Source of the DNA: Trypanosoma brucei
Lineage: Eukaryota
Assembly: GCA_000002445.1 (NCBI GenBank)
Contig: CP000071.1
Span: 864,001 to 928,000 of the forward strand
Reading direction: 5' to 3'
DNA: 64,000 nt
The notes under the pieces were generated by a model. That model was not told where the DNA came from. It did not search any database and was given only the letters and a program-made list of their open reading frames with translations. How positions within the stretch are numbered: position 1 is the stretch's first letter; the number at the start of each line of letters is the position of its first letter. This document shows, piece after piece, positions 1-64,000 of this stretch. A program made the position numbers and the translations under genes.

Positions 1-1607
1 GAGCAATTCATCAACAGACCCGCGTGCACGTCGCCACGGCTTGTTTCCGGTCACTTCGGGATTGAGCACAATGAAATGACCGGAAAGGGGGACTCTCCGC
101 CGCGAACCTGTCGCACACGCGGTGCCGACACCGTGACGCAGCTGCTCCGGCACAAGGGGGACGGGGAAGTGGCGGTGGCGGATATGTCTATTTTGACGGG
201 GGGAAGGGCCCACTGCGCGCTGAGGAAAAGCCTTCGAACACACACGTCCTGCGCTCAAGTGGAAGGGGGTGACAACTTTGGAAGAGAGGTTTGCCGCTTG
301 GCTCCGCAATGGTACAGCAAACGAGAAAGGCGAAGCAGTATACATCCCACTGCTTCTGCGTGTGGTAATTTTGCCCCTCGATATTGCTTCGCACTTCCTA
401 GGGAACGCGGCGCTCCCTCTTAATGAGGTTGCTTCTGGCCAGAGGATTGTGAACGACTGCCCTCCCCCACTTACTTTGCTTGGATTACTGTGTGAAGGAA
501 GACTTCGTCACGTTCTAAGAGCAGATGCGCGAATGGTGGTTGACGAGGGTGGTTGGGAGCTGCGAAAGTGCGTTGGGAACCGGAGGAAGGCGGGTAGGGA
601 ACCTCTCTCTTAAGCTCGGCAGCACGTAACTACACAGCCTTTTTCTGTACTGCATGTGGATGCGCTTGCTGTTCATCCGTGGCTGCCTAGCTCGGCTGTG
701 AAAAACCGGCAAATGAGGCACGTTTTTTTTTCTTTACTATGTACTCTTTCACGCTATTCACCGACAACGAAATGCGAATTTCCTAGCATCTCCAGCTTCG
801 TTTCCAGGGGCTCACCAAGCTATTATCCATGCACACTGTCACGCATTTCATTTCCAAACCTGCAGTTTTCAAAGTACCGAATATGACCCAGTAAGTCTTG
901 TGCTTTCCGTCGCTCTTCTGCTTGTTTACCGAAATTCTTTTCTCCTTTAAGAAAAAAAGGGTTCCAGTGAAATGTTCAAGGCGCCCGACCGCATACCTAC
1001 AGCATAGCCGCCGCGCGTTCCAGTTGAGGCAAAAGGCATGCATAATGGCAAGAAGGGATTGTTGGAAGGGGTACCTCCTGCCTCAATCGTTTGCATTATC
1101 TGACTGCGCTTCGGTTTTGAATCGCGATTATCCGCCTGGTACTGACCATTTTTTGCAGCATGACCGCCCCTGGGTACACACCACGGTTTGTCAGGAAACC
1201 TGTCGCGCGATTCGAGCGCCCAACGGTGAGGAGGGGTGTAAGTCTAGCATCCGTGAAATCAAATGTATTTTTGCCCTTAAAAGTAACAAGGTAGCGAAAA
1301 CTATAAAACATGAGAAATGAAGCAATGTGTATCCGGTCGTATCGCTTCCGGAGATGTTCGAGCCCCACATAACTCGGAATATCGGAATAAAGTGAACAAT
1401 GCGAAGGATCATGCAGAGCAACGCCAGCAACAAAAAAAAAAAACAGCGCCCAAAACAAACTCCCCTGCACGGGGCTAAAACAGGAGCTTCCAAAGGTGGA
1501 TACAAGTTCATAACGTTGCCCCTCATACAGGATACTAGGTTTTCGCGACACAAGGTAAGAAAAAAATATATATTTCCTTCTCCTCTCGGATATCGGAATA
1601 CGGGTTA

Positions 1608-4304
1608 CTAAGCAAATGGGTCAAACTCCGCGGCAAATGTACACGAGTTATCTTCCCGCGTCTCTTGGTAAGTTGCCGGTTGCGAAGCATTTGCGTCACA
1701 GAATAAATTTTCGAGCGCATTCTTCAACTGTCCCGTGTTTCTGCTTCCAGTTCCATCGTCTCCACACCCCTCGGAAGTAATTGCATTTGAGAACGACCCC
1801 CAAGACAGAGGACCGCTTTGTAGGTGTTGATGTGTGACGGGAGCTTGCGTCACGTGGCCTTCCGGTGCGCCGTGGGCCTCTGCGCACACCCCGCAGCCGA
1901 TTTCTCTTTTCGCACGGTATGGTGGGTGCGCATTGTCACTAAGATACGTTTCTTGGCTCGGTCCCGTGGCGAGTGGCGCTTTGGGGAGTGCTTCCGCGTT
2001 GCCGCGGCCTAACCCAGTGGTGCCGTCGTCAGTGGCTTCATGCAGTTTCGTTGTGTTGTCGGAGGGAAAGACATCAGAATCTGGAGGGAAAGCCAGCCAA
2101 TTCCCCCCTCTGAGACGCATTTGAAACTCCTCATCACCATCAGTGTCGACCAGGCCGGAAGGTTTGTTCGCGTCAGTTTCCGGCCCTTGAAGGTGAACGT
2201 CTCGATACGGAGGGGCTGCGCTGGCGGTGTTCATTTTTATTTCACTCCCTTTGATGCGAGTAGCATCTTCCCCCTCGGAGAGAGTTCTTAACACTGCAAT
2301 CTGCCCTTCCACGATTTCACTGTAAGCATCACAAACACAGAGCAAGGGTCCCCACGCTTCTGTCAAGGGCACTGCTTGGGTGAATACTTGTTGATTCGTT
2401 TTCAAGACATCAAACGAAGTGCTGCCCTCCCCTCCATCCTCAGGTTCGTTCACGTGGGCTTCCCGCAGCCTTCCGAGTTCCTCCACAAGACTTTCTTTCT
2501 GGTGTTCCAGAGATGAGACAAGTGCCTGTACTTCGGCTAGCCTGGTTTGAAGGCTGCTTACCTCGCTTTGCGCCCCCCTGGCTCGCGTCATCAGTTCTGA
2601 CGCGATCGAAAGCACGGCGATTTGGTTCCACATAAGTATACCGGCAAATGTTTCCTGCTCTTTGTAAGCGATATCCACTCTCTCATATTTCTCTACCATG
2701 TCCATATGGTACCATGTCCATTCACTGCCGGACAGCGGACAGCCTTCCTCAAAGGGTGCAAAAAGCTTGTTTTCCAGCGTACCTGAATGTTTTATTTTAG
2801 CAGTTTCGGACTGCCCTGTAGATGGTACCCCCTTGTTTTCGATACTGTTTTTCGAGTCACTACGCGCATTCTTCTCGTTTCCTACTGGCACAACTTCAAG
2901 TTCCGCTGCCCTTCCCTTTGGTACAAAGATGGTTTCACTGGAGCAAAGTGACTCAACTTCAGCAGACTTCGGTGTACCTTCTGCATGATAGGATCTCTTT
3001 GCTTGAATCCGACTCTCGCTATAGCCTTCCGTAACCAGAGCGATTTCCTTGTTTAAGCGTTGTATCTCTCGTCGTTGTTCATCAAGCTTAAAATTCATCT
3101 CCGTGAATAGCTCGGCACGAGCTTGCTCAATTTCGTCAAAGCTCCGTTGGCGGTCCACTTCGTGAGCACTCATCTCTTCAACGTGTCTCCGATACAATTC
3201 AACCCTCTCGAGCAACATCTGCTCCTGCCTAGTTGGGTTCAATAGGTGTATTTCAGGCAACGAATCAAACTGGAGCAGACTTCTACTCTGTCTTGGACTA
3301 GTTAGAAGTGGGTATTGCTCGTTCGCCGCATTTACCGAGGGACCTCTTTTGAGGTGCTTTGGGATCCGCTTACCCCCGTCTCCCTTGTACCGTATCGGCG
3401 TTACGACTTTTGCAAACGTACGTGATGTGACGGCGTCTCCGCCTTGCACAGGGGAACCTCCACAACCAGGGATTGCTAAACTAACGGGGGCGGGGCACTG
3501 TGCAAAACATTCTTCCACTTTCCACTTCTCCACAGCGACCACGTCAATCTCAAGACGAGAAAGCTCTTCCCGGAGGTCGCGGAGCTCTTTATTGAGGTTT
3601 TCCTTCTCGCGCTCGTTGTGGCGTAGCAGGCGGCGCAAATTATCTCGTTCACTTTCCAAGTTTCCAATACGCTCGTGAAGGCGTTCGAGATTGACAGACC
3701 CTTCTACCTTCGCTTTAATTGCCGTCGAACAGCATCCCTCGTCTGCTCTCACTCTTTCCTCCTCGTCGTGGTGTTCGACGATGGCAGTGTAAAATGAATT
3801 TACTTCCGTAAGTTCTCGTACTTTCTGCTCCAATTCTGCAATCTCATCGTTTCGAGAACGCAGCGCTGTAGGGTTTAGAGAGGCCTCCCCCATGCCAGTG
3901 CGTTCCTTATCCGCATTTGCTTCAGCTCTTTTCAATCCTGTTGGGGTTATCTGAGCATTGTTTTCTGCACGGAGGGCGCTGGATGCACGGGACACCGTAA
4001 TGCTGGAATCACACTCTCTTGTTTTACCTCCGACACACGACTCTTCCATCTGAAGGAGTAATATTCTTTTAGTCTCCTCGTCAGCTACCAACATCTCCGA
4101 GAGCATCTTGCTTTGTTCCGTTAGCGCAGCCACTGCACCGTTTTTTTCCTCCAACTTTTGCTTTAAGGTCTCCACCTCTTCTTCGAGCTTATCAATCTGC
4201 ATTAACTTCACTTCGCCTTCCTTTAAATGCTGCTGAAGCTGCTTCACATAGGCGACAAGCTCTTCTCGGCTTGCCGCACTGATCGTTGGGGCGCTAACAG
4301 ACAT
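1608..4304 (-). CDS. Hypothetical coiled-coil protein (~898 aa). The ORF-track entry 1608..4394 starts at a GTG; the first ATG (MSVSAPTISAAS...) is at 4304.
   Basis: Long open frame with heptad-like, E/K/L/Q-rich sequence (EEVETLKQKLEEK, ELSRLEIDVVAVEKWK). On the minus strand a T13 tract at 4418-4430 plus AG lies upstream of the ATG, and a tiny ATGGCGAAGAGGTTGTTGCTGTGA upstream ORF precedes it. No enzymatic motif seen. Confidence 0.55.
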   Translation of the reverse strand: MSVSAPTISAASREELVAYVKQLQQHLKEGEVKLMQIDKLEEEVETLKQKLEEKNGAVAALTEQSKMLSEMLVADEETKRILLLQMEESCVGGKTRECDSSITVSRASSALRAENNAQITPTGLKRAEANADKERTGMGEASLNPTALRSRNDEIAELEQKVRELTEVNSFYTAIVEHHDEEERVRADEGCCSTAIKAKVEGSVNLERLHERIGNLESERDNLRRLLRHNEREKENLNKELRDLREELSRLEIDVVAVEKWKVEECFAQCPAPVSLAIPGCGGSPVQGGDAVTSRTFAKVVTPIRYKGDGGKRIPKHLKRGPSVNAANEQYPLLTSPRQSRSLLQFDSLPEIHLLNPTRQEQMLLERVELYRRHVEEMSAHEVDRQRSFDEIEQARAELFTEMNFKLDEQRREIQRLNKEIALVTEGYSESRIQAKRSYHAEGTPKSAEVESLCSSETIFVPKGRAAELEVVPVGNEKNARSDSKNSIENKGVPSTGQSETAKIKHSGTLENKLFAPFEEGCPLSGSEWTWYHMDMVEKYERVDIAYKEQETFAGILMWNQIAVLSIASELMTRARGAQSEVSSLQTRLAEVQALVSSLEHQKESLVEELGRLREAHVNEPEDGGEGSTSFDVLKTNQQVFTQAVPLTEAWGPLLCVCDAYSEIVEGQIAVLRTLSEGEDATRIKGSEIKMNTASAAPPYRDVHLQGPETDANKPSGLVDTDGDEEFQMRLRGGNWLAFPPDSDVFPSDNTTKLHEATDDGTTGLGRGNAEALPKAPLATGPSQETYLSDNAHPPYRAKREIGCGVCAEAHGAPEGHVTQAPVTHQHLQSGPLSWGSFSNAITSEGCGDDGTGSRNTGQLKNALENLFCDANASQPATYQETREDNSCTFAAEFDPFA

Positions 4305-4586
4305 TTCTGGTATCTTACTGTACGTATCTATCGCTCGCAAGCTAGGACAACTGAACAATTCTGCTTCCACTACTAAGTGACACGCCAACTTCACAGCAAC
4401 AACCTCTTCGCCATATCAAAAAAAAAAAAAGGAACAGAAGCGGGACTTGAAGGGTTTCTTTTGATGCACAAAAGAGTTCGAAGCGATATTTTTAGAAACT
4501 AGAACGTGTAGTACAAGACAAACACCGACTGTTCTTCTCCCGCTGCACTGCCCACTGTATGGTCAAGCCTCAGCCTATTCATCCCC

Positions 4587-6833
4587 TCAAAGAAGGGCGA
4601 GAGTCTCGAGCAAATGGTCCAACTGCAACCTAAACCCTTGTATTTGTTGGTTTTTCTCCTCGACAATCATTTCTGCCTTCTGTTTCGTCAGCACAATTTC
4701 GAAGTCTGCAACCCGCCTGATTTCTTCAATTCTGTGCAGGGCTTCCTTTTCTTTTTGAGCTTGGCGCTTCTCCAAGTAAGACAGTCGTTCCGACACACTC
4801 TGGAGAAACGCCTGAATACGCGACCTGTTGAGTGGGAGTCTTGAAATGTCTTTGCATATCCATGAGTTTCCTTCACACACTTGCTTCAACTCTGTGATTG
4901 ACATCAATTCTTTTTTATGAGAGTCTTTAATGTGCTCAATGTCGTCCCTGTAGCTTTGCTGTATGCACTGCAGCTGCGCTTGATATTCTCGCCTTGCTGA
5001 ACGTAGTCGCTCATCCAAGCGAGCATGGGCCTCTCCAAGGGACTGCTGGCTCTCCTCCAGCAATCGCTTCGCCACCTCCAGCTGGGAGGTCAAACTAGCG
5101 ATTTGCGCTTGCATGGTTGATATTACCTGCATCGGTGGAGGGATAATAAAGGCATCATACGACGGTGATGTCAAAGCTATTCCCGCCTTTGGTTCACGCT
5201 CCAGCTGTGACAATTGGGGCTCCGGTGCACCGTTTTCCCTAAGCAATGCAATTGAAGTTTCTTTTGGTGGACCACTCGCAGCGGGCGCTTCCGACAGCAC
5301 CGTGTCTTTTGTTGCCCCTTGGGTGACGCACTGTTCGTTCCCGTTCCCTCGAGGATACCTGCCACTGGTAAGGTTATTGGCTCCAACGACAGATGAAGGG
5401 GGGTTCACCTGTTCCTTGTCACGTAAGGACTGCTTGGCTTCGGTCAATTGCTTTTCCAGATCGTGAACCCGGCGTGACTGGGCTTGTAAGAGTTTAAACT
5501 TCAGCTGTTCTTCTAGCTTTTCAATTTTTTCTTGATATTGCATTCTCATGCGGTCAACTTCGACCCGGAGCCGAGTGACTGCCGCTTCGGCGCAGCGGTC
5601 CTTTTCTACAAGTGCGTCTTCGAGTTCTTTTATTCTATGGTTGAGTTGCTTAAATATCTTGGTATCTTGAACGGGTGGCTGACAACTTCTGATCAGCTGC
5701 GCTATGCTGTTGGGGTGCTTTTGGCCTAGGGTTTCCTCCAACTCGATAATTCGCCTTGTGAGGTGTTGCACGCGAGTGTCTTCCTTTGCTTTCGTACCTT
5801 TGCTGATATCCTCTGCTTTCCCGGACCCGCGCAACTTCGCCCGCAGGCAGCGGATGGTGTCCTGCTGCTCTTTGAGAAGCTGTTGCTGGGAGTCGTTAAA
5901 TTCTTGGTTGTTGACGTACCATGCGATCTTTCTTGCCATTTCTTTCACCACCTCTTCGTGCTCTGTTTCTCTTCGTTTTAAGTCGACACGCAGATTGCGA
6001 TTCTCCAATTCGAGTTCTTCAAGCCTTTTCATGTCGACGCTACTTCGATGGATGTTGAGGTCCCCCCTTTCCCTCCGAAGAAGCTCAAGTTCTAGCTCAA
6101 GTTCTCTAACCCGCATCCTTTGCTGATTTGTCTCCATGAGCAACTCATCAGTGCTATGATGTGTCCCCTGGCGCGTCTCCATCCTAGTGGTTAAGTCACC
6201 ACTCCGAAGTGTCTGCTTACTATTGGGCTGCCCGTCTGAAACGGGCGTGTGAGCCCCCCTCCCACTAAGCGCGCTAGTCAGTTCACGCACTTTCAACAGC
6301 AGAGCCTTCTTTTCAGTATGCAACTTTTCATTGTCCTCATCCAACGCCCTAACAACACGTTCTTGCATTGCTATTTCCTTCTGGATCTCCTCCAATTCAG
6401 CTCTGGTTACCGGCTCTCCCGAGAGAAGCGCTTCCCGAATCACACTGCACTTACTCTGGGCATCCGTACAGTGTATGCTGTCTCCTTGAGCCCTCGTTGA
6501 TTCCACCCGATTGGGGGCTTCAACAACTGTTTCCAATGGCTGATTTGCATCCACCACAGTGTCCATTAGAATTTCCTCCGAATGTTTTGACCATGATGAT
6601 GAGACACCCCCCTTTCCTGCCGTAGCAAAGCATGTCGTGCCCTCCTTGTTTCGATGTGCGCACTGTCCTTGTTCCGCGCGGGTAGCGCCCTTTTCAACCT
6701 CTCGCCACACCGTTAAGGGGGCCATAGGGTTTGTGGAGTATCTCTCCCCGGGAGAAGTTGTGCACTGGTCCCCGTCTTGCCCTTCGTCTTGAACAAAACG
6801 CTCACTGATCTCTTTGACACTGTGATCCGCCAT
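4587..6833 (-). CDS. Hypothetical coiled-coil protein (~748 aa). The ORF-track entry extends to 7391, but the first 186 codons are pyrimidine-rich UTR-like sequence; the ATG (MADHSVKEISERF...) is at 6833.
   Basis: On the minus strand a long polypyrimidine tract ends in ...ctgcctttcagatagtttctaag immediately 5' of the ATG at 6833-6831 (a classic trans-splice acceptor). The protein is dominated by coiled-coil segments (ELELELELLRRERGDL, KIEKLEEQLKFKLLQAQ). Confidence 0.6.
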   Translation of the reverse strand: MADHSVKEISERFVQDEGQDGDQCTTSPGERYSTNPMAPLTVWREVEKGATRAEQGQCAHRNKEGTTCFATAGKGGVSSSWSKHSEEILMDTVVDANQPLETVVEAPNRVESTRAQGDSIHCTDAQSKCSVIREALLSGEPVTRAELEEIQKEIAMQERVVRALDEDNEKLHTEKKALLLKVRELTSALSGRGAHTPVSDGQPNSKQTLRSGDLTTRMETRQGTHHSTDELLMETNQQRMRVRELELELELLRRERGDLNIHRSSVDMKRLEELELENRNLRVDLKRRETEHEEVVKEMARKIAWYVNNQEFNDSQQQLLKEQQDTIRCLRAKLRGSGKAEDISKGTKAKEDTRVQHLTRRIIELEETLGQKHPNSIAQLIRSCQPPVQDTKIFKQLNHRIKELEDALVEKDRCAEAAVTRLRVEVDRMRMQYQEKIEKLEEQLKFKLLQAQSRRVHDLEKQLTEAKQSLRDKEQVNPPSSVVGANNLTSGRYPRGNGNEQCVTQGATKDTVLSEAPAASGPPKETSIALLRENGAPEPQLSQLEREPKAGIALTSPSYDAFIIPPPMQVISTMQAQIASLTSQLEVAKRLLEESQQSLGEAHARLDERLRSARREYQAQLQCIQQSYRDDIEHIKDSHKKELMSITELKQVCEGNSWICKDISRLPLNRSRIQAFLQSVSERLSYLEKRQAQKEKEALHRIEEIRRVADFEIVLTKQKAEMIVEEKNQQIQGFRLQLDHLLETLALL

Positions 6834-6965
6834 CTTAGAAACTATCTGAAAGGCAGAAAAGCATTGACGTACATTGTAAACAAAAGGTTTGCTTATACTT
6901 GTCAGGCATTGAACCAAAACTGAGAAGACAGTAGTGACAAAAAGCCTGCGACTAAAATTGATTGA
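6834..6965 (-). promoter_or_regulatory. Polypyrimidine tract plus AG trans-splice acceptor for the 4587..6833 gene.
   Basis: The minus strand reads ...ttttgtcactactgtcttctcagttttggttcaatgcctgacaagtataagcaaaccttttgtttacaatgtacgtcaatgcttttctgcctttcag ATAGTTTCTAAG ATG. Confidence 0.55.
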
Positions 6966-8794
6966 AAAAGCTGTCAAGGAAGGGCGTCGTCGAAACAACT
7001 GTTTGTAGATAATGAGCCACGGAAGTAACTCCTCTGTGCGAAACCGAAGCAGAGTCCCCGTGTGACTGACACTTTGCGGATGAAAAGTGCGATACGTCCC
7101 CCCAAAACAGAACCCCTTTGGTTCCCGGAGGCTACAAAAGCCTGTATTGTGTAAAGAAAGACACAGCCTGGCAGTCGGCATCCAGCCTATCATTCTCTGT
7201 TTAACCCCTGTGCGGACATTTTCGTCTTGCACTTGTCGTCGACGTGACACCCGCCTCCACCAATGCCTAAGTAGTTTCAAAAGATTACATGCACCCAATA
7301 CCTCATCACGATGCCGTAAATGTGATGGTTGTAGAGCAAAGTTTCCTATGCTAGTCCACCGATGTTTGCCTACGCGTCCCACTAGTTCCATAGCACCCCT
7401 TTTAATGGAAGCGGAGACTTTCGCGCACGGCTACATAACCTGCCGCCCCCCCCGCTGTGGAGAGGCGGGTGCATGAGTATGGACATGTGTTGTAGCAACC
7501 AAAAGGCCCGTTTCCAGTTGCTGAGCGAAGGCGGTGACAACAACATAACCCCGTCCGGGTTGACATTGTAATAAACACACATAGCGCTAAACACTGTGAT
7601 CCCTTCACGCTGTTCCCACCGCACTCACGTTTTATTTTCACTCTGCAAGAAATCCTTATCTACCAATACAGGTTAGCCTCAGTCTCCTTACCACTAGATC
7701 TGCTGCGGAATACTCCATTAAGCCACCCACACAAAAATTGTCTAAGATGATAACCTTTTGCAAACTGCACACCGTATCGTGTAGTAAGAGCCAAGGTTGG
7801 TTAACTTTCCATCGCCTTAGTTAAGAGCTGCCGGCGTGGTTAGTAGGGCATTGAGTTAACCCTCATATTGAGCGACCAGTGCCAATGCACCAAAAGCCAG
7901 GGCAGAACTGCATTCATCTGTCTCAGCGGGCCGCATGACTACACGTATCTGGTCTCGCATCAATTTTCACTCAGTTTAGGACATCTACCGAATAGCAGCT
8001 AGCGCTGCAACTCTCCTGAGACACCAGACGCTCCAAGCCACTACTGGGTGCCGGTGCCCCACTTGTGGGGCAAAAGCAAGAGCCAATGGAGTTCGGTCTC
8101 AGGAGAAAACTATTGCGGCCTGGTTATGTTGCCATCAGACTAGGGAACCGCCGAGTCGTGCTGTGACATCGGTTTTCCATTAGCAGCCCCTCGGCACGTT
8201 TCATTGCATCGTCAGCAGTGCCACACGTACCAAGGTGACGTAAACCTTCTATACTAGAAGCAGCAACCGGACGAGACACCATTGAGACTAAACCGGTACA
8301 TCAAGCATTTGGCCATCCCCCAATCAGCAACACCCACGTGACGGCCACGGCAGCTAGCCGTACACACTGTTGAGGGCGTTTATTTTGCCAATCCTCTACG
8401 TTTAGGGAGCTTGCGACTGCTATGATAGTGAAAACTAGCATTTAGTGGCTTGTTGATGCACCCTACTATGCACCGAACAGTCACACCCTTTGCCCCAGCT
8501 CCCACCGTTACCGGTTGCAACGGAAGACACCACCACACACAATCTCGGAAAGTTCCTGTATGCACAGCAACATGTTCATAATGGACCAACATCCCAGATG
8601 CCTTCTCAGCAACAGCATCCGTACTTCACTTTCGTGACCTCTACTGTGCACCACATGCATGCGGAAGCTCATCAAAGAGCCCGAGCAATATGCTTTGCGT
8701 GGACTGCCGTGGCAATTTGCAGTACTTGCAGATAATGAATGTGCGCATGCTTTGTCCCACCAATACAAGTAACTATTTTGCATCGAAAGCGATC

Positions 8795-11700
8795 CTACTG
8801 ACTGTAACAATGAATCATCCGCTTCATTTCCTCAGTCGCTAGACATTCGGCAGGGTCAGTCTTTTCACGGAGCTCAATAGACGCGCCAACCTTCTGTAAG
8901 AAACACAAAACAGTGGCAGGTGACACTGTGTTGGTCTTCCAACCTAAAACAATATTAAGGGGACGAACAAGTTCCACAGTGGGTGTGTCATCTATCGCTT
9001 TGGTATCACAAATCAGTCGCAATAACGGGTTTGCTGCGTTCGCAGGGACAGTTTCGACAAGCTTCAAGAGTTCCCCAGAACCAGCGAGCCGATCCATTTT
9101 TAGTACAAGAGACGCCCACACAAGGGACAATAGCATCTCCACTTTTGAGAGTCCGAGTGCAACCTTCTCTGCATCGCGCGCGAAGAAGAGCAACAGTGAG
9201 CAAAGGGCAGCCGCTGGCAGATTGTCCAGGGGTAGCTTTTGGGAAAAATGAGCTATAAATTGCGTCGCTATTGGCCGCCTCTTCCCATTTTTTAACAGTC
9301 CCTCAGCAATCAAGCAGACGTCTAGCATACTTACTTCATCTCCGCTATCTACTAGGGATGCCATAAACCTGTCGAAGGTTTGGCTGCTCCCACCGAAACG
9401 AACGCAAAAAGTTACCGTATTCATCAGTGTCCTGTCAGTGAGTGGGGCCTTTTCAATATGCTTAAGACAGAAACGCCATAAACCGATCGCATGTGGCGTA
9501 AATCTTTTCGCCGAGTCGTTGTTCATTTGAATCAGACGTTGTAAAGCATGGGATACGACAAGAGAACACGTTAAACTGTTGCATTGGGGAGGAAATAGCG
9601 CCCCGGACTCACTACGTAGCAGTGCTTCTGCACGAGGTAAAGAAAACGATACACCATCTTCGGAGAACAGGGGAGCGACAATGTTGAGGAACGCAGTAAC
9701 GATATCATCATTTACTTTCCCGTCAGCATAACCCATTGAGCTGTTATCAAGATCGTTAATAATGACAGTAGCAATAGCTAGTGCTGCCTGAAGTGGATAC
9801 ACCCCTACCTCCCCATCACGAATTCTTTTGATCATAACAATAACAAGTTTTCGGGTCACATGGATCAGTGATTTCCACACGGCCTTTGCCGCTGAAGTCC
9901 ACATTGCGTTCACTAGTACCAGGGCTGCCCTCCAATCGGCCTCTACCCACTTTTCTCGTTCCACTACGTGGACGCATAACGAATCAACTCCGTGTAGTGC
10001 GCGCTCAAGGACGCACTTTTCATCAATGCCGAAGGCGCACAGCGCACCTACAAGACGGACTAGTATGTGGAAGGGGAGAGTCTGTAGACGTTGTTGGTCA
10101 CGAATAGTCCCGACAATATGGGGATGCAGCACACTGTATCGAGCATCTAATTCGTGCGCAGCAATCAAATAGAAGACAGCGCTCTCGTATCTGTTTCTGC
10201 CCAAGTCGTTCTGAAGCAACCGCGTTCCCACTGCCGACAGAGAGTTCAAAAGTACTGTGCGAGAGACACCGGCAGCTGCTCCGTCGAGGATCAGGGACAA
10301 ACCCCAATCTGGGTACTGAAGCACTTCCAGTCGAAGAAAAATAGGTGTCGAAACAGCAGTATACGGTTTGAAACCTCTTGAAGGGATGCGGAGTTTCGAA
10401 AGTGATCCCACAATCGCTGCACACTGAGTCATGGTAGAGCTCTTCATTCCTTTACAAGTGCACAAGGTCTCTAGTGAATGTGTCAGTCGTTCTAAGGGCA
10501 CACCCTCACTTTCAGACAGCATGAGTGCCTTTTCACATATCTGTAAAGCTACATCGCTAGAATTCGTGTCTTCTTCCGAGCATTTGCCCGAGACTTCATG
10601 TCTTTTCGTGTCTGTTTGCGGATAGCCTCCACCACGACACCCATGTTGGTAACCAAGCTCCCGACTGCGCTCGCGGATGGCGCACCAAATGAAATTATCC
10701 TTAATAGACAGTTTCATCACAGCATTGATAATGCGGGGTAGTTCCCACCGTGATGCATTACGAACAATTCCAGGTACAGTTTTAAAACACTCTCCAAGAT
10801 AAAATTTCCTTGAATTAACAGTCAAATTCCCATATGCTAACGCTTCAAGAATTATCCTCACCTGCTTGACGGTTGCTTTTTCAAGAGCGCACTGGGATAC
10901 CGGAGGAAACACACAAAAATTAAGGCGGTACATAAGGCGATCGAGAAAAGCCACATCAGCTGCCACCGAATAAACATTCACCAGTGGTCCAATTGCTTCT
11001 GCGCGAGTGACTGCAGCAGCGTCTCCCAATGGACGTAGCCAGAAGTCAATTCCATTGTACATCAACATGCGTAGAAGTATGTGAAACAAAATTTGTGCGT
11101 TTTTTTGTAATTTTGTCAGCCCACAATATGTAAGCGACTCCAAGACTGTGGAAATAATGAACCTATTTTGTATCTCCCCCTTTACTACCCGATGCACAAA
11201 GGTAAGCACAACACTGTCCAGGATCGCAAGAAGTTTTACCGTAAAGCTAGGGGAGAGGCAACCCAAACAATCGTTCTCCGGCCAAGAGACGTTGTTTATT
11301 ACACCTTCACTTTGGATTGGTACAACTCTATCTCCCGATCCAGATACGGAAACAATCTGACACAACCCGCACAGCAACAACAGGTCATTCCGAGGGGATG
11401 CACTTTCTACGCCGCCTGTTCGAATACCGTTCGCGACAATCGCTTCACAAACCTCAATGTACACTAGCCGCACTGGAATGATACTGGAGCAGAATGTGGA
11501 CAAACTCCAAAATAAATACACCAGCTTTTCCTGAGTGAGGAGTGTATAATCAACGCGCCTTACTCGTTCAAGCAACTCTTTCAAAATTGAGCTCTGCGCC
11601 TCTGCAGAAATACCGTTATCTTCTGAAGTAACGAGGCAACCCACCACATATGACAGTTCCGGAAGGAGTTCCACCTGGGCCCCACTTATAATTACTCTGA

Positions 11701-12190
11701 GGGCCTCTTGCGCATACGGAATAAACTTGGGGGATAAACGTGAACCCACAATCACGATGCTAGACAGTGCTTCCATTTGTTCTTCAGTTTTTAGAGTTGT
11801 CAGGAAGTGTGACTCGGCCAGGCGGTCCTGTATGCTGACGCACTCTACCAAACCACATGCATCGTTTTTCACCAACTGCCTTAGAAGCATGACAACTGTA
11901 GGACAAGGTAGCTCTGGAAGCCGGGCTAGATAAACCTTCTTGAGCCTCAACCAGTCTTCTCTTGAACCAACCCCAAGAGCCGAAGCTGACACAAGTAAGT
12001 CCGAAAAGATGTCTTTTGCGGGCAAGTGTTGAACATGACTGTGAAAAGCCTGTTGCTGCTCGTCAAAAGGCGGTTTACGGGGTTGTACTGAGGAAATTTC
12101 CGCTAAGACACCGACGCTTCTCGTCAATATTAACCTCAGCCTCTGTTGTGGCAACATGTATATGTATGTGGGCAGCGCCCTTGAATACAT
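8795..12190 (-). CDS. Large hypothetical protein (~1131 aa), leucine-rich and alpha-helical, possibly HEAT/ARM-like. No catalytic motif recognised.
   Basis: A 3.4 kb uninterrupted frame. The codon at 12193 is TTG, and the first ATG at 12190 is preceded on the minus strand by ttttatctgtttgctttattctgcag (polypyrimidine tract + AG). This is the first gene of the minus-strand unit, next to the strand-switch region. Confidence 0.6.
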   Translation of the reverse strand: MYSRALPTYIYMLPQQRLRLILTRSVGVLAEISSVQPRKPPFDEQQQAFHSHVQHLPAKDIFSDLLVSASALGVGSREDWLRLKKVYLARLPELPCPTVVMLLRQLVKNDACGLVECVSIQDRLAESHFLTTLKTEEQMEALSSIVIVGSRLSPKFIPYAQEALRVIISGAQVELLPELSYVVGCLVTSEDNGISAEAQSSILKELLERVRRVDYTLLTQEKLVYLFWSLSTFCSSIIPVRLVYIEVCEAIVANGIRTGGVESASPRNDLLLLCGLCQIVSVSGSGDRVVPIQSEGVINNVSWPENDCLGCLSPSFTVKLLAILDSVVLTFVHRVVKGEIQNRFIISTVLESLTYCGLTKLQKNAQILFHILLRMLMYNGIDFWLRPLGDAAAVTRAEAIGPLVNVYSVAADVAFLDRLMYRLNFCVFPPVSQCALEKATVKQVRIILEALAYGNLTVNSRKFYLGECFKTVPGIVRNASRWELPRIINAVMKLSIKDNFIWCAIRERSRELGYQHGCRGGGYPQTDTKRHEVSGKCSEEDTNSSDVALQICEKALMLSESEGVPLERLTHSLETLCTCKGMKSSTMTQCAAIVGSLSKLRIPSRGFKPYTAVSTPIFLRLEVLQYPDWGLSLILDGAAAGVSRTVLLNSLSAVGTRLLQNDLGRNRYESAVFYLIAAHELDARYSVLHPHIVGTIRDQQRLQTLPFHILVRLVGALCAFGIDEKCVLERALHGVDSLCVHVVEREKWVEADWRAALVLVNAMWTSAAKAVWKSLIHVTRKLVIVMIKRIRDGEVGVYPLQAALAIATVIINDLDNSSMGYADGKVNDDIVTAFLNIVAPLFSEDGVSFSLPRAEALLRSESGALFPPQCNSLTCSLVVSHALQRLIQMNNDSAKRFTPHAIGLWRFCLKHIEKAPLTDRTLMNTVTFCVRFGGSSQTFDRFMASLVDSGDEVSMLDVCLIAEGLLKNGKRRPIATQFIAHFSQKLPLDNLPAAALCSLLLFFARDAEKVALGLSKVEMLLSLVWASLVLKMDRLAGSGELLKLVETVPANAANPLLRLICDTKAIDDTPTVELVRPLNIVLGWKTNTVSPATVLCFLQKVGASIELREKTDPAECLATEEMKRMIHCYSQ

Positions 12191-12193
12191 CAA

Positions 12194-14179
12194 CCTATAC
12201 TGCAGAATAAAGCAAACAGATAAAAGCGTGGTCTCAAAGGTGGCTCATTTGAATATAAAGCATTGTTACAGCGACAGTCCTCGACTGCTCGTTCCTTCGG
12301 AATAGGCCACCCTCCGCAAGTCCCCCACACCAGAAGATGTGCTACAACGGAAACGAGCAACACCCCTCGCGTCTTTAGCGCACGGTAGGGGACCCGGTGT
12401 ATCTAGAAAGAACGAGGGGGGAAGGGGCCACAGCCGATGCCACTCCTAGTACCTGGTCACCAACTGCCCTCCATAAATTCTAGTCCTTCCTCACAGTGAC
12501 GCATCCCTCCATGCTGTGCCAGCCGTAACGGCCCGCGCACCGCACTCGCAATGTTCTCCAGCTCTGGCCGCAAATCGTAAGTGCAACAGCTCATTACCGT
12601 CGTCATGGCTGTAGTAAGCACCAGTGGTCGGTGCCACGGCTACGTCACCTACCACCTCTAAGACTCCATCATCGGCGGCTTGAGAGCCTCCGGATTCCTG
12701 TGGAAACGGGGCTGACGAGAAGTTCACGACTCCGGTTCACAGCGACAGCGGCATATTCTGCGGCCTCACTGCTAAAATGAAGATCCGCCTCCTTCAAAAA
12801 CAAAGCGCGGTTTTGAAGCAGTAGCTCACCAGGCAAAAAAAGGAACTACTTCGGCCCCCCGTTCAATGACGATCTCCACGGGAACCCAACCTCTTTGGCC
12901 AGTGACGGCGAGGACCCCTCGCGCTTCCACGCTCCGGTATAGTGCTTGCCCTTTCCTCACTCACCAGCGCGACCGCGCTTCTCAAACAGACTCGGCGTTT
13001 GCTGGTTTGGTGCGCCAACAGGTCCATACGCGGCACAATCCCGACGCAGGGAACACACCAGTACGTGGCGTGGCGACTGTGAGTTGGTGCCTGAAGCAGC
13101 ACATTCGTGTCGAACTGGTTTCTTGGGGTGCACGCATAAAGTGCGTGTCTGCCGCTGCAGTCATTAACATAACATTCTCTTTCCATGCCCTTCTCGATGG
13201 TGTTCCCCTTGTATGGGCACCGACGGTCTATCGCTTTACCTCCTTTTTTACTTTTTCTTTTTTAGGGTGGGGAACACAACCACCATGCACCATGCTACAG
13301 GGGTAGCGAACGGCAGCTATCACTCGCATGCCCACTTTCCGGGGACGGTATGAGCGTTCCAAGGTGACTCCTTTTTGCTTAGCAACAGAGGCAGGGAGGG
13401 ACCGCCACGAGCTGGATCGGCACAGCCGAACGTCGCGCCGCATGGCCGTATACGGGACTGGTTGACCTCCGCGCTGGCTGACGCCGGCCTATGAGTTCAA
13501 AGATCGAGAGCTGGAGCGTTTTCTCTCTTTGACCCACGGCTGGTCGTGGCGTTCTAATCCTACGTTGTGGCAGGAGGAGGGTGTGGAGTTCACTTTCCTC
13601 CGGGTGCGAGAAGGCGCCCTAATAGGGAAGATAGCTTGTGAATGCTTTCCCTTCTGGTGTGTTACCAGTCGGTGTCTGCTCTAAGCGGGGATGCCTGTGA
13701 GACGCGTTGGGTGCCGGCGCAGCAACGTGATTCTCTGTGGGCGTAGCCGTTGGTGGGGCGCGTAGCTTTATCTCTGGGGATGCTTAGTGTGCCACCACCA
13801 GTCTCGTGAGAGGGGTGTCGTGAATTTCCGCTGTCGGTGATGTTGGGGATTTTCGTTGTGTTTTCATCATGCCAGGGTGGGTAGGGGAGTTTTTTTTTTC
13901 GTTTTGAATGATGGTACGACCCGTGCGTCTGTGTCGGGGGTTGGGCAGGTCGTATTAATCTAGCTTTTCATTGCATTGATTTGCACGTCATTATTTTTAT
14001 TATTGATGTGTAGGAAACGTTGATGTACTTACGTGCTTGCAAGCACGCAGGCGCGTAAACTCTTCTCGTCTATACCAATTTAATGTTTTCATTTGCTTGT
14101 ATTAACACACATTGAATCCCGCCATATGGGGTCAAGTTTGTGGTACCCCACTGAGTTGCTAAGCGACAAATAGAGTTGA
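12194..14179. promoter_or_regulatory. Divergent strand-switch region between a minus-strand and a plus-strand polycistronic unit; candidate bidirectional RNA polymerase II transcription start zone.
   Basis: Minus-strand genes start at <=12190 and plus-strand genes start at >=14180. The plus strand is C/A-rich from 12250 to 12700 (so GT-rich on the minus strand) and becomes G/T-rich from 13450 to 13960 (ggtgtggag, gttggtggggcg, ggtgggtaggggagtttttttttt). This is a mirrored skew on the two coding strands. No convincing ORF inside. Confidence 0.5.
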
Positions 14180-15448
14180 ATGATGTCGAGTTTATTAGCG
14201 GACACTCAGTTTTCGGGGAGGGCAGGCTTACTCTCGTGGATCAACAAAATGTGCTCAGCGCAGTACCCTAGCGTTGTGTCGTTGCGCGACGGTGCTGCGT
14301 ATTGTAGTGTCGTTGATGCTACTGCTAACCGTGTTGCAGAGAACTGCGCAGCATTTGGCGTACCTGAACTTACTGTTTATCAGAAGCGTGCGAAACGGTC
14401 GTCACAGCTTCTTGCTCGAGTTTCATGGGGGGCAACCCTAGCAACTTGCGCCAACCAGGATCCCTCTCTGGACAGCATTAAGGAACGAAATCAGTGTGAA
14501 AGGAACATGCAAACGCTGCAAATTATGCTTTACGAGTGCCTGCCACCGGAGTTTTCTTTGGAGATAGACGTGCCGCGCTTGGCATGTGGTAAACTGCAAG
14601 ATCACGTGCAGCTGCTGAAGCGGATGCACATCATTGTAGGTAAACTTTTGACGTTATTTTCGAAACAGAGTCTTGAGCTAAGGATCCGATCGTCCAGCAA
14701 CTTCGGATGTGTGGAAGGTGTGAGAATAACGCGGGCAATGATGCTCCATCGTAAAGCATCACAAAAATATATAAACGACCATTCTCCTAGTCGGCTTAAG
14801 AGGGAAGATGCCGGCATTTTTGGCGATACTCGTGGTCATTTAAGCCTGAGTACAAATCAGAAAAGTGCTCCCAGGTGCGGTAATGACAATGTTATGCCCG
14901 TAACTCCTGGAAGATATACAGTATTATCTAAAGGACAAAAAGGACCCCCTAATTCCAGGGGGACACATTCTGCTGAAGGGACTGAGCTGCGCAGCAGCCT
15001 TTTTTCGACAGCAGGTTCTGATGGTTGTGGTTCCCTTGAATCCCGCTGCAGCTCAACTACGGGGATGTCAAAACCTTTTTTTACAGTACCCCAAAGGTAC
15101 TGTCATCTGCTTGGCGATTTACGGCAAGAGGTTGAGTCATACGAGGCCCTAGTGCAGGCCTCGCAGGGCCGGCATCAGCGGGGCCTCTTGGCAGGTGAAT
15201 GTGGTAGTAACGATGATGCCCAGATGGTGGAACGAAGTGGTATTAGCACGTTTCATGGGGATGCGCCAGTTGTATGCTTGGAGAGCTTGGGCACACTATC
15301 TGGGAAGAGGGATAAGCTTTGGCAAACTCTTAGTGTGATACATGGCACCGCAGCTCACAGGGCAACTGAATTGGGTATAGGGGGCAACGGTAAAGCGTCA
15401 GCGCCGCCCTTGCTAGGAGATATCTTGTCAGCACTAACCTTGCAGTAG
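14180..15448 (+). CDS. Hypothetical protein (422 aa) with an N-terminal EB1-type calponin-homology-like motif.
   Basis: True ATG ATG start at 14180. Residues 13-50 (GRAGLLSWINKMCSAQYPSVVSLRDGAAYCSVVD) match, as I recall it, the EB1/MAPRE CH-domain core ([31 protein letters not shown]). The rest is not recognisably EB1 and has no EEY tail. First gene of the plus-strand unit. Confidence 0.5.
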   Translation: MMSSLLADTQFSGRAGLLSWINKMCSAQYPSVVSLRDGAAYCSVVDATANRVAENCAAFGVPELTVYQKRAKRSSQLLARVSWGATLATCANQDPSLDSIKERNQCERNMQTLQIMLYECLPPEFSLEIDVPRLACGKLQDHVQLLKRMHIIVGKLLTLFSKQSLELRIRSSSNFGCVEGVRITRAMMLHRKASQKYINDHSPSRLKREDAGIFGDTRGHLSLSTNQKSAPRCGNDNVMPVTPGRYTVLSKGQKGPPNSRGTHSAEGTELRSSLFSTAGSDGCGSLESRCSSTTGMSKPFFTVPQRYCHLLGDLRQEVESYEALVQASQGRHQRGLLAGECGSNDDAQMVERSGISTFHGDAPVVCLESLGTLSGKRDKLWQTLSVIHGTAAHRATELGIGGNGKASAPPLLGDILSALTLQ

Positions 15449-17699
15449 GGTACTGGAAAGATTCTAGTGGCTATGTGGTGGATTGTTCCCGCACATTTTG
15501 ATACATATATTTTTTTCTTAGTGCTGTCTTAAATATTTATTTCATTTACTCCCCCTCTTTGTTCGCTCTACTACAATTGTGCTTGCTGGTACTATACCCG
15601 ATACTAGTGAAAGTATTTCTTGCACGTGTCCTCTCTTCACCACGGTAGGATGTCTTTCAAAAAAGTCTTATCGTGTAGAATATTCACGGAGATACGACGG
15701 GTTTACATGTGGCGTTTGTTCTACCTAGGATATCTATTCTAATGGTGACTTGAAGATCATTGTTGTGGGAATTTTTGACTGCTGTTAACTTCCCCTCCAA
15801 TTGTCGCTGGTGAACTGTGAAATTGGATTTCCATATCTGTACGTCTGTAGGAAACACATCAGCAAACCTCTATTACTGGCTTACGCACTTTTTCTGCTAT
15901 CGATGTTGATGTTTCTGGGAGCTATCGGGGCAAGTGCTGTGTCGCCCGACTTTTTTTTTTTGAAACAGATATCATTTGAATGTTGACGTTTGCTTGGTTT
16001 ACTTGGTGTTACCGAATCTCTCGTGTTCACCATGGAGTGTGGAGCATTGTATGCTGCGACGGTGCTAAGTATCACTGACAGTGAGGGCACGCGTGAATTA
16101 CGGTGGAGCACATTATATAGGCTTTTCTCCACACAGTCACTCAGTGCGCCCTCGTGGATTCTTACAAGAGTTCTGCGCTTCCCAACACCAGAGGGTTGGG
16201 AACATAGAAAATGGAAATCTAACTGCAACCAAGCACGGCTTCGTCGCTTCAGTCTACCGGATGCAGTTTTTTTTTTTTTACTTTGCCGTTGGCTGAACTT
16301 CTTTTTTTCTTGTTGTGCCTTGAAGATGCGTTCGGAGTGGAAGGAAGAGAGATGCTCTGGACGTGGGGCCAAGGGTGTGGGATGCCATGAAGAAGTAATT
16401 TCCCGGAGGATGATTGCAAGAATATTGGTTTACATAAATGATCAGCAATAGAATATCTGTTTAGTCACAAGTATAAGGATGTGATTTTGCATTTGCTGAA
16501 TCTGCACCTTTGTTCAGCGAGGCACATATCGGTTGAAGCGTCGTCCAGTGATGTGGGCAGCAGTGTTTTTTTTCTTGATTACTAGGATAGGTTATTAAAC
16601 AACAACGCGATATGAGGAGATATATAACTGTGATACATGTAACCTTCTTTGCATTATTTTTCACAGATGAAAGCAGACACCGTGAGACATCCTGCCTTTG
16701 GTCCTTCAACTTACGTTGAAGGGTGTGTACGTGTGGTGAGGGAAATCCGCTGCGTAAGTTCACTAGATTGGGTAACAGAATAGATCGGCGTATTCTGCGC
16801 GATGCGTTTGCAATGTAATGAATCTTTCCATCAGAACAGGGTGATGCCCACGGGGACTTTAGACATGAAGGCTGTTGATGTCAAGCCTTTTGGGCCTTTT
16901 TTTTTCACCCTTTCTCCGCCTTTTCTACATCGTGCGTATATTCTACGTAGAAGATTTTCATTTACTCCATCGCAACTGGTCGATGTCCGCGGATAATATG
17001 TCATGAAATAACTTTCCTCTCATCATGCCTACCCCGCCATTTTCTCACGACAGCACAGTAGCAGTCACACGCCTAAAAGTCGGCAAACAACATTAAAAAG
17101 GCAAGTATTTAGGAGTTTGTAACTCAAAGATGTATTACGGGTACTTCTGAGTGGATCAGATGAGTACTGTTACACTGGTTACCGCCTGCACGCATGTTCC
17201 GCTGTAGCAGATTATTTCATCAAGTGAAACTTGGGTTCACAAAGGCCCAGCGGGAACACCAACGCAGTAAAAGAATTCGGCCCAACGTCTGCTATCGCCC
17301 GCCCATTTTAAAGAAAAGGAACCAATGATGGAATTGCAGAAGGAATATAATTGGGATACAGTACCATTTAAGAAATAGAAAAAAACAAAAATATGTTGTA
17401 ATAACCATTTCAGGTACTAAATCAGAGAAAAAAAATATAAATATTTAAATAGAAGATCGATACAACAGCAAAACTGTCACACATCTCCAACAAACATGTA
17501 TTACGAGAAACCCATGCTACAACACGTACAGATGAAATGAAGGAAGCGAAGAAAGCTTATAAAAAAATTAAAAGTTTAATAGTGAAATCAGTCATCGACA
17601 GCTGTATCATTATAAGACGGGCTAAAACGCTCATAGAACATTCGTAAAACAATGAAAGACCATAAAAGGATGATTAAAAAACAACAACAACAAAAAAGC

Positions 17700-18493
17700 G
17701 GCTGCAGACGTCCCAGGAATCTTTGTCATCATTTTTTCCTGGGAACTTGGTTCTTGGCGGCCATCTCCACGAGGCTGTAGAAAGTTCGTGGCCAATTCAT
17801 ACGTTCTTCAAACATTTTGGCGTTCTGCCGGAGATATTTTCCTTGGAATCTGGCGAGCCGTCGTGGAGGTCACATGACTACATTGGTCGACCTGAGCATA
17901 TCGAGTCTCTGTATATGCTTTACCGTGCAACACGAGATCCTACATACCTCTTGATGGGAAAAGAACTGGCACTGGCCATTAACTTGCGTATGCGCACACC
18001 ATATGGGTTTTCTTCCGTAAGTGATGTAAGGTACCCGCATCATGATGGTGTTCACAGAGACTCGATGGAGAGTTTCATGATCGCGGAGACCCTGAAATAT
18101 TTGTATCTCTTGTTTGACGAGTGCAACGCTGTTCACATGCAGGGACGGATGGGCGGTCGCGCCTCACCGCATTGTGTTATGGACAGCGGTAGCGGCAGTA
18201 GCGTCAGCCACGTGGGGTGGGTTTTCAACACTGAAGCTCATCTGTTTCCTAATTCTGCCGAGTGGTGGGCGCCTACTTCCTTGGAGACCTTGGACAAGGA
18301 GGCTGAGGATCCCGCTGCTGCGCTCAGGCGCCAGCGTTTGGAGGTAATTGACGGTTTGCTCGCGAGTTTTGAGGAAGTGGACGGTGAGGTTGTTGGGGCG
18401 AATGATAAGGGTGGTGCAGCCCTGTACCAGTTCCACTGTGCCAATCACGCCCTGAGTGATATAGGGAGGCTGTCGAAGTCTGTGTTTCGATAA
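17700..18493 (+). pseudogene. 5'-truncated GH47 alpha-mannosidase copy; C-terminal ~256 codons only, with no in-frame ATG at its start.
   Basis: From 17700 onward (gcggctgcagacgtcccaggaatc) the sequence is near-identical to the 3' part of the full copies (19691-20483). The frame opens with a TTG and ends at the shared stop (...LSKSVFR*). Confidence 0.75.
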
Positions 18494-18716
18494 TTTGTCG
18501 AGGCGCAAGGATGTATTAGCATAGTTTGCGCAGCGTACCGTTCTTGGTTTTCACCCCGTGGTTGCTTGGACTCCTCCCCTGCTTGAAAGTTCTGTTTGTC
18601 CCTCTGTACACGAACTTGCTGTGCGTAACTGCCGTTCTTTATTGCTTTGTGCTTGAGCTGCTTCTCTCCGCTGTTGGCTCCACGATGAATGCTCACGAGG
18701 ATCAACGTTTTTGAAG

Positions 18717-20483
18717 ATGCCGTGGGTTCGTGCTTTACTAGTTCTCGTGACGGTATTTTTTGTCCGTCTTCCGTCCGTGATGAGAGAGGAAAGGTTCCAC
18801 CAGTACGGAAATGGTGAAAGTAGAAAGTTGCATAATGTCAGCGATATGCATCCTATTCAAGCTGAGATGCTTCCTTATGTGCGTGACATGATTGACCACG
18901 CGTTTGGTTCATACATCAAATACGCCTTTCCCAAAGATGAATTGTGTCCTGTGAGTGGTACTGGGAAGAATACGATGGGTGGCTATGGCTGGACCCTTAT
19001 TGACTCTCTCGATACACTAGCAATTGCCGGGTTTCACAAAGAATTTCGTCGCCACGCGAAGTGGGTGGAAGAGCACTTGACCTTCGATATTGACGAATCA
19101 GTGTCGGTATTTGAGACGACTATTCGAGCTCTTGGAGGTCTTCTGGCTGCTCACTTCATGTACGAGGAGGGCATAGTCCCAATTATCCCTTCGGAGCACG
19201 ACTACAACGGCGGGTTCTTGCGGCTCGCTGTGGATCTTGCAGATCGTCTGATGCCCTGTTTTGACACGCCCACTGGGATACCATATGGGGCGATTAATTT
19301 ACGCCGTGGGGTTAGTGGTGGGGAATCGCAGCTGGCCAACACGGCCGGCGCTGGGACGTTGTTAATGGAGATGACGGTACTGTCGAGGATCACAGGCGAT
19401 GAAAAATACGAGCGTGCGGCGCGGCGTGCATCTGAGGCTCTTTTTGCGGCCAGAGATTCTCAAACTGAGCTTATGGGGAATCACATTCATACTCATACAG
19501 GAATTTGGAGACATGGTGAATCATCCGTTGGAGGGAACATTGATAGCGTCATTGAATACTTTATCAAATCACATAGTATGAGTGGGGACATTGGGGACTG
19601 GGAGCGGTTCGAGAGGACTGCGAGAGCTGTGAACCGCTATGTGCGGAAGGGTGGAATGCTGCTAGCAGCTAGCATGTATAGTGGACGGCGGCTGCAGACG
19701 TCCCAGGAATCTTTGTCATCATTTTTTCCTGGGAACTTGGTTCTTGGCGGCCATCTCCACGAGGCTGTAGAAAGTTCGTGGCCAATTCATACGTTCTTCA
19801 AACATTTTGGCGTTCTGCCGGAGATATTTTCCTTGGAATCTGGCGAGCCGTCGTGGATGTCACATGACTACGTTGGTCGACCTGAGCATATCGAGTCTCT
19901 GTATATGCTTTACCGTGCAACACGAGATCCTACATACCTCTTGATGGGAAAAGAACTGGCACTGGCCATTAACTTGCGTATGCGCACGCCATATGGGTTT
20001 TCTTCCGTAAGTGATGTAAGGTACCCGCATCATGATGGTGTTCACAGAGACTCGATGGAGAGTTTCATGATCGCGGAGACCCTGAAATATTTGTATCTCT
20101 TGTTTGACGAGTGCAACGCTGTTCACATGCAGGGACGGATGGGCGGTCGCGCCTCACCGCATTGTGTTATGGACAGCGGTAGCGGCAGTAGCGTCAGCCA
20201 CGTGGGGTGGGTTTTCAACACTGAAGCTCATCTGTTCCCTAATTCTGCCGAGTGGTGGGCGCCTACTTCCTTGGAGACCTTGGACAAGGAGGCTGAGGAT
20301 CCCGCTGCTGCGCTCAGGCGCCAGCGTTTGGAGGTAATTGACGGTTTGCTCGCGAGTTTTGAGGAAGTGGACGGTGAGGTTGTTGGGGCGAATGATAAGG
20401 GTGGTGCAGCCCTGTACCAGTTCCACTGTGCCAATCACGCCCTGAGTGATATAGGGAGGCTGTCGAAGTCTGTGTTTCGATAA
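18717..20483 (+). CDS. GH47 class I alpha-1,2-mannosidase / EDEM-like, array copy 1 (~588 aa from MPWVRALLVLV...).
   Basis: Matches the GH47 core as I recall it from human ER mannosidase I: ...WTLIDSLDTLAIAGFHKEFRRHAKWV..FETTIRALGGLLAAHF against [42 protein letters not shown], plus SMESFMIAETLKYLYLLF and FNTEAHLFP against FNTEAHPLP, and DSVIEYFIK against DSYYEYLLK. It has an N-terminal hydrophobic signal/anchor. The codon at 18711 is TTG and the ATG is at 18717. Its pre-catalytic N-terminal region is unique compared with copies 2-4. Confidence 0.9.
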   Translation: MPWVRALLVLVTVFFVRLPSVMREERFHQYGNGESRKLHNVSDMHPIQAEMLPYVRDMIDHAFGSYIKYAFPKDELCPVSGTGKNTMGGYGWTLIDSLDTLAIAGFHKEFRRHAKWVEEHLTFDIDESVSVFETTIRALGGLLAAHFMYEEGIVPIIPSEHDYNGGFLRLAVDLADRLMPCFDTPTGIPYGAINLRRGVSGGESQLANTAGAGTLLMEMTVLSRITGDEKYERAARRASEALFAARDSQTELMGNHIHTHTGIWRHGESSVGGNIDSVIEYFIKSHSMSGDIGDWERFERTARAVNRYVRKGGMLLAASMYSGRRLQTSQESLSSFFPGNLVLGGHLHEAVESSWPIHTFFKHFGVLPEIFSLESGEPSWMSHDYVGRPEHIESLYMLYRATRDPTYLLMGKELALAINLRMRTPYGFSSVSDVRYPHHDGVHRDSMESFMIAETLKYLYLLFDECNAVHMQGRMGGRASPHCVMDSGSGSSVSHVGWVFNTEAHLFPNSAEWWAPTSLETLDKEAEDPAAALRRQRLEVIDGLLASFEEVDGEVVGANDKGGAALYQFHCANHALSDIGRLSKSVFR

Positions 20484-20709
20484 TTTGTTGAGCCGCAAGG
20501 ATGTATTAGCATAGTTTGCGCAGCGTACCGTTCTTGGTTTTCACCCCGTGGTTGCTTGGACTCCTCCCCTGCTTGAAAGTTCTGTTTGTCCCTCTGTACA
20601 CGAACTTGCTGTGCGTAACTGGCGTTCTTTATTGCTTTGTGCTTGAGCTGCTTCTCTCCCCTGTTGCATAGGAATTTGTATACCGTTTTGGGTTTTGTAG
20701 GCGGTGATT
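20484..20709 (+). promoter_or_regulatory. Intra-array intergenic spacer (~220 bp) that must hold both the polyadenylation site of the upstream copy and the trans-splice acceptor of the downstream copy. It is repeated at 18494-18716, 22504-22729 and 24524-24749.
   Basis: Pyrimidine-rich run (ttcttggttttcaccccgtggttgcttggactcctcccctgcttgaaagttctgtttgtccctctgtacac...ttctctcccctgttgcatag) ending in AG, about 40 nt before the ATG. Confidence 0.5.
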
Positions 20710-22503
20710 ATGAAAGGCGCTCAGTTTTTGAAGATGCCGTGTGTGCGTGTTTTACTAGTTCTCGTGAGGGTATTTTTTGTCCATCTGCCTTCTTTTGCTT
20801 TTGGGGATGCGTTTCCTGTGAATGGTGCGCGAGGAGGTAACAGCCAGGGCTACAATACCGATGGCATGCATCCTATTCAAGCTGAGATGCTTCCTTATGT
20901 GCGTGACATGATTGACCACGCGTTTGGTTCATACATCAAATACGCCTTTCCCAAAGATGAATTGTGTCCTGTGAGTGGTACTGGGAAGAATACGATGGGT
21001 GGCTATGGCTGGACCCTTATTGACTCTCTCGATACACTAGCAATTGCCGGGTTTCACAAAGAATTTCGTCGCCACGCGAAGTGGGTGGAAGAGCACTTGA
21101 CCTTCGATATTGACGAATCAGTGTCGGTATTTGAGACGACTATTCGAGCTCTTGGAGGTCTTCTGGCTGCTCACTTCATGTACGAGGAGGGCATAGTCCC
21201 AATTATCCCTTCGGAGCACGACTACAACGGCGGGTTCTTGCGGCTCGCTGTGGATCTTGCAGATCGTCTGATGCCCTGTTTTGACACGCCCACTGGGATA
21301 CCATATGGAAAGGTTAATTTACGCCGTGGGGTTAGTGGTGGGGAATCGCAGCTGGCCAACACGGCCGGTTCTGGGACGTTGTTAGTGGAGATGACGGTAC
21401 TGTCGAGGATCACAGGCGATGGAAAATACGAGCGTGCGGCGCGGCGTGCATCTGAGGCTCTTTTTGCGGCCAGAGATTCTCAAACTGAGCTTATGGGGAC
21501 GTATGTGTCTGTGAGTAGTGGCGGTTTTTCCTCTTCGGAGTCTTCTGTGGGTTCTGGATTAGACAGCGCCATTGAATACTTTATCAAATCACATAGTATG
21601 AGTGGGGACATTGGGGACTGGGAGCGGTTCGAGAGGACTGCGAGAGCTGTGAACCGCTATGTGCGGAAGGGTGGAATGCTGCTAGCAGCTAGCATGTATA
21701 GTGGACGGCGGCTGCAGACGTCCCAGGAATCTTTGTCATCATTTTTTCCTGGGAACTTGGTTCTTGGCGGCCATCTCCACGAGGCTGTAGAAAGTTCGTG
21801 GCCAATTCATACGTTCTTCAAACATTTTGGCGTTCTGCCGGAGATATTTTCCTTGGAATCTGGCGAGCCGTCGTGGAGGTCACATGACTACATTGGTCGA
21901 CCTGAGCATATCGAGTCTCTGTATATGCTTTACCGTGCAACACGAGATCCTACATACCTCTTGATGGGAAAAGAACTGGCACTGGCCATTAACTTGCGTA
22001 TGCGCACACCATATGGGTTTTCTTCCGTAAGTGATGTAAGGTACCCGCATCATGATGGTGTTCACAGAGACTCGATGGAGAGTTTCATGATCGCGGAGAC
22101 CCTGAAATATTTGTATCTCTTGTTTGACGAGTGCAACGCTGTTCACGTGCAGGGACGGATGGGCGGTCGCGCCTCACCGCATTGTGTTATGGACAGCGGT
22201 AGCGGCAGTAGCGTCAGCCACGTGGGGTGGGTTTTCAACACTGAAGCTCATCTGTTTCCTAATTCTGCCGAGTGGTGGGCGCCTACTTCCTTGGAGACCT
22301 TGGACAAGGAGGCTGAGGATCCCGCTGCTGCGCTCAGGCGCCAGCGTTTGGAGGTAATTGACGGTTTGCTCGCGAGTTTTGAGGAAGTGGACGGTGAGGT
22401 TGTTGGGGCGAATGATAAGGGTGGTGCAGCCCTGTACCAGTTCCACTGTGCCAATCACGCCCTGAGTGATGTAGGGAGGCTGTCGAAGTCTGTGTTTCGA
22501 TAA
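20710..22503 (+). CDS. GH47 alpha-1,2-mannosidase / EDEM-like, array copy 2 (~597 aa from MKGAQFLKMPCVRVLLVLV...).
   Basis: Near-identical to copies 3-4 except for mosaic patches. The codon at 20704 is GTG and the ATG is at 20710, with a second in-frame ATG (MPCVRV...) 8 codons later. Confidence 0.9.
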   Translation: MKGAQFLKMPCVRVLLVLVRVFFVHLPSFAFGDAFPVNGARGGNSQGYNTDGMHPIQAEMLPYVRDMIDHAFGSYIKYAFPKDELCPVSGTGKNTMGGYGWTLIDSLDTLAIAGFHKEFRRHAKWVEEHLTFDIDESVSVFETTIRALGGLLAAHFMYEEGIVPIIPSEHDYNGGFLRLAVDLADRLMPCFDTPTGIPYGKVNLRRGVSGGESQLANTAGSGTLLVEMTVLSRITGDGKYERAARRASEALFAARDSQTELMGTYVSVSSGGFSSSESSVGSGLDSAIEYFIKSHSMSGDIGDWERFERTARAVNRYVRKGGMLLAASMYSGRRLQTSQESLSSFFPGNLVLGGHLHEAVESSWPIHTFFKHFGVLPEIFSLESGEPSWRSHDYIGRPEHIESLYMLYRATRDPTYLLMGKELALAINLRMRTPYGFSSVSDVRYPHHDGVHRDSMESFMIAETLKYLYLLFDECNAVHVQGRMGGRASPHCVMDSGSGSSVSHVGWVFNTEAHLFPNSAEWWAPTSLETLDKEAEDPAAALRRQRLEVIDGLLASFEEVDGEVVGANDKGGAALYQFHCANHALSDVGRLSKSVFR

Positions 22504-22729
22504 TTTGTCGAGGCGCAAGGATGTATTAGCATAGTTTGCGCAGCGTACCGTTCTTGGTTTTCACCCCGTGGTTGCTTGGACTCCTCCCCTGCTTGAAAGT
22601 TCTGTTTGTCCCTCTGTACACGAACTTGCTGTGCGTAACTGGCGTTCTTTATTGCTTTGTGCTTGAGCTGCTTCTCTCCCCTGTTGCATAGGAATTTGTA
22701 TACCGTTTTGGGTTTTGTAGGCGGTGATT

Positions 22730-24523
22730 ATGAAAGGCGCTCAGTTTTTGAAGATGCCGTGTGTGCGTGTTTTACTAGTTCTCGTGAGGGTATTTTTTGT
22801 CCATCTGCCTTCTTTTGCTTTTGGGGATGCGTTTCCTGTGAATGGTGCGCGAGGAGGTAACAGCCAGGGCTACAATACCGATGGCATGCATCCTATTCAA
22901 GCTGAGATGCTTCCTTATGTGCGTGACATGATTGACCACGCGTTTGGTTCATACATCAAATACGCCTTTCCCAAAGATGAATTGTGTCCTGTGAGTGGTA
23001 CTGGGAAGAATACGATGGGTGGCTATGGCTGGACCCTTATTGACTCTCTCGATACACTAGCAATTGCCGGGTTTCACAAAGAATTTCGTCGCCACGCGAA
23101 GTGGGTGGAAGAGCACTTGACCTTCGATATTGACGAATCAGTGTCGGTATTTGAGACGACTATTCGAGCTCTTGGAGGTCTTCTGGCTGCTCACTTCATG
23201 TACGAGGAGGGCATAGTCCCAATTATCCCTTCGGAGCACGACTATAACGGCGGGTTCTTGCGGCTCGCTGTGGATCTTGCAGATCGTCTGATGCCCTGTT
23301 TTGACACGCCCACTGGGATACCATATGGAAAGGTTAATTTACGCAGTAAAAGTAAGGAAATGTGGATTTCGAGATCAAATACAGCTGAAGTTGGCACGAT
23401 GTTAATGGAAATGACGGTACTGTCGAGGATCACAGGCGATGAAAAATACGAGCGTGCGGCGCGGCGTGCATCTGAGGCTCTTTTTGCGGCCAGAGATTCT
23501 CAAACTGAGCTTATGGGGACGTATGTGTCTGTGAGTAGTGGCGGTTTTTCCTCTTCGGAGTCTTCTGTTGCAGGGAACATTGATAGCGCCATTGAATACT
23601 TTATCAAATCACATAGTATGAGTGGGGACATTGGGGACTGGGAGCGGTTCGAGAGGACTGCGAGAGCTGTGAACCGCTATGTGCGGAAGGGTGGAATGCT
23701 GCTAGCAGCTAGCATGTATAGTGGACGGCGGCTGCAGACGTCCCAGGAATCTTTGTCATCATTTTTTCCTGGGAACTTGGTTCTTGGCGGCCATCTCCAC
23801 GAGGCTGTAGAAAGTTCGTGGCCAATTCATACGTTCTTCAAACATTTTGGCGTTCTGCCGGAGATATTTTCCTTGGAATCTGGCGAGCCGTCGTGGATAT
23901 CACATGACTACATTGGTCGACCTGAGCATATCGAGTCTCTGTATATGCTTTACCGTGCAACACGAGATCCTACATACCTCTTGATGGGAAAAGAACTGGC
24001 ACTGGCCATTAACTTGCGTATGCGCACACCATATGGGTTTTCTTCCGTAAGTGATGTAAGGTACCCGCATCATGATGGTGTTCACAGAGACTCGATGGAG
24101 AGTTTCATGATCGCGGAGACCCTGAAATATTTGTATCTCTTGTTTGACGAGTGCAACGCTGTTCACATGCAGGGACGGATGGGCGGTCGCGCCTCACCGC
24201 ATTGTGTTATGGACAGCGGTAGCGGCAGTAGCGTCAGCCACGTGGGGTGGGTTTTCAACACTGAAGCTCATCTGTTCCCTAATTCTGCCGAGTGGTGGGC
24301 GCCTACTTCCTTGGAGACCTTGGACAAGGAGGCTGAGGATCCCGCTGCTGCGCTCAGGCGCCAGCGTTTGGAGGTAATTGACGGTTTGCTCGCGAGTTTT
24401 GAGGAAGTGGACGGTGAGGTTGTTGGGGCGAATGATAAGGGTGGTGCAGCCCTGTACCAGTTCCACTGTGCCAATCACGCCCTGAGTGATGTAGGGAGGC
24501 TGTCGAAGTCTGTGTTTCGATAA
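22730..24523 (+). CDS. GH47 alpha-1,2-mannosidase / EDEM-like, array copy 3 (~597 aa).
   Basis: Lies exactly 2020 bp downstream of copy 2. It carries the canonical ...SNTAEVGTMLMEM... patch, aligned to human ...STVAEVTSIQLEF.... Confidence 0.9.
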   Translation: MKGAQFLKMPCVRVLLVLVRVFFVHLPSFAFGDAFPVNGARGGNSQGYNTDGMHPIQAEMLPYVRDMIDHAFGSYIKYAFPKDELCPVSGTGKNTMGGYGWTLIDSLDTLAIAGFHKEFRRHAKWVEEHLTFDIDESVSVFETTIRALGGLLAAHFMYEEGIVPIIPSEHDYNGGFLRLAVDLADRLMPCFDTPTGIPYGKVNLRSKSKEMWISRSNTAEVGTMLMEMTVLSRITGDEKYERAARRASEALFAARDSQTELMGTYVSVSSGGFSSSESSVAGNIDSAIEYFIKSHSMSGDIGDWERFERTARAVNRYVRKGGMLLAASMYSGRRLQTSQESLSSFFPGNLVLGGHLHEAVESSWPIHTFFKHFGVLPEIFSLESGEPSWISHDYIGRPEHIESLYMLYRATRDPTYLLMGKELALAINLRMRTPYGFSSVSDVRYPHHDGVHRDSMESFMIAETLKYLYLLFDECNAVHMQGRMGGRASPHCVMDSGSGSSVSHVGWVFNTEAHLFPNSAEWWAPTSLETLDKEAEDPAAALRRQRLEVIDGLLASFEEVDGEVVGANDKGGAALYQFHCANHALSDVGRLSKSVFR

Positions 24524-24749
24524 TTTGTCGAGGCGCAAGGATGTATTAGCATAGTTTGCGCAGCGTACCGTTCTTGGTTTTCACCCCGTGGTTGCTTGGA
24601 CTCCTCCCCTGCTTGAAAGTTCTGTTTGTCCCTCTGTACACGAACTTGCTGTGCGTAACTGCCGTTCTTTATTGCTTTGTGCTTGAGCTGCTTCTCTCCC
24701 CTGTTGTATAGGAATTTGTATACCGTTTTGGGTTTTGTAGGCGGTGATT

Positions 24750-26063
24750 ATGAAAGGCGCTCAGTTTTTGAAGATGCCGTGTGTGCGTGTTTTACTAGTT
24801 CTCGTGAGGGTATTTTTTGTCCATCTGCCTTCTTTTGCTTTTGGGGATGCGTTTCCTGTGAATGGTGCGCGAGGAGGTAACAGCCAGGGCTACAATACCG
24901 ATGGCATGCATCCTATTCAAGCTGAGATGCTTCCTTATGTGCGTGACATGATTGACCACGCGTTTGGTTCATACATCAAATACGCCTTTCCCAAAGATGA
25001 ATTGTGTCCTGTGAGTGGTACTGGGAAGAATACGATGGGTGGCTATGGCTGGACCCTTATTGACTCTCTCGATACACTAGCAATTGCCGGGTTTCACAAA
25101 GAATTTCGTCGCCACGCGAAGTGGGTGGAAGAGCACTTGACCTTCGATATTGACGAATCAGTGTCGGTATTTGAGACGACTATTCGAGCTCTTGGAGGTC
25201 TTCTGGCTGCTCACTTCATGTACGAGGAGGGCATAGTCCCAATTATCCCTTCGGAGCACGACTACAACGGCGGGTTCTTGCGGCTCGCTGTGGATCTTGC
25301 AGATCGTCTGATGCCCTGTTTTGACACGCCCACTGGGATACCATATGGAAAGGTTAATTTACGCAGTAAAAGTAAGGAAATGTGGATTTCGAGATCAAAT
25401 ACAGCTGAAGTTGGCACGATGTTAATGGAAATGACGGTACTGTCGAGGATCACAGGCGATGAAAAATACGAGCGTGCGGCGCGGCGTGCATCTGAGGCTC
25501 TTTTTGCGGCCAGAGATTCTCAAACTGAGCTTATGGGGACGTATGTGTCTGTGAGTAGTGGCGGTTTTTCCTCTTCGGAGTCTTCTGTTGCAGGGAACAT
25601 TGATAGCGTCATTGAATACTTTATCAAATCACATAGTATGAGTGGGGACATTGGGGACTGGGAGCGGTTCGAGAGGACTGCGAGAGCTGTGAACCGCTAT
25701 GTGCGGAAGGGTGGAATGCTGCTAGCAGCTAGCATGTATAGTGGACGGCGGCTGCAGACGTCCCAGGAATCTTTGTCATCATTTTTTCCTGGGAACTTGG
25801 TTCTTGGCGGCCATCTCCACGAGGCTGTAGAAAGTTCGTGGCCAATTCATACGTTCTTCAAACATTTTGGCGTTCTGCCGGAGATATTTTCCTTGGAATC
25901 TGGCGAGCCGTCGTGGATATCACATGACTACATTGGTCGACCTGAGCATATCGAGTCTCTGTATATGCTTTACCGTGCAACACGAGATCCTACATACCTC
26001 TTGATGGGAAAAGAACTGGCACTGGCCATTAACTTGCCTGCGTTGAGCTGTTTTTTTTTTTGA
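24750..26063 (+). pseudogene. 3'-truncated GH47 copy 4. Homology to the array unit ends at ~26036, after codon ~430, and the frame closes after 9 junk codons (…LALAINLPALSCFFF*).
   Basis: Identical to copy 3 up to gaactggcactggccattaacttgc. It then diverges into cctgcgttgagctgtttttttttttg, so the C-terminal ~165 codons present in the other copies, including the conserved ETLKYLYLLF and FNTEAH blocks, are missing. Confidence 0.75.
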
Positions 26064-26399
26064 AAGGGTGCATCATGAATGGTTTTGGACTTAGTATTGC
26101 AGAGTATTGTTGTTTACCGTTATCTTTCTCTAAACGCACCTGTCTTCCCCGTTTATTTACATAGCTGCGTGCAAGAGGGTGAAAATTTTAGAAAGCCTAC
26201 CCAACCCAACCCTCTCCGCCAGCACGGGAGACGGGTTAAAGACGCTTTCAGTACTTCCATGTCTTTGGTAAACTATCGTTAAAATTCATATTTTGTGTAG
26301 GATGATGAGGAACGCTTACTGGTTCTTCAGCATGATAATTATTTCTTATATCTTTCTTGTGGGTGGTAAAAGGGAAGCTAATGACTAAACTATTTTGCT

Positions 26400-26665
26400 T
26401 TTTTTATAATTTGATGATTCTGTTGGTGGATGTTTTTTATGTCCTCTGTTTTATTTTATTTAAGTTTATTTTTTTGTTTCTTTGTTGATTCTTTCCCTCT
26501 ATTATATATATATTTACTGTTTTTTTTATTTTTTATTTTTTTTGTTAAACACACCAATTTATGCGCTAGTTGGTGAGTATTCCTTGAAAACATATGCTGT
26601 TTTCTTGTGTTGACCCTGTTGTGTTTCTTTATATATATGCATATATATATTTCCTGTAGATTAGC
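26400..26665 (+). promoter_or_regulatory. Long T-rich polypyrimidine region plus AG upstream of the LRR gene (trans-splice acceptor) and the likely polyadenylation zone of the truncated GH47 copy.
   Basis: tttttttataatttgatgattctgttggtggatgttttttatgtcctctgttttattttatttaagtttatttttttgtttctttgttgattctttccctc ... tttcctgtagattagc ATG. Confidence 0.5.
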
Positions 26666-28135
26666 ATGTTGTCTCGTTCATCTCAGGATCCCTTTACTGG
26701 GGAACTGGATTCTCTTGCCATGGTGCACGAGGTCATGAAGTTTGTTCCTTATAATCGTCGTACGTTGTGTACAATGCGGTGTGTTTCCAAACCGTATCGT
26801 CGTGCCGTGCAGCATCCTAAGGGGCCGTGGTCTTGTCATGAGGATATGATGATATCAAGATACGGTCAGTGTATTATATTTAATGCTATGGATGATGAGG
26901 ACGGTCGCTCAAGCTTCCGTCTTTGCTCTGTATCGCCGGTGGGCCGGAAATTCGAGACGTTCAGCGCGAATATGCTTAGTCGGTACCACCAACGTGTAGC
27001 AGACGGGTTAACTCGCCTTGTTCTTCATCATTCCCCTGTGGAAGTGGAGTTCTTCGAAGCCCTAGCTGCGTTGACGAACCTGCGTGCACTTGAACTAGTG
27101 GCATGTCGTAACATTAAGTCGATTAGCGGAGCCAGCCATGCGGCTAACCTCGAGTCACTTGAGGTGCACCTATGCCCTCTGGAAGCAGACGGCGTTGTAG
27201 GTCTTTGCTTGCCCAGGTTGAGACGGTTGAAGTTGCGTTCTTGTTATAAGCTAACCTTTGTTAATGGGATTCCTCCAGAAACGGCTGCATCCCTGGAAGA
27301 GTTGTACCTGGAGAACTGCAATGTTTATGATGGCAGCGTTAACGAGCTGTTTGGCAACCTCACGTCGAAACTTCGTGTGCTTCACTTGCCGAGCACTCAT
27401 GTTGATGCCGCTCTCACCGCTATTCCTGAGGAGGTACGTAGTGCGGGGCTTATGTCTCTGCATCTCCGTGAGACTCCCTTGAGATTTGAAACGCTATGTG
27501 AGCTGGCACCCTCGCTACAGGATAAACTGGAGTTCCTCTCGCTGGAGGGGTGCACAGGGTTGGAGAGTTTTGAACCTCTGGGAAGGTTGCAGCAGCTTCG
27601 ATTCCTGGATGTTTCCGGATCATTCCATGGTGAAGGCCTGCACTTTCTCACATGCTGTACAAAGCTAGAACTGTTCCGGATGGGTGATTCACAGATAGAG
27701 AATATCATGTTTCTTTCGTCCTTGCAGTTTCTTCGTGTGTTGGACGCACCAAAGTCTGTTCTTAGCGATCCTTCGCTGATGTTTCTTGAAGCTCTCCCCA
27801 TGTTGGACACGGTTGTCCTTACAGGTTGCATCCTTATCACTAATGTCAATGTACTGTCCACGTGCCCGAGAATTCGTCGGATATTTTGTGCCCGAACAAG
27901 CGTCACAAATGAAGGTGTTACGCTCTTATCGGACTGTCCTGAGCTAGAGGAGCTTGATCTTCGAATGACTGCGGTCACCGATGTTAATTTCCTCGCAGAT
28001 TGTTCTTCTTTAAAGAGCATAAACGTGGGAAGCGCAGTGACAAGTATTGATGGCCTTCAGTTATTGTTAAATAAAAAGGGATTAGAGGTAATTCACGACT
28101 CTTTTGATATGGAAACGGATCTCACGGACATGTAG
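26666..28135 (+). CDS. Leucine-rich-repeat protein (489 aa).
   Basis: True ATG at 26666, preceded by a long T-rich tract and cctgtag. Repeated LxxLxLxxCxxI/L units (LRALELVACRNIKSISG, LESLEVHLCPLEADG, LRRLKLRSCYKLTFVNG, LEELYLENCNV, LEELDLRMTAVTDVNFL) are typical of trypanosome LRR proteins (ESAG8-like LRR architecture, without a RING finger here). Confidence 0.75.
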   Translation: MLSRSSQDPFTGELDSLAMVHEVMKFVPYNRRTLCTMRCVSKPYRRAVQHPKGPWSCHEDMMISRYGQCIIFNAMDDEDGRSSFRLCSVSPVGRKFETFSANMLSRYHQRVADGLTRLVLHHSPVEVEFFEALAALTNLRALELVACRNIKSISGASHAANLESLEVHLCPLEADGVVGLCLPRLRRLKLRSCYKLTFVNGIPPETAASLEELYLENCNVYDGSVNELFGNLTSKLRVLHLPSTHVDAALTAIPEEVRSAGLMSLHLRETPLRFETLCELAPSLQDKLEFLSLEGCTGLESFEPLGRLQQLRFLDVSGSFHGEGLHFLTCCTKLELFRMGDSQIENIMFLSSLQFLRVLDAPKSVLSDPSLMFLEALPMLDTVVLTGCILITNVNVLSTCPRIRRIFCARTSVTNEGVTLLSDCPELEELDLRMTAVTDVNFLADCSSLKSINVGSAVTSIDGLQLLLNKKGLEVIHDSFDMETDLTDM

Positions 28136-29584
28136 AAGAGGTTTAAAATGAGGAAAATATACTTTGGAGCGGTGGAGAGTGCTTGCTGAGGTCGGAGAGA
28201 GGAGCTGAATGGGGGATTTTGTGGAGGAGTTAGAACATTGTGTTTGTTGTTGATGGGGATCGTGCGATGTCCCTCTACCGTTTCGATTCCGCCTCCTTTC
28301 TTCCTTACTCGTGTAATGCCGCTGTGTGAAGCGTTGGCCGTTTGGCGTTACCGTTTTCCCTTATTTTCTGTTTCTACCACTGTCGTTACGCTGCCCAAGT
28401 TTCTGGTTATGATAAATGCTACCGTACCCCGCTGCTCCCTTTCGTCTGCTTTGTAGACGTATAAATGTTTGTGTGTGCTCTTCGCCGTGCGTACCTCATC
28501 GGGGATCGCTGATTATATCCGACTTTTTACTCACATTTGTACGGGGGATGCTCTGTGCCCTTGTGCCGCAGGGCGGTAGTGCTGGTTGGTTTCGTTGCGT
28601 CCTCAAAGTGCGAATGATGTGCGACATGTCTGTTGGGGCAACTCTATGTGTAAGAGTGCCAGGATGTGACAGCTACGGCTTTCACTGCGTGGCGGACCAG
28701 AACGTTAGTTCTGTTTGATGTCGTACTGCGTAAATGCAGTCGAACAAACGCTAGTAATCCCTACTTCTGGTCACGATGTGCGGTCGCGGCCAGTAGAAGT
28801 TGACATATCGAACTTTGGTGTGTGTACAGGTTGTGTGTTTGCTTTTTACTGACCCTCGACGTTTTTGAGAGGTGCATTTCACGGGCAGCGGGGAGCCTTT
28901 GAGGTGTGCGGTAGGTATACCATTGTGTTTGTCGAGGGTTTTCAACCCGTACCCACGTCCACTAAACCAAGGTGGAAAGAGTTTAGTTGGTTTCGCGGGG
29001 AAATACGGGTGGTGCCGCCTGTTTTCCTTCGGGGAATTGAACCATCTCTTTTTCTCATTTTGTGCTTGCATGTGTGCGTAGGAGCAATGAGAAAAGATAC
29101 ACCCTCTAGCTTTTTACACTTGTCGAGAGTGCGGCGGAGCGAGCGAAGGGGCATTTTTTACCCGCCGACAGAGCTCCCGTGGTGCAAATGTTTGCTCTCT
29201 GAAACGCGTTTAGGGGTTAGAAGGAAACGTTGGTGTGCACCTCTTCCCCATGTTTCCCTTTTCCCCCCTTGATGCTACTCTTCGTTCCTTACCGCTTCTC
29301 CCTGATCTTCCGGACTTCGGTTTACTTAGGCATCTGCTTCCGTCTTTCCTCACTTTCTCCCTTCACGTCGTGCTGTGCTGGCAACACAATAGCTTTTCCT
29401 TGCCTCACCCGTGGAAGCTAGCACTGCCTTTCTGAAGGGGAGGCGCACCGTTTCAGCTGTGCGGAAGGGTAACGTCTACGCGTTTTTGTGAGTCGCTTGC
29501 GCTCTACCATCTGCGTCTTTGTTTGAAAGGGGCGTGGAGGAAGAGGAAAAGGTGAAGTGTTGGTGAGGCGCGAGAGAAGATCGG

Positions 29585-31249
29585 ATGGGCGGGAACCGAC
29601 GGCACATGGGCAGCATCCCTGGCAAAAGTGATGTCGGGGAACCGGGAGCTGATTTGCCTCCAGCACCACCTGTCGATCTGTGCGATGATCAGTTACGGAT
29701 GGCTAGCACCATCAAATCGTTTCATTACAAGTTACAGCAACGGATGACTACTGCAGGTGATAGGACTTGCACCCAAGAAACGGAGGAGGAGAGGTGGTTT
29801 CGCCTAATTGCCGAGGAGAGCGAGCAAATGAAGTCGTACACAGCTGCCATGCACGGCATTGCTACGCAATATTGGGACCCACAAGAGGATAAGTTGAGGG
29901 ATGGAGGGCAAACAAAGAGTTGTGTTACTTGTCCACCCATCACCACCAGAGTTATTCCTTCTAATGATGCTATTTGCGTCACAAAGCGTGTGCGGGATAC
30001 CGAAACTGTAGTAGTCGGAAGTGCGTGCGAGAGACAGAGAGCAGCTTGCTTGCGGCACAATGACCGGATCAAGTATTCATTGCAGTGTGTGACCGAGTAT
30101 TTTCTTGGAATCTGTCGCGTACCACCGTTGATAGCATCAGGAGACACCAACCGCAGCACCTGCAGTGAGGTAGCAGATGTGTTGTCTTGCTCAGCGGTGG
30201 CGGGGGCCGTATACTATGAGAAGCTTCCCCTCTTAGCCTCTTCGTCGGTGAAGAGGTGGCGAAGGACTTATTACGATACTCATGGTCGGCAGGCATATCC
30301 TTATGAGATCGACGCCGAAGCTTACCGAGTGTTGTTGGCGTCGGAAAGAACCGTGAGAGATGGTAATACTGCAGCGCCAGTGTGCCCGCTATCGTCGTCT
30401 GGGCTTGTTACTACCGGCACTGCCGGAGGTACAGCAGCTAACTACATGACGATGTCACGCACGGAGGCTTGCCGCCGGATCAATCTTGACTGCCCGCATC
30501 CACGGTTACTTGGCCAGCAGAGGGTCCCACCGTTGCTTGTTCTCGACATTGGTTCGTGTTACGGTCCGTTTGGTGGTAGGATCGTTACGAACGGCGTTCT
30601 GCAGGTGCCGTTGGCGGTGACGGCGCTAGATTTGAGTCCCTACGAGGGTAGTGGTGTCATTAAGGCTGACTGGCTCGCTATCCGTTTTCACGATAGTGAC
30701 GGAGCTACGGGGCGGTGTAGTTGTGATGATGAGGGCTGTATAAGTGGGACGACTTTCGATGACCATGGCCACGCTGATTGCGGTGTATCACTCGTTAGGT
30801 GGTGTGATGAAGAGAGTGGTAAATACGAAGGGACGGGAAGTGCCAGGAGGATTCTTTCTCTTGCGCGTGGTGCGTTCGATGTGGTTTTCTTTTGCCTGCT
30901 GCTTTCATTCTTGCCACATCCTAGGTTACGATACCGTGCCTGCCTGCATGCCTACCTGGCCCTGAAGGACGGGGGTCTGCTTGTGATTGTTAGCACGCGG
31001 ACTCAGGGCGCTCGACGCAGCCTCTGGGTTGACGAATGGATTAAGTGCATAGAAGGAATCGGGTTTAAGAGAGTGCACAAAAACGTAATGAAACAGATTG
31101 TCGGGTTGAGTTTCAGCAAACAGCCAGCCAGTGAGGTCAGCGGTGACGACTCTGTGTTGTGTGGTGCGGAGGCGTGGGTGGAACGCATGATGAACCGCGC
31201 AGATGCGCTAGGTGGTCTCCGCACCATCGGCGATGAAAGCCCATGGTGA
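29585..31249 (+). CDS. Class I SAM-dependent methyltransferase-fold protein (554 aa), possibly Bmt2/Rrp8-like rRNA adenine-N1 methyltransferase family. The N-terminal 300 aa are unique.
   Basis: The C-terminal third has Rossmann MTase motifs: LLVLDIGSCYGPFGG (motif I), VTALDLSPYEGS (motif II), and FDVVFFCLLLSFLPHPRLRYRACLHAYLALKDGGLLVIV. The last resembles, from memory, the Bmt2 SLVLNFVPTP..RGEML...L.PNGLLFLV block. ATG at 29585. Confidence 0.55.
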   Translation: MGGNRRHMGSIPGKSDVGEPGADLPPAPPVDLCDDQLRMASTIKSFHYKLQQRMTTAGDRTCTQETEEERWFRLIAEESEQMKSYTAAMHGIATQYWDPQEDKLRDGGQTKSCVTCPPITTRVIPSNDAICVTKRVRDTETVVVGSACERQRAACLRHNDRIKYSLQCVTEYFLGICRVPPLIASGDTNRSTCSEVADVLSCSAVAGAVYYEKLPLLASSSVKRWRRTYYDTHGRQAYPYEIDAEAYRVLLASERTVRDGNTAAPVCPLSSSGLVTTGTAGGTAANYMTMSRTEACRRINLDCPHPRLLGQQRVPPLLVLDIGSCYGPFGGRIVTNGVLQVPLAVTALDLSPYEGSGVIKADWLAIRFHDSDGATGRCSCDDEGCISGTTFDDHGHADCGVSLVRWCDEESGKYEGTGSARRILSLARGAFDVVFFCLLLSFLPHPRLRYRACLHAYLALKDGGLLVIVSTRTQGARRSLWVDEWIKCIEGIGFKRVHKNVMKQIVGLSFSKQPASEVSGDDSVLCGAEAWVERMMNRADALGGLRTIGDESPW

Positions 31250-31733
31250 ATGTGCTGGTCTCTGTTAGGTTTACCGATAACATGGGTGTGGTACTAGTCT
31301 CCACTTCTTGGAGCGAAATCTATCGCTTGCCCTGTTTCATATCTTGTGTTTCTTCTCGTTCGTCTGACGTGGCCAATGTGGTTGTGTGTGCTAGTTATTT
31401 TGCTGCTACACTGTGCGTACCATGTGGTTGCATGCATGTTCGTCGTGTGTGGTGTGGGGGCAGTTTGTGCGCGGCATTTCGAGAGGGATGTTCCCACTTC
31501 CCTCGTTGCTACTGTTTGTGTTTCCTCTCCGTTGTGGTTTGCGAGCAGCGCTTGACCGTAGGCAGATGTCGGCCCTTCAGGGTTGGCACCAAGTAACGTG
31601 CATCTGCGTTTTTACCCATTAATGAGGAAACACTGTTCTGAAGGTGCGGTACACTGTTCTTCACATTTTCTTACATTAGCCCTCGTAGAAAACGCGTAGT
31701 ACCCAAATTTTTTATTGTTTTACCCGGCGGAAG

Positions 31734-32648
31734 ATGGAGTTGCATATTTTCGACTTCGACGGGACCATATTCAACTCTCCAACGCCCTCCGCCCGTTTGA
31801 AAACCACGCAGGGATCGAGGGTATATGGGCAACTGATGCGGCCGCTCCAGGACAACGGTTTGGGTTGGTTTCAGAGTCTCAGTACGCTGTCACCACCTGC
31901 GGTGCCGGAGAAGCCAGAGGAAGAGAAGTGGTACATCGCCCCTGTCCTCGCGCGGATTCGTCAGCTGAATGAGCGCCGCAGGGATGACAAGCTTCGTGGT
32001 GATCCCGAATCGGTGCAGGTGTACGTCTTAACGGGTCGTGACGAAAAGTACCGCAGGCGGATTACGGCGCTGCTGGACAATGTGGGGCTGTTGGGGATTA
32101 TGAACGGCGTGTTTCTGAAACCAAGTGAGACTTATGGCACCGTGAAGTACAAATTGGAGACAATGTACACGCTTTTGGCGAAGCACCAACCAACACAGGC
32201 TTTCTACTACGAGGATCGTATGGAGCAGGGCCAAAAACTGCTTGGGGGTATCCGTCGGCTTTCCGATGTGGTTAATAAAAAATCATCGGGTACTGGTTTT
32301 GTTTCTACGCTGATGCTGCACCCCGATGGGAGTCTGTGCCGTCTTGAGCCGGACCCTCTCAATTCCGATGAGGCAAATATAGAAAACTGCAACGCTGCCA
32401 AGCGTTGGTGGAACGACGTTTGTCGTCGCATCGACCCCTATCCCTTGTCAAGTGTCAATCCCTTTTGGTTTACACTCGTCTTTCTCGATCCTGAGCTTCC
32501 TTCTTGCAGTGATCGCATGCTTACGGCGAAGGAAGAGGACTTACTTGTGAGTGAATTGCGGTACGAAGGGGAGGCATACAGGGCAGCAAATCCCACAAAG
32601 GCACGGTCCACCTCTGATGGCCCGAGGGGCTTGCGGAAGAGAAGCTAA
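31734..32648 (+). CDS. HAD-superfamily hydrolase-like protein (304 aa).
   Basis: The N-terminus MELHIFDFDGTIFNSPTP carries the HAD motif I (hhhDxDGTh), followed by a YVLTGRDEKY-type block. True ATG start. Confidence 0.6.
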   Translation: MELHIFDFDGTIFNSPTPSARLKTTQGSRVYGQLMRPLQDNGLGWFQSLSTLSPPAVPEKPEEEKWYIAPVLARIRQLNERRRDDKLRGDPESVQVYVLTGRDEKYRRRITALLDNVGLLGIMNGVFLKPSETYGTVKYKLETMYTLLAKHQPTQAFYYEDRMEQGQKLLGGIRRLSDVVNKKSSGTGFVSTLMLHPDGSLCRLEPDPLNSDEANIENCNAAKRWWNDVCRRIDPYPLSSVNPFWFTLVFLDPELPSCSDRMLTAKEEDLLVSELRYEGEAYRAANPTKARSTSDGPRGLRKRS

Positions 32649-34040
32649 CTTTCGTGCAAACAGAGCAATTTTAAAAATCGTTTTTCGTCCCCCTAGAGAG
32701 GGGAGGGAGGGTTTGCGTGTATGTGCATTTAGTTGAGGATGTTTGCTTCATTGAGATCAGGAGCGGTTCGGGGTGTAGTTGGTGTTTTGCTGTGTTGCTA
32801 TTATTCTCTCCCCATCCCTTTCTCCATACATTGCCTCCTTGTTCACATTTGTTTGTCCCTTCTGAAGTGGCGACACCGGTTGCGCGCCGTTTCCGCAGTG
32901 GTACGAGTGCAGTTGTAGAGTGAAGGAACGGTGCCGGGAACAAACGATGTTTCGGGTCTTGTGTTGGATCGGACGGAATTCCCTCTCTTTTCTCGGAAGC
33001 TCCACAGCTTCCTCGCTCCTTAGGGAACCTTCGGTGTGGCGGCAACCCATGCTCCCTTTTCGATGTTTTTTCTTTTTGCTTCGTTCCACTCTCGCATCTT
33101 ACCAACTGGTGGGAGGGGCAAGAAAGGTACTATCTTTTATTAATTGCGCACGGGTACCTGTGACCGTTTACCCCCTTTCTTTCACCCATTTGTTGTTTGT
33201 ATTTACTGTTTAACATTTATATATTTTTTCACTATTCCCACTCTACTGTATCGGTGCTGTCGTATTCTACGGCCCCAAAATGTAATGGCCTATCGGGAGA
33301 GTAAAGAAGGACGAAAAGGCAACATTTGGCAGTGGAAGACAATCAAAAAGTTAATAGTGCTTCTTCACTCCGGTCGGGGACCAAGGTGATAGCAACAGCA
33401 AATATAAGCCACCGAGAAGCAATCTTAAATGAAGCGGTCACCTGTGGAGTTCCCAACACAAAAAAATTTAACTCAGATGTCAAAAGAAATAGGTAAAAAA
33501 TAAAAGAAAACTTAAATTGGTCCTGGTCACATGTATATACGCATGTGTTTTTTTTTGTGGGGTGTGACTTATTTTTCATATCGCGGGAAAGTGTGGGGGT
33601 TATGTTCATATGAGACACTCGTAAGTACAGTAAGACGCCAGCAATAACAGCGTAAAACTAATAAGAGCGAGAGGGAAGAATGGGGAACAAAAGATATTTT
33701 CAAAAGGATTGCCAAGGAGTAAGAACTACTTCTCCTGCCTTCATATTCCTCCATTTTCCACAAGGGTATTAACTGTAGTCGAGCGTGTGAAAATGTTATG
33801 CTATTTTTAATGGGTAGAAAGGGACTCGCAAAACTAAGTGCGGGAGACCGGAGGTTATACGATAAATTCAATGTGCAAAACAAACGTATAAAAGGTAAAT
33901 AGGGGTGGGTGTGGTGTGGGTTTCGCCGCCGTGTCAAATAACTTGTGAATACTGAGCCTGTTTTTCGTTCATTTGCCCTTGCCGTTATTGATTCTTACTT
34001 TCCTGCCTACGCTTTGTGCCTTAATATGCAAAACTAGGTG

Positions 34041-35291
34041 ATGAGGAGTGCTCAGTTGCCATCAAAACTTTCTTCGGCTGCTGGATCATGCAAACACTGG
34101 GTTGTTTCAGTGCCTAATAGCAGCGAAAGCTATAGGTGTTTTTGTTCTCTCATCGACCGGGCCCTTCAACCGGGTACGTGTCACCCATATTCTGTTCGGT
34201 TTCGTCTTGAACACCTTCTACCCGCGGACTGGAGTCTTTTACTAGGGTGGTGTCGTCGGTTAACATCATGTGGTGGGAGCTTCACTTACACCTCTCCTGG
34301 TGACATCTCCGAGCAAACGGAAAGTGTAGGGGCTGTGGACGATTCAGAAGGGCACCCGGCAGTGGTGAACGCTGCCTTCATGCATGTTGTGGAGAGGTGC
34401 CATGGCGACTTCGTGCCCAACAACATGATTTATCATGAACTGCAGAGGCGGTACACTGTCTATGCCCCTGCGTCCCCACCGCCCCCAGAGGGACCCGAGG
34501 ATTTTACCTCCTTTCTGGGTGCTCTTCAGGATAGCGTATGTGATGGTTGTTTAGCGTCTCTGTCGGAGGGTGATGGAAACGTGGGCGAGGACCCACTGGC
34601 AAGCCAGGTGCCGTCTTTGGAGGCAACGAAGCACAACCAAAAGGTGCTTGGCGTTGGTGCTGCCGCTTCAATGGAGAGTGAGGCGCATCGCCAGCAGGGG
34701 GAACTACTTTTTAACTTCTTTCCGCACCGTGTTGTGGTATCGGATGGTATACCGTGCCATTCCACCCACTTTGTTGTAATGGTCAACCTTAAACCTGTTG
34801 TCCCGTGGCACCTAATGGTGGTGCCTATACGTTGTGTTGGCACTTTGTCTGCCCTTAGTGCTGCGGAAATGGAGGATTTAGGGCATATGATTCATCTCAC
34901 GATAAGTGTGCTGAGTCACGTGTTGGTGAAGCCCGCGGTGACGGGTACTGGGGACACCAGCTCTAATGGTGGTAGTCGCGTTGAAAGGGGGTGTAGTCCA
35001 CACAGTATCGGTTCTCCTGTACCCGCTTCTGTTGTCGGTGGAGGGGGGTTTAGCATTGCCATTCAACAAGGGGAGCTCGCCGGTCAGACAGTTCCGCACC
35101 TCCACGTGCATGTTATTCCGTTTGACCCGCGCGGTAAGCTTGCGGGTGAACCGGAGGACGAGGAGCAACAGAGGCGGCAACCCCCGCGCACAGGGGCACA
35201 AATGCGGAAGGAAACGGAGTTCCTTAGGCCTCACTTTGTTCGATTAGCCAATGAAAAGAACATGAGAGGAATCTGCGCAACTTGCGGTTGA
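34041..35291 (+). CDS. Fhit-like HIT-family nucleotide hydrolase domain protein (416 aa) with a ~230 aa unique N-terminal extension.
   Basis: The C-terminal region aligns to human FHIT as I recall it: VNLKPVVPWHLMVVPIR...EMEDLG against VNRKPVVPGHVLVCPLR...EVADLF, and QGELAGQTVPHLHVHVIPF against DGPEAGQTVKHVHVHVLPR. The histidine triad HxHxH is present. A ~45 aa G/S-rich insertion lies between the two halves. The codon at 34038 is GTG and the ATG is at 34041. Confidence 0.8.
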   Translation: MRSAQLPSKLSSAAGSCKHWVVSVPNSSESYRCFCSLIDRALQPGTCHPYSVRFRLEHLLPADWSLLLGWCRRLTSCGGSFTYTSPGDISEQTESVGAVDDSEGHPAVVNAAFMHVVERCHGDFVPNNMIYHELQRRYTVYAPASPPPPEGPEDFTSFLGALQDSVCDGCLASLSEGDGNVGEDPLASQVPSLEATKHNQKVLGVGAAASMESEAHRQQGELLFNFFPHRVVVSDGIPCHSTHFVVMVNLKPVVPWHLMVVPIRCVGTLSALSAAEMEDLGHMIHLTISVLSHVLVKPAVTGTGDTSSNGGSRVERGCSPHSIGSPVPASVVGGGGFSIAIQQGELAGQTVPHLHVHVIPFDPRGKLAGEPEDEEQQRRQPPRTGAQMRKETEFLRPHFVRLANEKNMRGICATCG

Positions 35292-35591
35292 AAAAGATGG
35301 TGACATCTTCATGAAGTGAACGTTGCACATGGTCAGTCGTGGGGTTGCCTCGTGGAGAAGTCAAAGTGAATGGGCCTGTCCTCTGTATGCAATCACAATT
35401 TCTTAATTTTTTTTTTTTCGCGTTGATGCTGGCAGTGGCATTCGATTCTTACTTTTCCCGATTTCCGCAATCGGACCACTTAATCACCTCGCAGTTTTAT
35501 TGGATATTTCCATACCTTTTTGGTCTGACGTAGCTTTTGTGTCCTACTGTTTGTGGGGAAGTGGCATGACGGAGTGAGACGGTGGCCGAAT

Positions 35592-36554
35592 ATGTACCCG
35601 CTGAGTGCCATCTCCGATGCCAAAAAGGTTTTGAGACTCACTCACATGCGCCGCCTCCGCGCGATGGCAAGGAGCGATCCCAGTGCCTTGAAACTTGAGT
35701 CGATACGCATTTGTGAGGTGCTGTACGAGCGTATCTGTGTTTTGAGACGTAAGCACTTGGGTGTCGAGGGTGCGATGCTCCCTCCTCTTCTTCTTTGTGC
35801 CTATCTGCCACTGTTCTATGAAGTGGATCTCCGTCCTCTGTTATCCCGGTTGTGGAGGGAGCGACCCAACGAGCACCTCAGGTGTGTTTCTGTCTTTGTT
35901 CCGACTGTGCTTGCGCAGTTTAAGAATGTGAACAGCTGCACGGGTACCTCAGTGCCTGTTCCCTTGCGGTCATTTCCGCCGCAGACCGTTGCTGAGCGAC
36001 TGATGAGTGCCATGCTGTTTGTTGAAGTGCTTGGTGAGGGAGACTTGCTACGGTCTTTCGACGTGCGTGGTTGCTACGGGTTGATGGAGCTGAAGGAAGG
36101 TATTCTTCATCGCGACATTTTCCGTAGTGGCGAAAGTGTAACTTGCGGTGTGTCACCATCCTCCCGCCGGGTTATCGCCTGTGACTGGTGGCACTCCCTC
36201 TTTCCACATTGTCCGAGGCCTGCAGGTCTGATTGAGTCGGGAGATCACCCGCGGGGCGGGGTTCAGCGAGGTCCTCTTCTTTCCCTTACACCCGGTGTTT
36301 TATTTGATCGGACGGGAGGCCGGTTGGGGAAGGGCGGCGGATACTACGATAGATTTTTGCAGTTTCAGCGGTGTGCTTCGGGTGATCCGGCGGAAGAGAC
36401 GACCTTAGCATGGGGTGTTGCTAGGGAAATGCAGCTGCTATCGGGAGAGGGGGACAAGCTACCAGTTTATAGAGATTCTTTGCCTTCCCATGGTATGAAG
36501 GACGCCCTAATGGATGCTGTGGTTACATCCACTGAGTTTGTTAAGTGCTCGTGA
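35592..36554 (+). CDS. 5-formyltetrahydrofolate cyclo-ligase (MTHFS family), ~320 aa.
   Basis: AKKVLRLTHMRRLRAM matches the human MTHFS N-terminus AKRSLRGELKQRLRAM, and TPGVLFDRTGGRLGKGGGYYDRFL matches [24 protein letters not shown]. The ORF-track start at 35553 is GTG; the first ATG is at 35592. Confidence 0.8.
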   Translation: MYPLSAISDAKKVLRLTHMRRLRAMARSDPSALKLESIRICEVLYERICVLRRKHLGVEGAMLPPLLLCAYLPLFYEVDLRPLLSRLWRERPNEHLRCVSVFVPTVLAQFKNVNSCTGTSVPVPLRSFPPQTVAERLMSAMLFVEVLGEGDLLRSFDVRGCYGLMELKEGILHRDIFRSGESVTCGVSPSSRRVIACDWWHSLFPHCPRPAGLIESGDHPRGGVQRGPLLSLTPGVLFDRTGGRLGKGGGYYDRFLQFQRCASGDPAEETTLAWGVAREMQLLSGEGDKLPVYRDSLPSHGMKDALMDAVVTSTEFVKCS

Positions 36555-36939
36555 GGCATTGGAAAATGTTACACAAGGTTCGCGTTGTCAGGGTTGAATT
36601 TCCTACCTTCTTTTGTGAGCCGGTAGGAAGTTGTGTTCAAGTGAGACACAGATTATCTTTGCCATGCATTCGCGGTACCTAACCCTCCTTTGTCCCACAC
36701 ATTTGTTTCGTCGTTGAACAGTTTTCAAAAAGAAAAAAATCCGTGGAGGCAGCAAGGGGAACTGCTGCTGGAGCAGTATACGTGGGGGCTCCTTGTGTTC
36801 CATCTTCAACTAAGAAAGTGGAGAGCTATTGCTTACTTTTCGGGCTTCTACTAATCTCTCTTTTCTGAATTGGAAGCCGTTAGAAACGGAGTTAGGGAAA
36901 AGTGTATAGGTAGGTGGGGCGACAACAATAACAGTAAGG

Positions 36940-38472
36940 ATGTGCGCAATGGAATATAGCGACTACACTGTTGGTTTGTCACATTTGTGGCATATGCACC
37001 ACCTGGCAGCCGTGCGCCTTCAATCCGGCAAGGGGATTACCGGGCTTCCCTACATTGACTTCCGTAACCCCGAGACGATGGATCATCCACAACTGGCCAC
37101 CGACGCTATCGTGAGACGGCTTCATCGTCGCATTGCAGCCGATGAGCAGCACATTGTAAAGGCTAACTATCACCTTCGTGATGTTATTTGTAATGCGGGT
37201 GACCCTACGTACAGAAGGCGGCGGAATATGAATAACCTACCCACTGAAGAGGAGGTTGCAACGTGTCTAAACTCTGCAAAGCACACTGCGGCGCTGGAGA
37301 GGGCCCGCTTGAACAGAGTAAAGAACATACAGAGAGAGAATTACATACTCTTAGAACATCTGAAGAACACTAAGTGTTCCGTCACTTCTGCCAAAGAGCT
37401 CAACCGGTGGTATAACAATGAATACAAGAAGCGTTCGCGGATGACGCGCCACTTTAAACCCAGGGAACCATTCTGTGGTGCTCGTGTCCTTACTGCAGAG
37501 TGCAAGTTTACACCTGGTACCAACCCGGATTATGTTACATCGCAAGCGCTTGTGGAAACCCCGTCCTTGTGGATGCATCGGAGAGAACCTACCGTCGTGG
37601 AGGTGCTGGCGAAGGGCCCTGTGCTTCCGTCGCTGCAGGAGGCAGCGAATCAGTACATCGAAGGATGTTGTTACACGGATGCAAAAACCGGTGTTCCACA
37701 CCTTCTGTCACGCTCCAAAGGAGGGAAGAGAGGGAAAGCTGAGTGGAAGGGCATATCGAAGCTTGACGTTAAGCTTATGAACTATGCAAACGATTTGAAG
37801 CTCGTACGTGGCGGAAACCTACCCATTGTTCGACGTGGCGAGGAGAACGGTATTACCAGTTTATGGCGGGGGGAGCTTGAGAAGCGGTCTCCGACCAGGT
37901 GTCAGGGCCCCCCTTGGAGGTGGTTGGGGGCTACCGAAAAGAGTAACGAAGAGAAGGCTGGAGGGCAGCACCAGAGTGTAAATACCATTGTGCCGGGAAG
38001 GTGGGATCCCCACAGAAGCATAATGGGGAGGGTGCGGAAGTTAGCCTTATTGAAAGATAAGCGACACCAGTATGCCAAAGATGCTAAGGATGGAAACGCT
38101 AGGCGGGAAAACAGGCGGCCACCGTATGGAGTACCGGTAATTCCCCCAGCAGCTGCTGGCGGTTTCCCATTTAACGGCTCGACTGATGCACAAATTCCTT
38201 ATGGTATGCAGCGGCTACAAAATCGTCTATCAACTGAAGTGCCCTATGCCCAGAACGGTCATTACGCGGAGGGAATGCCTGGCCCGGTCGCTTTCCCCTC
38301 TAATGCATACGGGGAGTCTACCAAGACTGTGGATTCGTCAGGTCCGCACGGGTTTCACGATTTTTCTCAACTAAAAAATTATAGATTAGGTTCGCAGGGT
38401 ACGCCCGCTTCATCGATTAGCCGAAACTTTGGAGACGCAGACGCGGAGGCTCCACAATATGTGTCGGGTTAG
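36940..38472 (+). CDS. Hypothetical protein (510 aa).
   Basis: True ATG start and a long clean frame. The middle is basic/charged and the C-terminus is proline/glycine-rich and low in complexity. No motif recognised. Confidence 0.55.
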   Translation: MCAMEYSDYTVGLSHLWHMHHLAAVRLQSGKGITGLPYIDFRNPETMDHPQLATDAIVRRLHRRIAADEQHIVKANYHLRDVICNAGDPTYRRRRNMNNLPTEEEVATCLNSAKHTAALERARLNRVKNIQRENYILLEHLKNTKCSVTSAKELNRWYNNEYKKRSRMTRHFKPREPFCGARVLTAECKFTPGTNPDYVTSQALVETPSLWMHRREPTVVEVLAKGPVLPSLQEAANQYIEGCCYTDAKTGVPHLLSRSKGGKRGKAEWKGISKLDVKLMNYANDLKLVRGGNLPIVRRGEENGITSLWRGELEKRSPTRCQGPPWRWLGATEKSNEEKAGGQHQSVNTIVPGRWDPHRSIMGRVRKLALLKDKRHQYAKDAKDGNARRENRRPPYGVPVIPPAAAGGFPFNGSTDAQIPYGMQRLQNRLSTEVPYAQNGHYAEGMPGPVAFPSNAYGESTKTVDSSGPHGFHDFSQLKNYRLGSQGTPASSISRNFGDADAEAPQYVSG

Positions 38473-39462
38473 GGGCTGTTGATTCTCCCTGGTGATTACT
38501 GTGGACTTGAGATAGGTGATTCTAGGTGTCAGAAATCTCTGTTTCTCCGATACCTCGTGTTCGAAGGGGTTGATTTGACTGCTGGGAAGGCGTAGAACGT
38601 CGATGTATATATGTTTGTCTGTTTTGGTGTGTGGTGGGAGCTAGGCGATTGGCAGAAAACGGGCTGGGGATGGAGGTGCTTCCTAAACTCTTGTCGGACA
38701 ATGTGTGAAAGAACTTTTTGCACCCCAGTGGCGTGTCCTGGCTTAGAAAGCCACTTGGAGTTTGAGTCAGGCGCATCGACCGCGAAATGACGTGAACAAA
38801 ACCATGCGGGAAAGAGACCCTTGTCTTCTTTTTGCTATATGTGCAACGGCAGGGGCCACAGAGGCCCCGTTTTTTCTGTAGAGTATCACAACCTGAAGCC
38901 TTCTGCGATTTGCATTACGCGGAAGCTGATGGGGAAGGTCATCATCAAGGCGGGGTGTGACCACATCGCTTAGGTTTTTGTACAGGATGAGTTTTAGAAA
39001 TGGGAGCCGCCGCCCGTCCGCAGGGGCGGTGTGCGTGTGTGTGTAAGCAGGAAGGGTGGTGTCGTTGCCTGGGCACCACAGTGGGGTCAAGCGAACGAGG
39101 CGCACTGAGTGCGATGCTCCCTCATCCTATTTGTTCCGTCTGCTTTTTTTTTTTCGGTGCTACCGAGTGAATTATCGGTGGATCTCTATGAGGTTTCCAG
39201 ATGTACTACAGACGCGTTTAATACCATCACCGCACGGCGTTCTACACGCTGTATGCAATATCATTTTTTTTTTTTTGATGCGCTGTTTACAGTTTATTTT
39301 TTATCTTTCTAAACGTGGGTCCTCATTCATCTTCTTGCTTGCGACTTATTCACAAAAATTATGTAGTGAGTATAGCCTTGAAGGGGAAGAAGGAAGCGGA
39401 GGGGGAAACACATCAAACGGGGGGAAGAACTGAACACCACACAAGGCGCCAAGTGTAACACT

Positions 39463-41676
39463 ATGAAATATAGTGGTGACACTCCTGTGGCGGATGATGA
39501 AGCTGTTGACAAGCTTCGAGGTGAGCTGGTCGACCTCCAGAAGCGCTTTATTCTCCTCTTCAAAGCTTCCGGCCAAAGTCTCGAGCAGATTCGGTCAACT
39601 GTTGAATCGTCCCTCAAGTCACGAGCAAATGAACCCACACAAGGTGGGCGATTAAGTGACAGGGACAGCATGCTGCAGGACCTCGTGAGAATTGTTGAGC
39701 GAACTCAGCGTTATGTACAGTTGGCTGGAAAACCTCCACTAGGTTCTGTTTCCGCAGATGCACTCCAGATAGAGTATCAATCGTGGGCAAGCAATATGCC
39801 TACTGCCAGTTCGCATCGCAGTCACGGGGATCATGCAACCACGGAGCAACGTGTGAAGAGTCTTCAACTTGAAAGAGATGACGTTAAGAGGAAACTGCAG
39901 GAAGCGGAAGAGAATAACGCGAAATTGCAGCGGAAACTAAAGGCCGCTGTGCAGAAGTATAACCACCTTGCGAAGAATACGAAGGAGATGGGCGAGCCCA
40001 GTCACACAACGAGAGCTCGCACTTTGAGTCCCAGTGCGCACAATGGCAATTCTTCAAAATCATCGGAAGCAGTGTCTAAACGCTTTACTGGTCACAGCTA
40101 CAGAGATTCCGCCGGACAGCGATCGTGCCGTCAAAATTCTTGTAATGATGTAGTCGGAGATTCTGCGTTTAACAGCCAGCACACCTCAGCCCGTGGTGGA
40201 TCATCGGAGTTTCTGGATGCGGTGCGGCAGGATAACGCCTCACTTCGGAGAGAGGTCACTAAGCTCAAAGAAGAGCTGCGGCAAACACAGCGAGGGGCTA
40301 TTGCGCGAACTAAACAAGGGGACGAGGATGTGGGATCATTGCTTATGAAAATTACTGGCTTGAAGCAGGAGCTTGTGTTGGAGGAGCGGCAGCGAATGGA
40401 CGCCTTGCTGCACTTGGGTGAGGCCAAGCGGGAAAATCAACGACTGGTGACCCAAGTAGAGGAGTTAAAACAACAGCTAGTGCACGTGCAGCAGTCGGAC
40501 GGCCGTGTCCCTGATGTAATCTCCGTCGAAAGCAAAGAGACAAACATTATGAATAGCCTAGGGAAGGAGCTGGGTCACACACAGCAGGTCGCTGCGATGC
40601 AAGTGTTGCAGGCGAAGGAATTGACTCGGGTGTTGGAGAGGATGCAGGACTTCTTACACTCGTCGTTTTTGAAGCAGAGGAAGTTGGTAACGGAGCTAGA
40701 AAAAGCGGGGAAAGGTTGGAGCACCACGCCCCTGCAGCTGGAGGCGGCGCAAACCCACGAGGGTTGCACGCCTGCAAATAAGGTGAAGATAGAGGACGCC
40801 AATGTGTCATCCCCTGGCGTGGAGTCGAGTGGAGGGAAGAGCAGAACGATATTAAAGGCTTCTGATGACAGTGGTAGTAGCGATTTGAACACTTTCTGTG
40901 ACCGGGTACTCACTGTGGACGACGTGGATCCTCTTACCTTGGGCAAGAATGATGGCGACACACATCTTCGTAGTCAGAACAGCGAACTTGTGAAGGAGAA
41001 TCAGCAATTACACGATGCACTTTCCAAACTTTCGATGATGTATCGGTCGACGAAGGAAAAACCCAAAAGTGGTGAGCGGTCGGTGATGGAACGTGAGGCT
41101 CTTCCTCCCGGAGTGAAGCAACCTGACAGGTCTGCTGAGGTTGCAAGCGCAAAAAGGGTTGTGAAGGAGCACGTGCGTAAAGATAATGCAAAAGCACATC
41201 GGGATGCCAAAAAAGAAAAGGCCCAATCCTCACTTCGGGAGCAAGTACCCCCAAAGCAGTTACCGGTGCAACCGCATCAGCTCCCCAAAGCACCAAAACC
41301 CCAAGCTCAACGTGATCTGCCACCAAAGTCACCCGTGCGAAGACACGACTCTCATCTGCAGCGGTCTCGGACGACGACACCGAGACGGGAAGCGCATGCG
41401 CAATACGACCAAAAGCAACGACACAACCTGTCAAGTTCATTGCAAGCTGAGACCGGCTATACTCAGTCGCCTTCAGCTTCTCAGAGTAGAGACGACCGGT
41501 CTTCTTCACATTCCTCCACTAGTACCGCTAGGTTTTTACGTAGATTGGCAGAGTTTCGTTTCCCAAAGGAGGGTGCTGCAAGTGTTCCTGATAGTGGCGA
41601 AAGAAACACAGATAGTGGTAAGGATGATGTGCGGAATTTCTCACCTCCCCGGCTGAGCTATATGAAGTCCACGTAA
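39463..41676 (+). CDS. Hypothetical coiled-coil protein (737 aa) with a basic, S/P/K/R-rich C-terminus.
   Basis: ATG AAA TAT start. Heptad-rich segments (LQLERDDVKRKLQEAEENNAKLQRKLKAAVQKY; LKEELRQTQRG...). The C-terminal 200 aa are low-complexity and basic (PKAPKPQAQRDLPPKSPVRRHDSHLQRSRTTTPRREAH). Confidence 0.6.
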   Translation: MKYSGDTPVADDEAVDKLRGELVDLQKRFILLFKASGQSLEQIRSTVESSLKSRANEPTQGGRLSDRDSMLQDLVRIVERTQRYVQLAGKPPLGSVSADALQIEYQSWASNMPTASSHRSHGDHATTEQRVKSLQLERDDVKRKLQEAEENNAKLQRKLKAAVQKYNHLAKNTKEMGEPSHTTRARTLSPSAHNGNSSKSSEAVSKRFTGHSYRDSAGQRSCRQNSCNDVVGDSAFNSQHTSARGGSSEFLDAVRQDNASLRREVTKLKEELRQTQRGAIARTKQGDEDVGSLLMKITGLKQELVLEERQRMDALLHLGEAKRENQRLVTQVEELKQQLVHVQQSDGRVPDVISVESKETNIMNSLGKELGHTQQVAAMQVLQAKELTRVLERMQDFLHSSFLKQRKLVTELEKAGKGWSTTPLQLEAAQTHEGCTPANKVKIEDANVSSPGVESSGGKSRTILKASDDSGSSDLNTFCDRVLTVDDVDPLTLGKNDGDTHLRSQNSELVKENQQLHDALSKLSMMYRSTKEKPKSGERSVMEREALPPGVKQPDRSAEVASAKRVVKEHVRKDNAKAHRDAKKEKAQSSLREQVPPKQLPVQPHQLPKAPKPQAQRDLPPKSPVRRHDSHLQRSRTTTPRREAHAQYDQKQRHNLSSSLQAETGYTQSPSASQSRDDRSSSHSSTSTARFLRRLAEFRFPKEGAASVPDSGERNTDSGKDDVRNFSPPRLSYMKST

Positions 41677-43277
41677 ATTTTGTGCGTTCAGTGAGATGAA
41701 GCTCTTTTCCCTCGTGTGAAATGATCGCACATTTGCGTTCTCTGACACTTTGATGAGGTGAGGTTAGATGCGTGGCCTGAGTTCCGCCTTCTCATCCCAT
41801 GATGTTACATTTATGTGACTTATTGTTTTGTTTTTGATTTCCATTCCGTATTTTCCCCTCTTCCAAGCCTCTTAGCGCTCGTATTTTTTTTTTTTTCACA
41901 TTTTTGCCTTTTCCGTCCTTTTGGGGCCGCATTGGGGAACGCAATATGTGCGAGTGCAATGACAGATAGATTTCCATACTTTCTCTTTATTTTAATTCTT
42001 CACTCCATAGGACACGTTCACTGGTGGTGGGTATCGGTGTGTGTGCCTGCCTACTCGCATTATTTATATATACGCTTTTTACACGTCTTGTTCGCTTTAT
42101 CTGTGAGTGGTGATTCAGCCGTTTCGTTGGAGATGTAAATATGCTGCACTAGCCTACTTCTCTGTTTATACACGCGCGTATATGAATGTATAAGTGAACA
42201 CTTCCCTCTTCTGTGTTCTCTACCACTTGCTCATCTTATTTTTTTGTGTGTTTCAGTGGTGGTAGCGCTCCTTCCTCGTGACTACACATCCGCGTTGCAT
42301 TGCGTGTTGTGAGGTTCTGAGAGATGTTTTCAATGTTGTGCCCCCGCGCGTGTTTTTGTTTTTGTTTCTTTTTCCTTTTTTGCGTTTGCTCCACGCAACT
42401 GAGGGTTCCCACAGAATGAGGTCTTTGCGGGTTTGCAGCTGACATGTGAGCACTGCCGCAAAGGGTTGAAAGGCAAAAGCAGAGGGAAAGCGGGGAAAAG
42501 CAAGGGGAACTACGTACGTTAATAAGGCAGAAGTAATGACGGAGTGAATATTTCGGTGGGCTTTTGTACATGTGGGCTTTGTTGCTCCTCCAAACACTGT
42601 GTATGATTGAGCGGGTAAAGAGGGAAAAAAGAATCTGAGCTTGTGTTTGGCCGTTTGGATGTTTGTTGTTGGCCGTTGGTATTGCATGCTTCCATCGTTG
42701 TAAGCCACAGGAAGATGCAAGTTCGAGAAGAAGTGAGGGGTCGAAACATATACATATTATGTATTATACATATATAGAAGTGTGTCGCTCTTGGTGTTGG
42801 CGAGTCGGCGAATGTTATTTAATAGGAATTGATCACTCTGGACTCGGTCCGTTATTGCAGTGTTTTTCATTTGGCGTGCCTCCTCTCCGTTGCTTTTTCC
42901 TATCATAAATATATAATCATTCACGTAAGCTGCAACATTTTTTTGTTTTTGTGTTCCTCCTTACTAACTTTTATTTTTGCGTTTGCATCTACAGGCCCCT
43001 CCTCTGCGTAAATTTCCTTTCCTTCCCTCTACCCAATTGTTTTTCTTCCGCCATGCCATTATCTGCAGGAAGTGGACATCGTAACGTTGTCTACTTTCGA
43101 TGTTGTGTTAATTCCCCTTCTGATAAGGTTTCGTCATGCTCGGACATATTTTTCTCACCCCCCCCCCCATTTCCGCCCTTTTGTTGCGAGCTTCTCATAA
43201 CACCCCATTCGGGTTGCTGCGTATTCCCTAATTTCTGTGTCTTCTTCTTCGTACTTTTGAACGTTTTAAGCAAGAGG

Positions 43278-45089
43278 ATGGAGACGAAGCGTAGTTTCGA
43301 CTCTTTGGGCATTCACCCAACATTGGTCGAAGCGCTCCGCCGTGCTGGAGTACGGCCGACGCCGTTTCAGGCGCGCGTATTAGAGAACACCACGACTGAC
43401 CTCGCTGATATCATCGTCGATGCGCGTGCTGTGAGTGGCGAAAGTTCGAGTGGGGTATCGGCCGCTGAAGGTGCCACTAACGCGCAACCGACGGTTTCCG
43501 AGCGAAACAACCTCATGATGATATTTGTGGCGCATTGCGTGCTTTCCTCAAGAGATTCGGCACGCCACATAGGGTTAGTGTTGGCCAACAACAAGGAAAA
43601 CGCTGGGCGTCTACAAAAGTGCGTGGCAAACCTTGCTGCGCGCTGCGGCATTACCGTTGAAACGATGACAAATGAGGGGCAAAAACCACAGCTTCCATCT
43701 GCTGAGGGAGATGAAAGGGAATGCAGCAGCAATGGTGGGAAGCAAACTGATGGTGAAGGAGAATATCGCATCATCATTGCAACAATGCGTGCACTACACT
43801 CCTGGGACAAAGCACTCTTTGCACCCGTCGTAACGTTTGCTGTGGAAGATGCCAGTCGAAGTTTCGATCCGCCGCTGGACGATGTTCTGCGGTTGTTGAC
43901 CCAACCGAACAAAACAGGGCAGGGGCAGTCTAATCGTACTGGATCGCCCTTGCCGTCCCCGGGGGCGCCCGCTTTCGTGCCCAACATATTCCTGATGTGC
44001 CTTGCATCTCCAGTTTCTTTGAAACAGAGTATTAGGTACAGGTTAAACCGAAAAAACCGTCGGTATTACCACATACAAACTCCTTCTGAATCACATCCCC
44101 CTTCGCCGTCCCCCTCCGCAGGTGTTGGTGATGCCACTCAGGACCCCGCATCTGAGCAACTGCATGTGCCACCGAGTACGACGCCACCTGCGTCAACGCA
44201 GGTTCTATACCTGTTGTACATCGATGAGAATGACCGTATGGAGCTGCTGCAGCGTGTACTAAAAATGTACGCGGGTCGTCGCACTCTGTTACTTACTCAC
44301 CATAAGGAGATCCGACAGTTGCATCAGAAGGTGATTAAGTGGGACATGTACAACACTACCGGAGAGGCGGGGGGAAATGGCGGTGGGAGTATAAAAGCGA
44401 CGGAATATGTTCACTGCATGCAGCGCACCGATACTCCCGAGAGACAGGAGTCGACCGTGATGGCCTTCATTCGTGAATCCACATCCGGCAATCGAGGTGG
44501 TGCCGGTAACAAAAAGTCAGTGCCGCCTACGCTCTTGATCGGATGGGATACCTTTACCGCAATAGATCTCGTGGACGTGGATGTGGTTATCCAATACTAC
44601 CCACCGCAAAAGTCAATTACGCGGCAGGAATGTGTTGGATTCGTGCAGGTGCTACACACGACGACTGACCCGAAAGTGGGTGGCCGATGCCACCGCACGA
44701 CGCTTATAACTTTTCTTTCCACCAGCGACTTCACACTAGCCGCCTTCTTCATGGAGCAGTACGGTCTTCGTGGCCATATACTTAACGTCACCCCGTCGCA
44801 CCATCACTTTGAGCGGTGCCTCCGCAATTCGGCCGGTGTCTTGGAGTACAAACTGCGGAAGCAATGCGAGTCACTTCATGACGAGGGTTCTGAATCTAAT
44901 GGCACGGCGCAGTGTTCGATTCCCTTCTCGCGACCGCGTTCACGAAGGCGTGGTAATGGAAACCGAAATGCTGGTAGTAACAATGGCGTCGGCACCAACG
45001 CTAGCACTCAAGCTAATATGAATGCTGCTCCAAGCACGAGCAACAGTGACACCGAAACCCGCCGTCCGCTGGGGCGCCACCGTGGTTGA
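43278..45089 (+). CDS. DEAD-box helicase-fold protein with degenerate ATPase motifs (603 aa); likely a catalytically inactive pseudo-helicase.
   Basis: Q-motif-like N-terminus (FDSLGIHPTLVEALRRAGVRPTPFQARVL). EYRIIIATMRAL is TPGRL-like. VTFAVEDASRSFD sits where VLDEADRMLD is expected. LLIGWDTFTAIDLVDVDVVIQYYPPQKSITRQECVGF sits where VLVATDVAARGLDI..V..VINYD.P.....YVHRIGRTGR is expected. There is no GxGKT Walker A. The ORF-track entry starts at 42951, but its first 109 codons are polypyrimidine 5' UTR-like (FLLTNFYFCVCIY...). Confidence 0.6.
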   Translation: METKRSFDSLGIHPTLVEALRRAGVRPTPFQARVLENTTTDLADIIVDARAVSGESSSGVSAAEGATNAQPTVSERNNLMMIFVAHCVLSSRDSARHIGLVLANNKENAGRLQKCVANLAARCGITVETMTNEGQKPQLPSAEGDERECSSNGGKQTDGEGEYRIIIATMRALHSWDKALFAPVVTFAVEDASRSFDPPLDDVLRLLTQPNKTGQGQSNRTGSPLPSPGAPAFVPNIFLMCLASPVSLKQSIRYRLNRKNRRYYHIQTPSESHPPSPSPSAGVGDATQDPASEQLHVPPSTTPPASTQVLYLLYIDENDRMELLQRVLKMYAGRRTLLLTHHKEIRQLHQKVIKWDMYNTTGEAGGNGGGSIKATEYVHCMQRTDTPERQESTVMAFIRESTSGNRGGAGNKKSVPPTLLIGWDTFTAIDLVDVDVVIQYYPPQKSITRQECVGFVQVLHTTTDPKVGGRCHRTTLITFLSTSDFTLAAFFMEQYGLRGHILNVTPSHHHFERCLRNSAGVLEYKLRKQCESLHDEGSESNGTAQCSIPFSRPRSRRRGNGNRNAGSNNGVGTNASTQANMNAAPSTSNSDTETRRPLGRHRG

Positions 45090-47398
45090 ATAGGAACCAT
45101 GGAATTCTCTGCAAGTGAGCGGTTATTGTAATGCTTGCGTGTGATGAGTAAGGGAATAAAAGTTGTGGAACTTCGGTTTCAATATCAGCGGCAAAGGGGC
45201 TACGCCATGGGCACACACATATGCATGTGTGTATGTGCGAGTAGGGCACCCGAATGTGTGTGCTTGGCTGCTACATCGCAGCCACGTGTTTGTGTTTGTG
45301 TGCGTGGCACGCTGCTTACTTTATTTTATTCTATTTTTTTTTTCGCATTTTCCCTACGTTTGTTAAATTTTCTCTTATTTCCACATAAAGTGCTGGATGA
45401 AATGAAGATAAACGACATGGTGGTGTAGGGATGAATCTCACCGAGGAAAAAAAGAAAAAAGGGGGAAAACGAAAAACACCACTAAAAACAAAACAAAAAA
45501 AACAAACAGTTCAACTCATACCTTAAAGAGAGTAAAGAGATGCCAAGAGGGGAACGAAAATCTCACAAACACATACTATCGATAGAAGATAGAAGTAAAC
45601 TCGCAATTGGTAAAACAAAAGGAGGGATGATGGTGATGATAAGGGTGCCGATGGTAAGGAGGTGGAGAGAACAGGAATGTTACGAGCAACTGCTGTTGCA
45701 ACTGGAGACGGGGGAGCGGCAATAAATGGAACGATACAAAAGGGTGAAGGTAAAGGCGACAGTAAAGGAATGTATTTGCGGTGAGTCGGTTCTTTTTCGT
45801 GTTGTATTGCTTCATTCTTTTTGTTTTATTTTTGTTTTAGAGGGTGCATATGTCTTCATCCCGTTTGCTGACTCAAATACCTTTCTAACAAACTTATTGG
45901 CCATTTATTCTTGGGCTTTCTTGTTTCCACACGTGGTTTTTCTTCTTTTCCTCTTTCGGGTCGTTTTCGCATCCATTCCGTCAACCTCCTCGCTATCGTT
46001 GTATTTTTTCCGGCTTCGTTCTTTGTTCCCACTTGTGTTTTTTTCTTTACTTTCTGTGCTTTTATTATGATTACTATTATCATTATCATTATTGTTTTTT
46101 TTTCGTTTTCTCTCCTTCCTACACTCCCCAAAACGAGAGAGAAAGGAAAAAGAAACTTGTACGCCACTTTCACAAATGGATGTTGGCGCACAGTTTTCAT
46201 TCCCCGTGTTCGTGTTTGTATAAAATCTATAGGGCATTATCTGGGACTTGCATGAGCGGTGAAAGCCGTCTTTGCTTGCTTCTCTCCTTTGCTCTCTTGT
46301 TTATTGTTTCTTTTTTCTATTTTGTGTGTGCGTGGCCGCTGCGTATCCAATGATTTTTGCACGCCTCGACTCCTCTCTCTCTTACTTTCTTTCGCTCCAG
46401 CGATAAGAAATAGGGAGAACAGCCACAACTAACTAACTAAATAAAAAAAAATAAAAAGAAACGGTCAGGAGGAAGAGAGGGAATAGTCAGGAAAACTAGA
46501 GAATGAAGTGGGAGAGCACGAATAAAAAAAGTGTAGGATGCTTTTCCTGCTGGCAATGCGGGTGTGAGGCAGCTAGGCTGTAGGTGTATTTGTGTATTTT
46601 GATCTTCGCGTGATTGAATACTCAGCTCTCGCCTCCACTTTTATTTTATTTTCCTCCATGCACCGTTCTCATACTTCACCTGTCATTTTCTTTCTCTTTC
46701 TCTGTGCTTCGTGCTTATAGCGAAGGATTCGGTACGCTTGACCGTGAGAGAGGGGGCCCACCAAGTGTTTTTTGTCTTTTTTTTTTTAAACTTTCAATCT
46801 CTTCCTTCCACTCATTTTCGTACTTTTGTATATCCTTTGCGTCTGTTTCTGCTTCATCCCGGTTCTTGTTTTTTTTTTTGCCCACGCTTCATTCTTCTGC
46901 TGTGGAGGGAGGGGGGAAGGGGTTTGAATGTGCCGTTATGAGTCTTGGGTCTAATGTCGACACAACCGTGAGGGTGCCGTGCTGTGGAATGGAGGTGAAG
47001 GAGAGGGAAGAATTTCAGGGAAAGGTGACAAAAAAGAGATTATGTGAAGTGAAAATAGAAGGGAGTGAAACAAAACACCAAAAGTAAAAAAAAAAGGTAC
47101 AGCGGCTAAGGGAGACGGGATGTGAAAGAGGACAGATGAAAGGAAACGAGCAAGTTTGTTTGGCCCCACGTGGCTCCCAGTTCCCCCTTCAACTACCGTC
47201 GACTCGACGATCGTGTGGGATTGTTTTGTCAGCCCTCCTCTCCGCTTCGCCTGGTCCCCCTTTCTTGCTTTCTTTTCTTTTTGTTTTGTGTGCGTGTTTC
47301 TATTCTTCCGGCCCAATGCGTGTCCCCAACGCGTAGGCAACCTAAAACGTTTTGGTTTGTTTTACAGTTTTCGCTTATTTTTCTCTTTTTCTTTCATT

Positions 47399-47416
47399 TG
47401 TGTGTGTGTGTGTGTG
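47399..47416. repeat. (TG)9 microsatellite.
   Basis: tgtgtgtgtgtgtgtgtg, read directly. Confidence 0.9.
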
Positions 47417-49658
47417 TTTCGCTTAGAGACTTCACTAGAGCCACCTGTCAATACCTTCACACGGTGCGCCGCTTTTTCTTCCATACTGCGCGCATGGACG
47501 TCTGAGGCTCATGTTCATGTGTGTTTTTCCTCGAGTGTACGACATAGCGGCGCTACTGGCGGCTGCAAGGTCGAGTCATTCCCCTTCTTTCTCGTTTGTT
47601 TCTTCTTTTGGATTTCTTGTCTTGTTTTTTTTTGTTAACGCTGTGCCCTTCTTTCCTCGCGTTCCTCGGAACCAATTGCGGTTTCTTTCGTTCTTATGTA
47701 TGACCCCGCCCCTCTTCCATTTGATGTCGCAACGGTCCACCTCTTTCTTTCTAGTGGCCACGTTTTTGTGTTAAGTTACTTGAAGTAGCGATGGGAGAAG
47801 CCTTTTATTGTTTTTTTTGTTTCAGCAGTCCTCTTGTGCCTGTGTTCGTGTTTTTGCGCTTTTGCTTGTGACTGCGGGGCGGGTGTCTTTTCTTTTTTTC
47901 TTTCTCTGCAATCAATTCACTCGTGTGCAATCACGTCTTTCTCAGTTGATTTTTTTTTGTTTCGAGGGTTTGTTTTTCTCCTTTTCCCACTCCCTGTACG
48001 GATGTGCGCATGGAACATACATAAATATATATATGTATTCGTTTCTATATGTTTATTTATACATATATGCGTACATGCTATTTATTTACTGTTGGCCTTT
48101 GGATCTTTTGATGGGATTAGGCCGGCGGGAAAAGGAACGGAGGGTGAGACGTTGGTTGAAGGGAGTTGCTGACACTGCATTGGGGGAAAACTGCGAGTGG
48201 CGGTGATTGTGTGCGTGTTGTAAGACATGAAGCAATGATGATGTGGAAACAGACAGTGAAAGGCATCTGTACGCATACGCGGCGGGCCTTTTCTCTCCTT
48301 AATTTTCGTTCTGTTTCTTGTTTTTCCCCCCTCTTATCTCTCCCTACTTCTCACACTGCGGCTGTGTCTGTGGCGTGACGTTGTTTGGCACATTTATCTT
48401 GTGGAGGGCACACTTTTTTCTTTTTCCTGTTTCTTTTTTCCCTTTTCCTCTTACAACATTCCCATTAACTACCGAAATGGGACAAATTTGGAGGGAAGGC
48501 TGGAAACTGGAGAAAACACCAAAAACAAAACCAAAACAACAACGGCACCAAACGGATGAGCGGGCGAGTGGAGTTCGAAGGTAGACAAGAAATACATATG
48601 CGAGAGGATGTATTTTACCGTTCCTCTCCTTTCAATAGTTTTCCTTCCCCCCTTTCCCCAGACACGAAATATCCCCTTTTCAAGTTTTAACCTGTGTACA
48701 TGCTTTGCGTCTTCCCATCTTCTTTGCTCTTTGTTATTATTGTTATTGATTTACTTATTTGTTTAACGTGAACTTTTTAACTGTTCCCATTTCGTAGCAG
48801 CATGTGGGTTGAACCTCGACCCGAGTGCCTCAACTTTGGCTGCCGCCGGACTGAAAGTGCTGCTGTGGGAAAGTCAGAAGAGGGAAGTGCAAGAACGACG
48901 CGGCAATAATGGAGTGCAACCGCATGCACAAGTTTGTCGGGCTGGTGTTGTCACGCAGCGTTTATTTGCGCCTGTACATGCATGAATACGTGCGTGTTTA
49001 TGAGGGGTTACGAGGAAACAAAGTGCGGGCATGAACTCCAGGGGAGGAGGAAATAAATAACTGGAAAAAAAAAGGAAAGAATAGTGTGGCCGATGCGTAT
49101 GGCTCTGGTGGAAGATGAGGTTCATGTGCGGCAACTCACCGGGCTCTACTCTACATTTCTCTTTTCTTTTTTTTTTTGTCATGCAAATGTTTTTCTCTCC
49201 GATGTTCGTTCCTTTTGCCTCTCTTCCTCCCTTTTGTTTAACGGTGTGACGTGCTTCATAAGCCTTCTCCGTAGTGCAGTAACTGAAGCAGTTCATCGTT
49301 GCTGGGGGGGGGCATGTGCTTGCGTTTTGAAGGTGTGTGTGTGTGGGACTCGCGTGGGTGCGAACTAAACCAAGCCAAGAAGGAAAGAAAAGAAAAAAAA
49401 TGCAGAACAGAAAAAGAAAAATAAAGAGGAGGGAAAAAGATTAATAACTAGACGGTGTGGGGACTACACTGATAAGATGACCAAATTGGTTTGTTATGTT
49501 TTCCAAGTACGGTGGAAGAGTTTCGATTGCGCATTCCCTCCCTTTTTTTTACCTTTCCTACGACCACTGCGTGCTTCCTTCTTTTCATCCAAACGCCCAG
49601 TTGGGGGCCAAGGAAGAGGAAGAAACATTGGCTCGGATTTCTCCATTAAGGATGTCTG

Positions 49659-49659
49659 C

Positions 49660-49686
<27 letters not shown>
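49659..49686. repeat. (AT)14 microsatellite.
   Basis: atatatatatatatatatatatatatat, read directly. Confidence 0.9.
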
Positions 49687-49691
<5 letters not shown>

Positions 49692-51644
49692 TATTTGCTT
49701 GTTTTTTTGTACCCTCCTCCAATTTTTGTTTTCCTCACCATGCGCATGTTTTCTTCTTTCCCTTCTCTCTTTTCTTGGCTATATGCCCGCTGACTGTTTT
49801 GGAGGCGGTAAGGACATCAAACGAAGAAAAATTCAGTGCAGGTGACAAAACAAAAGCAAGTACGACTCAGCAATACGTAAGTGTATATGTATTTTCTCGC
49901 ATATGTGTATTAACATATTGCTCCACCCCCATTCAGCTTATGCACCTTTTCCCTGTATTTCTGTATAGTTTGTGCTGCATTGCCGTTAAGTTCACCCTTA
50001 CGATGCCAGCGGTGATGATCTTTTTTTTCTTCTCACCATTGCTTTCCTCCTCCTCCTCCCCTTTTTTGTCTCTTGTATTTGCAGTGGCATCGTTTCTAAC
50101 GGCCATGCGGATCACAATTTTGTACCGACCGCACGGACATGCACTCACGCTGCCACCACTACTGCTGCAGATGTCACCCGCAGACACTCCGGTGTCTCCT
50201 TAGCATTTCGGGCCCTTCAATACTTTTACTCGCTTACTTCATCGTAACCATCACGGGGAGGGGAGACGGCGTATATGAAGGCAGGAGCAATAATATGAAG
50301 CAACATCAACTTTTGTCCCAACTGGAATGCTAACACTCGAAACGGAGCTGACACTTCTCACCTGCAAGGAGGGTAAAATAACAAAAAGTTATCCTTCTAT
50401 CCTACCGTTTCTACCTTTTACAAGCACTTGCGGAGCCACTTGGGACACTTAGGTGCTTTCTGCTCAGTAGGGCCGCGTTCAAAACCAAAAAAAAAAATGA
50501 ATCCTTTATGTGACCTAAATCCCGACGGCTGGTTTGCGGTCACAAATAAACCTACAGTATGAGCGGCTCCAAAGCGGGTTGACACTCGATGTTTCTCCAG
50601 CCAAATGCCACAAACGCATCATTTGCTGCACATATGCAGAGTTGGGGGTTGTGGTGGAGGTTTTGTACCTTGACGATCGCTCTGCATGCTGCATTCGGGA
50701 CACCACCACTCGAAGATGCACCGCTTTGGGGGAAATATGGGGGATACAATTCGGTGTGCTGATATAACTCTGCGCACCACCGATGATCTGTTCCGTCGTA
50801 TGTAAATGCGTTAATCATAAACGTACATAGCGACTGAATTGAGCCCGAAACCGGAAGCGATGTGTATTGTAAATTGCACTGTGTTTGGCAATGTGTTGTG
50901 CGTTGGGGGACCAAAGTCATGTGATGAGGCGCTGCGAGCATAATATTCGCGTGGTTACATACCAATACGTTGGTAGCGAATGGTTTTGCCCTTTACTAAC
51001 CGGGTGGCACCCGCACAACTCTGCAAGGACTTGATCCCGCTTAAGTTTGCGTGCACTGATGAAAAACAACCTGCTTATATTCGAGCGTGGTCCGGGCACC
51101 ACTAACCGTGTTTTGATTCCGTTATATTACCTCCATCCCCTTTTCGTGGTTGATGCACTACCCGCGAGCCGTTCTTTTTATTTGGTCTCAAATGTCTACT
51201 CACGTGTTTTGTTGTTGTGCCTGCGCTACATTTATCAGCCGATGATGCGGGAGACGTAGGAAGTCTGTGAGTTGTAGCAAAAGGTCTTTCTGTTGGCGGT
51301 ACGGTGTTTGCTTTGGCTTTACTCCGTTTCAGTGCTTATGAGCGTTCGTTCAGTTGTGGTTCCACGCTTCGTGTTGTACTGAATGGGAATACTGCGTTTC
51401 GCCTGTCACACTCTGTGCACGTGGTTTGTTCGTGAGTGTACTTTCTTTCCAGGTGTTTGAGTGTCTGTGTGCCGCTACAATTTATCCTTTTGTGTGTTGC
51501 CTTACTGCCCTTTGCTCCGCGGTGAAGCATTTCCTGTAGATTGTGGACGTTCTCAAACTTTTTTCCTTATTCGCCTTCCCTTTTCTCCCAGTGGTAGGCA
51601 GCGTGAAGCTGTGGATACTGCACCGGTATATTTCTCGTTTCCGT

Positions 51645-52253
51645 ATGTTTCGCATATCCTCATGTTTTCACAGTTTCTTTCTCAATGCTGTCCGCTGCAC
51701 CTTCATCGCTGACGTGCTGTACGGCTGCCGTTACAGCCCACACATTGGAATGTGCCACCATCCGTACGTGTACGTGAAAACAGTGTTGTTTTGCGTCTCC
51801 AGTCGTCCGGAGCAGCGGCTTGAACGTGAGTATATGCGTGGTCTTATCGAACACCTTGTCGCGTGCGATGCGAAGCACGATACGCAGACAAAACTAGAAC
51901 TGATGCGGTTTGTTGACGTCGTGCCGGCCGCCGCAAGCCTCGGTGGTAGCGGCCACAGTGAGGTGCTGAGCGCCGGAAAAATGGGTGGTGAAAGCGGAAT
52001 GTCCTCTTTCTTCACGGGTACTCTCTTCCCCGCAGTGTTGGGTCATGTGTTACTATACGACGCGGTTTGCGTATGTATGTCAGGTGGTTTGTACGACGAT
52101 GCGGCGCGCGACTGCGTGGCGCAGGTGGCGGCAAGGCTAGGTGTCTCTCAGCACGGCCGGGAAATGATTGAAAAAGCGGCAATACGTGAGCATCAGTTGG
52201 CTGCGATGAAGCGGCAGCTGCTTCTCCTACCTGAGACCCCGCCACTGCGTTGA
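51645..52253 (+). CDS. Small hypothetical protein (~200 aa from the first ATG; start uncertain).
   Basis: The ORF-track entry begins at a GTG (51543) inside a T/C-rich splice-acceptor-like tract, and the first in-frame ATG is at 51645. The C-terminal half (…VAQVAARLGVSQHGREMIEKAAIREHQLAAMKRQLLLLPETPPLR) looks like real coding sequence. No motif recognised. Confidence 0.35.
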   Translation: MFRISSCFHSFFLNAVRCTFIADVLYGCRYSPHIGMCHHPYVYVKTVLFCVSSRPEQRLEREYMRGLIEHLVACDAKHDTQTKLELMRFVDVVPAAASLGGSGHSEVLSAGKMGGESGMSSFFTGTLFPAVLGHVLLYDAVCVCMSGGLYDDAARDCVAQVAARLGVSQHGREMIEKAAIREHQLAAMKRQLLLLPETPPLR

Positions 52254-53138
52254 GAGACGCTTTGGGAGGTAACTGCAAGAGCGGCACCCGTCTAATTTTG
52301 GAGTGGAAAGGCTTGCAAGAGCTGTGTAGTTGTCTTACATTGTCTTTGGCGTGTGCATGGGCAAGGTTGCGGTATTGGTGTGCTTCCCAAATCCTGCTGC
52401 TCCATGCGTTTTATTCCTTGTTGTCACTGCTATGTTTTGCGTGTCCCATCGTGTTAGTAAATTAAACCTCAATAGCCACCACGACTCGATCATCAGAACA
52501 TTGGAGTGTTGACGCATTGGCTTAGAACCTGTGACCCGCCTCTTCGCAAATGTGGCGCCGGTGCATAGCGATGTTTTTGCCACTGTGTTGATTGTAATGC
52601 CTAAGTTGACGTGCACAACTTGATCCCTTAGCGTTGAGGAGGGATGCGCGAAGGCGAAGGGATTGAATGTCTTCTCTTGATGTGTTTTTTTTCTTATTGT
52701 CGACTTTCTTGTCGGCGTTGCCGTGCCCCCCAATTGGCGTGAGTCGAGGAGCTTGCACACATAGCTTGCGCGCACAGCATCACTAGACTTCTGTGGGGTT
52801 CATGTGTGGTGTGTCTCGACATTGGCATTGCGATCGCTATCAAAAGCTGCAATAGCGGATAGTGTATAGACGGCAGTTACAGCCGTGATCGCACAGCGGT
52901 AAGAGGCATAATGTTTATAGTGCACGACACAAAACAATGAATCCAATGGCGACCTGTGCCTTCCCCCAAATAACCTGGAAAAATATCTCTGTCTATTTAC
53001 TGTGAAGTTGGACGTAGCTCTGCTTTCTTCCTTCTCCTTTTTGCCTTTGCCCACTACAGTCATTCTAACAAGGTTAGCAGCCTTTTTGTTGTCGTTGTTG
53101 TAAACCCGCAGGAAACAAGTACATATTTGAGTGACGCA

Positions 53139-54842
53139 ATGACCACAGCAACCGTCAAGCCCGAAATTGTCATAGCGGTTCTCTCCATGTGCGGCCTGCT
53201 GACGGTTGTTGTCATCATTCTGCTGGTGTGCTCGTGGTGGTCTCGCCGCAAAGCTGGAGCTTATGCAGGATCTGCTCTTTATCGCGGGTTCAAGCGACGC
53301 CATCAATTCGAGCTCGTCTGTACACCTGGTCCGGGTGCTCACGCCGCTCCGCTGGAGGTTCAACTGCGCACATCGCATGTTGACCCTTGCGACATACTTG
53401 TGGATGTGCAGTACACACCGCCTGGCTTCCTCAAGGAATGTGATCGTACCGCTGTCTCCCCAGCACGACTATTGGGTGCTGATGAACACTATGGTGAACA
53501 ATATCTGCTTTACAGTCACCCGTTTGTGTTCCGGGGACCCGGCCGATACACGGTCAACGCACACACCGTCTCGCCTTCCATGCGGTATGTGGGCGCGGTG
53601 CATAATTTCTGCTTCGACGTGCTCCCCGGGGACACGCCGTCAGGGTCTGGAGACACTGAAATGGAGGCGAGCTGTCAGCATGCCAACGATTTCTCCAGGC
53701 ACGACTTTTCCACCCAGCGGGATGTAGCAACGAAATGCAGCATCACACCGATCAGGCATCCTTTGCCACCGCGCATCATTCCCAATGAGGGTGAAGTGAC
53801 AACATTTACTCCAATAATTATCACCACTAACAACGAAAGTACGACGGCCGATCAGATCCGGTACAGCGTGGACGGTAGATACCCATCGTTGCTGTACACG
53901 GGGCCGTTCACGCTCTCTGTGCCGCCTTTCAGCAATGCGTGTAATGGCTCGTCGGTGCCAGTCGTTGTGCGTGCTGTCGCCGTGTCCGGAAGTGATACGG
54001 GACTAACGAGTGAGGTTGTGACTGCGAACTTTACGGTGTATAGGGCGGGCCACAGTTTCTTTGATCCGCAGGTACCGGCCCCGGTTGCGCGTGTGCATGC
54101 TGTGAACGCCAAGCTGTACTTTGATGAGTCCCGTCGCCCACCGAACACGAACATCTTATACCAGCTAGTTTACGTCAGTGAAGCACGCCAGAAGCCAAAG
54201 TTCTCTCGCAGGCGGGGATTCGTGTACACTGGAGAGTTTGTTCCGCTGCGTGAGGACGTTGCCTTTATCTACGCCTGGACGTTTGTGGGTGATGGCAATG
54301 GCGATGGGACGGGGGTGGACCTCGACGAGGTGAACGGCGGTGGGCGTCGCCACATTCGCAGCTCAGCCGCTGTGTACGACTGTCGTCGTGGCACATCGTG
54401 GAACCGTGAGGCTCGGGATGAGGGAGGGTTGCACCCTCACAATAACGACCGTACTCATCGCGGTGACCTGTCGCCACCGGTCATCTGCGTCAGCTGCAGT
54501 GAGATGGAGGTATTCTTTGAGGATCCACCCGCGGGAGGCGTTGTGTGCTACACCCTTGACCGAACTGAGCCAGCAGCTCCCGGTGGAGCGACGGCACCTG
54601 AACAGGCAGTGAGGGTTGGTCTTGGTACAGGAGCGCAGCAGCTCGCGCGATTTGGGCCGGGGCCGAATCTCAGCACGTACGTGTACAAGTCCAACCAGCC
54701 GATTCACGTGACGCTTCTGCAGACGGAGCAGGTGTTCGTTACCGCGCGTACGTTTATTCCCGTTGCGGACGGTGCCGCTGGCGACGCCGTTACCTGCTAC
54801 CGTTTCAGTGATCGTTTCTTCCGTGGCTTTGCCATACAGTGA
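53139..54842 (+). CDS. Hypothetical single-pass membrane protein (~567 aa) with an N-terminal signal-anchor/TM helix followed by RRK.
   Basis: The codon at 53127 is TTG and the ATG is at 53139, preceded by ccttttt gttgtcgttgttgtaaacccgcag. The N-terminus is MTTATVKPEIVIAVLSMCGLLTVVVIILLVCSWWSRRK (hydrophobic core plus a positive flank). The remainder has no recognised domain. Confidence 0.55.
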   Translation: MTTATVKPEIVIAVLSMCGLLTVVVIILLVCSWWSRRKAGAYAGSALYRGFKRRHQFELVCTPGPGAHAAPLEVQLRTSHVDPCDILVDVQYTPPGFLKECDRTAVSPARLLGADEHYGEQYLLYSHPFVFRGPGRYTVNAHTVSPSMRYVGAVHNFCFDVLPGDTPSGSGDTEMEASCQHANDFSRHDFSTQRDVATKCSITPIRHPLPPRIIPNEGEVTTFTPIIITTNNESTTADQIRYSVDGRYPSLLYTGPFTLSVPPFSNACNGSSVPVVVRAVAVSGSDTGLTSEVVTANFTVYRAGHSFFDPQVPAPVARVHAVNAKLYFDESRRPPNTNILYQLVYVSEARQKPKFSRRRGFVYTGEFVPLREDVAFIYAWTFVGDGNGDGTGVDLDEVNGGGRRHIRSSAAVYDCRRGTSWNREARDEGGLHPHNNDRTHRGDLSPPVICVSCSEMEVFFEDPPAGGVVCYTLDRTEPAAPGGATAPEQAVRVGLGTGAQQLARFGPGPNLSTYVYKSNQPIHVTLLQTEQVFVTARTFIPVADGAAGDAVTCYRFSDRFFRGFAIQ

Positions 54843-55953
54843 GCTCTTCCTTCCACTGAAGCCGCGAGGGGCACACACGCACATGGCTTACTGGCGGTAC
54901 CCCAAAAACAACCTTAGGATGTTCACCTGTGCACAAACTCGATTGCGCATGGGCGGTGACGGGCCGTCGTGCGGCGCCCATCACCCATGTGCGCGTTATG
55001 AGTGTTGTATTGGACTCGATCGCTTGTTCGCAGTATCAGTGTTTTTCCTCCTCTTATCCTTTAGTAACATGTTTTCTCCCCTTTTTGTTACATTATTTCC
55101 ATCCCTTGTTTCGTTGTTTGTTAAACGTTATTATTATTTTTTTGTTGCGGTCACCGTTATCTTACACCGCACTTGGTGTACCACCGAGGCATGTTATATA
55201 TATATATTTTTTTTCATGGTGTCTGCGTCCGGACGCACGTGGCACAGGTTCATAGAAGCGGGAGATCATGGGGACCGACAGAATCAAATCACCACTTCTC
55301 TTTGGCAGAGATGAGGAACCCATGAGCAGATTGTTGATACAAAGACCATAGAAAAGTAGAGGATGAAATCGCTCCTCTTCGCACGAAAATACACAGCATA
55401 TACAATATCTCATACTAAGAGGAAGAGGCACTTTGGTGTGTCCGTTTTGCTAGAAGTACAATAGACCCCAAGAAGTTGAGATAAAGAGTAGATTGTAAGA
55501 AGGTATTTTGCTAAATTAAATGATATATGTGTTTGTCGCTTGCCGTGTGATTCCTTCAACTTCACAGATCGTGGGGTTTGTAAGGTGCTCCGACTACATT
55601 CGTGTGTCAGCTAAAAACGCTTTTTCTTTATGAATCTATGGTTGCTGCTACGAGGCCGTGGGGTGTCGTGGTTTGTGGTTTTGTGCTGGTGTTTTATTTT
55701 TTGTTGTTTCCACCTTGTGATTGCCACATACATTGCTGTTCTTCTTTCTTTTTTGTTCTTCCTTCGATATGTGTACCTCTGAAAACGAAGTTACGATAGT
55801 GTGTACCAGGCAAGCGGTGTGTAGGAAAGCATTCACCGCAGGGGCATTGACTGTTTATACTGAAGCGGGGTTTGTGTGCCACGAGGTGTGTAAGGTTCTT
55901 CTGTATTGGGGAACGCACATAATCTGGCAGCAAGGTTCAGGTGACAGACAGGG

Positions 55954-57969
55954 ATGCTCAAGAGAGTTATTGCGAGGGCAAGCCTCCCCAAGTCGTTGGA
56001 TGTACTGCCGCTTTTTTCTTTTTCGAAGAAGGGCAAGGGTGGTATCGAGAAGGTTGCTGGTGACAGCCAAGTAAAATCCCTTGTGTCCCACCCAAAATGC
56101 GTGTCGGCACATTTTTGCAATCCTAAGGACCACTCTGAAGCTTTACGTGAAGACGACGATGGAGGTGATGTGGATAAACACGACGCAGTGGATGTGCCTT
56201 TTGGTTTCCGTGATGCACCGGGGAATATTTTGTTGGATCCGGAGCGGCGGCGCCTCTTTGCCGGCATTGGTGAGAAACCAACGGTGCGGGACTATCGCCT
56301 AGCCGTGACGGCTGCTGTACGCGAAGCGTCTAAGTTAAAAGCATCAGCACTGGTTATGCGTTCTCTGCCAAATGTGCTGTATTCGGTTGGAGACTTGTTT
56401 CAGCCTGCGAGCGCTCTCCCGGCGGAGGACGTAGCTGAAAAAACGGTTACTTATGCCGTCGCGGCGGCGTATCGGTACGACCGATTTCTATCGAAGGCTA
56501 AAGGTGGCTTGCCCCCTCCGAGCCGTGGTAGGCGAAATAAGGCGGTTGCAGAAGGGAGTCATGAGCAGTTGAATTTAATTATTGACTGCGGGGACAAGAC
56601 TTCTATTGCCAGTGGAAATATCATTGGACATTGCATAAATGACGCACGAAACCTGGGTAATCTTCGTGAGGATGAGGGCACTCCGCAGTTTTACTGTGAG
56701 TGGATTCATCAGGAACTGGCCCCACTTGGCATTAAGGTGCAGAACGTGTTGCACGGAGAGCAGCTTGAGAAGGCGGGGTTGAACCTCATATACAACGTTG
56801 GAAAGGGGTCAAAACACACGCCTTATTTGGTTGTGTTTGAGTACGTCGGTGACAAGAGGAGCAATAAGGCAACTGCCCTCGTGGGCAAGGGTGTTACATT
56901 TGATTGCGGTGGTCTTAACATTAAACCATTCGGGTCGATGGAGACGATGCACATGGATATGATGGGTGCAGCCACGGTTATGGCTACGATGAAGGCTATC
57001 GCCGAACTTCAACTACCAGTTAACGTTGTGGCCGCCGTTGGGCTCGCGGAAAACGCGATCGGTCCAAGCAGCTACCACCCATCATGCATTTTGACTAGCC
57101 GCAAAGGACTAAGTGTTGAGGTGTTGAACACGGATGCCGAGGGGAGGCTTGTACTTGCTGACACACTGACTTACCTTCAGAAGGACGCTAAACTAGTGAA
57201 GAAGGCCGATACGATCATCGACATTGCGACCCTCACAGGCGCAATTGTTGTCGGCCTTGGGAGCCGGCGTGCAGGTCTCTTTGGCAACGACATCGCGCTG
57301 GTGCAGCAGCTTATGGCTAGCGGGCGAAGCAGTGGGGAGGAGGTTTGGCCGATGCCCATCGGGGATGAACACCAGAGGGCGATCAAAGGGAATATTGCCG
57401 ACCTTGTTAACGTACCGAGCGTGCGTGAGGGCGGTTCCTGCACTGCAGCGGCGTTCCTAAGCAACTTTGTGGAGAAAGATGTGAAATGGGCGCATCTTGA
57501 TATTGCAGGTTCGGGGATGGGGACCGACAAGCCAAGGGGATTCCAACCAGCGGGGGCACCCGGATTTGGTGTTGAGCTTCTGGTGGACTACTTTCGCCAG
57601 CACGTCATGGCTTCTTCAAAGGGAGTGTCGACGGGTAAGGATGGAAGCCACGGTGATGCGGAAGAGTCTACTCAAGAAGAGGGTGCTAATGCTGAAGTGA
57701 GTGAGGAAAATACCAAAAGATCTAAGACCAGCGCAGGTGGAAAGAAGTTAACGAAAAATGCCGAACCGAAGGAAGGAAAGGGCAAAGAAGCAAAACCCAA
57801 CGTGAAGGGTACGAAAGGTGGCAGAAAGGTTGGAGAAAAAGGCACGGAAGGCAAAGGAAAAGCGGCCAGCCCGGCTGAAAAGAAGAGGGTGAAAAAGGCA
57901 CCTGCGGCCAAGCAGGGTCGCCGGGCAGTGAAGGGGAACCCGAAAGGAAAGAAAAGGTCTGGCAATTGA
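55954..57969 (+). CDS. M17-family leucyl aminopeptidase with a ~100 aa lysine/glycine/alanine-rich basic C-terminal tail (671 aa).
   Basis: M17 signatures NTDAEGRLVLADTLTY and DIATLTGAIVVGLG, plus GKGVTFDCGGLNIKP (substrate and metal-binding region). True ATG at 55954. The tail is KRSKTSAGGKKLTKNAEPKEGKGKEAKPNVKGTKGGRKVGEKGTEGKGKAASPAEKKRVKKAPAAKQGRRAVKGNPKGKKRSGN. This may correspond to the kinetoplast-DNA-associated LAP1 described in T. brucei, but I cannot confirm that identity. Confidence 0.85.
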   Translation: MLKRVIARASLPKSLDVLPLFSFSKKGKGGIEKVAGDSQVKSLVSHPKCVSAHFCNPKDHSEALREDDDGGDVDKHDAVDVPFGFRDAPGNILLDPERRRLFAGIGEKPTVRDYRLAVTAAVREASKLKASALVMRSLPNVLYSVGDLFQPASALPAEDVAEKTVTYAVAAAYRYDRFLSKAKGGLPPPSRGRRNKAVAEGSHEQLNLIIDCGDKTSIASGNIIGHCINDARNLGNLREDEGTPQFYCEWIHQELAPLGIKVQNVLHGEQLEKAGLNLIYNVGKGSKHTPYLVVFEYVGDKRSNKATALVGKGVTFDCGGLNIKPFGSMETMHMDMMGAATVMATMKAIAELQLPVNVVAAVGLAENAIGPSSYHPSCILTSRKGLSVEVLNTDAEGRLVLADTLTYLQKDAKLVKKADTIIDIATLTGAIVVGLGSRRAGLFGNDIALVQQLMASGRSSGEEVWPMPIGDEHQRAIKGNIADLVNVPSVREGGSCTAAAFLSNFVEKDVKWAHLDIAGSGMGTDKPRGFQPAGAPGFGVELLVDYFRQHVMASSKGVSTGKDGSHGDAEESTQEEGANAEVSEENTKRSKTSAGGKKLTKNAEPKEGKGKEAKPNVKGTKGGRKVGEKGTEGKGKAASPAEKKRVKKAPAAKQGRRAVKGNPKGKKRSGN

Positions 57970-59209
57970 GGGGTAATGCATTGGAACCACCGTGCCGCTC
58001 GTTTCTGTATTGTGAGGAAGGGGTGTTTTTCGACACGTAAGTTCCCACAACTGGGGGTTTCGGAGATAACATGCGGTGGTGGGGCGAGAGTAAAGACGCT
58101 TACCTGATTGTTTTGGTTGGGCTTATACCCTCCTGAGCTTGTGTTGATGTCTCTGGTCCACTTTGCCTGGCCATTAACAGTCACTGGGGTTTCAAGTAAC
58201 GACAAACAATTACAAGTAGTGTTTTTTCAAAAGAAGCCAGGTGCCTTCCTTTTTGTTTTTTTGTTTTGCCAGTCCGTACAACTGTTTTTCTAGCCGTTTT
58301 ATTTTTACTACCTTCAGCTCGAATTGTTCCCTCTTTTATTTTTTTCTTCTCTCCGGGCGCTGGTCGAGTGGTATCCCTTCCCCGACCATACGTTTTCTCC
58401 CACCTTTTTGTGATAACAAACCCCCTTTCCTGTTGTTGTGATCCACCGGGTACCTTCTTCCTATTGATACACATGGGCCGTAGTGCGGTGTTTCTTTATG
58501 ATTGTCTGGGAATACGGGTTGGTTACGTTCAAATTTCATCACATCTGGCAGCCGATGGATAAGTGGCGGTATCACCCATGCCAGCGCGGGAGACAAATAT
58601 GAATGGCCCTTTCAGTGCGTGAGAAACTGAACAGGGGAGGGGGCACCATGCCTTTTCTTTTTTTTTTTTTCATGGTGTCACAGCTGACCATCATACATAG
58701 ACGTGCGGCGCTGGTCATGGACATCATTATTTGGTCGTGCCTAATGGGCCCCGCGTGCAATTTATTAAATTTGTATTTTGGTTTGTTTGTCGCATTTAAG
58801 TAACTTAATTTCCATATTTATGAGTGAACTGCCTAGTTTCACAAATAGAACGCTGAATAAGCGTGTGCAAAGCGATATCGGGGGTGAGGGTGTGTGTATG
58901 TGGGGAGGGGAGTAAAATGAGTAAAACATGTGAATGGTGGTTTTTTTTTTTGCCACAGTTCGCTACTAATGGTTTTGGTTGAACTCATGATCTCTAGTAG
59001 GTGGTGAATGACTCGGAATTTGACTACACTACTAACGACCTGCCTCTGTATACACTTACTGGTCACAACTGAATCTAAAATTGCTTTGTTCCCCTTCCCA
59101 TTCCCGACGGGTGCACCTACTCTTAATCTTTCTTTCCACACGAGGTATTTTCCCAACTCTCCAGACTCTGGTGGTAAGTAGGAGCGGAAAGTGACAAATA
59201 GTATTTGTG

Positions 59210-59647
59210 ATGGCCTATGTTTCTCCAGCACGCGTGAAATGGGCTACTTTTGTTTTTTGGAACTTCTTAGATCCCACATTCCGCTTGCACTTCAGGTACT
59301 ACCAGCGGAAACTAGCCGTGGATCGGTATCTGGAAAGGCTCGGTGTGGTAGCGAATGTTGGTATTGGTGTTACTTTTGGGCTTATGTTCTACAATCTCCT
59401 GATCGCCCGCTTTCTTCTCCCTCGTTCCGTCAGCTCAGGACATAGCATGGAGGAGAACGCAAATGAGGTACTCCGCGTGTTGAAATACGATACGACGAAG
59501 GAGCTTCCTGCGTTTTTGCTCATGCGTGCAAAGCGCGAGGTGATATCTAAGCTGCATGTCGCGGCTGATAAGGCCGAAGTGAAGCGACAGCGCGAGGAGG
59601 TGAGGAGGCTCCTTGACAGCATTGATCAGCAGCGGTTACCGAAGTAG
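59210..59647 (+). CDS. Small hypothetical protein (<=145 aa; start uncertain) with one hydrophobic helix.
   Basis: The codon at 59207 is GTG and the ATG is at 59210, but the first ~35 codons are pyrimidine-rich (cccacattccgcttgcacttcag) and may be UTR. A later candidate start is at MFYNLLIARFLL…; the C-terminus is KAEVKRQREEVRRLLDSIDQQRLPK. Confidence 0.3.
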   Translation: MAYVSPARVKWATFVFWNFLDPTFRLHFRYYQRKLAVDRYLERLGVVANVGIGVTFGLMFYNLLIARFLLPRSVSSGHSMEENANEVLRVLKYDTTKELPAFLLMRAKREVISKLHVAADKAEVKRQREEVRRLLDSIDQQRLPK

Positions 59648-60094
59648 CGGCGGTGCGTGGTTGCCGCTAGTGTGTCCGCTGCATCCCCGTGCAGATGCGC
59701 TGTTCGTTCATTCAGGCAATTTTGTGTCATTTTTTTCACCTGCCGCCACATTGGTTTTCTCTGAGCGGTCTCTCTCCTCTCGTTATGCTCTACTCCTTGT
59801 TGACGTGCCACTGCATTCCCTTTGTATGTGGGTGAAGCACCTTAGCTTGTCTGCAGACAATCTTTTTCACTATCCCCGTCGCCGTGCTGCAGCCTTTTTG
59901 TTAATCCGTTGGTACCGTTAGACGTTAGATGGTACGTGTATATAGGTTAGGTAGTGAAAAACAGGTCCGGTGTACGTTTGTTGCTTTGTCACACTTGCGT
60001 CACTGAACGCCATTCAGCTCTTCCAGGAGAGTTGGGGTTAGGGAAACATCGTGTAATCACGTTGTGAGTAGCCCACAGCTTCTGTGTGTTGGAA

Positions 60095-63000
60095 ATGCTG
60101 AGAAACTTGCAAGCCCCGCCTGATTTAGAACCCCCAGCACCTCAGCTGCTTGCCGTGCGGGGTTGCTCGCTCATCACGTCGCGATGGCTCCAGGTGCTTT
60201 CGTACATTCTGGCGGAGGTTTGCAGCTCTGCGACACTACTAGATGATTATGTGCGCGCCACGCTGAATGTGTCGCATCACTTGCTCTCCGCGTGGCACAG
60301 CATAGCGGTGGCGGCTCATCGCCCGCGTGAACAACGTACGAGCGGGAGCTCTTCCGGTTGGCGCTCTGTTTCTAGGGATGGTACCGTACCACAGACGGAC
60401 CGTGTGCGCTGGGAGAAGGAGGCTACAGCTGCTAGGCATGTCGAGCTAGTTCGTCACCTGGTTGTCATGGCGCTGCTGCAGCAGTTCTTGTCTGTGCCCG
60501 TTTCTGGGAGCTCTGACACTGTGCTGCGTGACTTGCTCTTACGACACCGTCGATGGCGTCAGCGGAGGGCTGGTAAGGGCCGATTCACCGAGCTCGGCGA
60601 CGCGGAGGGTGGTTTGGTAGGGGATGATGATAATAACTGCGATGGCGGGGGCCCTCGTGCGCCGCGTGGACGGGACCGGGAGGAAAGCAAAAACAATAAG
60701 CGGCCACGGCCTCACTCTGTGGATCGCTTTGGGTGTTCTTCTTCATGGTCCACCTTGCCATCGATGGGCCAGCGACCGGACGATGATTGTTCCATTTGTG
60801 ACGAGGAGCGTTGTGACGACAACACGTGCTCTTCGGTGGACTTGCGGTTGTTTATGCGTGCGGCTGTCGCCATGAACCCCACCGCCTGCGCCCTGCAGCT
60901 CATTTCGCGTTGCATCGTGTGTATCCAGAGTGATTGGAGTTGTGACTGCAAGGACGGTGCGCCTCCCACGTCGCCGGTGGGTTTCCGTGGGCCTGATGCT
61001 GGGGACGGTGGCGTTGCGGGTAACCGCTACTTTGTTTTCGTGGCAAGTCGTGACGTTGCTGCATGTGAGCACTCAGGGCCATGCTTTGGAAACCGCAAGT
61101 TTATTTTTGTACATTGCGAGCGGCCTAGCTGTGAGGATGTTGAGCCTTCGCGTTGCTCTCGTCATTGTCCGGTAGTTATACCACCCCCGGAAACCGCAGC
61201 TGGCACCGTGGCTCCTATTGCTCTTGTGGCTTCGCGGAGGGGTGGGGGGCCGTTGCTTGGAGACGGCGGTGTGTGGGGTCATGTGATGCGGTCGATGAGG
61301 CAACTGCGACTTGAGCTGGGTCGAGGCGGCTTGGGCGTCCCCGCTCGTAGTGGTGTAGTGGCTTGCTTGCCCTCTGTTGCTCGCCCCGCTTGCAATGCTC
61401 AGGGCAGGCCGTCCTTTTCGAGAGAGGGGGCTGGGAGGTTCTTACTTCCGCCCCTCGCACCGAACCGTAGGTGCTCCACTGAGCACTGCATGGGATGCGG
61501 CCCCCTGCCGACCGATGCGCGCTCCCAGCGGGGGATTGACAGCGGGGAGGATGGCAGCGTGGGTGAAAGTGACGAGGGACGATCATCGTGGTTCCTTATG
61601 TATTCTGACCGGTGCAGCGCCACTGGGGCTTTCTTCTCCGGTGCAGTGCCCTCCGTGGGGCGGCTCATCGCGTTCCCTTCCCCTCTTACAGGCTCATCGA
61701 GCGAGCCGGTGCCGGTGGTGCAGCCCACATCCAATTTGGAGAGTGTGGACGTGCCCCTAGAGCAAGCCATTTTTCTGCCACCTGCTGCTGGACACGAAGT
61801 GCGCCATACAGGAAGGCCGTCTACGGAGGTGGACGAGTACAGTAAGTCAGTCATGGCTGGTCATGTTGCTTTCGCGGAGGAGGTGGCTGCGCGCCTGGAG
61901 TTCTGGTGTGCCCGTGGAAGCCCCCGTCGTTGCTACTATGACCCCGTGGTGCTAAACTCTGCAGGGGATAATGGTGATGGGGCTTCTGGGGGCACCGATG
62001 TTGGTGCGCGTCGTGGCAGCAATGACACGAATGGGTGCGTGTCTGAGGGAGAGAATGCGGGTGACTGGATGGAGGAAACTATGCCACTGATGTTGCTGTT
62101 CACTCAGGTCGGTACGGTCCGTTTCCAGTTGCTAGGAGACACAGTGTATTGCAACCCGAGGAGCCGGGGACTCCTTATTACCGCGATTAGTGAGGCAACG
62201 GAGTTGGTGATTTGTGGGACGCGTGAGAGCCGCGTTCATCGTGGTTGGCACAAGCGCTGTGACAATGGTCGTAGTGATGGACGCGCTGGTAACGGAGTTG
62301 GTCGCCGGAGGACGAGGGGAGAGAGCGTAAGTGGTGTTTGTGGTGCGAGCGACCTGACGCTTTCAGCTGGGGTTTCAGGTGGCGCCTCTCTTCATGTGTA
62401 CTACGACGTCGCAGTGGAGGTGTGCGTATGTTGGGCGCAAGGTGAAGTGCTTGGAGATGGCGAGAAAGACTGCCAGACAGCGCTGGAGGGGACGAGCGTG
62501 GGGAATGCTAAAGGTTCTCCATATGGCTCACGCTGCGGTCAGCTCCTTTCGAGACGCGAGCAAAACCAACGGAGGAGTGAACGGCTGAAGACGGAGTTCC
62601 GCCTCGCGCATTCTGATCGTTTGGATGCCCTCCTCGTTGACGGTCGAAACGCAAAGCCCATAGCCTCCGTCACGCTTGTCCCATCGACAGCTCCCGGTTG
62701 GCCCACGCAGTCTGCTACTCGGGCCGTGCAGGACACTCGGTTTATCGTTCAGTCTTTCAGCCACTACGTGGCGCCACTCCTGAATCACCTAAGGGAGGAC
62801 AAGGTACTGATGGTTGACATGGATCGCACGTTGGTGGACAACGCCATCATTTCAAGAAACCGGCTTGCCCATGGCTTCCTTGACAACCCGCTGTGGAGGG
62901 CGCAGTTTCATATGGGGTCTTCCCAAGAGGAGGGGCAGGCCGATGAGCGGGAGGCTCTGGAGAGGCATTGCGAGGCGTCGGGCATGGTAAGTTACTTTGT

Positions 63001-64000
63001 ATCTGAGGATCCACGCTGCGGGATGCGGACGGAGACTGTTTACGTTCGACGTGGCGTGAGGAACCTGCTACGGCGGTTCGCTGTGGAGTGGGGCATTCCG
63101 CTGTTGCTGGTAACCAAATCGTCGCGCAGCCGCGCTGAGGCCATACTGCGGCAGCTGCTCGACCCCGAGGGGGAGCTTTTCCCGATTGATCGCGGACGTG
63201 TTTACACAGCGGAGTTCCTAGTGAACTCAGTGCCCCACTCCGGCTTTTCCTCGCAAAGTATGGGTTCCTGCCCCACCAGTATTGATGGCGTGACAGATGT
63301 TGGTGCCATGGACGCAGAAAGTTGGCGTGAATACCGGCGGCGTTTGTGTGACTCGCGGAAGTCCACTACTGATGTACTGCGGGTGTGGGACCAGCTGTTT
63401 TCCTCCACTGAGGGAGTAGCACCGGTGCGTCGCGCACGAAGTGTTGCCGTGCTGGATGACATGCCTCAACTGTGGAGCGAGTCAGACTGGCCACGCACCG
63501 TAGCTGTTGCTCCGTACACGCTGGACCGTGTGGATCCAGATGAGTACTTTTCAGCCGGAGGCCTCATCGCGTCTCTGCTACTTTCAGTGCTCTATAGCAA
63601 GAATTCTGTGGTGTGCCCGTTACGTATGCGTCGCTTCGTTGCCGGGGGAAGTGGTTCCTATGGGTGCGGGACGGTATATGGTGAGGAGGCCACGTGCGAT
63701 TTCCGTGGCGGTGTTCAAGGGTATGGCCCTGGTGGAGAGCGCGACACCGTTTATGGCGAGGTGGAAGTACAACATGAGGACAGCACCTGTCATACGTGCA
63801 TGTCGGATGACACCGATTCCTTGGATTACTGTGGAAGGTCGTCCCCCCCACCGACTCCCTGTTTCGTTACCCTGGAGGGTGGTGGGGGTGTTTCTGTAGC
63901 TGGAGAGGAAGGGGTGGGCGATATAGTGGTTGTTGAGGAGGGAGGTTTAGATCTCCCGGAGGTGAGTGTATGGAACACTGCGGACGTGGAGGATGTAGCG
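60095..64000 (+). CDS. Very large protein, 5' end only (>=1302 codons; runs off the window), containing an FCP1/NIF-type (HAD-family) phosphatase domain.
   Basis: There is an in-frame TGA at 60065-60067 and then the ATG at 60095. I read the frame (positions congruent to 2 mod 3) by hand to position 64000 without a stop. The ORF track lists no plus-strand ORF in that frame after 60095, which is consistent. The DxDxT phosphatase motif VLMVDMDRTLVDN lies at ~62800-62840, followed by LLLVTKSSRSRAEAIL and VAVLDDMPQLW, matching the FCP1-homology pattern (DLDETLV … ViivDDsp..w). Confidence 0.6.
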   Translation, partial: MLRNLQAPPDLEPPAPQLLAVRGCSLITSRWLQVLSYILAEVCSSATLLDDYVRATLNVSHHLLSAWHSIAVAAHRPREQRTSGSSSGWRSVSRDGTVPQTDRVRWEKEATAARHVELVRHLVVMALLQQFLSVPVSGSSDTVLRDLLLRHRRWRQRRAGKGRFTELGDAEGGLVGDDDNNCDGGGPRAPRGRDREESKNNKRPRPHSVDRFGCSSSWSTLPSMGQRPDDDCSICDEERCDDNTCSSVDLRLFMRAAVAMNPTACALQLISRCIVCIQSDWSCDCKDGAPPTSPVGFRGPDAGDGGVAGNRYFVFVASRDVAACEHSGPCFGNRKFIFVHCERPSCEDVEPSRCSRHCPVVIPPPETAAGTVAPIALVASRRGGGPLLGDGGVWGHVMRSMRQLRLELGRGGLGVPARSGVVACLPSVARPACNAQGRPSFSREGAGRFLLPPLAPNRRCSTEHCMGCGPLPTDARSQRGIDSGEDGSVGESDEGRSSWFLMYSDRCSATGAFFSGAVPSVGRLIAFPSPLTGSSSEPVPVVQPTSNLESVDVPLEQAIFLPPAAGHEVRHTGRPSTEVDEYSKSVMAGHVAFAEEVAARLEFWCARGSPRRCYYDPVVLNSAGDNGDGASGGTDVGARRGSNDTNGCVSEGENAGDWMEETMPLMLLFTQVGTVRFQLLGDTVYCNPRSRGLLITAISEATELVICGTRESRVHRGWHKRCDNGRSDGRAGNGVGRRRTRGESVSGVCGASDLTLSAGVSGGASLHVYYDVAVEVCVCWAQGEVLGDGEKDCQTALEGTSVGNAKGSPYGSRCGQLLSRREQNQRRSERLKTEFRLAHSDRLDALLVDGRNAKPIASVTLVPSTAPGWPTQSATRAVQDTRFIVQSFSHYVAPLLNHLREDKVLMVDMDRTLVDNAIISRNRLAHGFLDNPLWRAQFHMGSSQEEGQADEREALERHCEASGMVSYFVSEDPRCGMRTETVYVRRGVRNLLRRFAVEWGIPLLLVTKSSRSRAEAILRQLLDPEGELFPIDRGRVYTAEFLVNSVPHSGFSSQSMGSCPTSIDGVTDVGAMDAESWREYRRRLCDSRKSTTDVLRVWDQLFSSTEGVAPVRRARSVAVLDDMPQLWSESDWPRTVAVAPYTLDRVDPDEYFSAGGLIASLLLSVLYSKNSVVCPLRMRRFVAGGSGSYGCGTVYGEEATCDFRGGVQGYGPGGERDTVYGEVEVQHEDSTCHTCMSDDTDSLDYCGRSSPPPTPCFVTLEGGGGVSVAGEEGVGDIVVVEEGGLDLPEVSVWNTADVEDVA

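What the first reader, a model, noticed from the sequence alone, without database searches (positions are those of the whole stretch)
12194..14179. Divergent strand-switch region with mirrored GT-rich skew on the two outward coding strands
Transcription units diverge here. The ~1.99 kb gap has no credible ORF. The first ~500 nt flanking the minus unit are C/A-rich on the plus strand (GT-rich as transcribed on minus). The ~500 nt flanking the plus unit are G/T-rich on plus, including ggtgggtaggggagtttttttttt at 13872-13895. This matches the GT-rich, promoter-less pattern reported for kinetoplastid RNA polymerase II start zones (H2A.Z and H4K10ac deposition). The internal ~700 nt (12860-13460) is compositionally neutral and could hold a small non-coding transcript.
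Basis: partly seen in the sequence, partly recalled or inferred. Interest (0 to 1): 0.55.

Follow-up and report, generated by a model that had tools for sequence, protein, structure and literature searches.

The report
Known trypanosome divergent transcription start region
This 2-kb gene-free gap is the already catalogued point on Trypanosoma brucei chromosome 8 where two gene arrays are transcribed outward in opposite directions; the mirrored G+T bias is real but ordinary for this organism.

Summary
The window is T. brucei TREU927 chromosome 8, Tb927_08_v4:864001-928000. The gap 12194-14179 lies between Tb927.8.2880 (-) and Tb927.8.2890 (+). Kolev et al. 2010 (Table S14) already list this pair as 'Divergent' RNA polymerase II unit starts.

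G+T is 0.434 in the left 500 nt, 0.506 in the middle and 0.628 in the right 500 nt. The cumulative G+T excess of the whole 64 kb has its minimum at 13060, inside the gap. The left/right contrast is the strongest in the window.

Three caveats apply:
- Each flank alone resembles ordinary 5' flanks inside the same gene arrays. The minus side is weak.
- None of the 157 published start-region 10-mers occurs on the + strand of the right flank.
- The quoted motif is at 13876-13899, and one of its G residues varies within the species.

The right, GT-rich half is not empty. It is the body of a published spliced-leader-spliced, polyadenylated transcript, Tb8.NT.52 (13266-14014, +). That transcript starts right after a 26-nt pyrimidine tract plus AG. 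For the outermost spliced RNAs, initiation must therefore occur in the roughly 1-kb core 12233-13265.

The 146-codon ORF shows no sign of coding. No tRNA or Rfam family was found. Verdict: real, correctly interpreted in outline, already known.

The parts
8795..12190 (-). Tb927.8.2880 coding sequence (1131 aa), first gene of a three-gene minus-strand transcription unit
   Evidence: ORF. The exact protein is TREU927 XP_847120. Kolev Table S1 gives the ORF as 872795-876190, which fixes the offset at 864000. It is listed as the first ORF of a 'Divergent' unit.
12232..12234 (-). 5'-most spliced-leader addition site of Tb927.8.2880 (12232) with its AG dinucleotide (12234-12233 on the minus strand)
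   Evidence: [quoted passage not shown] The + strand reads 'ct' at 12233-12234.
12194..12693 (-). Left flank: C/A-rich on the + strand, so moderately G/T-rich and clearly G-rich as read on the minus strand
   Evidence: G+T on + is 0.434 and C is 0.318. The C-richest 400-nt window of the 64 kb starts at 12301. Only 13 GT-dense 10-mers on the minus strand, the 81st percentile.
12233..13265 (.). Core of 1033 nt between the two outermost spliced-leader acceptor sites. Inferred zone in which polymerase II must start in both directions to make the first processed RNAs. Holds the skew switch near 13060.
   Evidence: Bounded by the published SL sites at 12232 (-) and 13266 (+). Global minimum of cumulative G+T excess at 13060. 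GC 0.554. No tRNA or Rfam match. That initiation occurs here is an inference.
12866..13306 (+). 146-codon ORF, most likely non-coding
   Evidence: No Pfam hit. Only relative is gambiense 'hypothetical protein, unlikely'. Not annotated in TREU927, where the flanking proteins have consecutive accessions. All 4 of 4 and 3 of 3 substitutions are non-synonymous. Absent from T. theileri and T. melophagium loci. It also runs across the SL acceptor site at 13266.
13238..13265 (+). Polypyrimidine tract (cctccttttttactttttcttttt) plus AG: trans-splice acceptor signal of the first plus-strand RNA
   Evidence: Sequence. AG at 13264-13265 lies directly before the published SL-addition site at 13266.
13266..14014 (+). 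Tb8.NT.52: published SL-trans-spliced, polyadenylated 'novel transcript' of 748 nt at about 1 RNA per cell, with no ATG-initiated ORF longer than 45 codons (longest, TTG-initiated: 51 aa). It covers the GT-rich right flank.
   Evidence: Kolev Table S7 gives 877266-878014, + strand. Ends are defined as the 5'-most SL site and the 3'-most poly(A) site. ORF list. G+T 0.606. Folding z-score is no better than for its reverse complement or a coding control.
13700..13949 (+). Cluster of GT-dense 10-mers, including ggtgggtaggggag plus T10 at 13876-13899
   Evidence: 48 10-mers with at least 9 of 10 G/T in 250 nt, the 94th-97th percentile of the window but below the intergenic regions at 26 kb and 47 kb. 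G3+ tracts at 7 per 200 nt against 2.5 on average. No canonical G-quadruplex motif. Position 13879 is G here and C in gambiense and equiperdum.
13990..14136 (+). Candidate acceptor signals for Tb927.8.2890: pyrimidine-rich stretches with AG at 14012-14013 and 14135-14136. The site actually used is unresolved.
   Evidence: Sequence only. The 3'-most poly(A) site of Tb8.NT.52 is 14014. No held table gives the SL site of Tb927.8.2890.
14180..15448 (+). Tb927.8.2890 coding sequence (422 aa, calponin-homology domain protein by UniRef name), first annotated gene of the plus-strand unit that runs to Tb927.8.3520
   Evidence: ORF. The exact protein is TREU927 XP_847121. Listed as the first ORF of a 'Divergent' unit.

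Best explanation
The gap is the divergent strand-switch region of T. brucei chromosome 8 between Tb927.8.2880 and Tb927.8.2890. It is a bidirectional RNA polymerase II transcription start region.

Polymerase II starts in both directions in or near the roughly 1-kb GC-rich core (12233-13265). It probably does so from two separate, oppositely oriented, dispersed promoters set in H2A.Z/H2B.V, H4K10-acetylated chromatin.

Leftward transcripts are first trans-spliced at 12232 to give the Tb927.8.2880 mRNA. Rightward transcripts are first trans-spliced at 13266, after the pyrimidine tract 13238-13263, to give the apparently non-coding RNA Tb8.NT.52. That RNA is polyadenylated by 14014, presumably coupled to trans-splicing of Tb927.8.2890.

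The mirrored G+T excess is the usual coding-strand bias of trypanosome transcription units, changing sign at the switch near 13060. The GT/G-tract cluster at 13700-13950 may help directionality or nucleosome exclusion. It is not needed to explain where the first transcripts start.

Shown: gene arrangement, skew switch, the two published SL sites and their sequence signals, the published listing as a divergent start, and conserved arrangement in other trypanosomes. Inferred: the exact initiation zone, the chromatin state here, and any role of the GT cluster.
For: - Window identity and offset: three ORFs match Kolev Table S1 coordinates with one offset of 864000. The flanking proteins are identical to TREU927 XP_847119-121.
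- Both units are listed as 'Divergent' starts. The paper states that 5'-triphosphate reads are enriched at every divergent unit and coincide with modified and variant histones.
- SL sites at 12232 (-) and 13266 (+) each sit directly after an AG. The latter follows a 26-nt pyrimidine tract.
- The global minimum of cumulative G+T excess is at 13060. The left/right contrast is in the top 0.29% of the window.
- The same gene pair diverges in T. theileri (1078-nt gap) and T. melophagium (2684-nt gap). In both, the skew minimum lies inside the gap (L003 9211, L004 7552), next to a stretch of about 70% GC followed by long T and G runs. Both T. congolense orthologues carry the same contig label.
- General model: polymerase II and primary transcripts peak at the 5' ends of H2A.Z regions. 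Each divergent region has two unidirectional promoters.
Against: - No chromatin or nascent-RNA track for this locus could be inspected here. The evidence for initiation is a published list plus a general statement.
- Initiation in T. brucei is dispersed over kilobases. Confining it to 12233-13265 holds only for the outermost spliced RNAs, and more starts further out are likely.
- Tb927.8.2880 appears in a table of ORFs with SL sites inside the ORF. Its main acceptor site may therefore differ from the 5'-most one at 12232.
- There is no primary sequence conservation of the core between T. brucei and T. theileri or T. melophagium (best E = 0.095), so no conserved promoter motif was shown.
Confidence: 0.88

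Rival explanations
1. The GT-rich flanks are themselves the promoters, as in the first reader's stronger reading. On this view the G/T tracts on each outward coding strand recruit or orient polymerase II and trigger H2A.Z deposition, as Wedel's synthetic GT elements do.
For: Synthetic promoters built from coding-strand-enriched G/T 10-mers drive orientation-dependent transcription and H2A.Z deposition. There is a GT-dense cluster at 13700-13949 and a raised G-tract density on the respective coding strands. The orthologous regions in T. theileri and T. melophagium have much longer T and G runs on the plus side.
Against: None of the 157 published 10-mers lies on the + strand in 13460-14179, and only 3 lie on the minus strand anywhere in the gap. 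Ordinary intergenic regions at 26, 42, 45-48 and 58 kb carry dozens. Flank G+T equals that of ordinary 5' flanks. The minus side is weak, at the 81st percentile. The cluster lies about 450-700 nt downstream of an SL acceptor that is in use, so it cannot be upstream of the starts that feed Tb8.NT.52. Position 13879 in the motif varies within the species. Poly-T and poly-GT elements were reported to lie outside the essential core promoter of another divergent region.
Confidence: 0.25
2. The gap hides a protein-coding gene, the 146-codon ORF 12866-13306 that is annotated in T. b. gambiense. If so, the plus unit would start further left and the 'gap' would be smaller.
For: The ORF is open in TREU927, gambiense and equiperdum and is annotated in DAL972.
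Against: The annotators' own label is 'unlikely'. There is no Pfam hit and no relative among 5.8 billion proteins outside T. brucei. All substitutions are non-synonymous. The ORF is interrupted by a mapped SL acceptor at 13266. It is not among Kolev's novel transcripts with peptides or homologues.
Confidence: 0.03
3. The interior holds a small structured RNA gene (tRNA, snRNA or snoRNA, made by polymerase III or II) that would itself define the unit boundary, as at 'next to tRNA' starts.
For: Many T. brucei unit starts lie next to tRNA, snRNA or rRNA genes.
Against: ARAGORN finds no tRNA in the whole window. Rfam finds nothing at gathering scores in the window, nor at E<=1 in 12000-14400. Kolev classes this start as 'Divergent', not 'next to tRNA'. 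Folding z-scores of the core are about 0, and that of Tb8.NT.52 equals its controls.
Confidence: 0.03
4. The region's main role is as a replication origin or ORC1/CDC6 binding site, with the composition switch reflecting replication rather than transcription.
For: ORC1/CDC6 sites and origins in T. brucei coincide with transcription-unit boundaries (title and abstract of PMC3607257).
Against: Nothing locus-specific was found in the held supplements. The skew follows gene orientation over short distances, here with a three-gene minus unit, which fits transcription rather than replication forks. This role would not exclude transcription initiation.
Confidence: 0.1

Closest known systems
Divergent strand-switch regions / transcription start regions of T. 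brucei (Siegel 2009; Kolev 2010; Wedel 2017)
   Same: Two polycistronic units point outward. There is no tRNA or snRNA gene. The coding-strand G+T bias changes sign inside the gap. The region is listed by name in Kolev's Table S14. The first SL acceptor sites lie within a few hundred nt of the centre.
   Different: Nothing essential. Compared with the published average it is a mild example. It has no G10 run, no GT-dinucleotide repeats and none of the enriched 10-mers on the plus flank. The minus unit has only three genes.
Synthetic GT-rich promoter elements GT_210_nt and GT_416_nt (Wedel et al. 2017)
   Same: G- and T-rich on the coding strand, with a T10 run and G tracts at 13876-13899.
   Different: The synthetic elements are concatenated homopolymer and GT-repeat 10-mers. 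The natural cluster here contains none of those 10-mers exactly, reaches only the 94th-97th percentile of GT-dense 10-mers in its own window, and lies inside a processed transcript.
Sequence-specific unidirectional core promoters in T. brucei divergent regions (Cordon-Obras et al. 2022, known here only through PMC11796357 and PMC13532274)
   Same: The model fits the anatomy: two oppositely oriented start points in a core between the first processing sites, with GT and poly-T elements outside the essential part.
   Different: The paper and its motif were not available, so no match could be tested. No conserved block was found between species.
Promoter-proximal non-coding transcripts at Pol II start sites (Kolev 2010 'novel transcripts' and non-SL polyadenylated RNAs at start regions)
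   Same: Tb8.NT.52 is a low-abundance RNA of about 1 copy per cell with no ATG-initiated ORF over 45 codons (longest, TTG-initiated: 51 aa). It is the first processed product of the plus unit.
   Different: It is SL-trans-spliced, since its 5' end is defined by an SL site. The start-site RNAs discussed in Kolev's text are instead under-represented in SL libraries.

Membership tests
T. brucei divergent Pol II transcription start region (dSSR/dTSR) | Two protein-coding gene arrays oriented head-to-head, transcribed outward | tested here: met
   All large ORFs left of 12193 are on the minus strand and all those right of 14180 are on the plus strand. Published unit table.
T. brucei divergent Pol II transcription start region (dSSR/dTSR) | Experimentally mapped initiation (5'-triphosphate RNA enrichment) at the site | tested here: met
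   Literature only. Kolev Table S14 lists both units as 'Divergent' starts, and the text says enrichment was seen at every divergent unit. The raw track for this locus was not seen.
T. brucei divergent Pol II transcription start region (dSSR/dTSR) | Enrichment of H2A.Z/H2B.V, H4K10ac, H3K4me3 and BDF3 over 5-10 kb | not testable with these tools
   No ChIP data are accessible.
T. brucei divergent Pol II transcription start region (dSSR/dTSR) | Coding-strand G-over-C and T-over-A skew that changes sign at the switch | tested here: met
   Cumulative G+T minimum at 13060 and GC-skew minimum at 13340. The contrast is in the top 0.29%.
T. brucei divergent Pol II transcription start region (dSSR/dTSR) | No Pol III or snRNA gene at the boundary (separates 'Divergent' from 'next to tRNA/snRNA' starts) | tested here: met
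GT-rich promoter element sensu Wedel 2017 | Presence, on the coding strand at the 5' end of the start region, of the 10-mers enriched at least 6-fold (long G or T runs, GT repeats) | tested here: not met
   0 of 157 10-mers on the + strand in 12194-14179. There are 3 on the minus strand, at 12209, 12795 and 13240. The first belongs to a pyrimidine tract at 12205-12230 next to the start codon, which is not the mapped acceptor site (12232).
GT-rich promoter element sensu Wedel 2017 | Orientation-dependent reporter activity and H2A.Z deposition when moved elsewhere | not testable with these tools
   Needs transfection.
Sequence-specific Pol II core promoter (Cordon-Obras 2022) | Match to the 75-bp core or its motif; focused start site | not tested
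   The paper is not held. Only second-hand descriptions were available.
Trans-spliced, polyadenylated long non-coding RNA | SL addition site after a polypyrimidine tract plus AG; poly(A) site; no conserved ORF | tested here: met
   Tb8.NT.52 coordinates and definitions. Pyrimidine tract and AG. ATG-initiated ORFs are at most 45 codons and the longest ORF, TTG-initiated, is 51 aa. The non-coding status is inferred, not proven.

The most novel reading that the evidence does not exclude
Tb8.NT.52 is the G/U-rich, SL-spliced RNA made from the first 750 nt of the plus unit. It might be more than a by-product. It or its transcription could act in cis, for example through R-loop or G-tract formation, to set promoter direction or the H2A.Z boundary of this start region. 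The GT cluster at 13700-13950 would then work as RNA or as a non-template strand rather than as a DNA promoter motif. My evidence neither supports nor excludes this.
Probability: 0.05. Interest if true: 0.5.

Novelty: already known. Interest (0 to 1): 0.12.

Why it matters
It matters little beyond annotation. The locus is one of about 70 divergent Pol II start regions of T. brucei that have been catalogued since 2009-2010, and the coding-strand G/T bias at such sites is textbook for kinetoplastids.

Two points are useful. First, at this locus the two outermost spliced-leader sites bracket a core of only about 1 kb in which both first transcripts must begin. That makes it a compact, gene-free candidate for promoter dissection. 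Second, the conspicuous GT-rich stretch lies downstream of the first acceptor site, inside a processed RNA. This is a concrete caution against equating GT-richness with the promoter.

Tried and rejected
- Small RNA gene in the gap: ARAGORN found none. Rfam found none, at gathering scores for the window or at E<=1 for 12000-14400.
- Coding potential of the 146-aa and 107-aa ORFs: no Pfam hit, no homologues outside T. brucei, only non-synonymous changes.
- Canonical G-quadruplex motifs (G3+ tracts, loops up to 7 or 12 nt): none in 12000-14300 on either strand.
- RNA structure of Tb8.NT.52: the tool gave z = -2.99 with 20 shuffles. My repeat with 32 shuffles gave -1.96, against -2.39 for the reverse complement and -1.81 for a coding control, so there is no signal. 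The first attempt timed out.
- Repeats and palindromes in the gap: only short, low-identity pairs and weak tandem hits inside the pyrimidine tract.
- Sequence conservation of the gap with T. theileri, T. melophagium and T. grayi: best E = 0.095, for a T-run plus G-rich stretch. A GGTGGGGRAAC pattern suggested by eye does not occur in the window.
- CpG-island-like character: CpG observed/expected is 0.90-0.95, average for the window. GC of 0.55-0.57 is about +1.7 sd, not the top.
- Retrieving TREU927 or T. congolense DNA for the locus failed.
- Cordon-Obras 2022 and Siegel 2009 are not held.
- Tiengwe 2012 and Siegel 2010 supplements gave nothing on this locus.
- Wedel Dataset EV2 is a sequencing log, not a list of start regions.
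Full report
**What the window is.**
The two ORFs that flank the gap encode proteins identical to T. brucei brucei TREU927 XP_847120 (1131 aa) and XP_847121 (422 aa). They are 99% identical to T. b. gambiense chromosome 8 proteins.

Kolev et al. 2010 (PMC2936537), Table S1, gives these ORF coordinates:
- Tb927.8.2870: 868587-871391.
- Tb927.8.2880: 872795-876190.
- Tb927.8.2900: 881678-882493.

These equal window ORFs 4587-7391, 8795-12190 and 17678-18493 with one offset of 864000. The window is therefore Tb927_08_v4:864001-928000. The finding is the gap between Tb927.8.2880 (-) and Tb927.8.2890 (+).

**Check of the observation.**
The gap is 1986 nt.

G+T on the + strand:

| Stretch | G+T |
|---|---|
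| 12194-12693 | 0.434 |
| 12860-13460 | 0.506 |
| 13680-14179 | 0.628 |

The highest 500-nt G+T value in the whole window (0.656) starts at 13501. The C-richest 400-nt stretch of the window (0.342) starts at 12301. The cumulative (G+T)-(A+C) curve of all 64 kb has its global minimum at 13060.

Comparing two 500-nt windows 1486 nt apart at every position, the observed right-minus-left difference (0.194) is reached by 0.29% of positions. All of the best ones start at 12031-12171. So the mirrored asymmetry is real and is the strongest such contrast in the window.

Two corrections:
- The quoted motif is at 13876-13899.
- The mirror is lopsided. Read on the minus strand, the left flank has only 0.566 G+T.

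**How special are the flanks?**
They are less special than the finding implies.
- The 500 nt upstream of the other plus-strand genes have 0.54-0.62 G+T, except the A-rich stretch before the mannosidase pseudogene. Those upstream of the other two minus-strand genes have 0.52-0.54.
- Intergenic regions of the plus array reach 0.59-0.63.
- The density of 10-mers with at least 9 G/T peaks at 13700-13949 (48 in 250 nt). That is the 94th-97th percentile, below the intergenic regions at 26 kb and 47 kb. The left flank is at the 81st percentile.
- I took the 157 10-mers that Wedel et al. [quoted passage not shown] None lies on the + strand anywhere in the gap. Three lie on the minus strand, at 12209, 12795 and 13240. 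Ordinary intergenic regions of the window hold dozens.
- What distinguishes the gap from ordinary spacers is higher GC (0.55-0.57 against 0.32-0.53) and G rather than T on the respective coding strands.
- There is no canonical G-quadruplex motif.
- Position 13879, inside the G-tract motif, is C in gambiense and equiperdum.

**What lies inside the gap.**
There is no tRNA and no Rfam family.

The longest ORF (146 aa, 12866-13306) is annotated only in gambiense, as 'hypothetical protein, unlikely'. It has no Pfam match and carries only amino-acid-changing substitutions between strains. Overall the gap differs from gambiense and equiperdum at about 1.2% of positions, against about 0.5% in the flanking coding sequence.

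The gap is nevertheless not transcript-free. Kolev's Table S7 lists the novel transcript Tb8.NT.52 at 877266-878014 on the + strand, at about 1 RNA per cell. That is window 13266-14014. In those tables the 5' end is the 5'-most spliced-leader addition site and the 3' end is the 3'-most poly(A) site.

The sequence agrees. Positions 13238-13263 are a 26-nt pyrimidine tract, 13264-13265 are AG, and 13266 follows. The longest ATG-initiated ORF in the transcript has 45 codons and the longest overall, TTG-initiated, has 51.

On the other side, the 5'-most SL site of Tb927.8.2880 is 876232, which is window 12232. It sits directly after an AG on the minus strand.

The two outermost acceptor sites bracket a 1033-nt core (12233-13265) that contains the skew switch.

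**Is it a start region?**
Kolev's Table S14 lists 'Tb927.8.2880 -> Tb927.8.2860, -, Divergent' and 'Tb927.8.2890 -> Tb927.8.3520, +, Divergent'. The text says 5'-triphosphate reads were enriched at every divergent unit, at the sites marked by modified and variant histones, in both sense and antisense.

Wedel et al. place polymerase II and small primary transcripts at the 5' ends of H2A.Z domains, with a 4:1 sense bias. Later work, summarised in PMC11796357 and PMC13532274, reports two separate unidirectional core promoters per divergent region, with poly-T and poly-GT elements outside the essential 75 bp.

I could not inspect any track for this locus. The chromatin state and exact start points here are inferred.

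**Comparative evidence.**
The same two genes diverge in T. theileri (L003, gap 8923-10000) and T. melophagium (L004, gap 7317-10000). In both, the cumulative G+T minimum lies inside the gap (9211 and 7552). It sits next to a stretch of about 70% GC, followed by very long T and G runs on the plus side and A runs toward the minus gene.

Both T. congolense orthologues are labelled as coming from the same annotated contig, but the DNA could not be fetched. The T. grayi contig is too short upstream to judge.

Primary sequence of the gap is not conserved between T. brucei and these species (best E = 0.095). The arrangement and the composition switch are old. No specific motif is.

**Mechanism proposed.**
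Polymerase II starts in both directions within or near 12233-13265.
- Leftward RNA is trans-spliced at 12232 to make the Tb927.8.2880 mRNA, followed by two more genes.
- Rightward RNA is trans-spliced at 13266 to make Tb8.NT.52. Its polyadenylation, at or before 14014, is presumably coupled to trans-splicing of Tb927.8.2890. The acceptor site of Tb927.8.2890 I could not fix.

The G+T bias is the general coding-strand bias of these units, changing sign at the switch. The GT/G-tract cluster at 13700-13950 may assist direction or nucleosome exclusion, but it lies downstream of a used acceptor site.

I give 0.88 to the start-region explanation and 0.25 to the stronger claim that the GT flanks are the promoters. 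The alternatives rank as follows: hidden coding gene 0.03, small RNA gene 0.03, replication origin as main role 0.1. The last is not exclusive.

**Verdict.**
The locus is already catalogued. Interest is low.

Noticed in passing
window 15449-17722 (Tb8.NT.53 at 15649-16950; Tb8.NT.54 at 17054-17675): The 2.3-kb 'empty' spacer after Tb927.8.2890 carries two more published novel transcripts. In T. theileri, T. melophagium and T. grayi the matching interval holds a 770-793-aa DUF229 gene and other ORFs. tblastn of the T. theileri proteins finds no trace of them anywhere in this window. Gambiense annotates a 139-aa ORF there.
   Followed up: partly
window 17200-17720: Strongly A-rich, low-GC stretch on the + strand (G+T 0.37, GC about 0.30, AT skew up to +0.45), just upstream of the mannosidase pseudogene. 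It is the lowest G+T region of the window although it lies inside a plus-strand unit.
   Followed up: no
window 17678-26063: Tandem array of glycosyl hydrolase family 47 (alpha-mannosidase) genes. It consists of a pseudogene fragment (Tb927.8.2900), then one 590-aa and two 599-aa copies, then a shorter 439-aa ORF. Three of the 220-nt spacers have the same length and base composition. Copy number and lengths differ in gambiense and equiperdum.
   Followed up: no
window 4587-7391 (Tb927.8.2870, CEP162-like): The annotated start codon is probably too far upstream. Kolev maps the 5'-most SL site at 870845 (window 6845), inside the ORF. The 3' end of the Tb927.8.2880 transcript (870954, window 6954) also lies inside it. 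Gambiense annotates a shorter 872-aa protein.
   Followed up: partly
window 7392-8794: The Tb927.8.2880 mRNA has a 3' UTR of about 1.8 kb. T. theileri and T. melophagium have an extra 704-711-aa minus-strand gene at this position. tblastn of the T. theileri protein gives no hit in the window.
   Followed up: partly
window 45090-51478: Kolev's tables give Tb927.8.3020 (ORF 42951/43053-45089) a predominant poly(A) site at 915478. That implies a 3' UTR of about 6.4 kb, spanning low-complexity A-rich and GT-rich tracts and a 235-aa ORF at 49496-50203.
   Followed up: no
window 1-12193: The minus-strand unit has only three genes (Tb927.8.2880-2860). The two distal genes are A/C-rich on their own coding strand (G+T 0.48), so the 'coding strand is GT-rich' rule fails for them.
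   Followed up: partly
window 60068-64000: An open frame of at least 1311 codons on the + strand runs off the 3' end of the window and so is missing from the ORF list. It is the most GC- and G-rich part of the window (GC 0.61, G 0.385).
   Followed up: partly
L003 8960-9360 (T. theileri) and L004 7380-7740 (T. melophagium): The orthologous divergent regions show a much sharper form of the same anatomy: A runs toward the minus gene, a core of about 200 nt at roughly 70% GC, then T16-T20 and G8-G9 runs on the plus side.
   Followed up: partly

What the first reader, a model, noticed from the sequence alone, without database searches (positions are those of the whole stretch)
57640..57969. M17 leucyl aminopeptidase fused to a histone-H1-like K/G/A-rich basic tail
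Canonical M17 catalytic signatures are followed, after the usual C-terminus, by ~100 residues that are about 35% Lys with G/A/P spacers (KKLTKNAEPKEGKGKEAKPNVKGTKGGRKVGEKGTEGKGKAASPAEKKRVKKAPAAKQGRRAVKGNPKGKKRSGN). This composition is typical of trypanosomatid H1 and other DNA-binding tails and is unusual on a peptidase. Bacterial M17 PepA moonlights as a DNA-binding protein. A kinetoplast-DNA-associated M17 aminopeptidase (LAP1) has been described in T. brucei; this may be that gene, and the tail would be the obvious DNA-contact element.
Basis: partly seen in the sequence, partly recalled or inferred. Interest (0 to 1): 0.55.

Follow-up and report, generated by a model that had tools for sequence, protein, structure and literature searches.

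The report
Known kDNA aminopeptidase TbLAP1, basic tail
This is the already published Trypanosoma brucei mitochondrial-DNA-associated leucyl aminopeptidase TbLAP1. Its lysine-rich, disordered C-terminal tail is real and carries almost all of the protein's positive charge, but nobody has yet shown that it is what binds the DNA.

Summary
The ORF 55954-57969 (+) encodes a 671-aa M17 leucyl aminopeptidase identical to T. b. brucei TREU927 XP_847137.1. The published TbLAP1 (Tb927.8.3060) tagging and qPCR primers match it with no mismatches. So this is the described kDNA/nabelschnur protein.

The tail is real. The M17 fold ends near residue 550. Residues 549-671 have no Pfam domain and AlphaFold predicts 555-671 as disordered. 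The tail has two parts: an acidic spacer (549-585, net -7) and a K/G/A-rich block (586-671, net +24). Lysine is 28-29%, not 35%; K+R is 35-36%. The tail carries +17 of the protein's +18 net charge. Without it, the calculated pI falls from 9.3 to 7.6.

It is not a frameshift. Four Trypanozoon alleles keep it, and an in-frame C-terminal GFP fusion was expressed.

All other Trypanosoma orthologues seen have fast-evolving tails with a basic C-terminal end, mostly acidic-then-basic. The T. congolense model is the exception. Leishmaniinae, Phytomonas and bodonids have no tail.

A DNA-contact role is plausible but untested. The tail-less L. major orthologue also causes kinetoplast loss when overexpressed. 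The 2017 paper already noted "extra 100 amino acids". The gene is known, and the residual novelty is modest.

The parts
55954..57969 (+). Complete TbLAP1 (Tb927.8.3060, LAP-B) coding sequence, 671 codons plus stop
   Evidence: ORF found. Identical to P0122 = XP_847137.1/AAZ13071.1, T. b. brucei TREU927. Published qPCR primers match 56168-56187 (+) and 56226-56245 (-) exactly.
55954..56043 (+). N-terminal basic presequence (MLKRVIARASLPKSL...). This is the presumed mitochondrial targeting signal; the boundaries are approximate.
   Evidence: The published paper reports that four predictors call a mitochondrial signal. The MLK/RRV..R.P.P start is shared by the kinetoplastid orthologues. Residues 1-45 have net charge +6.
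56482..56568 (+). Basic, low-confidence insertion at the junction of the N-domain and the catalytic domain (aa 177-205, net +5)
   Evidence: pLDDT is below 50 for residues 180-203. The same position carries larger basic insertions in Leishmaniinae (+6 to +8), and K/R/G-rich insertions lie upstream of the catalytic domain in deeper relatives.
56644..57585 (+). M17 catalytic domain (aa 231-544) with an intact active site, including NTDAEGRL at 57127-57150
   Evidence: Pfam PF00883, E 4e-106. Best solved-structure match E 9e-69. K312, D317, K324, D335, D394, E396 and R398 are invariant in the orthologue alignment.
57598..57708 (+). Acidic/Ser-rich spacer, the first part of the tail (aa 549-585, net -7)
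   Evidence: Charge split. From residue 555 onward pLDDT is below 50 and no secondary structure is predicted.
57709..57966 (+). Polycationic K/G/A-rich block (aa 586-671): K 28%, R 7%, G 17%, A 12%, net +24, no aromatic residues. Predicted disordered.
   Evidence: No Pfam match. The coding DNA of the whole tail is 71.5% purine, against 54% for the core.
57877..57966 (+). Target of the published forward primer for C-terminal in-situ GFP tagging. It ends on the last sense codon.
   Evidence: Exact 90-nt match to the primer printed in PMC5397073. This shows the tail frame is translated in vivo.
57979..58059 (-). Target of the published reverse tagging primer in the 3' UTR
   Evidence: Exact 81-nt match.

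Best explanation
The gene is TbLAP1, the mitochondrial M17 leucyl aminopeptidase already shown to sit on the kDNA disc and the nabelschnur of T. brucei.

Its last ~120 residues are an intrinsically disordered extension added onto a complete M17 fold. The extension has an acidic spacer followed by an 86-residue polycationic K/G/A block.

The most likely mechanism is non-specific electrostatic binding. The basic block would bind the DNA phosphate backbone, as linker-histone tails, KAPs and the Lys-rich regions of other kDNA proteins are thought to do. M17 enzymes are hexamers, so one particle would carry six flexible arms, with about +100 net tail charge. That would give multivalent, salt-sensitive binding able to hold the enzyme on kDNA or bridge it. 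The acidic spacer would act as a flexible stand-off or charge modulator.

Shown here or in the literature:
- gene identity
- an intact active site
- translation of the tail
- association with kDNA that is released by DNase treatment and/or sonication
- the tail dominating the protein's charge
- predicted disorder
- restriction of the tail to the genus Trypanosoma, with conserved charge pattern but not sequence

Inferred:
- direct contact between the tail and DNA
- the hexameric state of this enzyme
- multivalency
- any role for the acidic spacer
For: Identity:
- The published primers match exactly.
- The protein is identical to XP_847137.1.

The tail lies outside the fold:
- The Pfam match ends at residue 544.
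- Solved M17 chains, including the T. brucei paralogue LAP-A (5nsk, 521 aa), end at the equivalent of residue ~550.
- AlphaFold gives pLDDT 27-38 and no secondary structure for 555-671.

Charge:
- The core (1-548) has net +1 and pI 7.6; the tail has net +17 and pI 10.2.
- The basic block is 35% K+R. Gluenz 2007 quotes 25-30% for KAPs and about 20% for core histones.

Evolution:
- Every Trypanosoma orthologue except the T. congolense model has a 64-135-aa tail ending in a basic block. Tail net charge ranges from +4 to +18.
- Tail identity is only 18-32% between species and 61-65% between very close pairs, whose cores are 86-95% identical. That is composition-level constraint typical of functional disordered regions.

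Literature on TbLAP1:
- TbLAP1-GFP stuck in the gel well until DNase treatment and/or sonication.
- Tagged and untagged copies co-purified, which the authors attribute to oligomer formation.
- Only 2 of the 9 PepA DNA-binding residues are conserved, so a PepA-like surface is an unlikely explanation.
- The nabelschnur was defined by a stain for basic proteins.

Precedent: other kDNA proteins carry Lys-rich low-complexity regions. Examples are Pol beta-PAK, which is disc-wide whereas tail-less Pol beta is antipodal, the Ala/Lys-rich C-terminus of MiRF172, and the KAPs.
Against: - No experiment has removed or isolated the tail.
- The orthologues in Leishmaniinae, Phytomonas, Bodo and Neobodo end 2-8 residues after the core. 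Yet overexpressing the tail-less L. major enzyme also yields kinetoplast-less cells and swollen kinetoplasts. A kDNA-linked function therefore does not need the tail in that lineage. Those proteins instead carry positive charge in the N-domain and linker insertions.
- The T. congolense model, from the closest species available, stops about 11 residues into the basic block. Its tail is net -3 and the whole protein +1. I could not tell whether this is real or an assembly error.
- A 27-kDa GFP fused to the very end of the tail changed neither localisation nor fitness. This is neutral, but it shows that a free C-terminus is not needed.
- The authors state they cannot assert direct DNA binding.
Confidence: 0.5

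Rival explanations
1. The tail is a lineage-specific accessory that is not the kDNA-targeting element. Association with kDNA would come from the folded hexamer or from partner proteins. Candidates are the basic N-domain and linker insertion, a residual PepA-like surface, TAC/kDNA proteins or TbNAB70. The tail would only tune affinity, dynamics or solubility, or would be nearly neutral.
For: - Tail-less orthologues are the ancestral and most widespread state.
- The tail-less L. major orthologue gives a kinetoplast-loss phenotype on overexpression.
- The T. congolense model lacks the basic block.
- Tail sequence is almost unconstrained.
- Net positive charge of the whole protein is roughly conserved across the clade (+6 to +23, apart from the T. 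congolense model), but its location varies.
Against: - In T. brucei the core is nearly neutral (net +1, pI 7.6). Without the tail little electrostatic drive remains.
- Only 2 of 9 PepA DNA-binding residues are kept.
- Pull-downs recovered no partner proteins.
- A basic C-terminal block is retained in 9 further Trypanosoma tails besides the Trypanozoon ones, despite rapid sequence turnover. That argues against neutrality.
Confidence: 0.32
2. The bipartite acidic/basic tail works mainly through protein-protein or self-interaction rather than through DNA. Possibilities are charge-driven self-assembly or condensation into the filamentous nabelschnur, binding to acidic partners or RNA, or intramolecular regulation of the peptidase.
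For: - The block-wise acidic-then-basic order recurs across most Trypanosoma tails.
- The nabelschnur stains for basic protein.
- Ectopic TbLAP1 accumulates around the disc.
Against: - The gel-entry block was released by DNase treatment and/or sonication, which points to DNA.
- The review describes the nabelschnur as likely consisting of maxicircles, with LAP1 colocalising with them.
- There is no direct evidence for self-association through the tail.
Confidence: 0.14
3. The tail is an annotation or sequencing artefact: a frameshift, or read-through into a purine-rich 3' UTR.
For: The tail DNA is 71.5% purine and low in complexity. Such sequence can give long open frames by chance.
Against: - Four Trypanozoon alleles share the same 671-aa frame.
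- The other two frames are closed by 5 and 7 stops.
- Orthologous tails exist in the other Trypanosoma species.
- In-frame GFP and V5 fusions at codon 671 were expressed and localised.
Confidence: 0.01

Closest known systems
TbLAP1 / LAP-B, Tb927.8.3060 (Pena-Diaz et al. 2017, PMC5397073)
   Same: It is the same gene. The protein is identical to the TREU927 entry and the published primers match exactly. The reported ~70 kDa size agrees with the calculated 71.3 kDa. The paper also reports a basic pI and 'extra 100 amino acids' with no known domain.
   Different: Nothing differs in sequence. The paper does not describe the Lys-rich bipartite composition, the predicted disorder, the share of the charge carried by the tail, or its restriction to Trypanosoma. 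It did not test the tail.
Escherichia coli PepA (M17 aminopeptidase that moonlights in Xer/cer recombination and carAB repression)
   Same: Both are M17 enzymes associated with DNA. In PepA the DNA role does not depend on proteolysis (stated in PMC5397073).
   Different: PepA is 503 aa with no tail (1gyt) and binds DNA through residues of the folded protein. TbLAP1 keeps only 2 of those 9 residues and instead has a disordered polycationic extension.
Lys-rich regions of other kDNA proteins: KAP1-4 (H1-like), Pol beta-PAK N-terminal PAK extension, MiRF172 Ala/Lys-rich C-terminus
   Same: All are mitochondrial, kDNA-localised proteins with low-complexity Lys-rich segments. K+R density is comparable or higher here, at 35% against 25-30% for the KAPs.
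   Different: No sequence relationship was detected. The LAP1 block is Gly-rich with interspersed Glu, is preceded by an acidic spacer, and is attached to a peptidase.
Linker histone H1 C-terminal domain
   Same: Both are disordered polycationic tails of roughly 90-100 residues. The H1 tail is expected to neutralise DNA charge non-specifically (general knowledge).
   Different: There is no linker-histone profile match and no S/TPKK motifs. Composition is G 17% > A 12% > P 6%, rather than Ala/Pro-rich. The location is mitochondrial.
Leishmania major LmLAP, LmjF.23.0950 (basic M17 LAP)
   Same: It is the orthologue (51-59% identity for the Leishmania proteins over the aligned 66-82% of the query) with a basic pI. 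Overexpression causes kinetoplast loss.
   Different: It ends 4 residues after the catalytic domain. Its positive charge sits in the N-domain and the linker insertion.

Membership tests
Peptidase family M17 (leucyl aminopeptidase) | Match to the M17 catalytic-domain profile | tested here: met
   PF00883, E 4e-106, residues 231-544 covering profile positions 3-310 of 310. There are 35 solved M17 chains with E down to 9e-69.
Peptidase family M17 (leucyl aminopeptidase) | Two-metal site and catalytic residues (bovine lens LAP K250, D255, K262, D273, D332, E334, R336) and the NTDAEGRL signature | tested here: met
   K312, D317, K324, D335, D394, E396 and R398 are present with the same spacings (+5, +7, +11, +59, +2, +2) and are invariant in 19 orthologues. 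NTDAEGRL is at residues 392-399. The bovine numbering is from established knowledge.
Peptidase family M17 (leucyl aminopeptidase) | Homohexameric assembly | not testable with these tools
   Only a monomer was modelled. The literature reports co-purification of tagged and untagged copies, which suggests oligomers.
Peptidase family M17 (leucyl aminopeptidase) | Aminopeptidase activity | not tested
   No activity data for TbLAP1 were found in the papers read.
TbLAP1 / trypanosomatid LAP-B orthologue group | Sequence identity with Tb927.8.3060 | tested here: met
   Four published primers match with 0 mismatches. The protein has 0 differences from XP_847137.1.
TbLAP1 / trypanosomatid LAP-B orthologue group | Localisation to the kDNA disc and nabelschnur | not testable with these tools
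   Published for this gene.
Linker histone H1 / H1-like kinetoplast-associated proteins | Detectable sequence or profile similarity to a linker-histone or KAP family | tested here: not met
   The tail matches no Pfam family even at E<=10. The whole protein matches only M17 families. The tail-only database search returned nothing, but it did not recover the query's own protein either, so it is uninformative.
Linker histone H1 / H1-like kinetoplast-associated proteins | High Lys+Arg density (25-30% in KAPs) | tested here: met
   35% K+R in residues 586-671. The reference values come from Gluenz 2007.
Linker histone H1 / H1-like kinetoplast-associated proteins | Small stand-alone basic protein that condenses DNA | tested here: not met
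   The basic segment is a tail on a 671-aa enzyme. DNA condensation was not tested.
PepA-type DNA-binding M17 | Conservation of the PepA residues required for DNA binding | not tested
   Not recomputed here. The authors report that 2 of 9 are conserved.
AT-hook / SPKK minor-groove motifs | Presence of an RGRP or S/TP[KR][KR] motif | tested here: not met
   A regex scan of the tail found none. Only K[KR]x[KR] and GKGK patterns occur.

The most novel reading that the evidence does not exclude
Trypanosoma LAP1 acquired a fast-evolving acidic-then-basic disordered tail. This tail would relocate the clade's conserved positive charge from the folded N-domain and linker, where Leishmaniinae carry it, to six flexible arms per hexamer. 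The peptidase would then act as a multivalent DNA cross-linker or condenser. It could be a structural basic-protein component of the nabelschnur, and the unusually long K/G/A block of T. brucei might be linked to that structure having been seen only in this species.
Probability: 0.2. Interest if true: 0.55.

Novelty: already known. Interest (0 to 1): 0.3.

Why it matters
How TbLAP1, one of only a few proteins reported on the nabelschnur, attaches to kDNA is still unexplained. Its authors could not assert direct binding and found few PepA-like DNA-binding residues.

This analysis shows that nearly all of the protein's positive charge lies in one disordered, deletable 86-residue block. It also shows that the block is specific to the genus. 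That gives a precise, inexpensive experiment: delete or transplant residues 586-671.

The analysis also adds a caution. Tail-less orthologues still affect the kinetoplast.

None of this changes the picture of M17 enzymes or of kDNA biology. It sharpens a hypothesis about a protein that is already characterised.

Tried and rejected
1. Frameshift or UTR read-through was rejected.
2. Homology of the tail to H1, KAPs or any other domain was not found. Pfam gave nothing at E<=10. The tail-only search of the 5.8-billion-protein set found nothing, but it did not recover the query's own protein either, presumably because of low complexity, so it is uninformative.
3. AT-hook and SPKK motifs are absent.
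4. An internal tandem repeat as the origin of the tail is not supported. Only a trivial 11-nt, 2.4-copy repeat was found at 57813-57838.
5. I tried to fetch the T. congolense locus to see whether its short tail is an assembly error. The protein is not on record with a contig, so this stays unresolved.
6. The organisms behind two Logan orthologues (P0005 from SRR16767846, P0010 from SRR8792709) could not be named.
7. I did not use fold search or the representative-library search. The M17 fold is unambiguous, and a low-complexity query would return compositional noise.
8. The pI computed here (9.27) differs from the published 9.8, probably because of different pK sets. The drop to 7.6 without the tail is the relevant result.
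Full report
**What is at the coordinates**

The finding lies in the 3' end of one long ORF, 55954-57969 on the + strand, 671 codons. Position 57640 is the first base of codon 563, and the span runs to the stop codon.

**The enzyme part**

- Pfam finds a full-length M17 catalytic domain: PF00883, E 4e-106, residues 231-544, profile positions 3-310 of 310. There is only a sub-threshold trace of the M17 N-domain.
- Thirty-five solved M17 chains match, the best at E 9e-69.
- The seven residues that bind the two metals and perform catalysis in bovine lens LAP are present as K312, D317, K324, D335, D394, E396 and R398, with identical spacing. They are invariant across 19 kinetoplastid orthologues. 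NTDAEGRL is at residues 392-399. The bovine numbering is from established knowledge.
- The peptidase therefore looks catalytically competent.

**Where the usual protein ends**

In the solved chains the alignment stops at query residue 547-549, and the chains end 1-6 residues later. Examples are 3h8e (aligned to 491 of 497), 8pz0 (513 of 517) and the T. brucei paralogue LAP-A 5nsk (520 of 521).

**Identity**

- The protein is 99% identical to a T. b. gambiense entry.
- It is identical to P0122, which carries accessions XP_847137.1/AAZ13071.1 of T. b. brucei TREU927.
- Pena-Diaz et al. 2017 (PMC5397073) print the primers they used on TbLAP1 (Tb927.8.3060).
- The 90-nt homology arm of the forward GFP-tagging primer matches window 57877-57966 with no mismatch and ends on the last sense codon.
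- The 81-nt arm of the reverse primer matches 57979-58059 on the minus strand.
- Both qPCR primers match inside the ORF.
- The gene is therefore the published kDNA/nabelschnur protein, which Timm et al. 2017 call LAP-B.

**Anatomy of the tail**

- Taking residue 548 as the end of the core, the tail is 123 residues: 26 K, 6 R, 15 D+E, net +17, pI 10.2.
- It has two parts. Residues 549-585 are acidic and Ser-rich (net -7). Residues 586-671 are polycationic: K 27.9%, R 7.0%, G 17.4%, A 11.6%, P 5.8%, E 7.0%, net +24.
- The tail has no aromatic residues and only 9 hydrophobic ones.
- Lysine in the quoted peptide is 29%, not 35%. The 36% figure is K+R.
- The enrichment is not chance. P is 1.6e-9 for 22 Lys in 75 residues at the core's lysine frequency. 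The next richest 75-aa stretch in any other long stop-free stretch of the window has 12 Lys.
- AlphaFold, run with the orthologue alignment, folds the M17 body with confidence. Its last helix is residues 540-556.
- For 555-671 it gives pLDDT 27-38 and no secondary structure.
- No Pfam family matches the tail even at E<=10. There is no AT-hook or SPKK motif. There is no meaningful internal repeat.

**Charge bookkeeping**

The core including the presequence has net charge +1 and pI 7.6. The whole protein is +18, with pI 9.27 by my calculation and 9.8 in the paper. By region:

| Region | Net charge |
|---|---|
| Presequence (1-45) | +6 |
| Acidic insertion (46-85) | -6 |
| N-domain (86-176) | +2 |
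| Linker insertion (177-205) | +5 |
| Catalytic domain (206-548) | -6 |
| Tail (549-671) | +17 |

The basic character that the literature cites as a hint of nucleic-acid binding resides almost entirely in the tail.

**Is the tail real protein?**

Yes.
- Four Trypanozoon sequences are all 671 aa, with only E584K and G623D differing in the tail.
- GFP and V5 fused in frame after codon 671 were expressed and localised.

**Evolution**

- All Trypanosoma orthologues recovered have C-terminal extensions of 64-135 residues. These are T. cruzi, two T. rangeli sequences, T. melophagium, two further named Trypanosoma entries and two unnamed SRA-derived ones.
- These tails end in a basic block of 27-50% K+R. 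Seven of the nine have an acidic first part.
- Sequence is barely conserved. Tails are 18-32% identical between species whose cores are 62-90% identical. They are 61-65% identical in very close pairs whose cores are 86-95% identical. That is the pattern of a disordered region constrained in composition, not in sequence.
- The T. congolense model is the exception. Its tail has 49 residues and net -3, and stops about 11 residues into what would be the basic block. I could not retrieve its DNA to check for an assembly error.
- Leptomonas, Leishmania, Porcisia, Novymonas, Phytomonas, Bodo and Neobodo end 2-8 residues after the core. The tail is therefore an innovation at about the level of the genus Trypanosoma.
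- The tail-less proteins are still basic overall (pI 8.8-9.4, net +6 to +15). In Leishmaniinae the charge is in the N-domain (+2 to +7) and in an enlarged linker insertion (+6 to +8).
- Deeper relatives carry long K/R/G-rich insertions upstream of the catalytic domain.
- Net positive charge thus seems to be the conserved property of this orthologue group, and its position moves.

**What the literature already says**

- TbLAP1 is mitochondrial and sits on the kDNA disc and the nabelschnur.
- Knock-down delays cytokinesis, with accumulation of 2K2N cells. Ectopic expression causes kDNA loss.
- TbLAP1-GFP would not enter a gel until treated with DNase and/or sonicated. Tagged and untagged copies co-purify.
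- Only 2 of the 9 residues needed for PepA DNA binding are present.
[quoted passage not shown] It does not say where those residues lie.
- The authors say they cannot assert direct DNA binding.
- The word "lysine" does not occur in that paper or in the 2024 nabelschnur preprint. The 2022 review repeats only the pI.
- The extension has therefore been noticed, but its composition, disorder, share of the charge and phylogenetic distribution have not been described, and it has not been tested.
- The nabelschnur was discovered with ethanolic phosphotungstic acid, a stain for basic proteins.
- Lys-rich low-complexity regions recur in kDNA proteins: the KAPs (25-30% K+R), the ~300-aa PAK extension of Pol beta-PAK, and the Ala/Lys-rich C-terminus of MiRF172. 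Pol beta-PAK is disc-wide, whereas the shorter Pol beta is antipodal.

**Most likely mechanism**

The tail is probably a non-specific electrostatic DNA-binding arm. If TbLAP1 is a hexamer like other M17 enzymes, one particle would present six arms, with about +100 net tail charge or +144 counting only the basic blocks. That would give avid, multivalent binding that could tether the enzyme to kDNA or bridge duplexes. The hexamer, the direct contact and any role for the acidic spacer are inferences. I put this at about 0.5.

**Main rival**

The tail could be an accessory and kDNA association could lie elsewhere. This gains weight from three observations:
- The tail-less state is ancestral.
- The T. 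congolense model lacks the basic block.
- In L. major, overexpressing the tail-less orthologue LmjF.23.0950 produces 1N0K1F cells and swollen kinetoplasts (PMC11184559).

Against it, the T. brucei core is nearly neutral, few PepA residues are kept, and no partner proteins were found.

A third possibility is that the acidic/basic block pattern drives self-assembly or protein binding in the nabelschnur. The Cadena et al. preprint refers to non-nucleic-acid filaments in that structure.

**Comparison and novelty**

- The protein works like a fusion of an enzyme with a polycationic disordered tail, analogous to Pol beta-PAK or a linker-histone tail.
- It is a member only of family M17, and specifically it is TbLAP1. 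It is not a member of the H1 or KAP families: there is no profile match and it is not a stand-alone protein.
- It does not use the PepA solution for DNA binding.
- Because the exact gene, its kDNA association, its basic pI and the existence of extra residues are published, I rate it already known.
- The remaining value is a sharpened, directly testable hypothesis and the comparative observation that charge has been relocated within the orthologue group.

**Verdict**

Interest is 0.3.

Noticed in passing
window 17552-26063: A head-to-tail gene array with a 2020-bp period, 4-5 copies at 95-100% identity. The ORFs 18711-20483, 20704-22503, 22724-24523 and 24744-26063 encode glycosyl hydrolase family 47 (alpha-mannosidase-like) proteins; the one scanned (20704-22503) matches PF01532 at E 4e-109.
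   Followed up: partly
window ~12200-14180: A divergent strand-switch region. Large ORFs are on the minus strand up to 12193 and on the plus strand from 14180 onward. GC skew changes sign at the same place. This fits a trypanosomatid polycistron boundary.
   Followed up: no
window 55954-56043 and orthologues P0011-P0033: The database product name 'cytosolic leucyl aminopeptidase' looks wrong for this orthologue group. An N-terminal basic presequence (MLK/RRV..R.P.P) is shared by the kinetoplastid orthologues, including Leishmania, and the T. brucei protein is experimentally mitochondrial.
   Followed up: partly
P0124 (EAN87580.1, T. cruzi, 584 aa) versus PDB 5ntf (T. cruzi aminopeptidase): Pena-Diaz 2017 calls the characterised cytosolic LAPTc orthologous to TbLAP1. 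The T. cruzi protein closest to this gene, however, is EAN87580 (its cluster representative is 58% identical and has a basic tail). The solved T. cruzi aminopeptidase 5ntf matches only at paralogue level, E 7e-50 over the catalytic domain. I take 5ntf to be the acidic LAP-A, the form that Timm 2017 equates with LAPTc, so Timm's classification fits better.
   Followed up: partly
P0034-P0037, P0042 (Logan-derived relatives, 627-875 aa): Deeper-branching relatives have no C-terminal tail. They carry long K/R/G-rich and acidic low-complexity insertions in the N-terminal half, upstream of the catalytic domain, and extra insertions inside the catalytic domain. This suggests repeated, independent gain of charged disordered segments in this M17 clade.
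   Followed up: no
P0002 (T. congolense IL3000, 596 aa): The gene model of the closest species available ends 49 residues after the core with '...EEEKMPGAKGKAVV' and lacks the polycationic block. The whole protein has net charge +1, against +10 to +23 in the other Trypanosoma orthologues. It is unresolved whether this is a real truncation or an assembly error.
   Followed up: partly
window 45100-53100: About 8 kb has no ORF of 250 aa or more. It includes the most AT-rich part of the window (GC 0.43-0.44 at 46-50 kb, with strongly negative AT skew). No tRNA gene and no Rfam family was found anywhere in the window.
   Followed up: no
window 56089-56208 (aa 46-85): There is a second lineage-variable, low-confidence segment in the N-terminal region: an acidic insertion (REDDDGGDVDKHD, net -6, pLDDT below 50 for residues 61-78). 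It is longer in the T. brucei/T. congolense and T. theileri-like/T. melophagium lineages (39-41 aa) than in the T. cruzi/T. rangeli group (23 aa).
   Followed up: no
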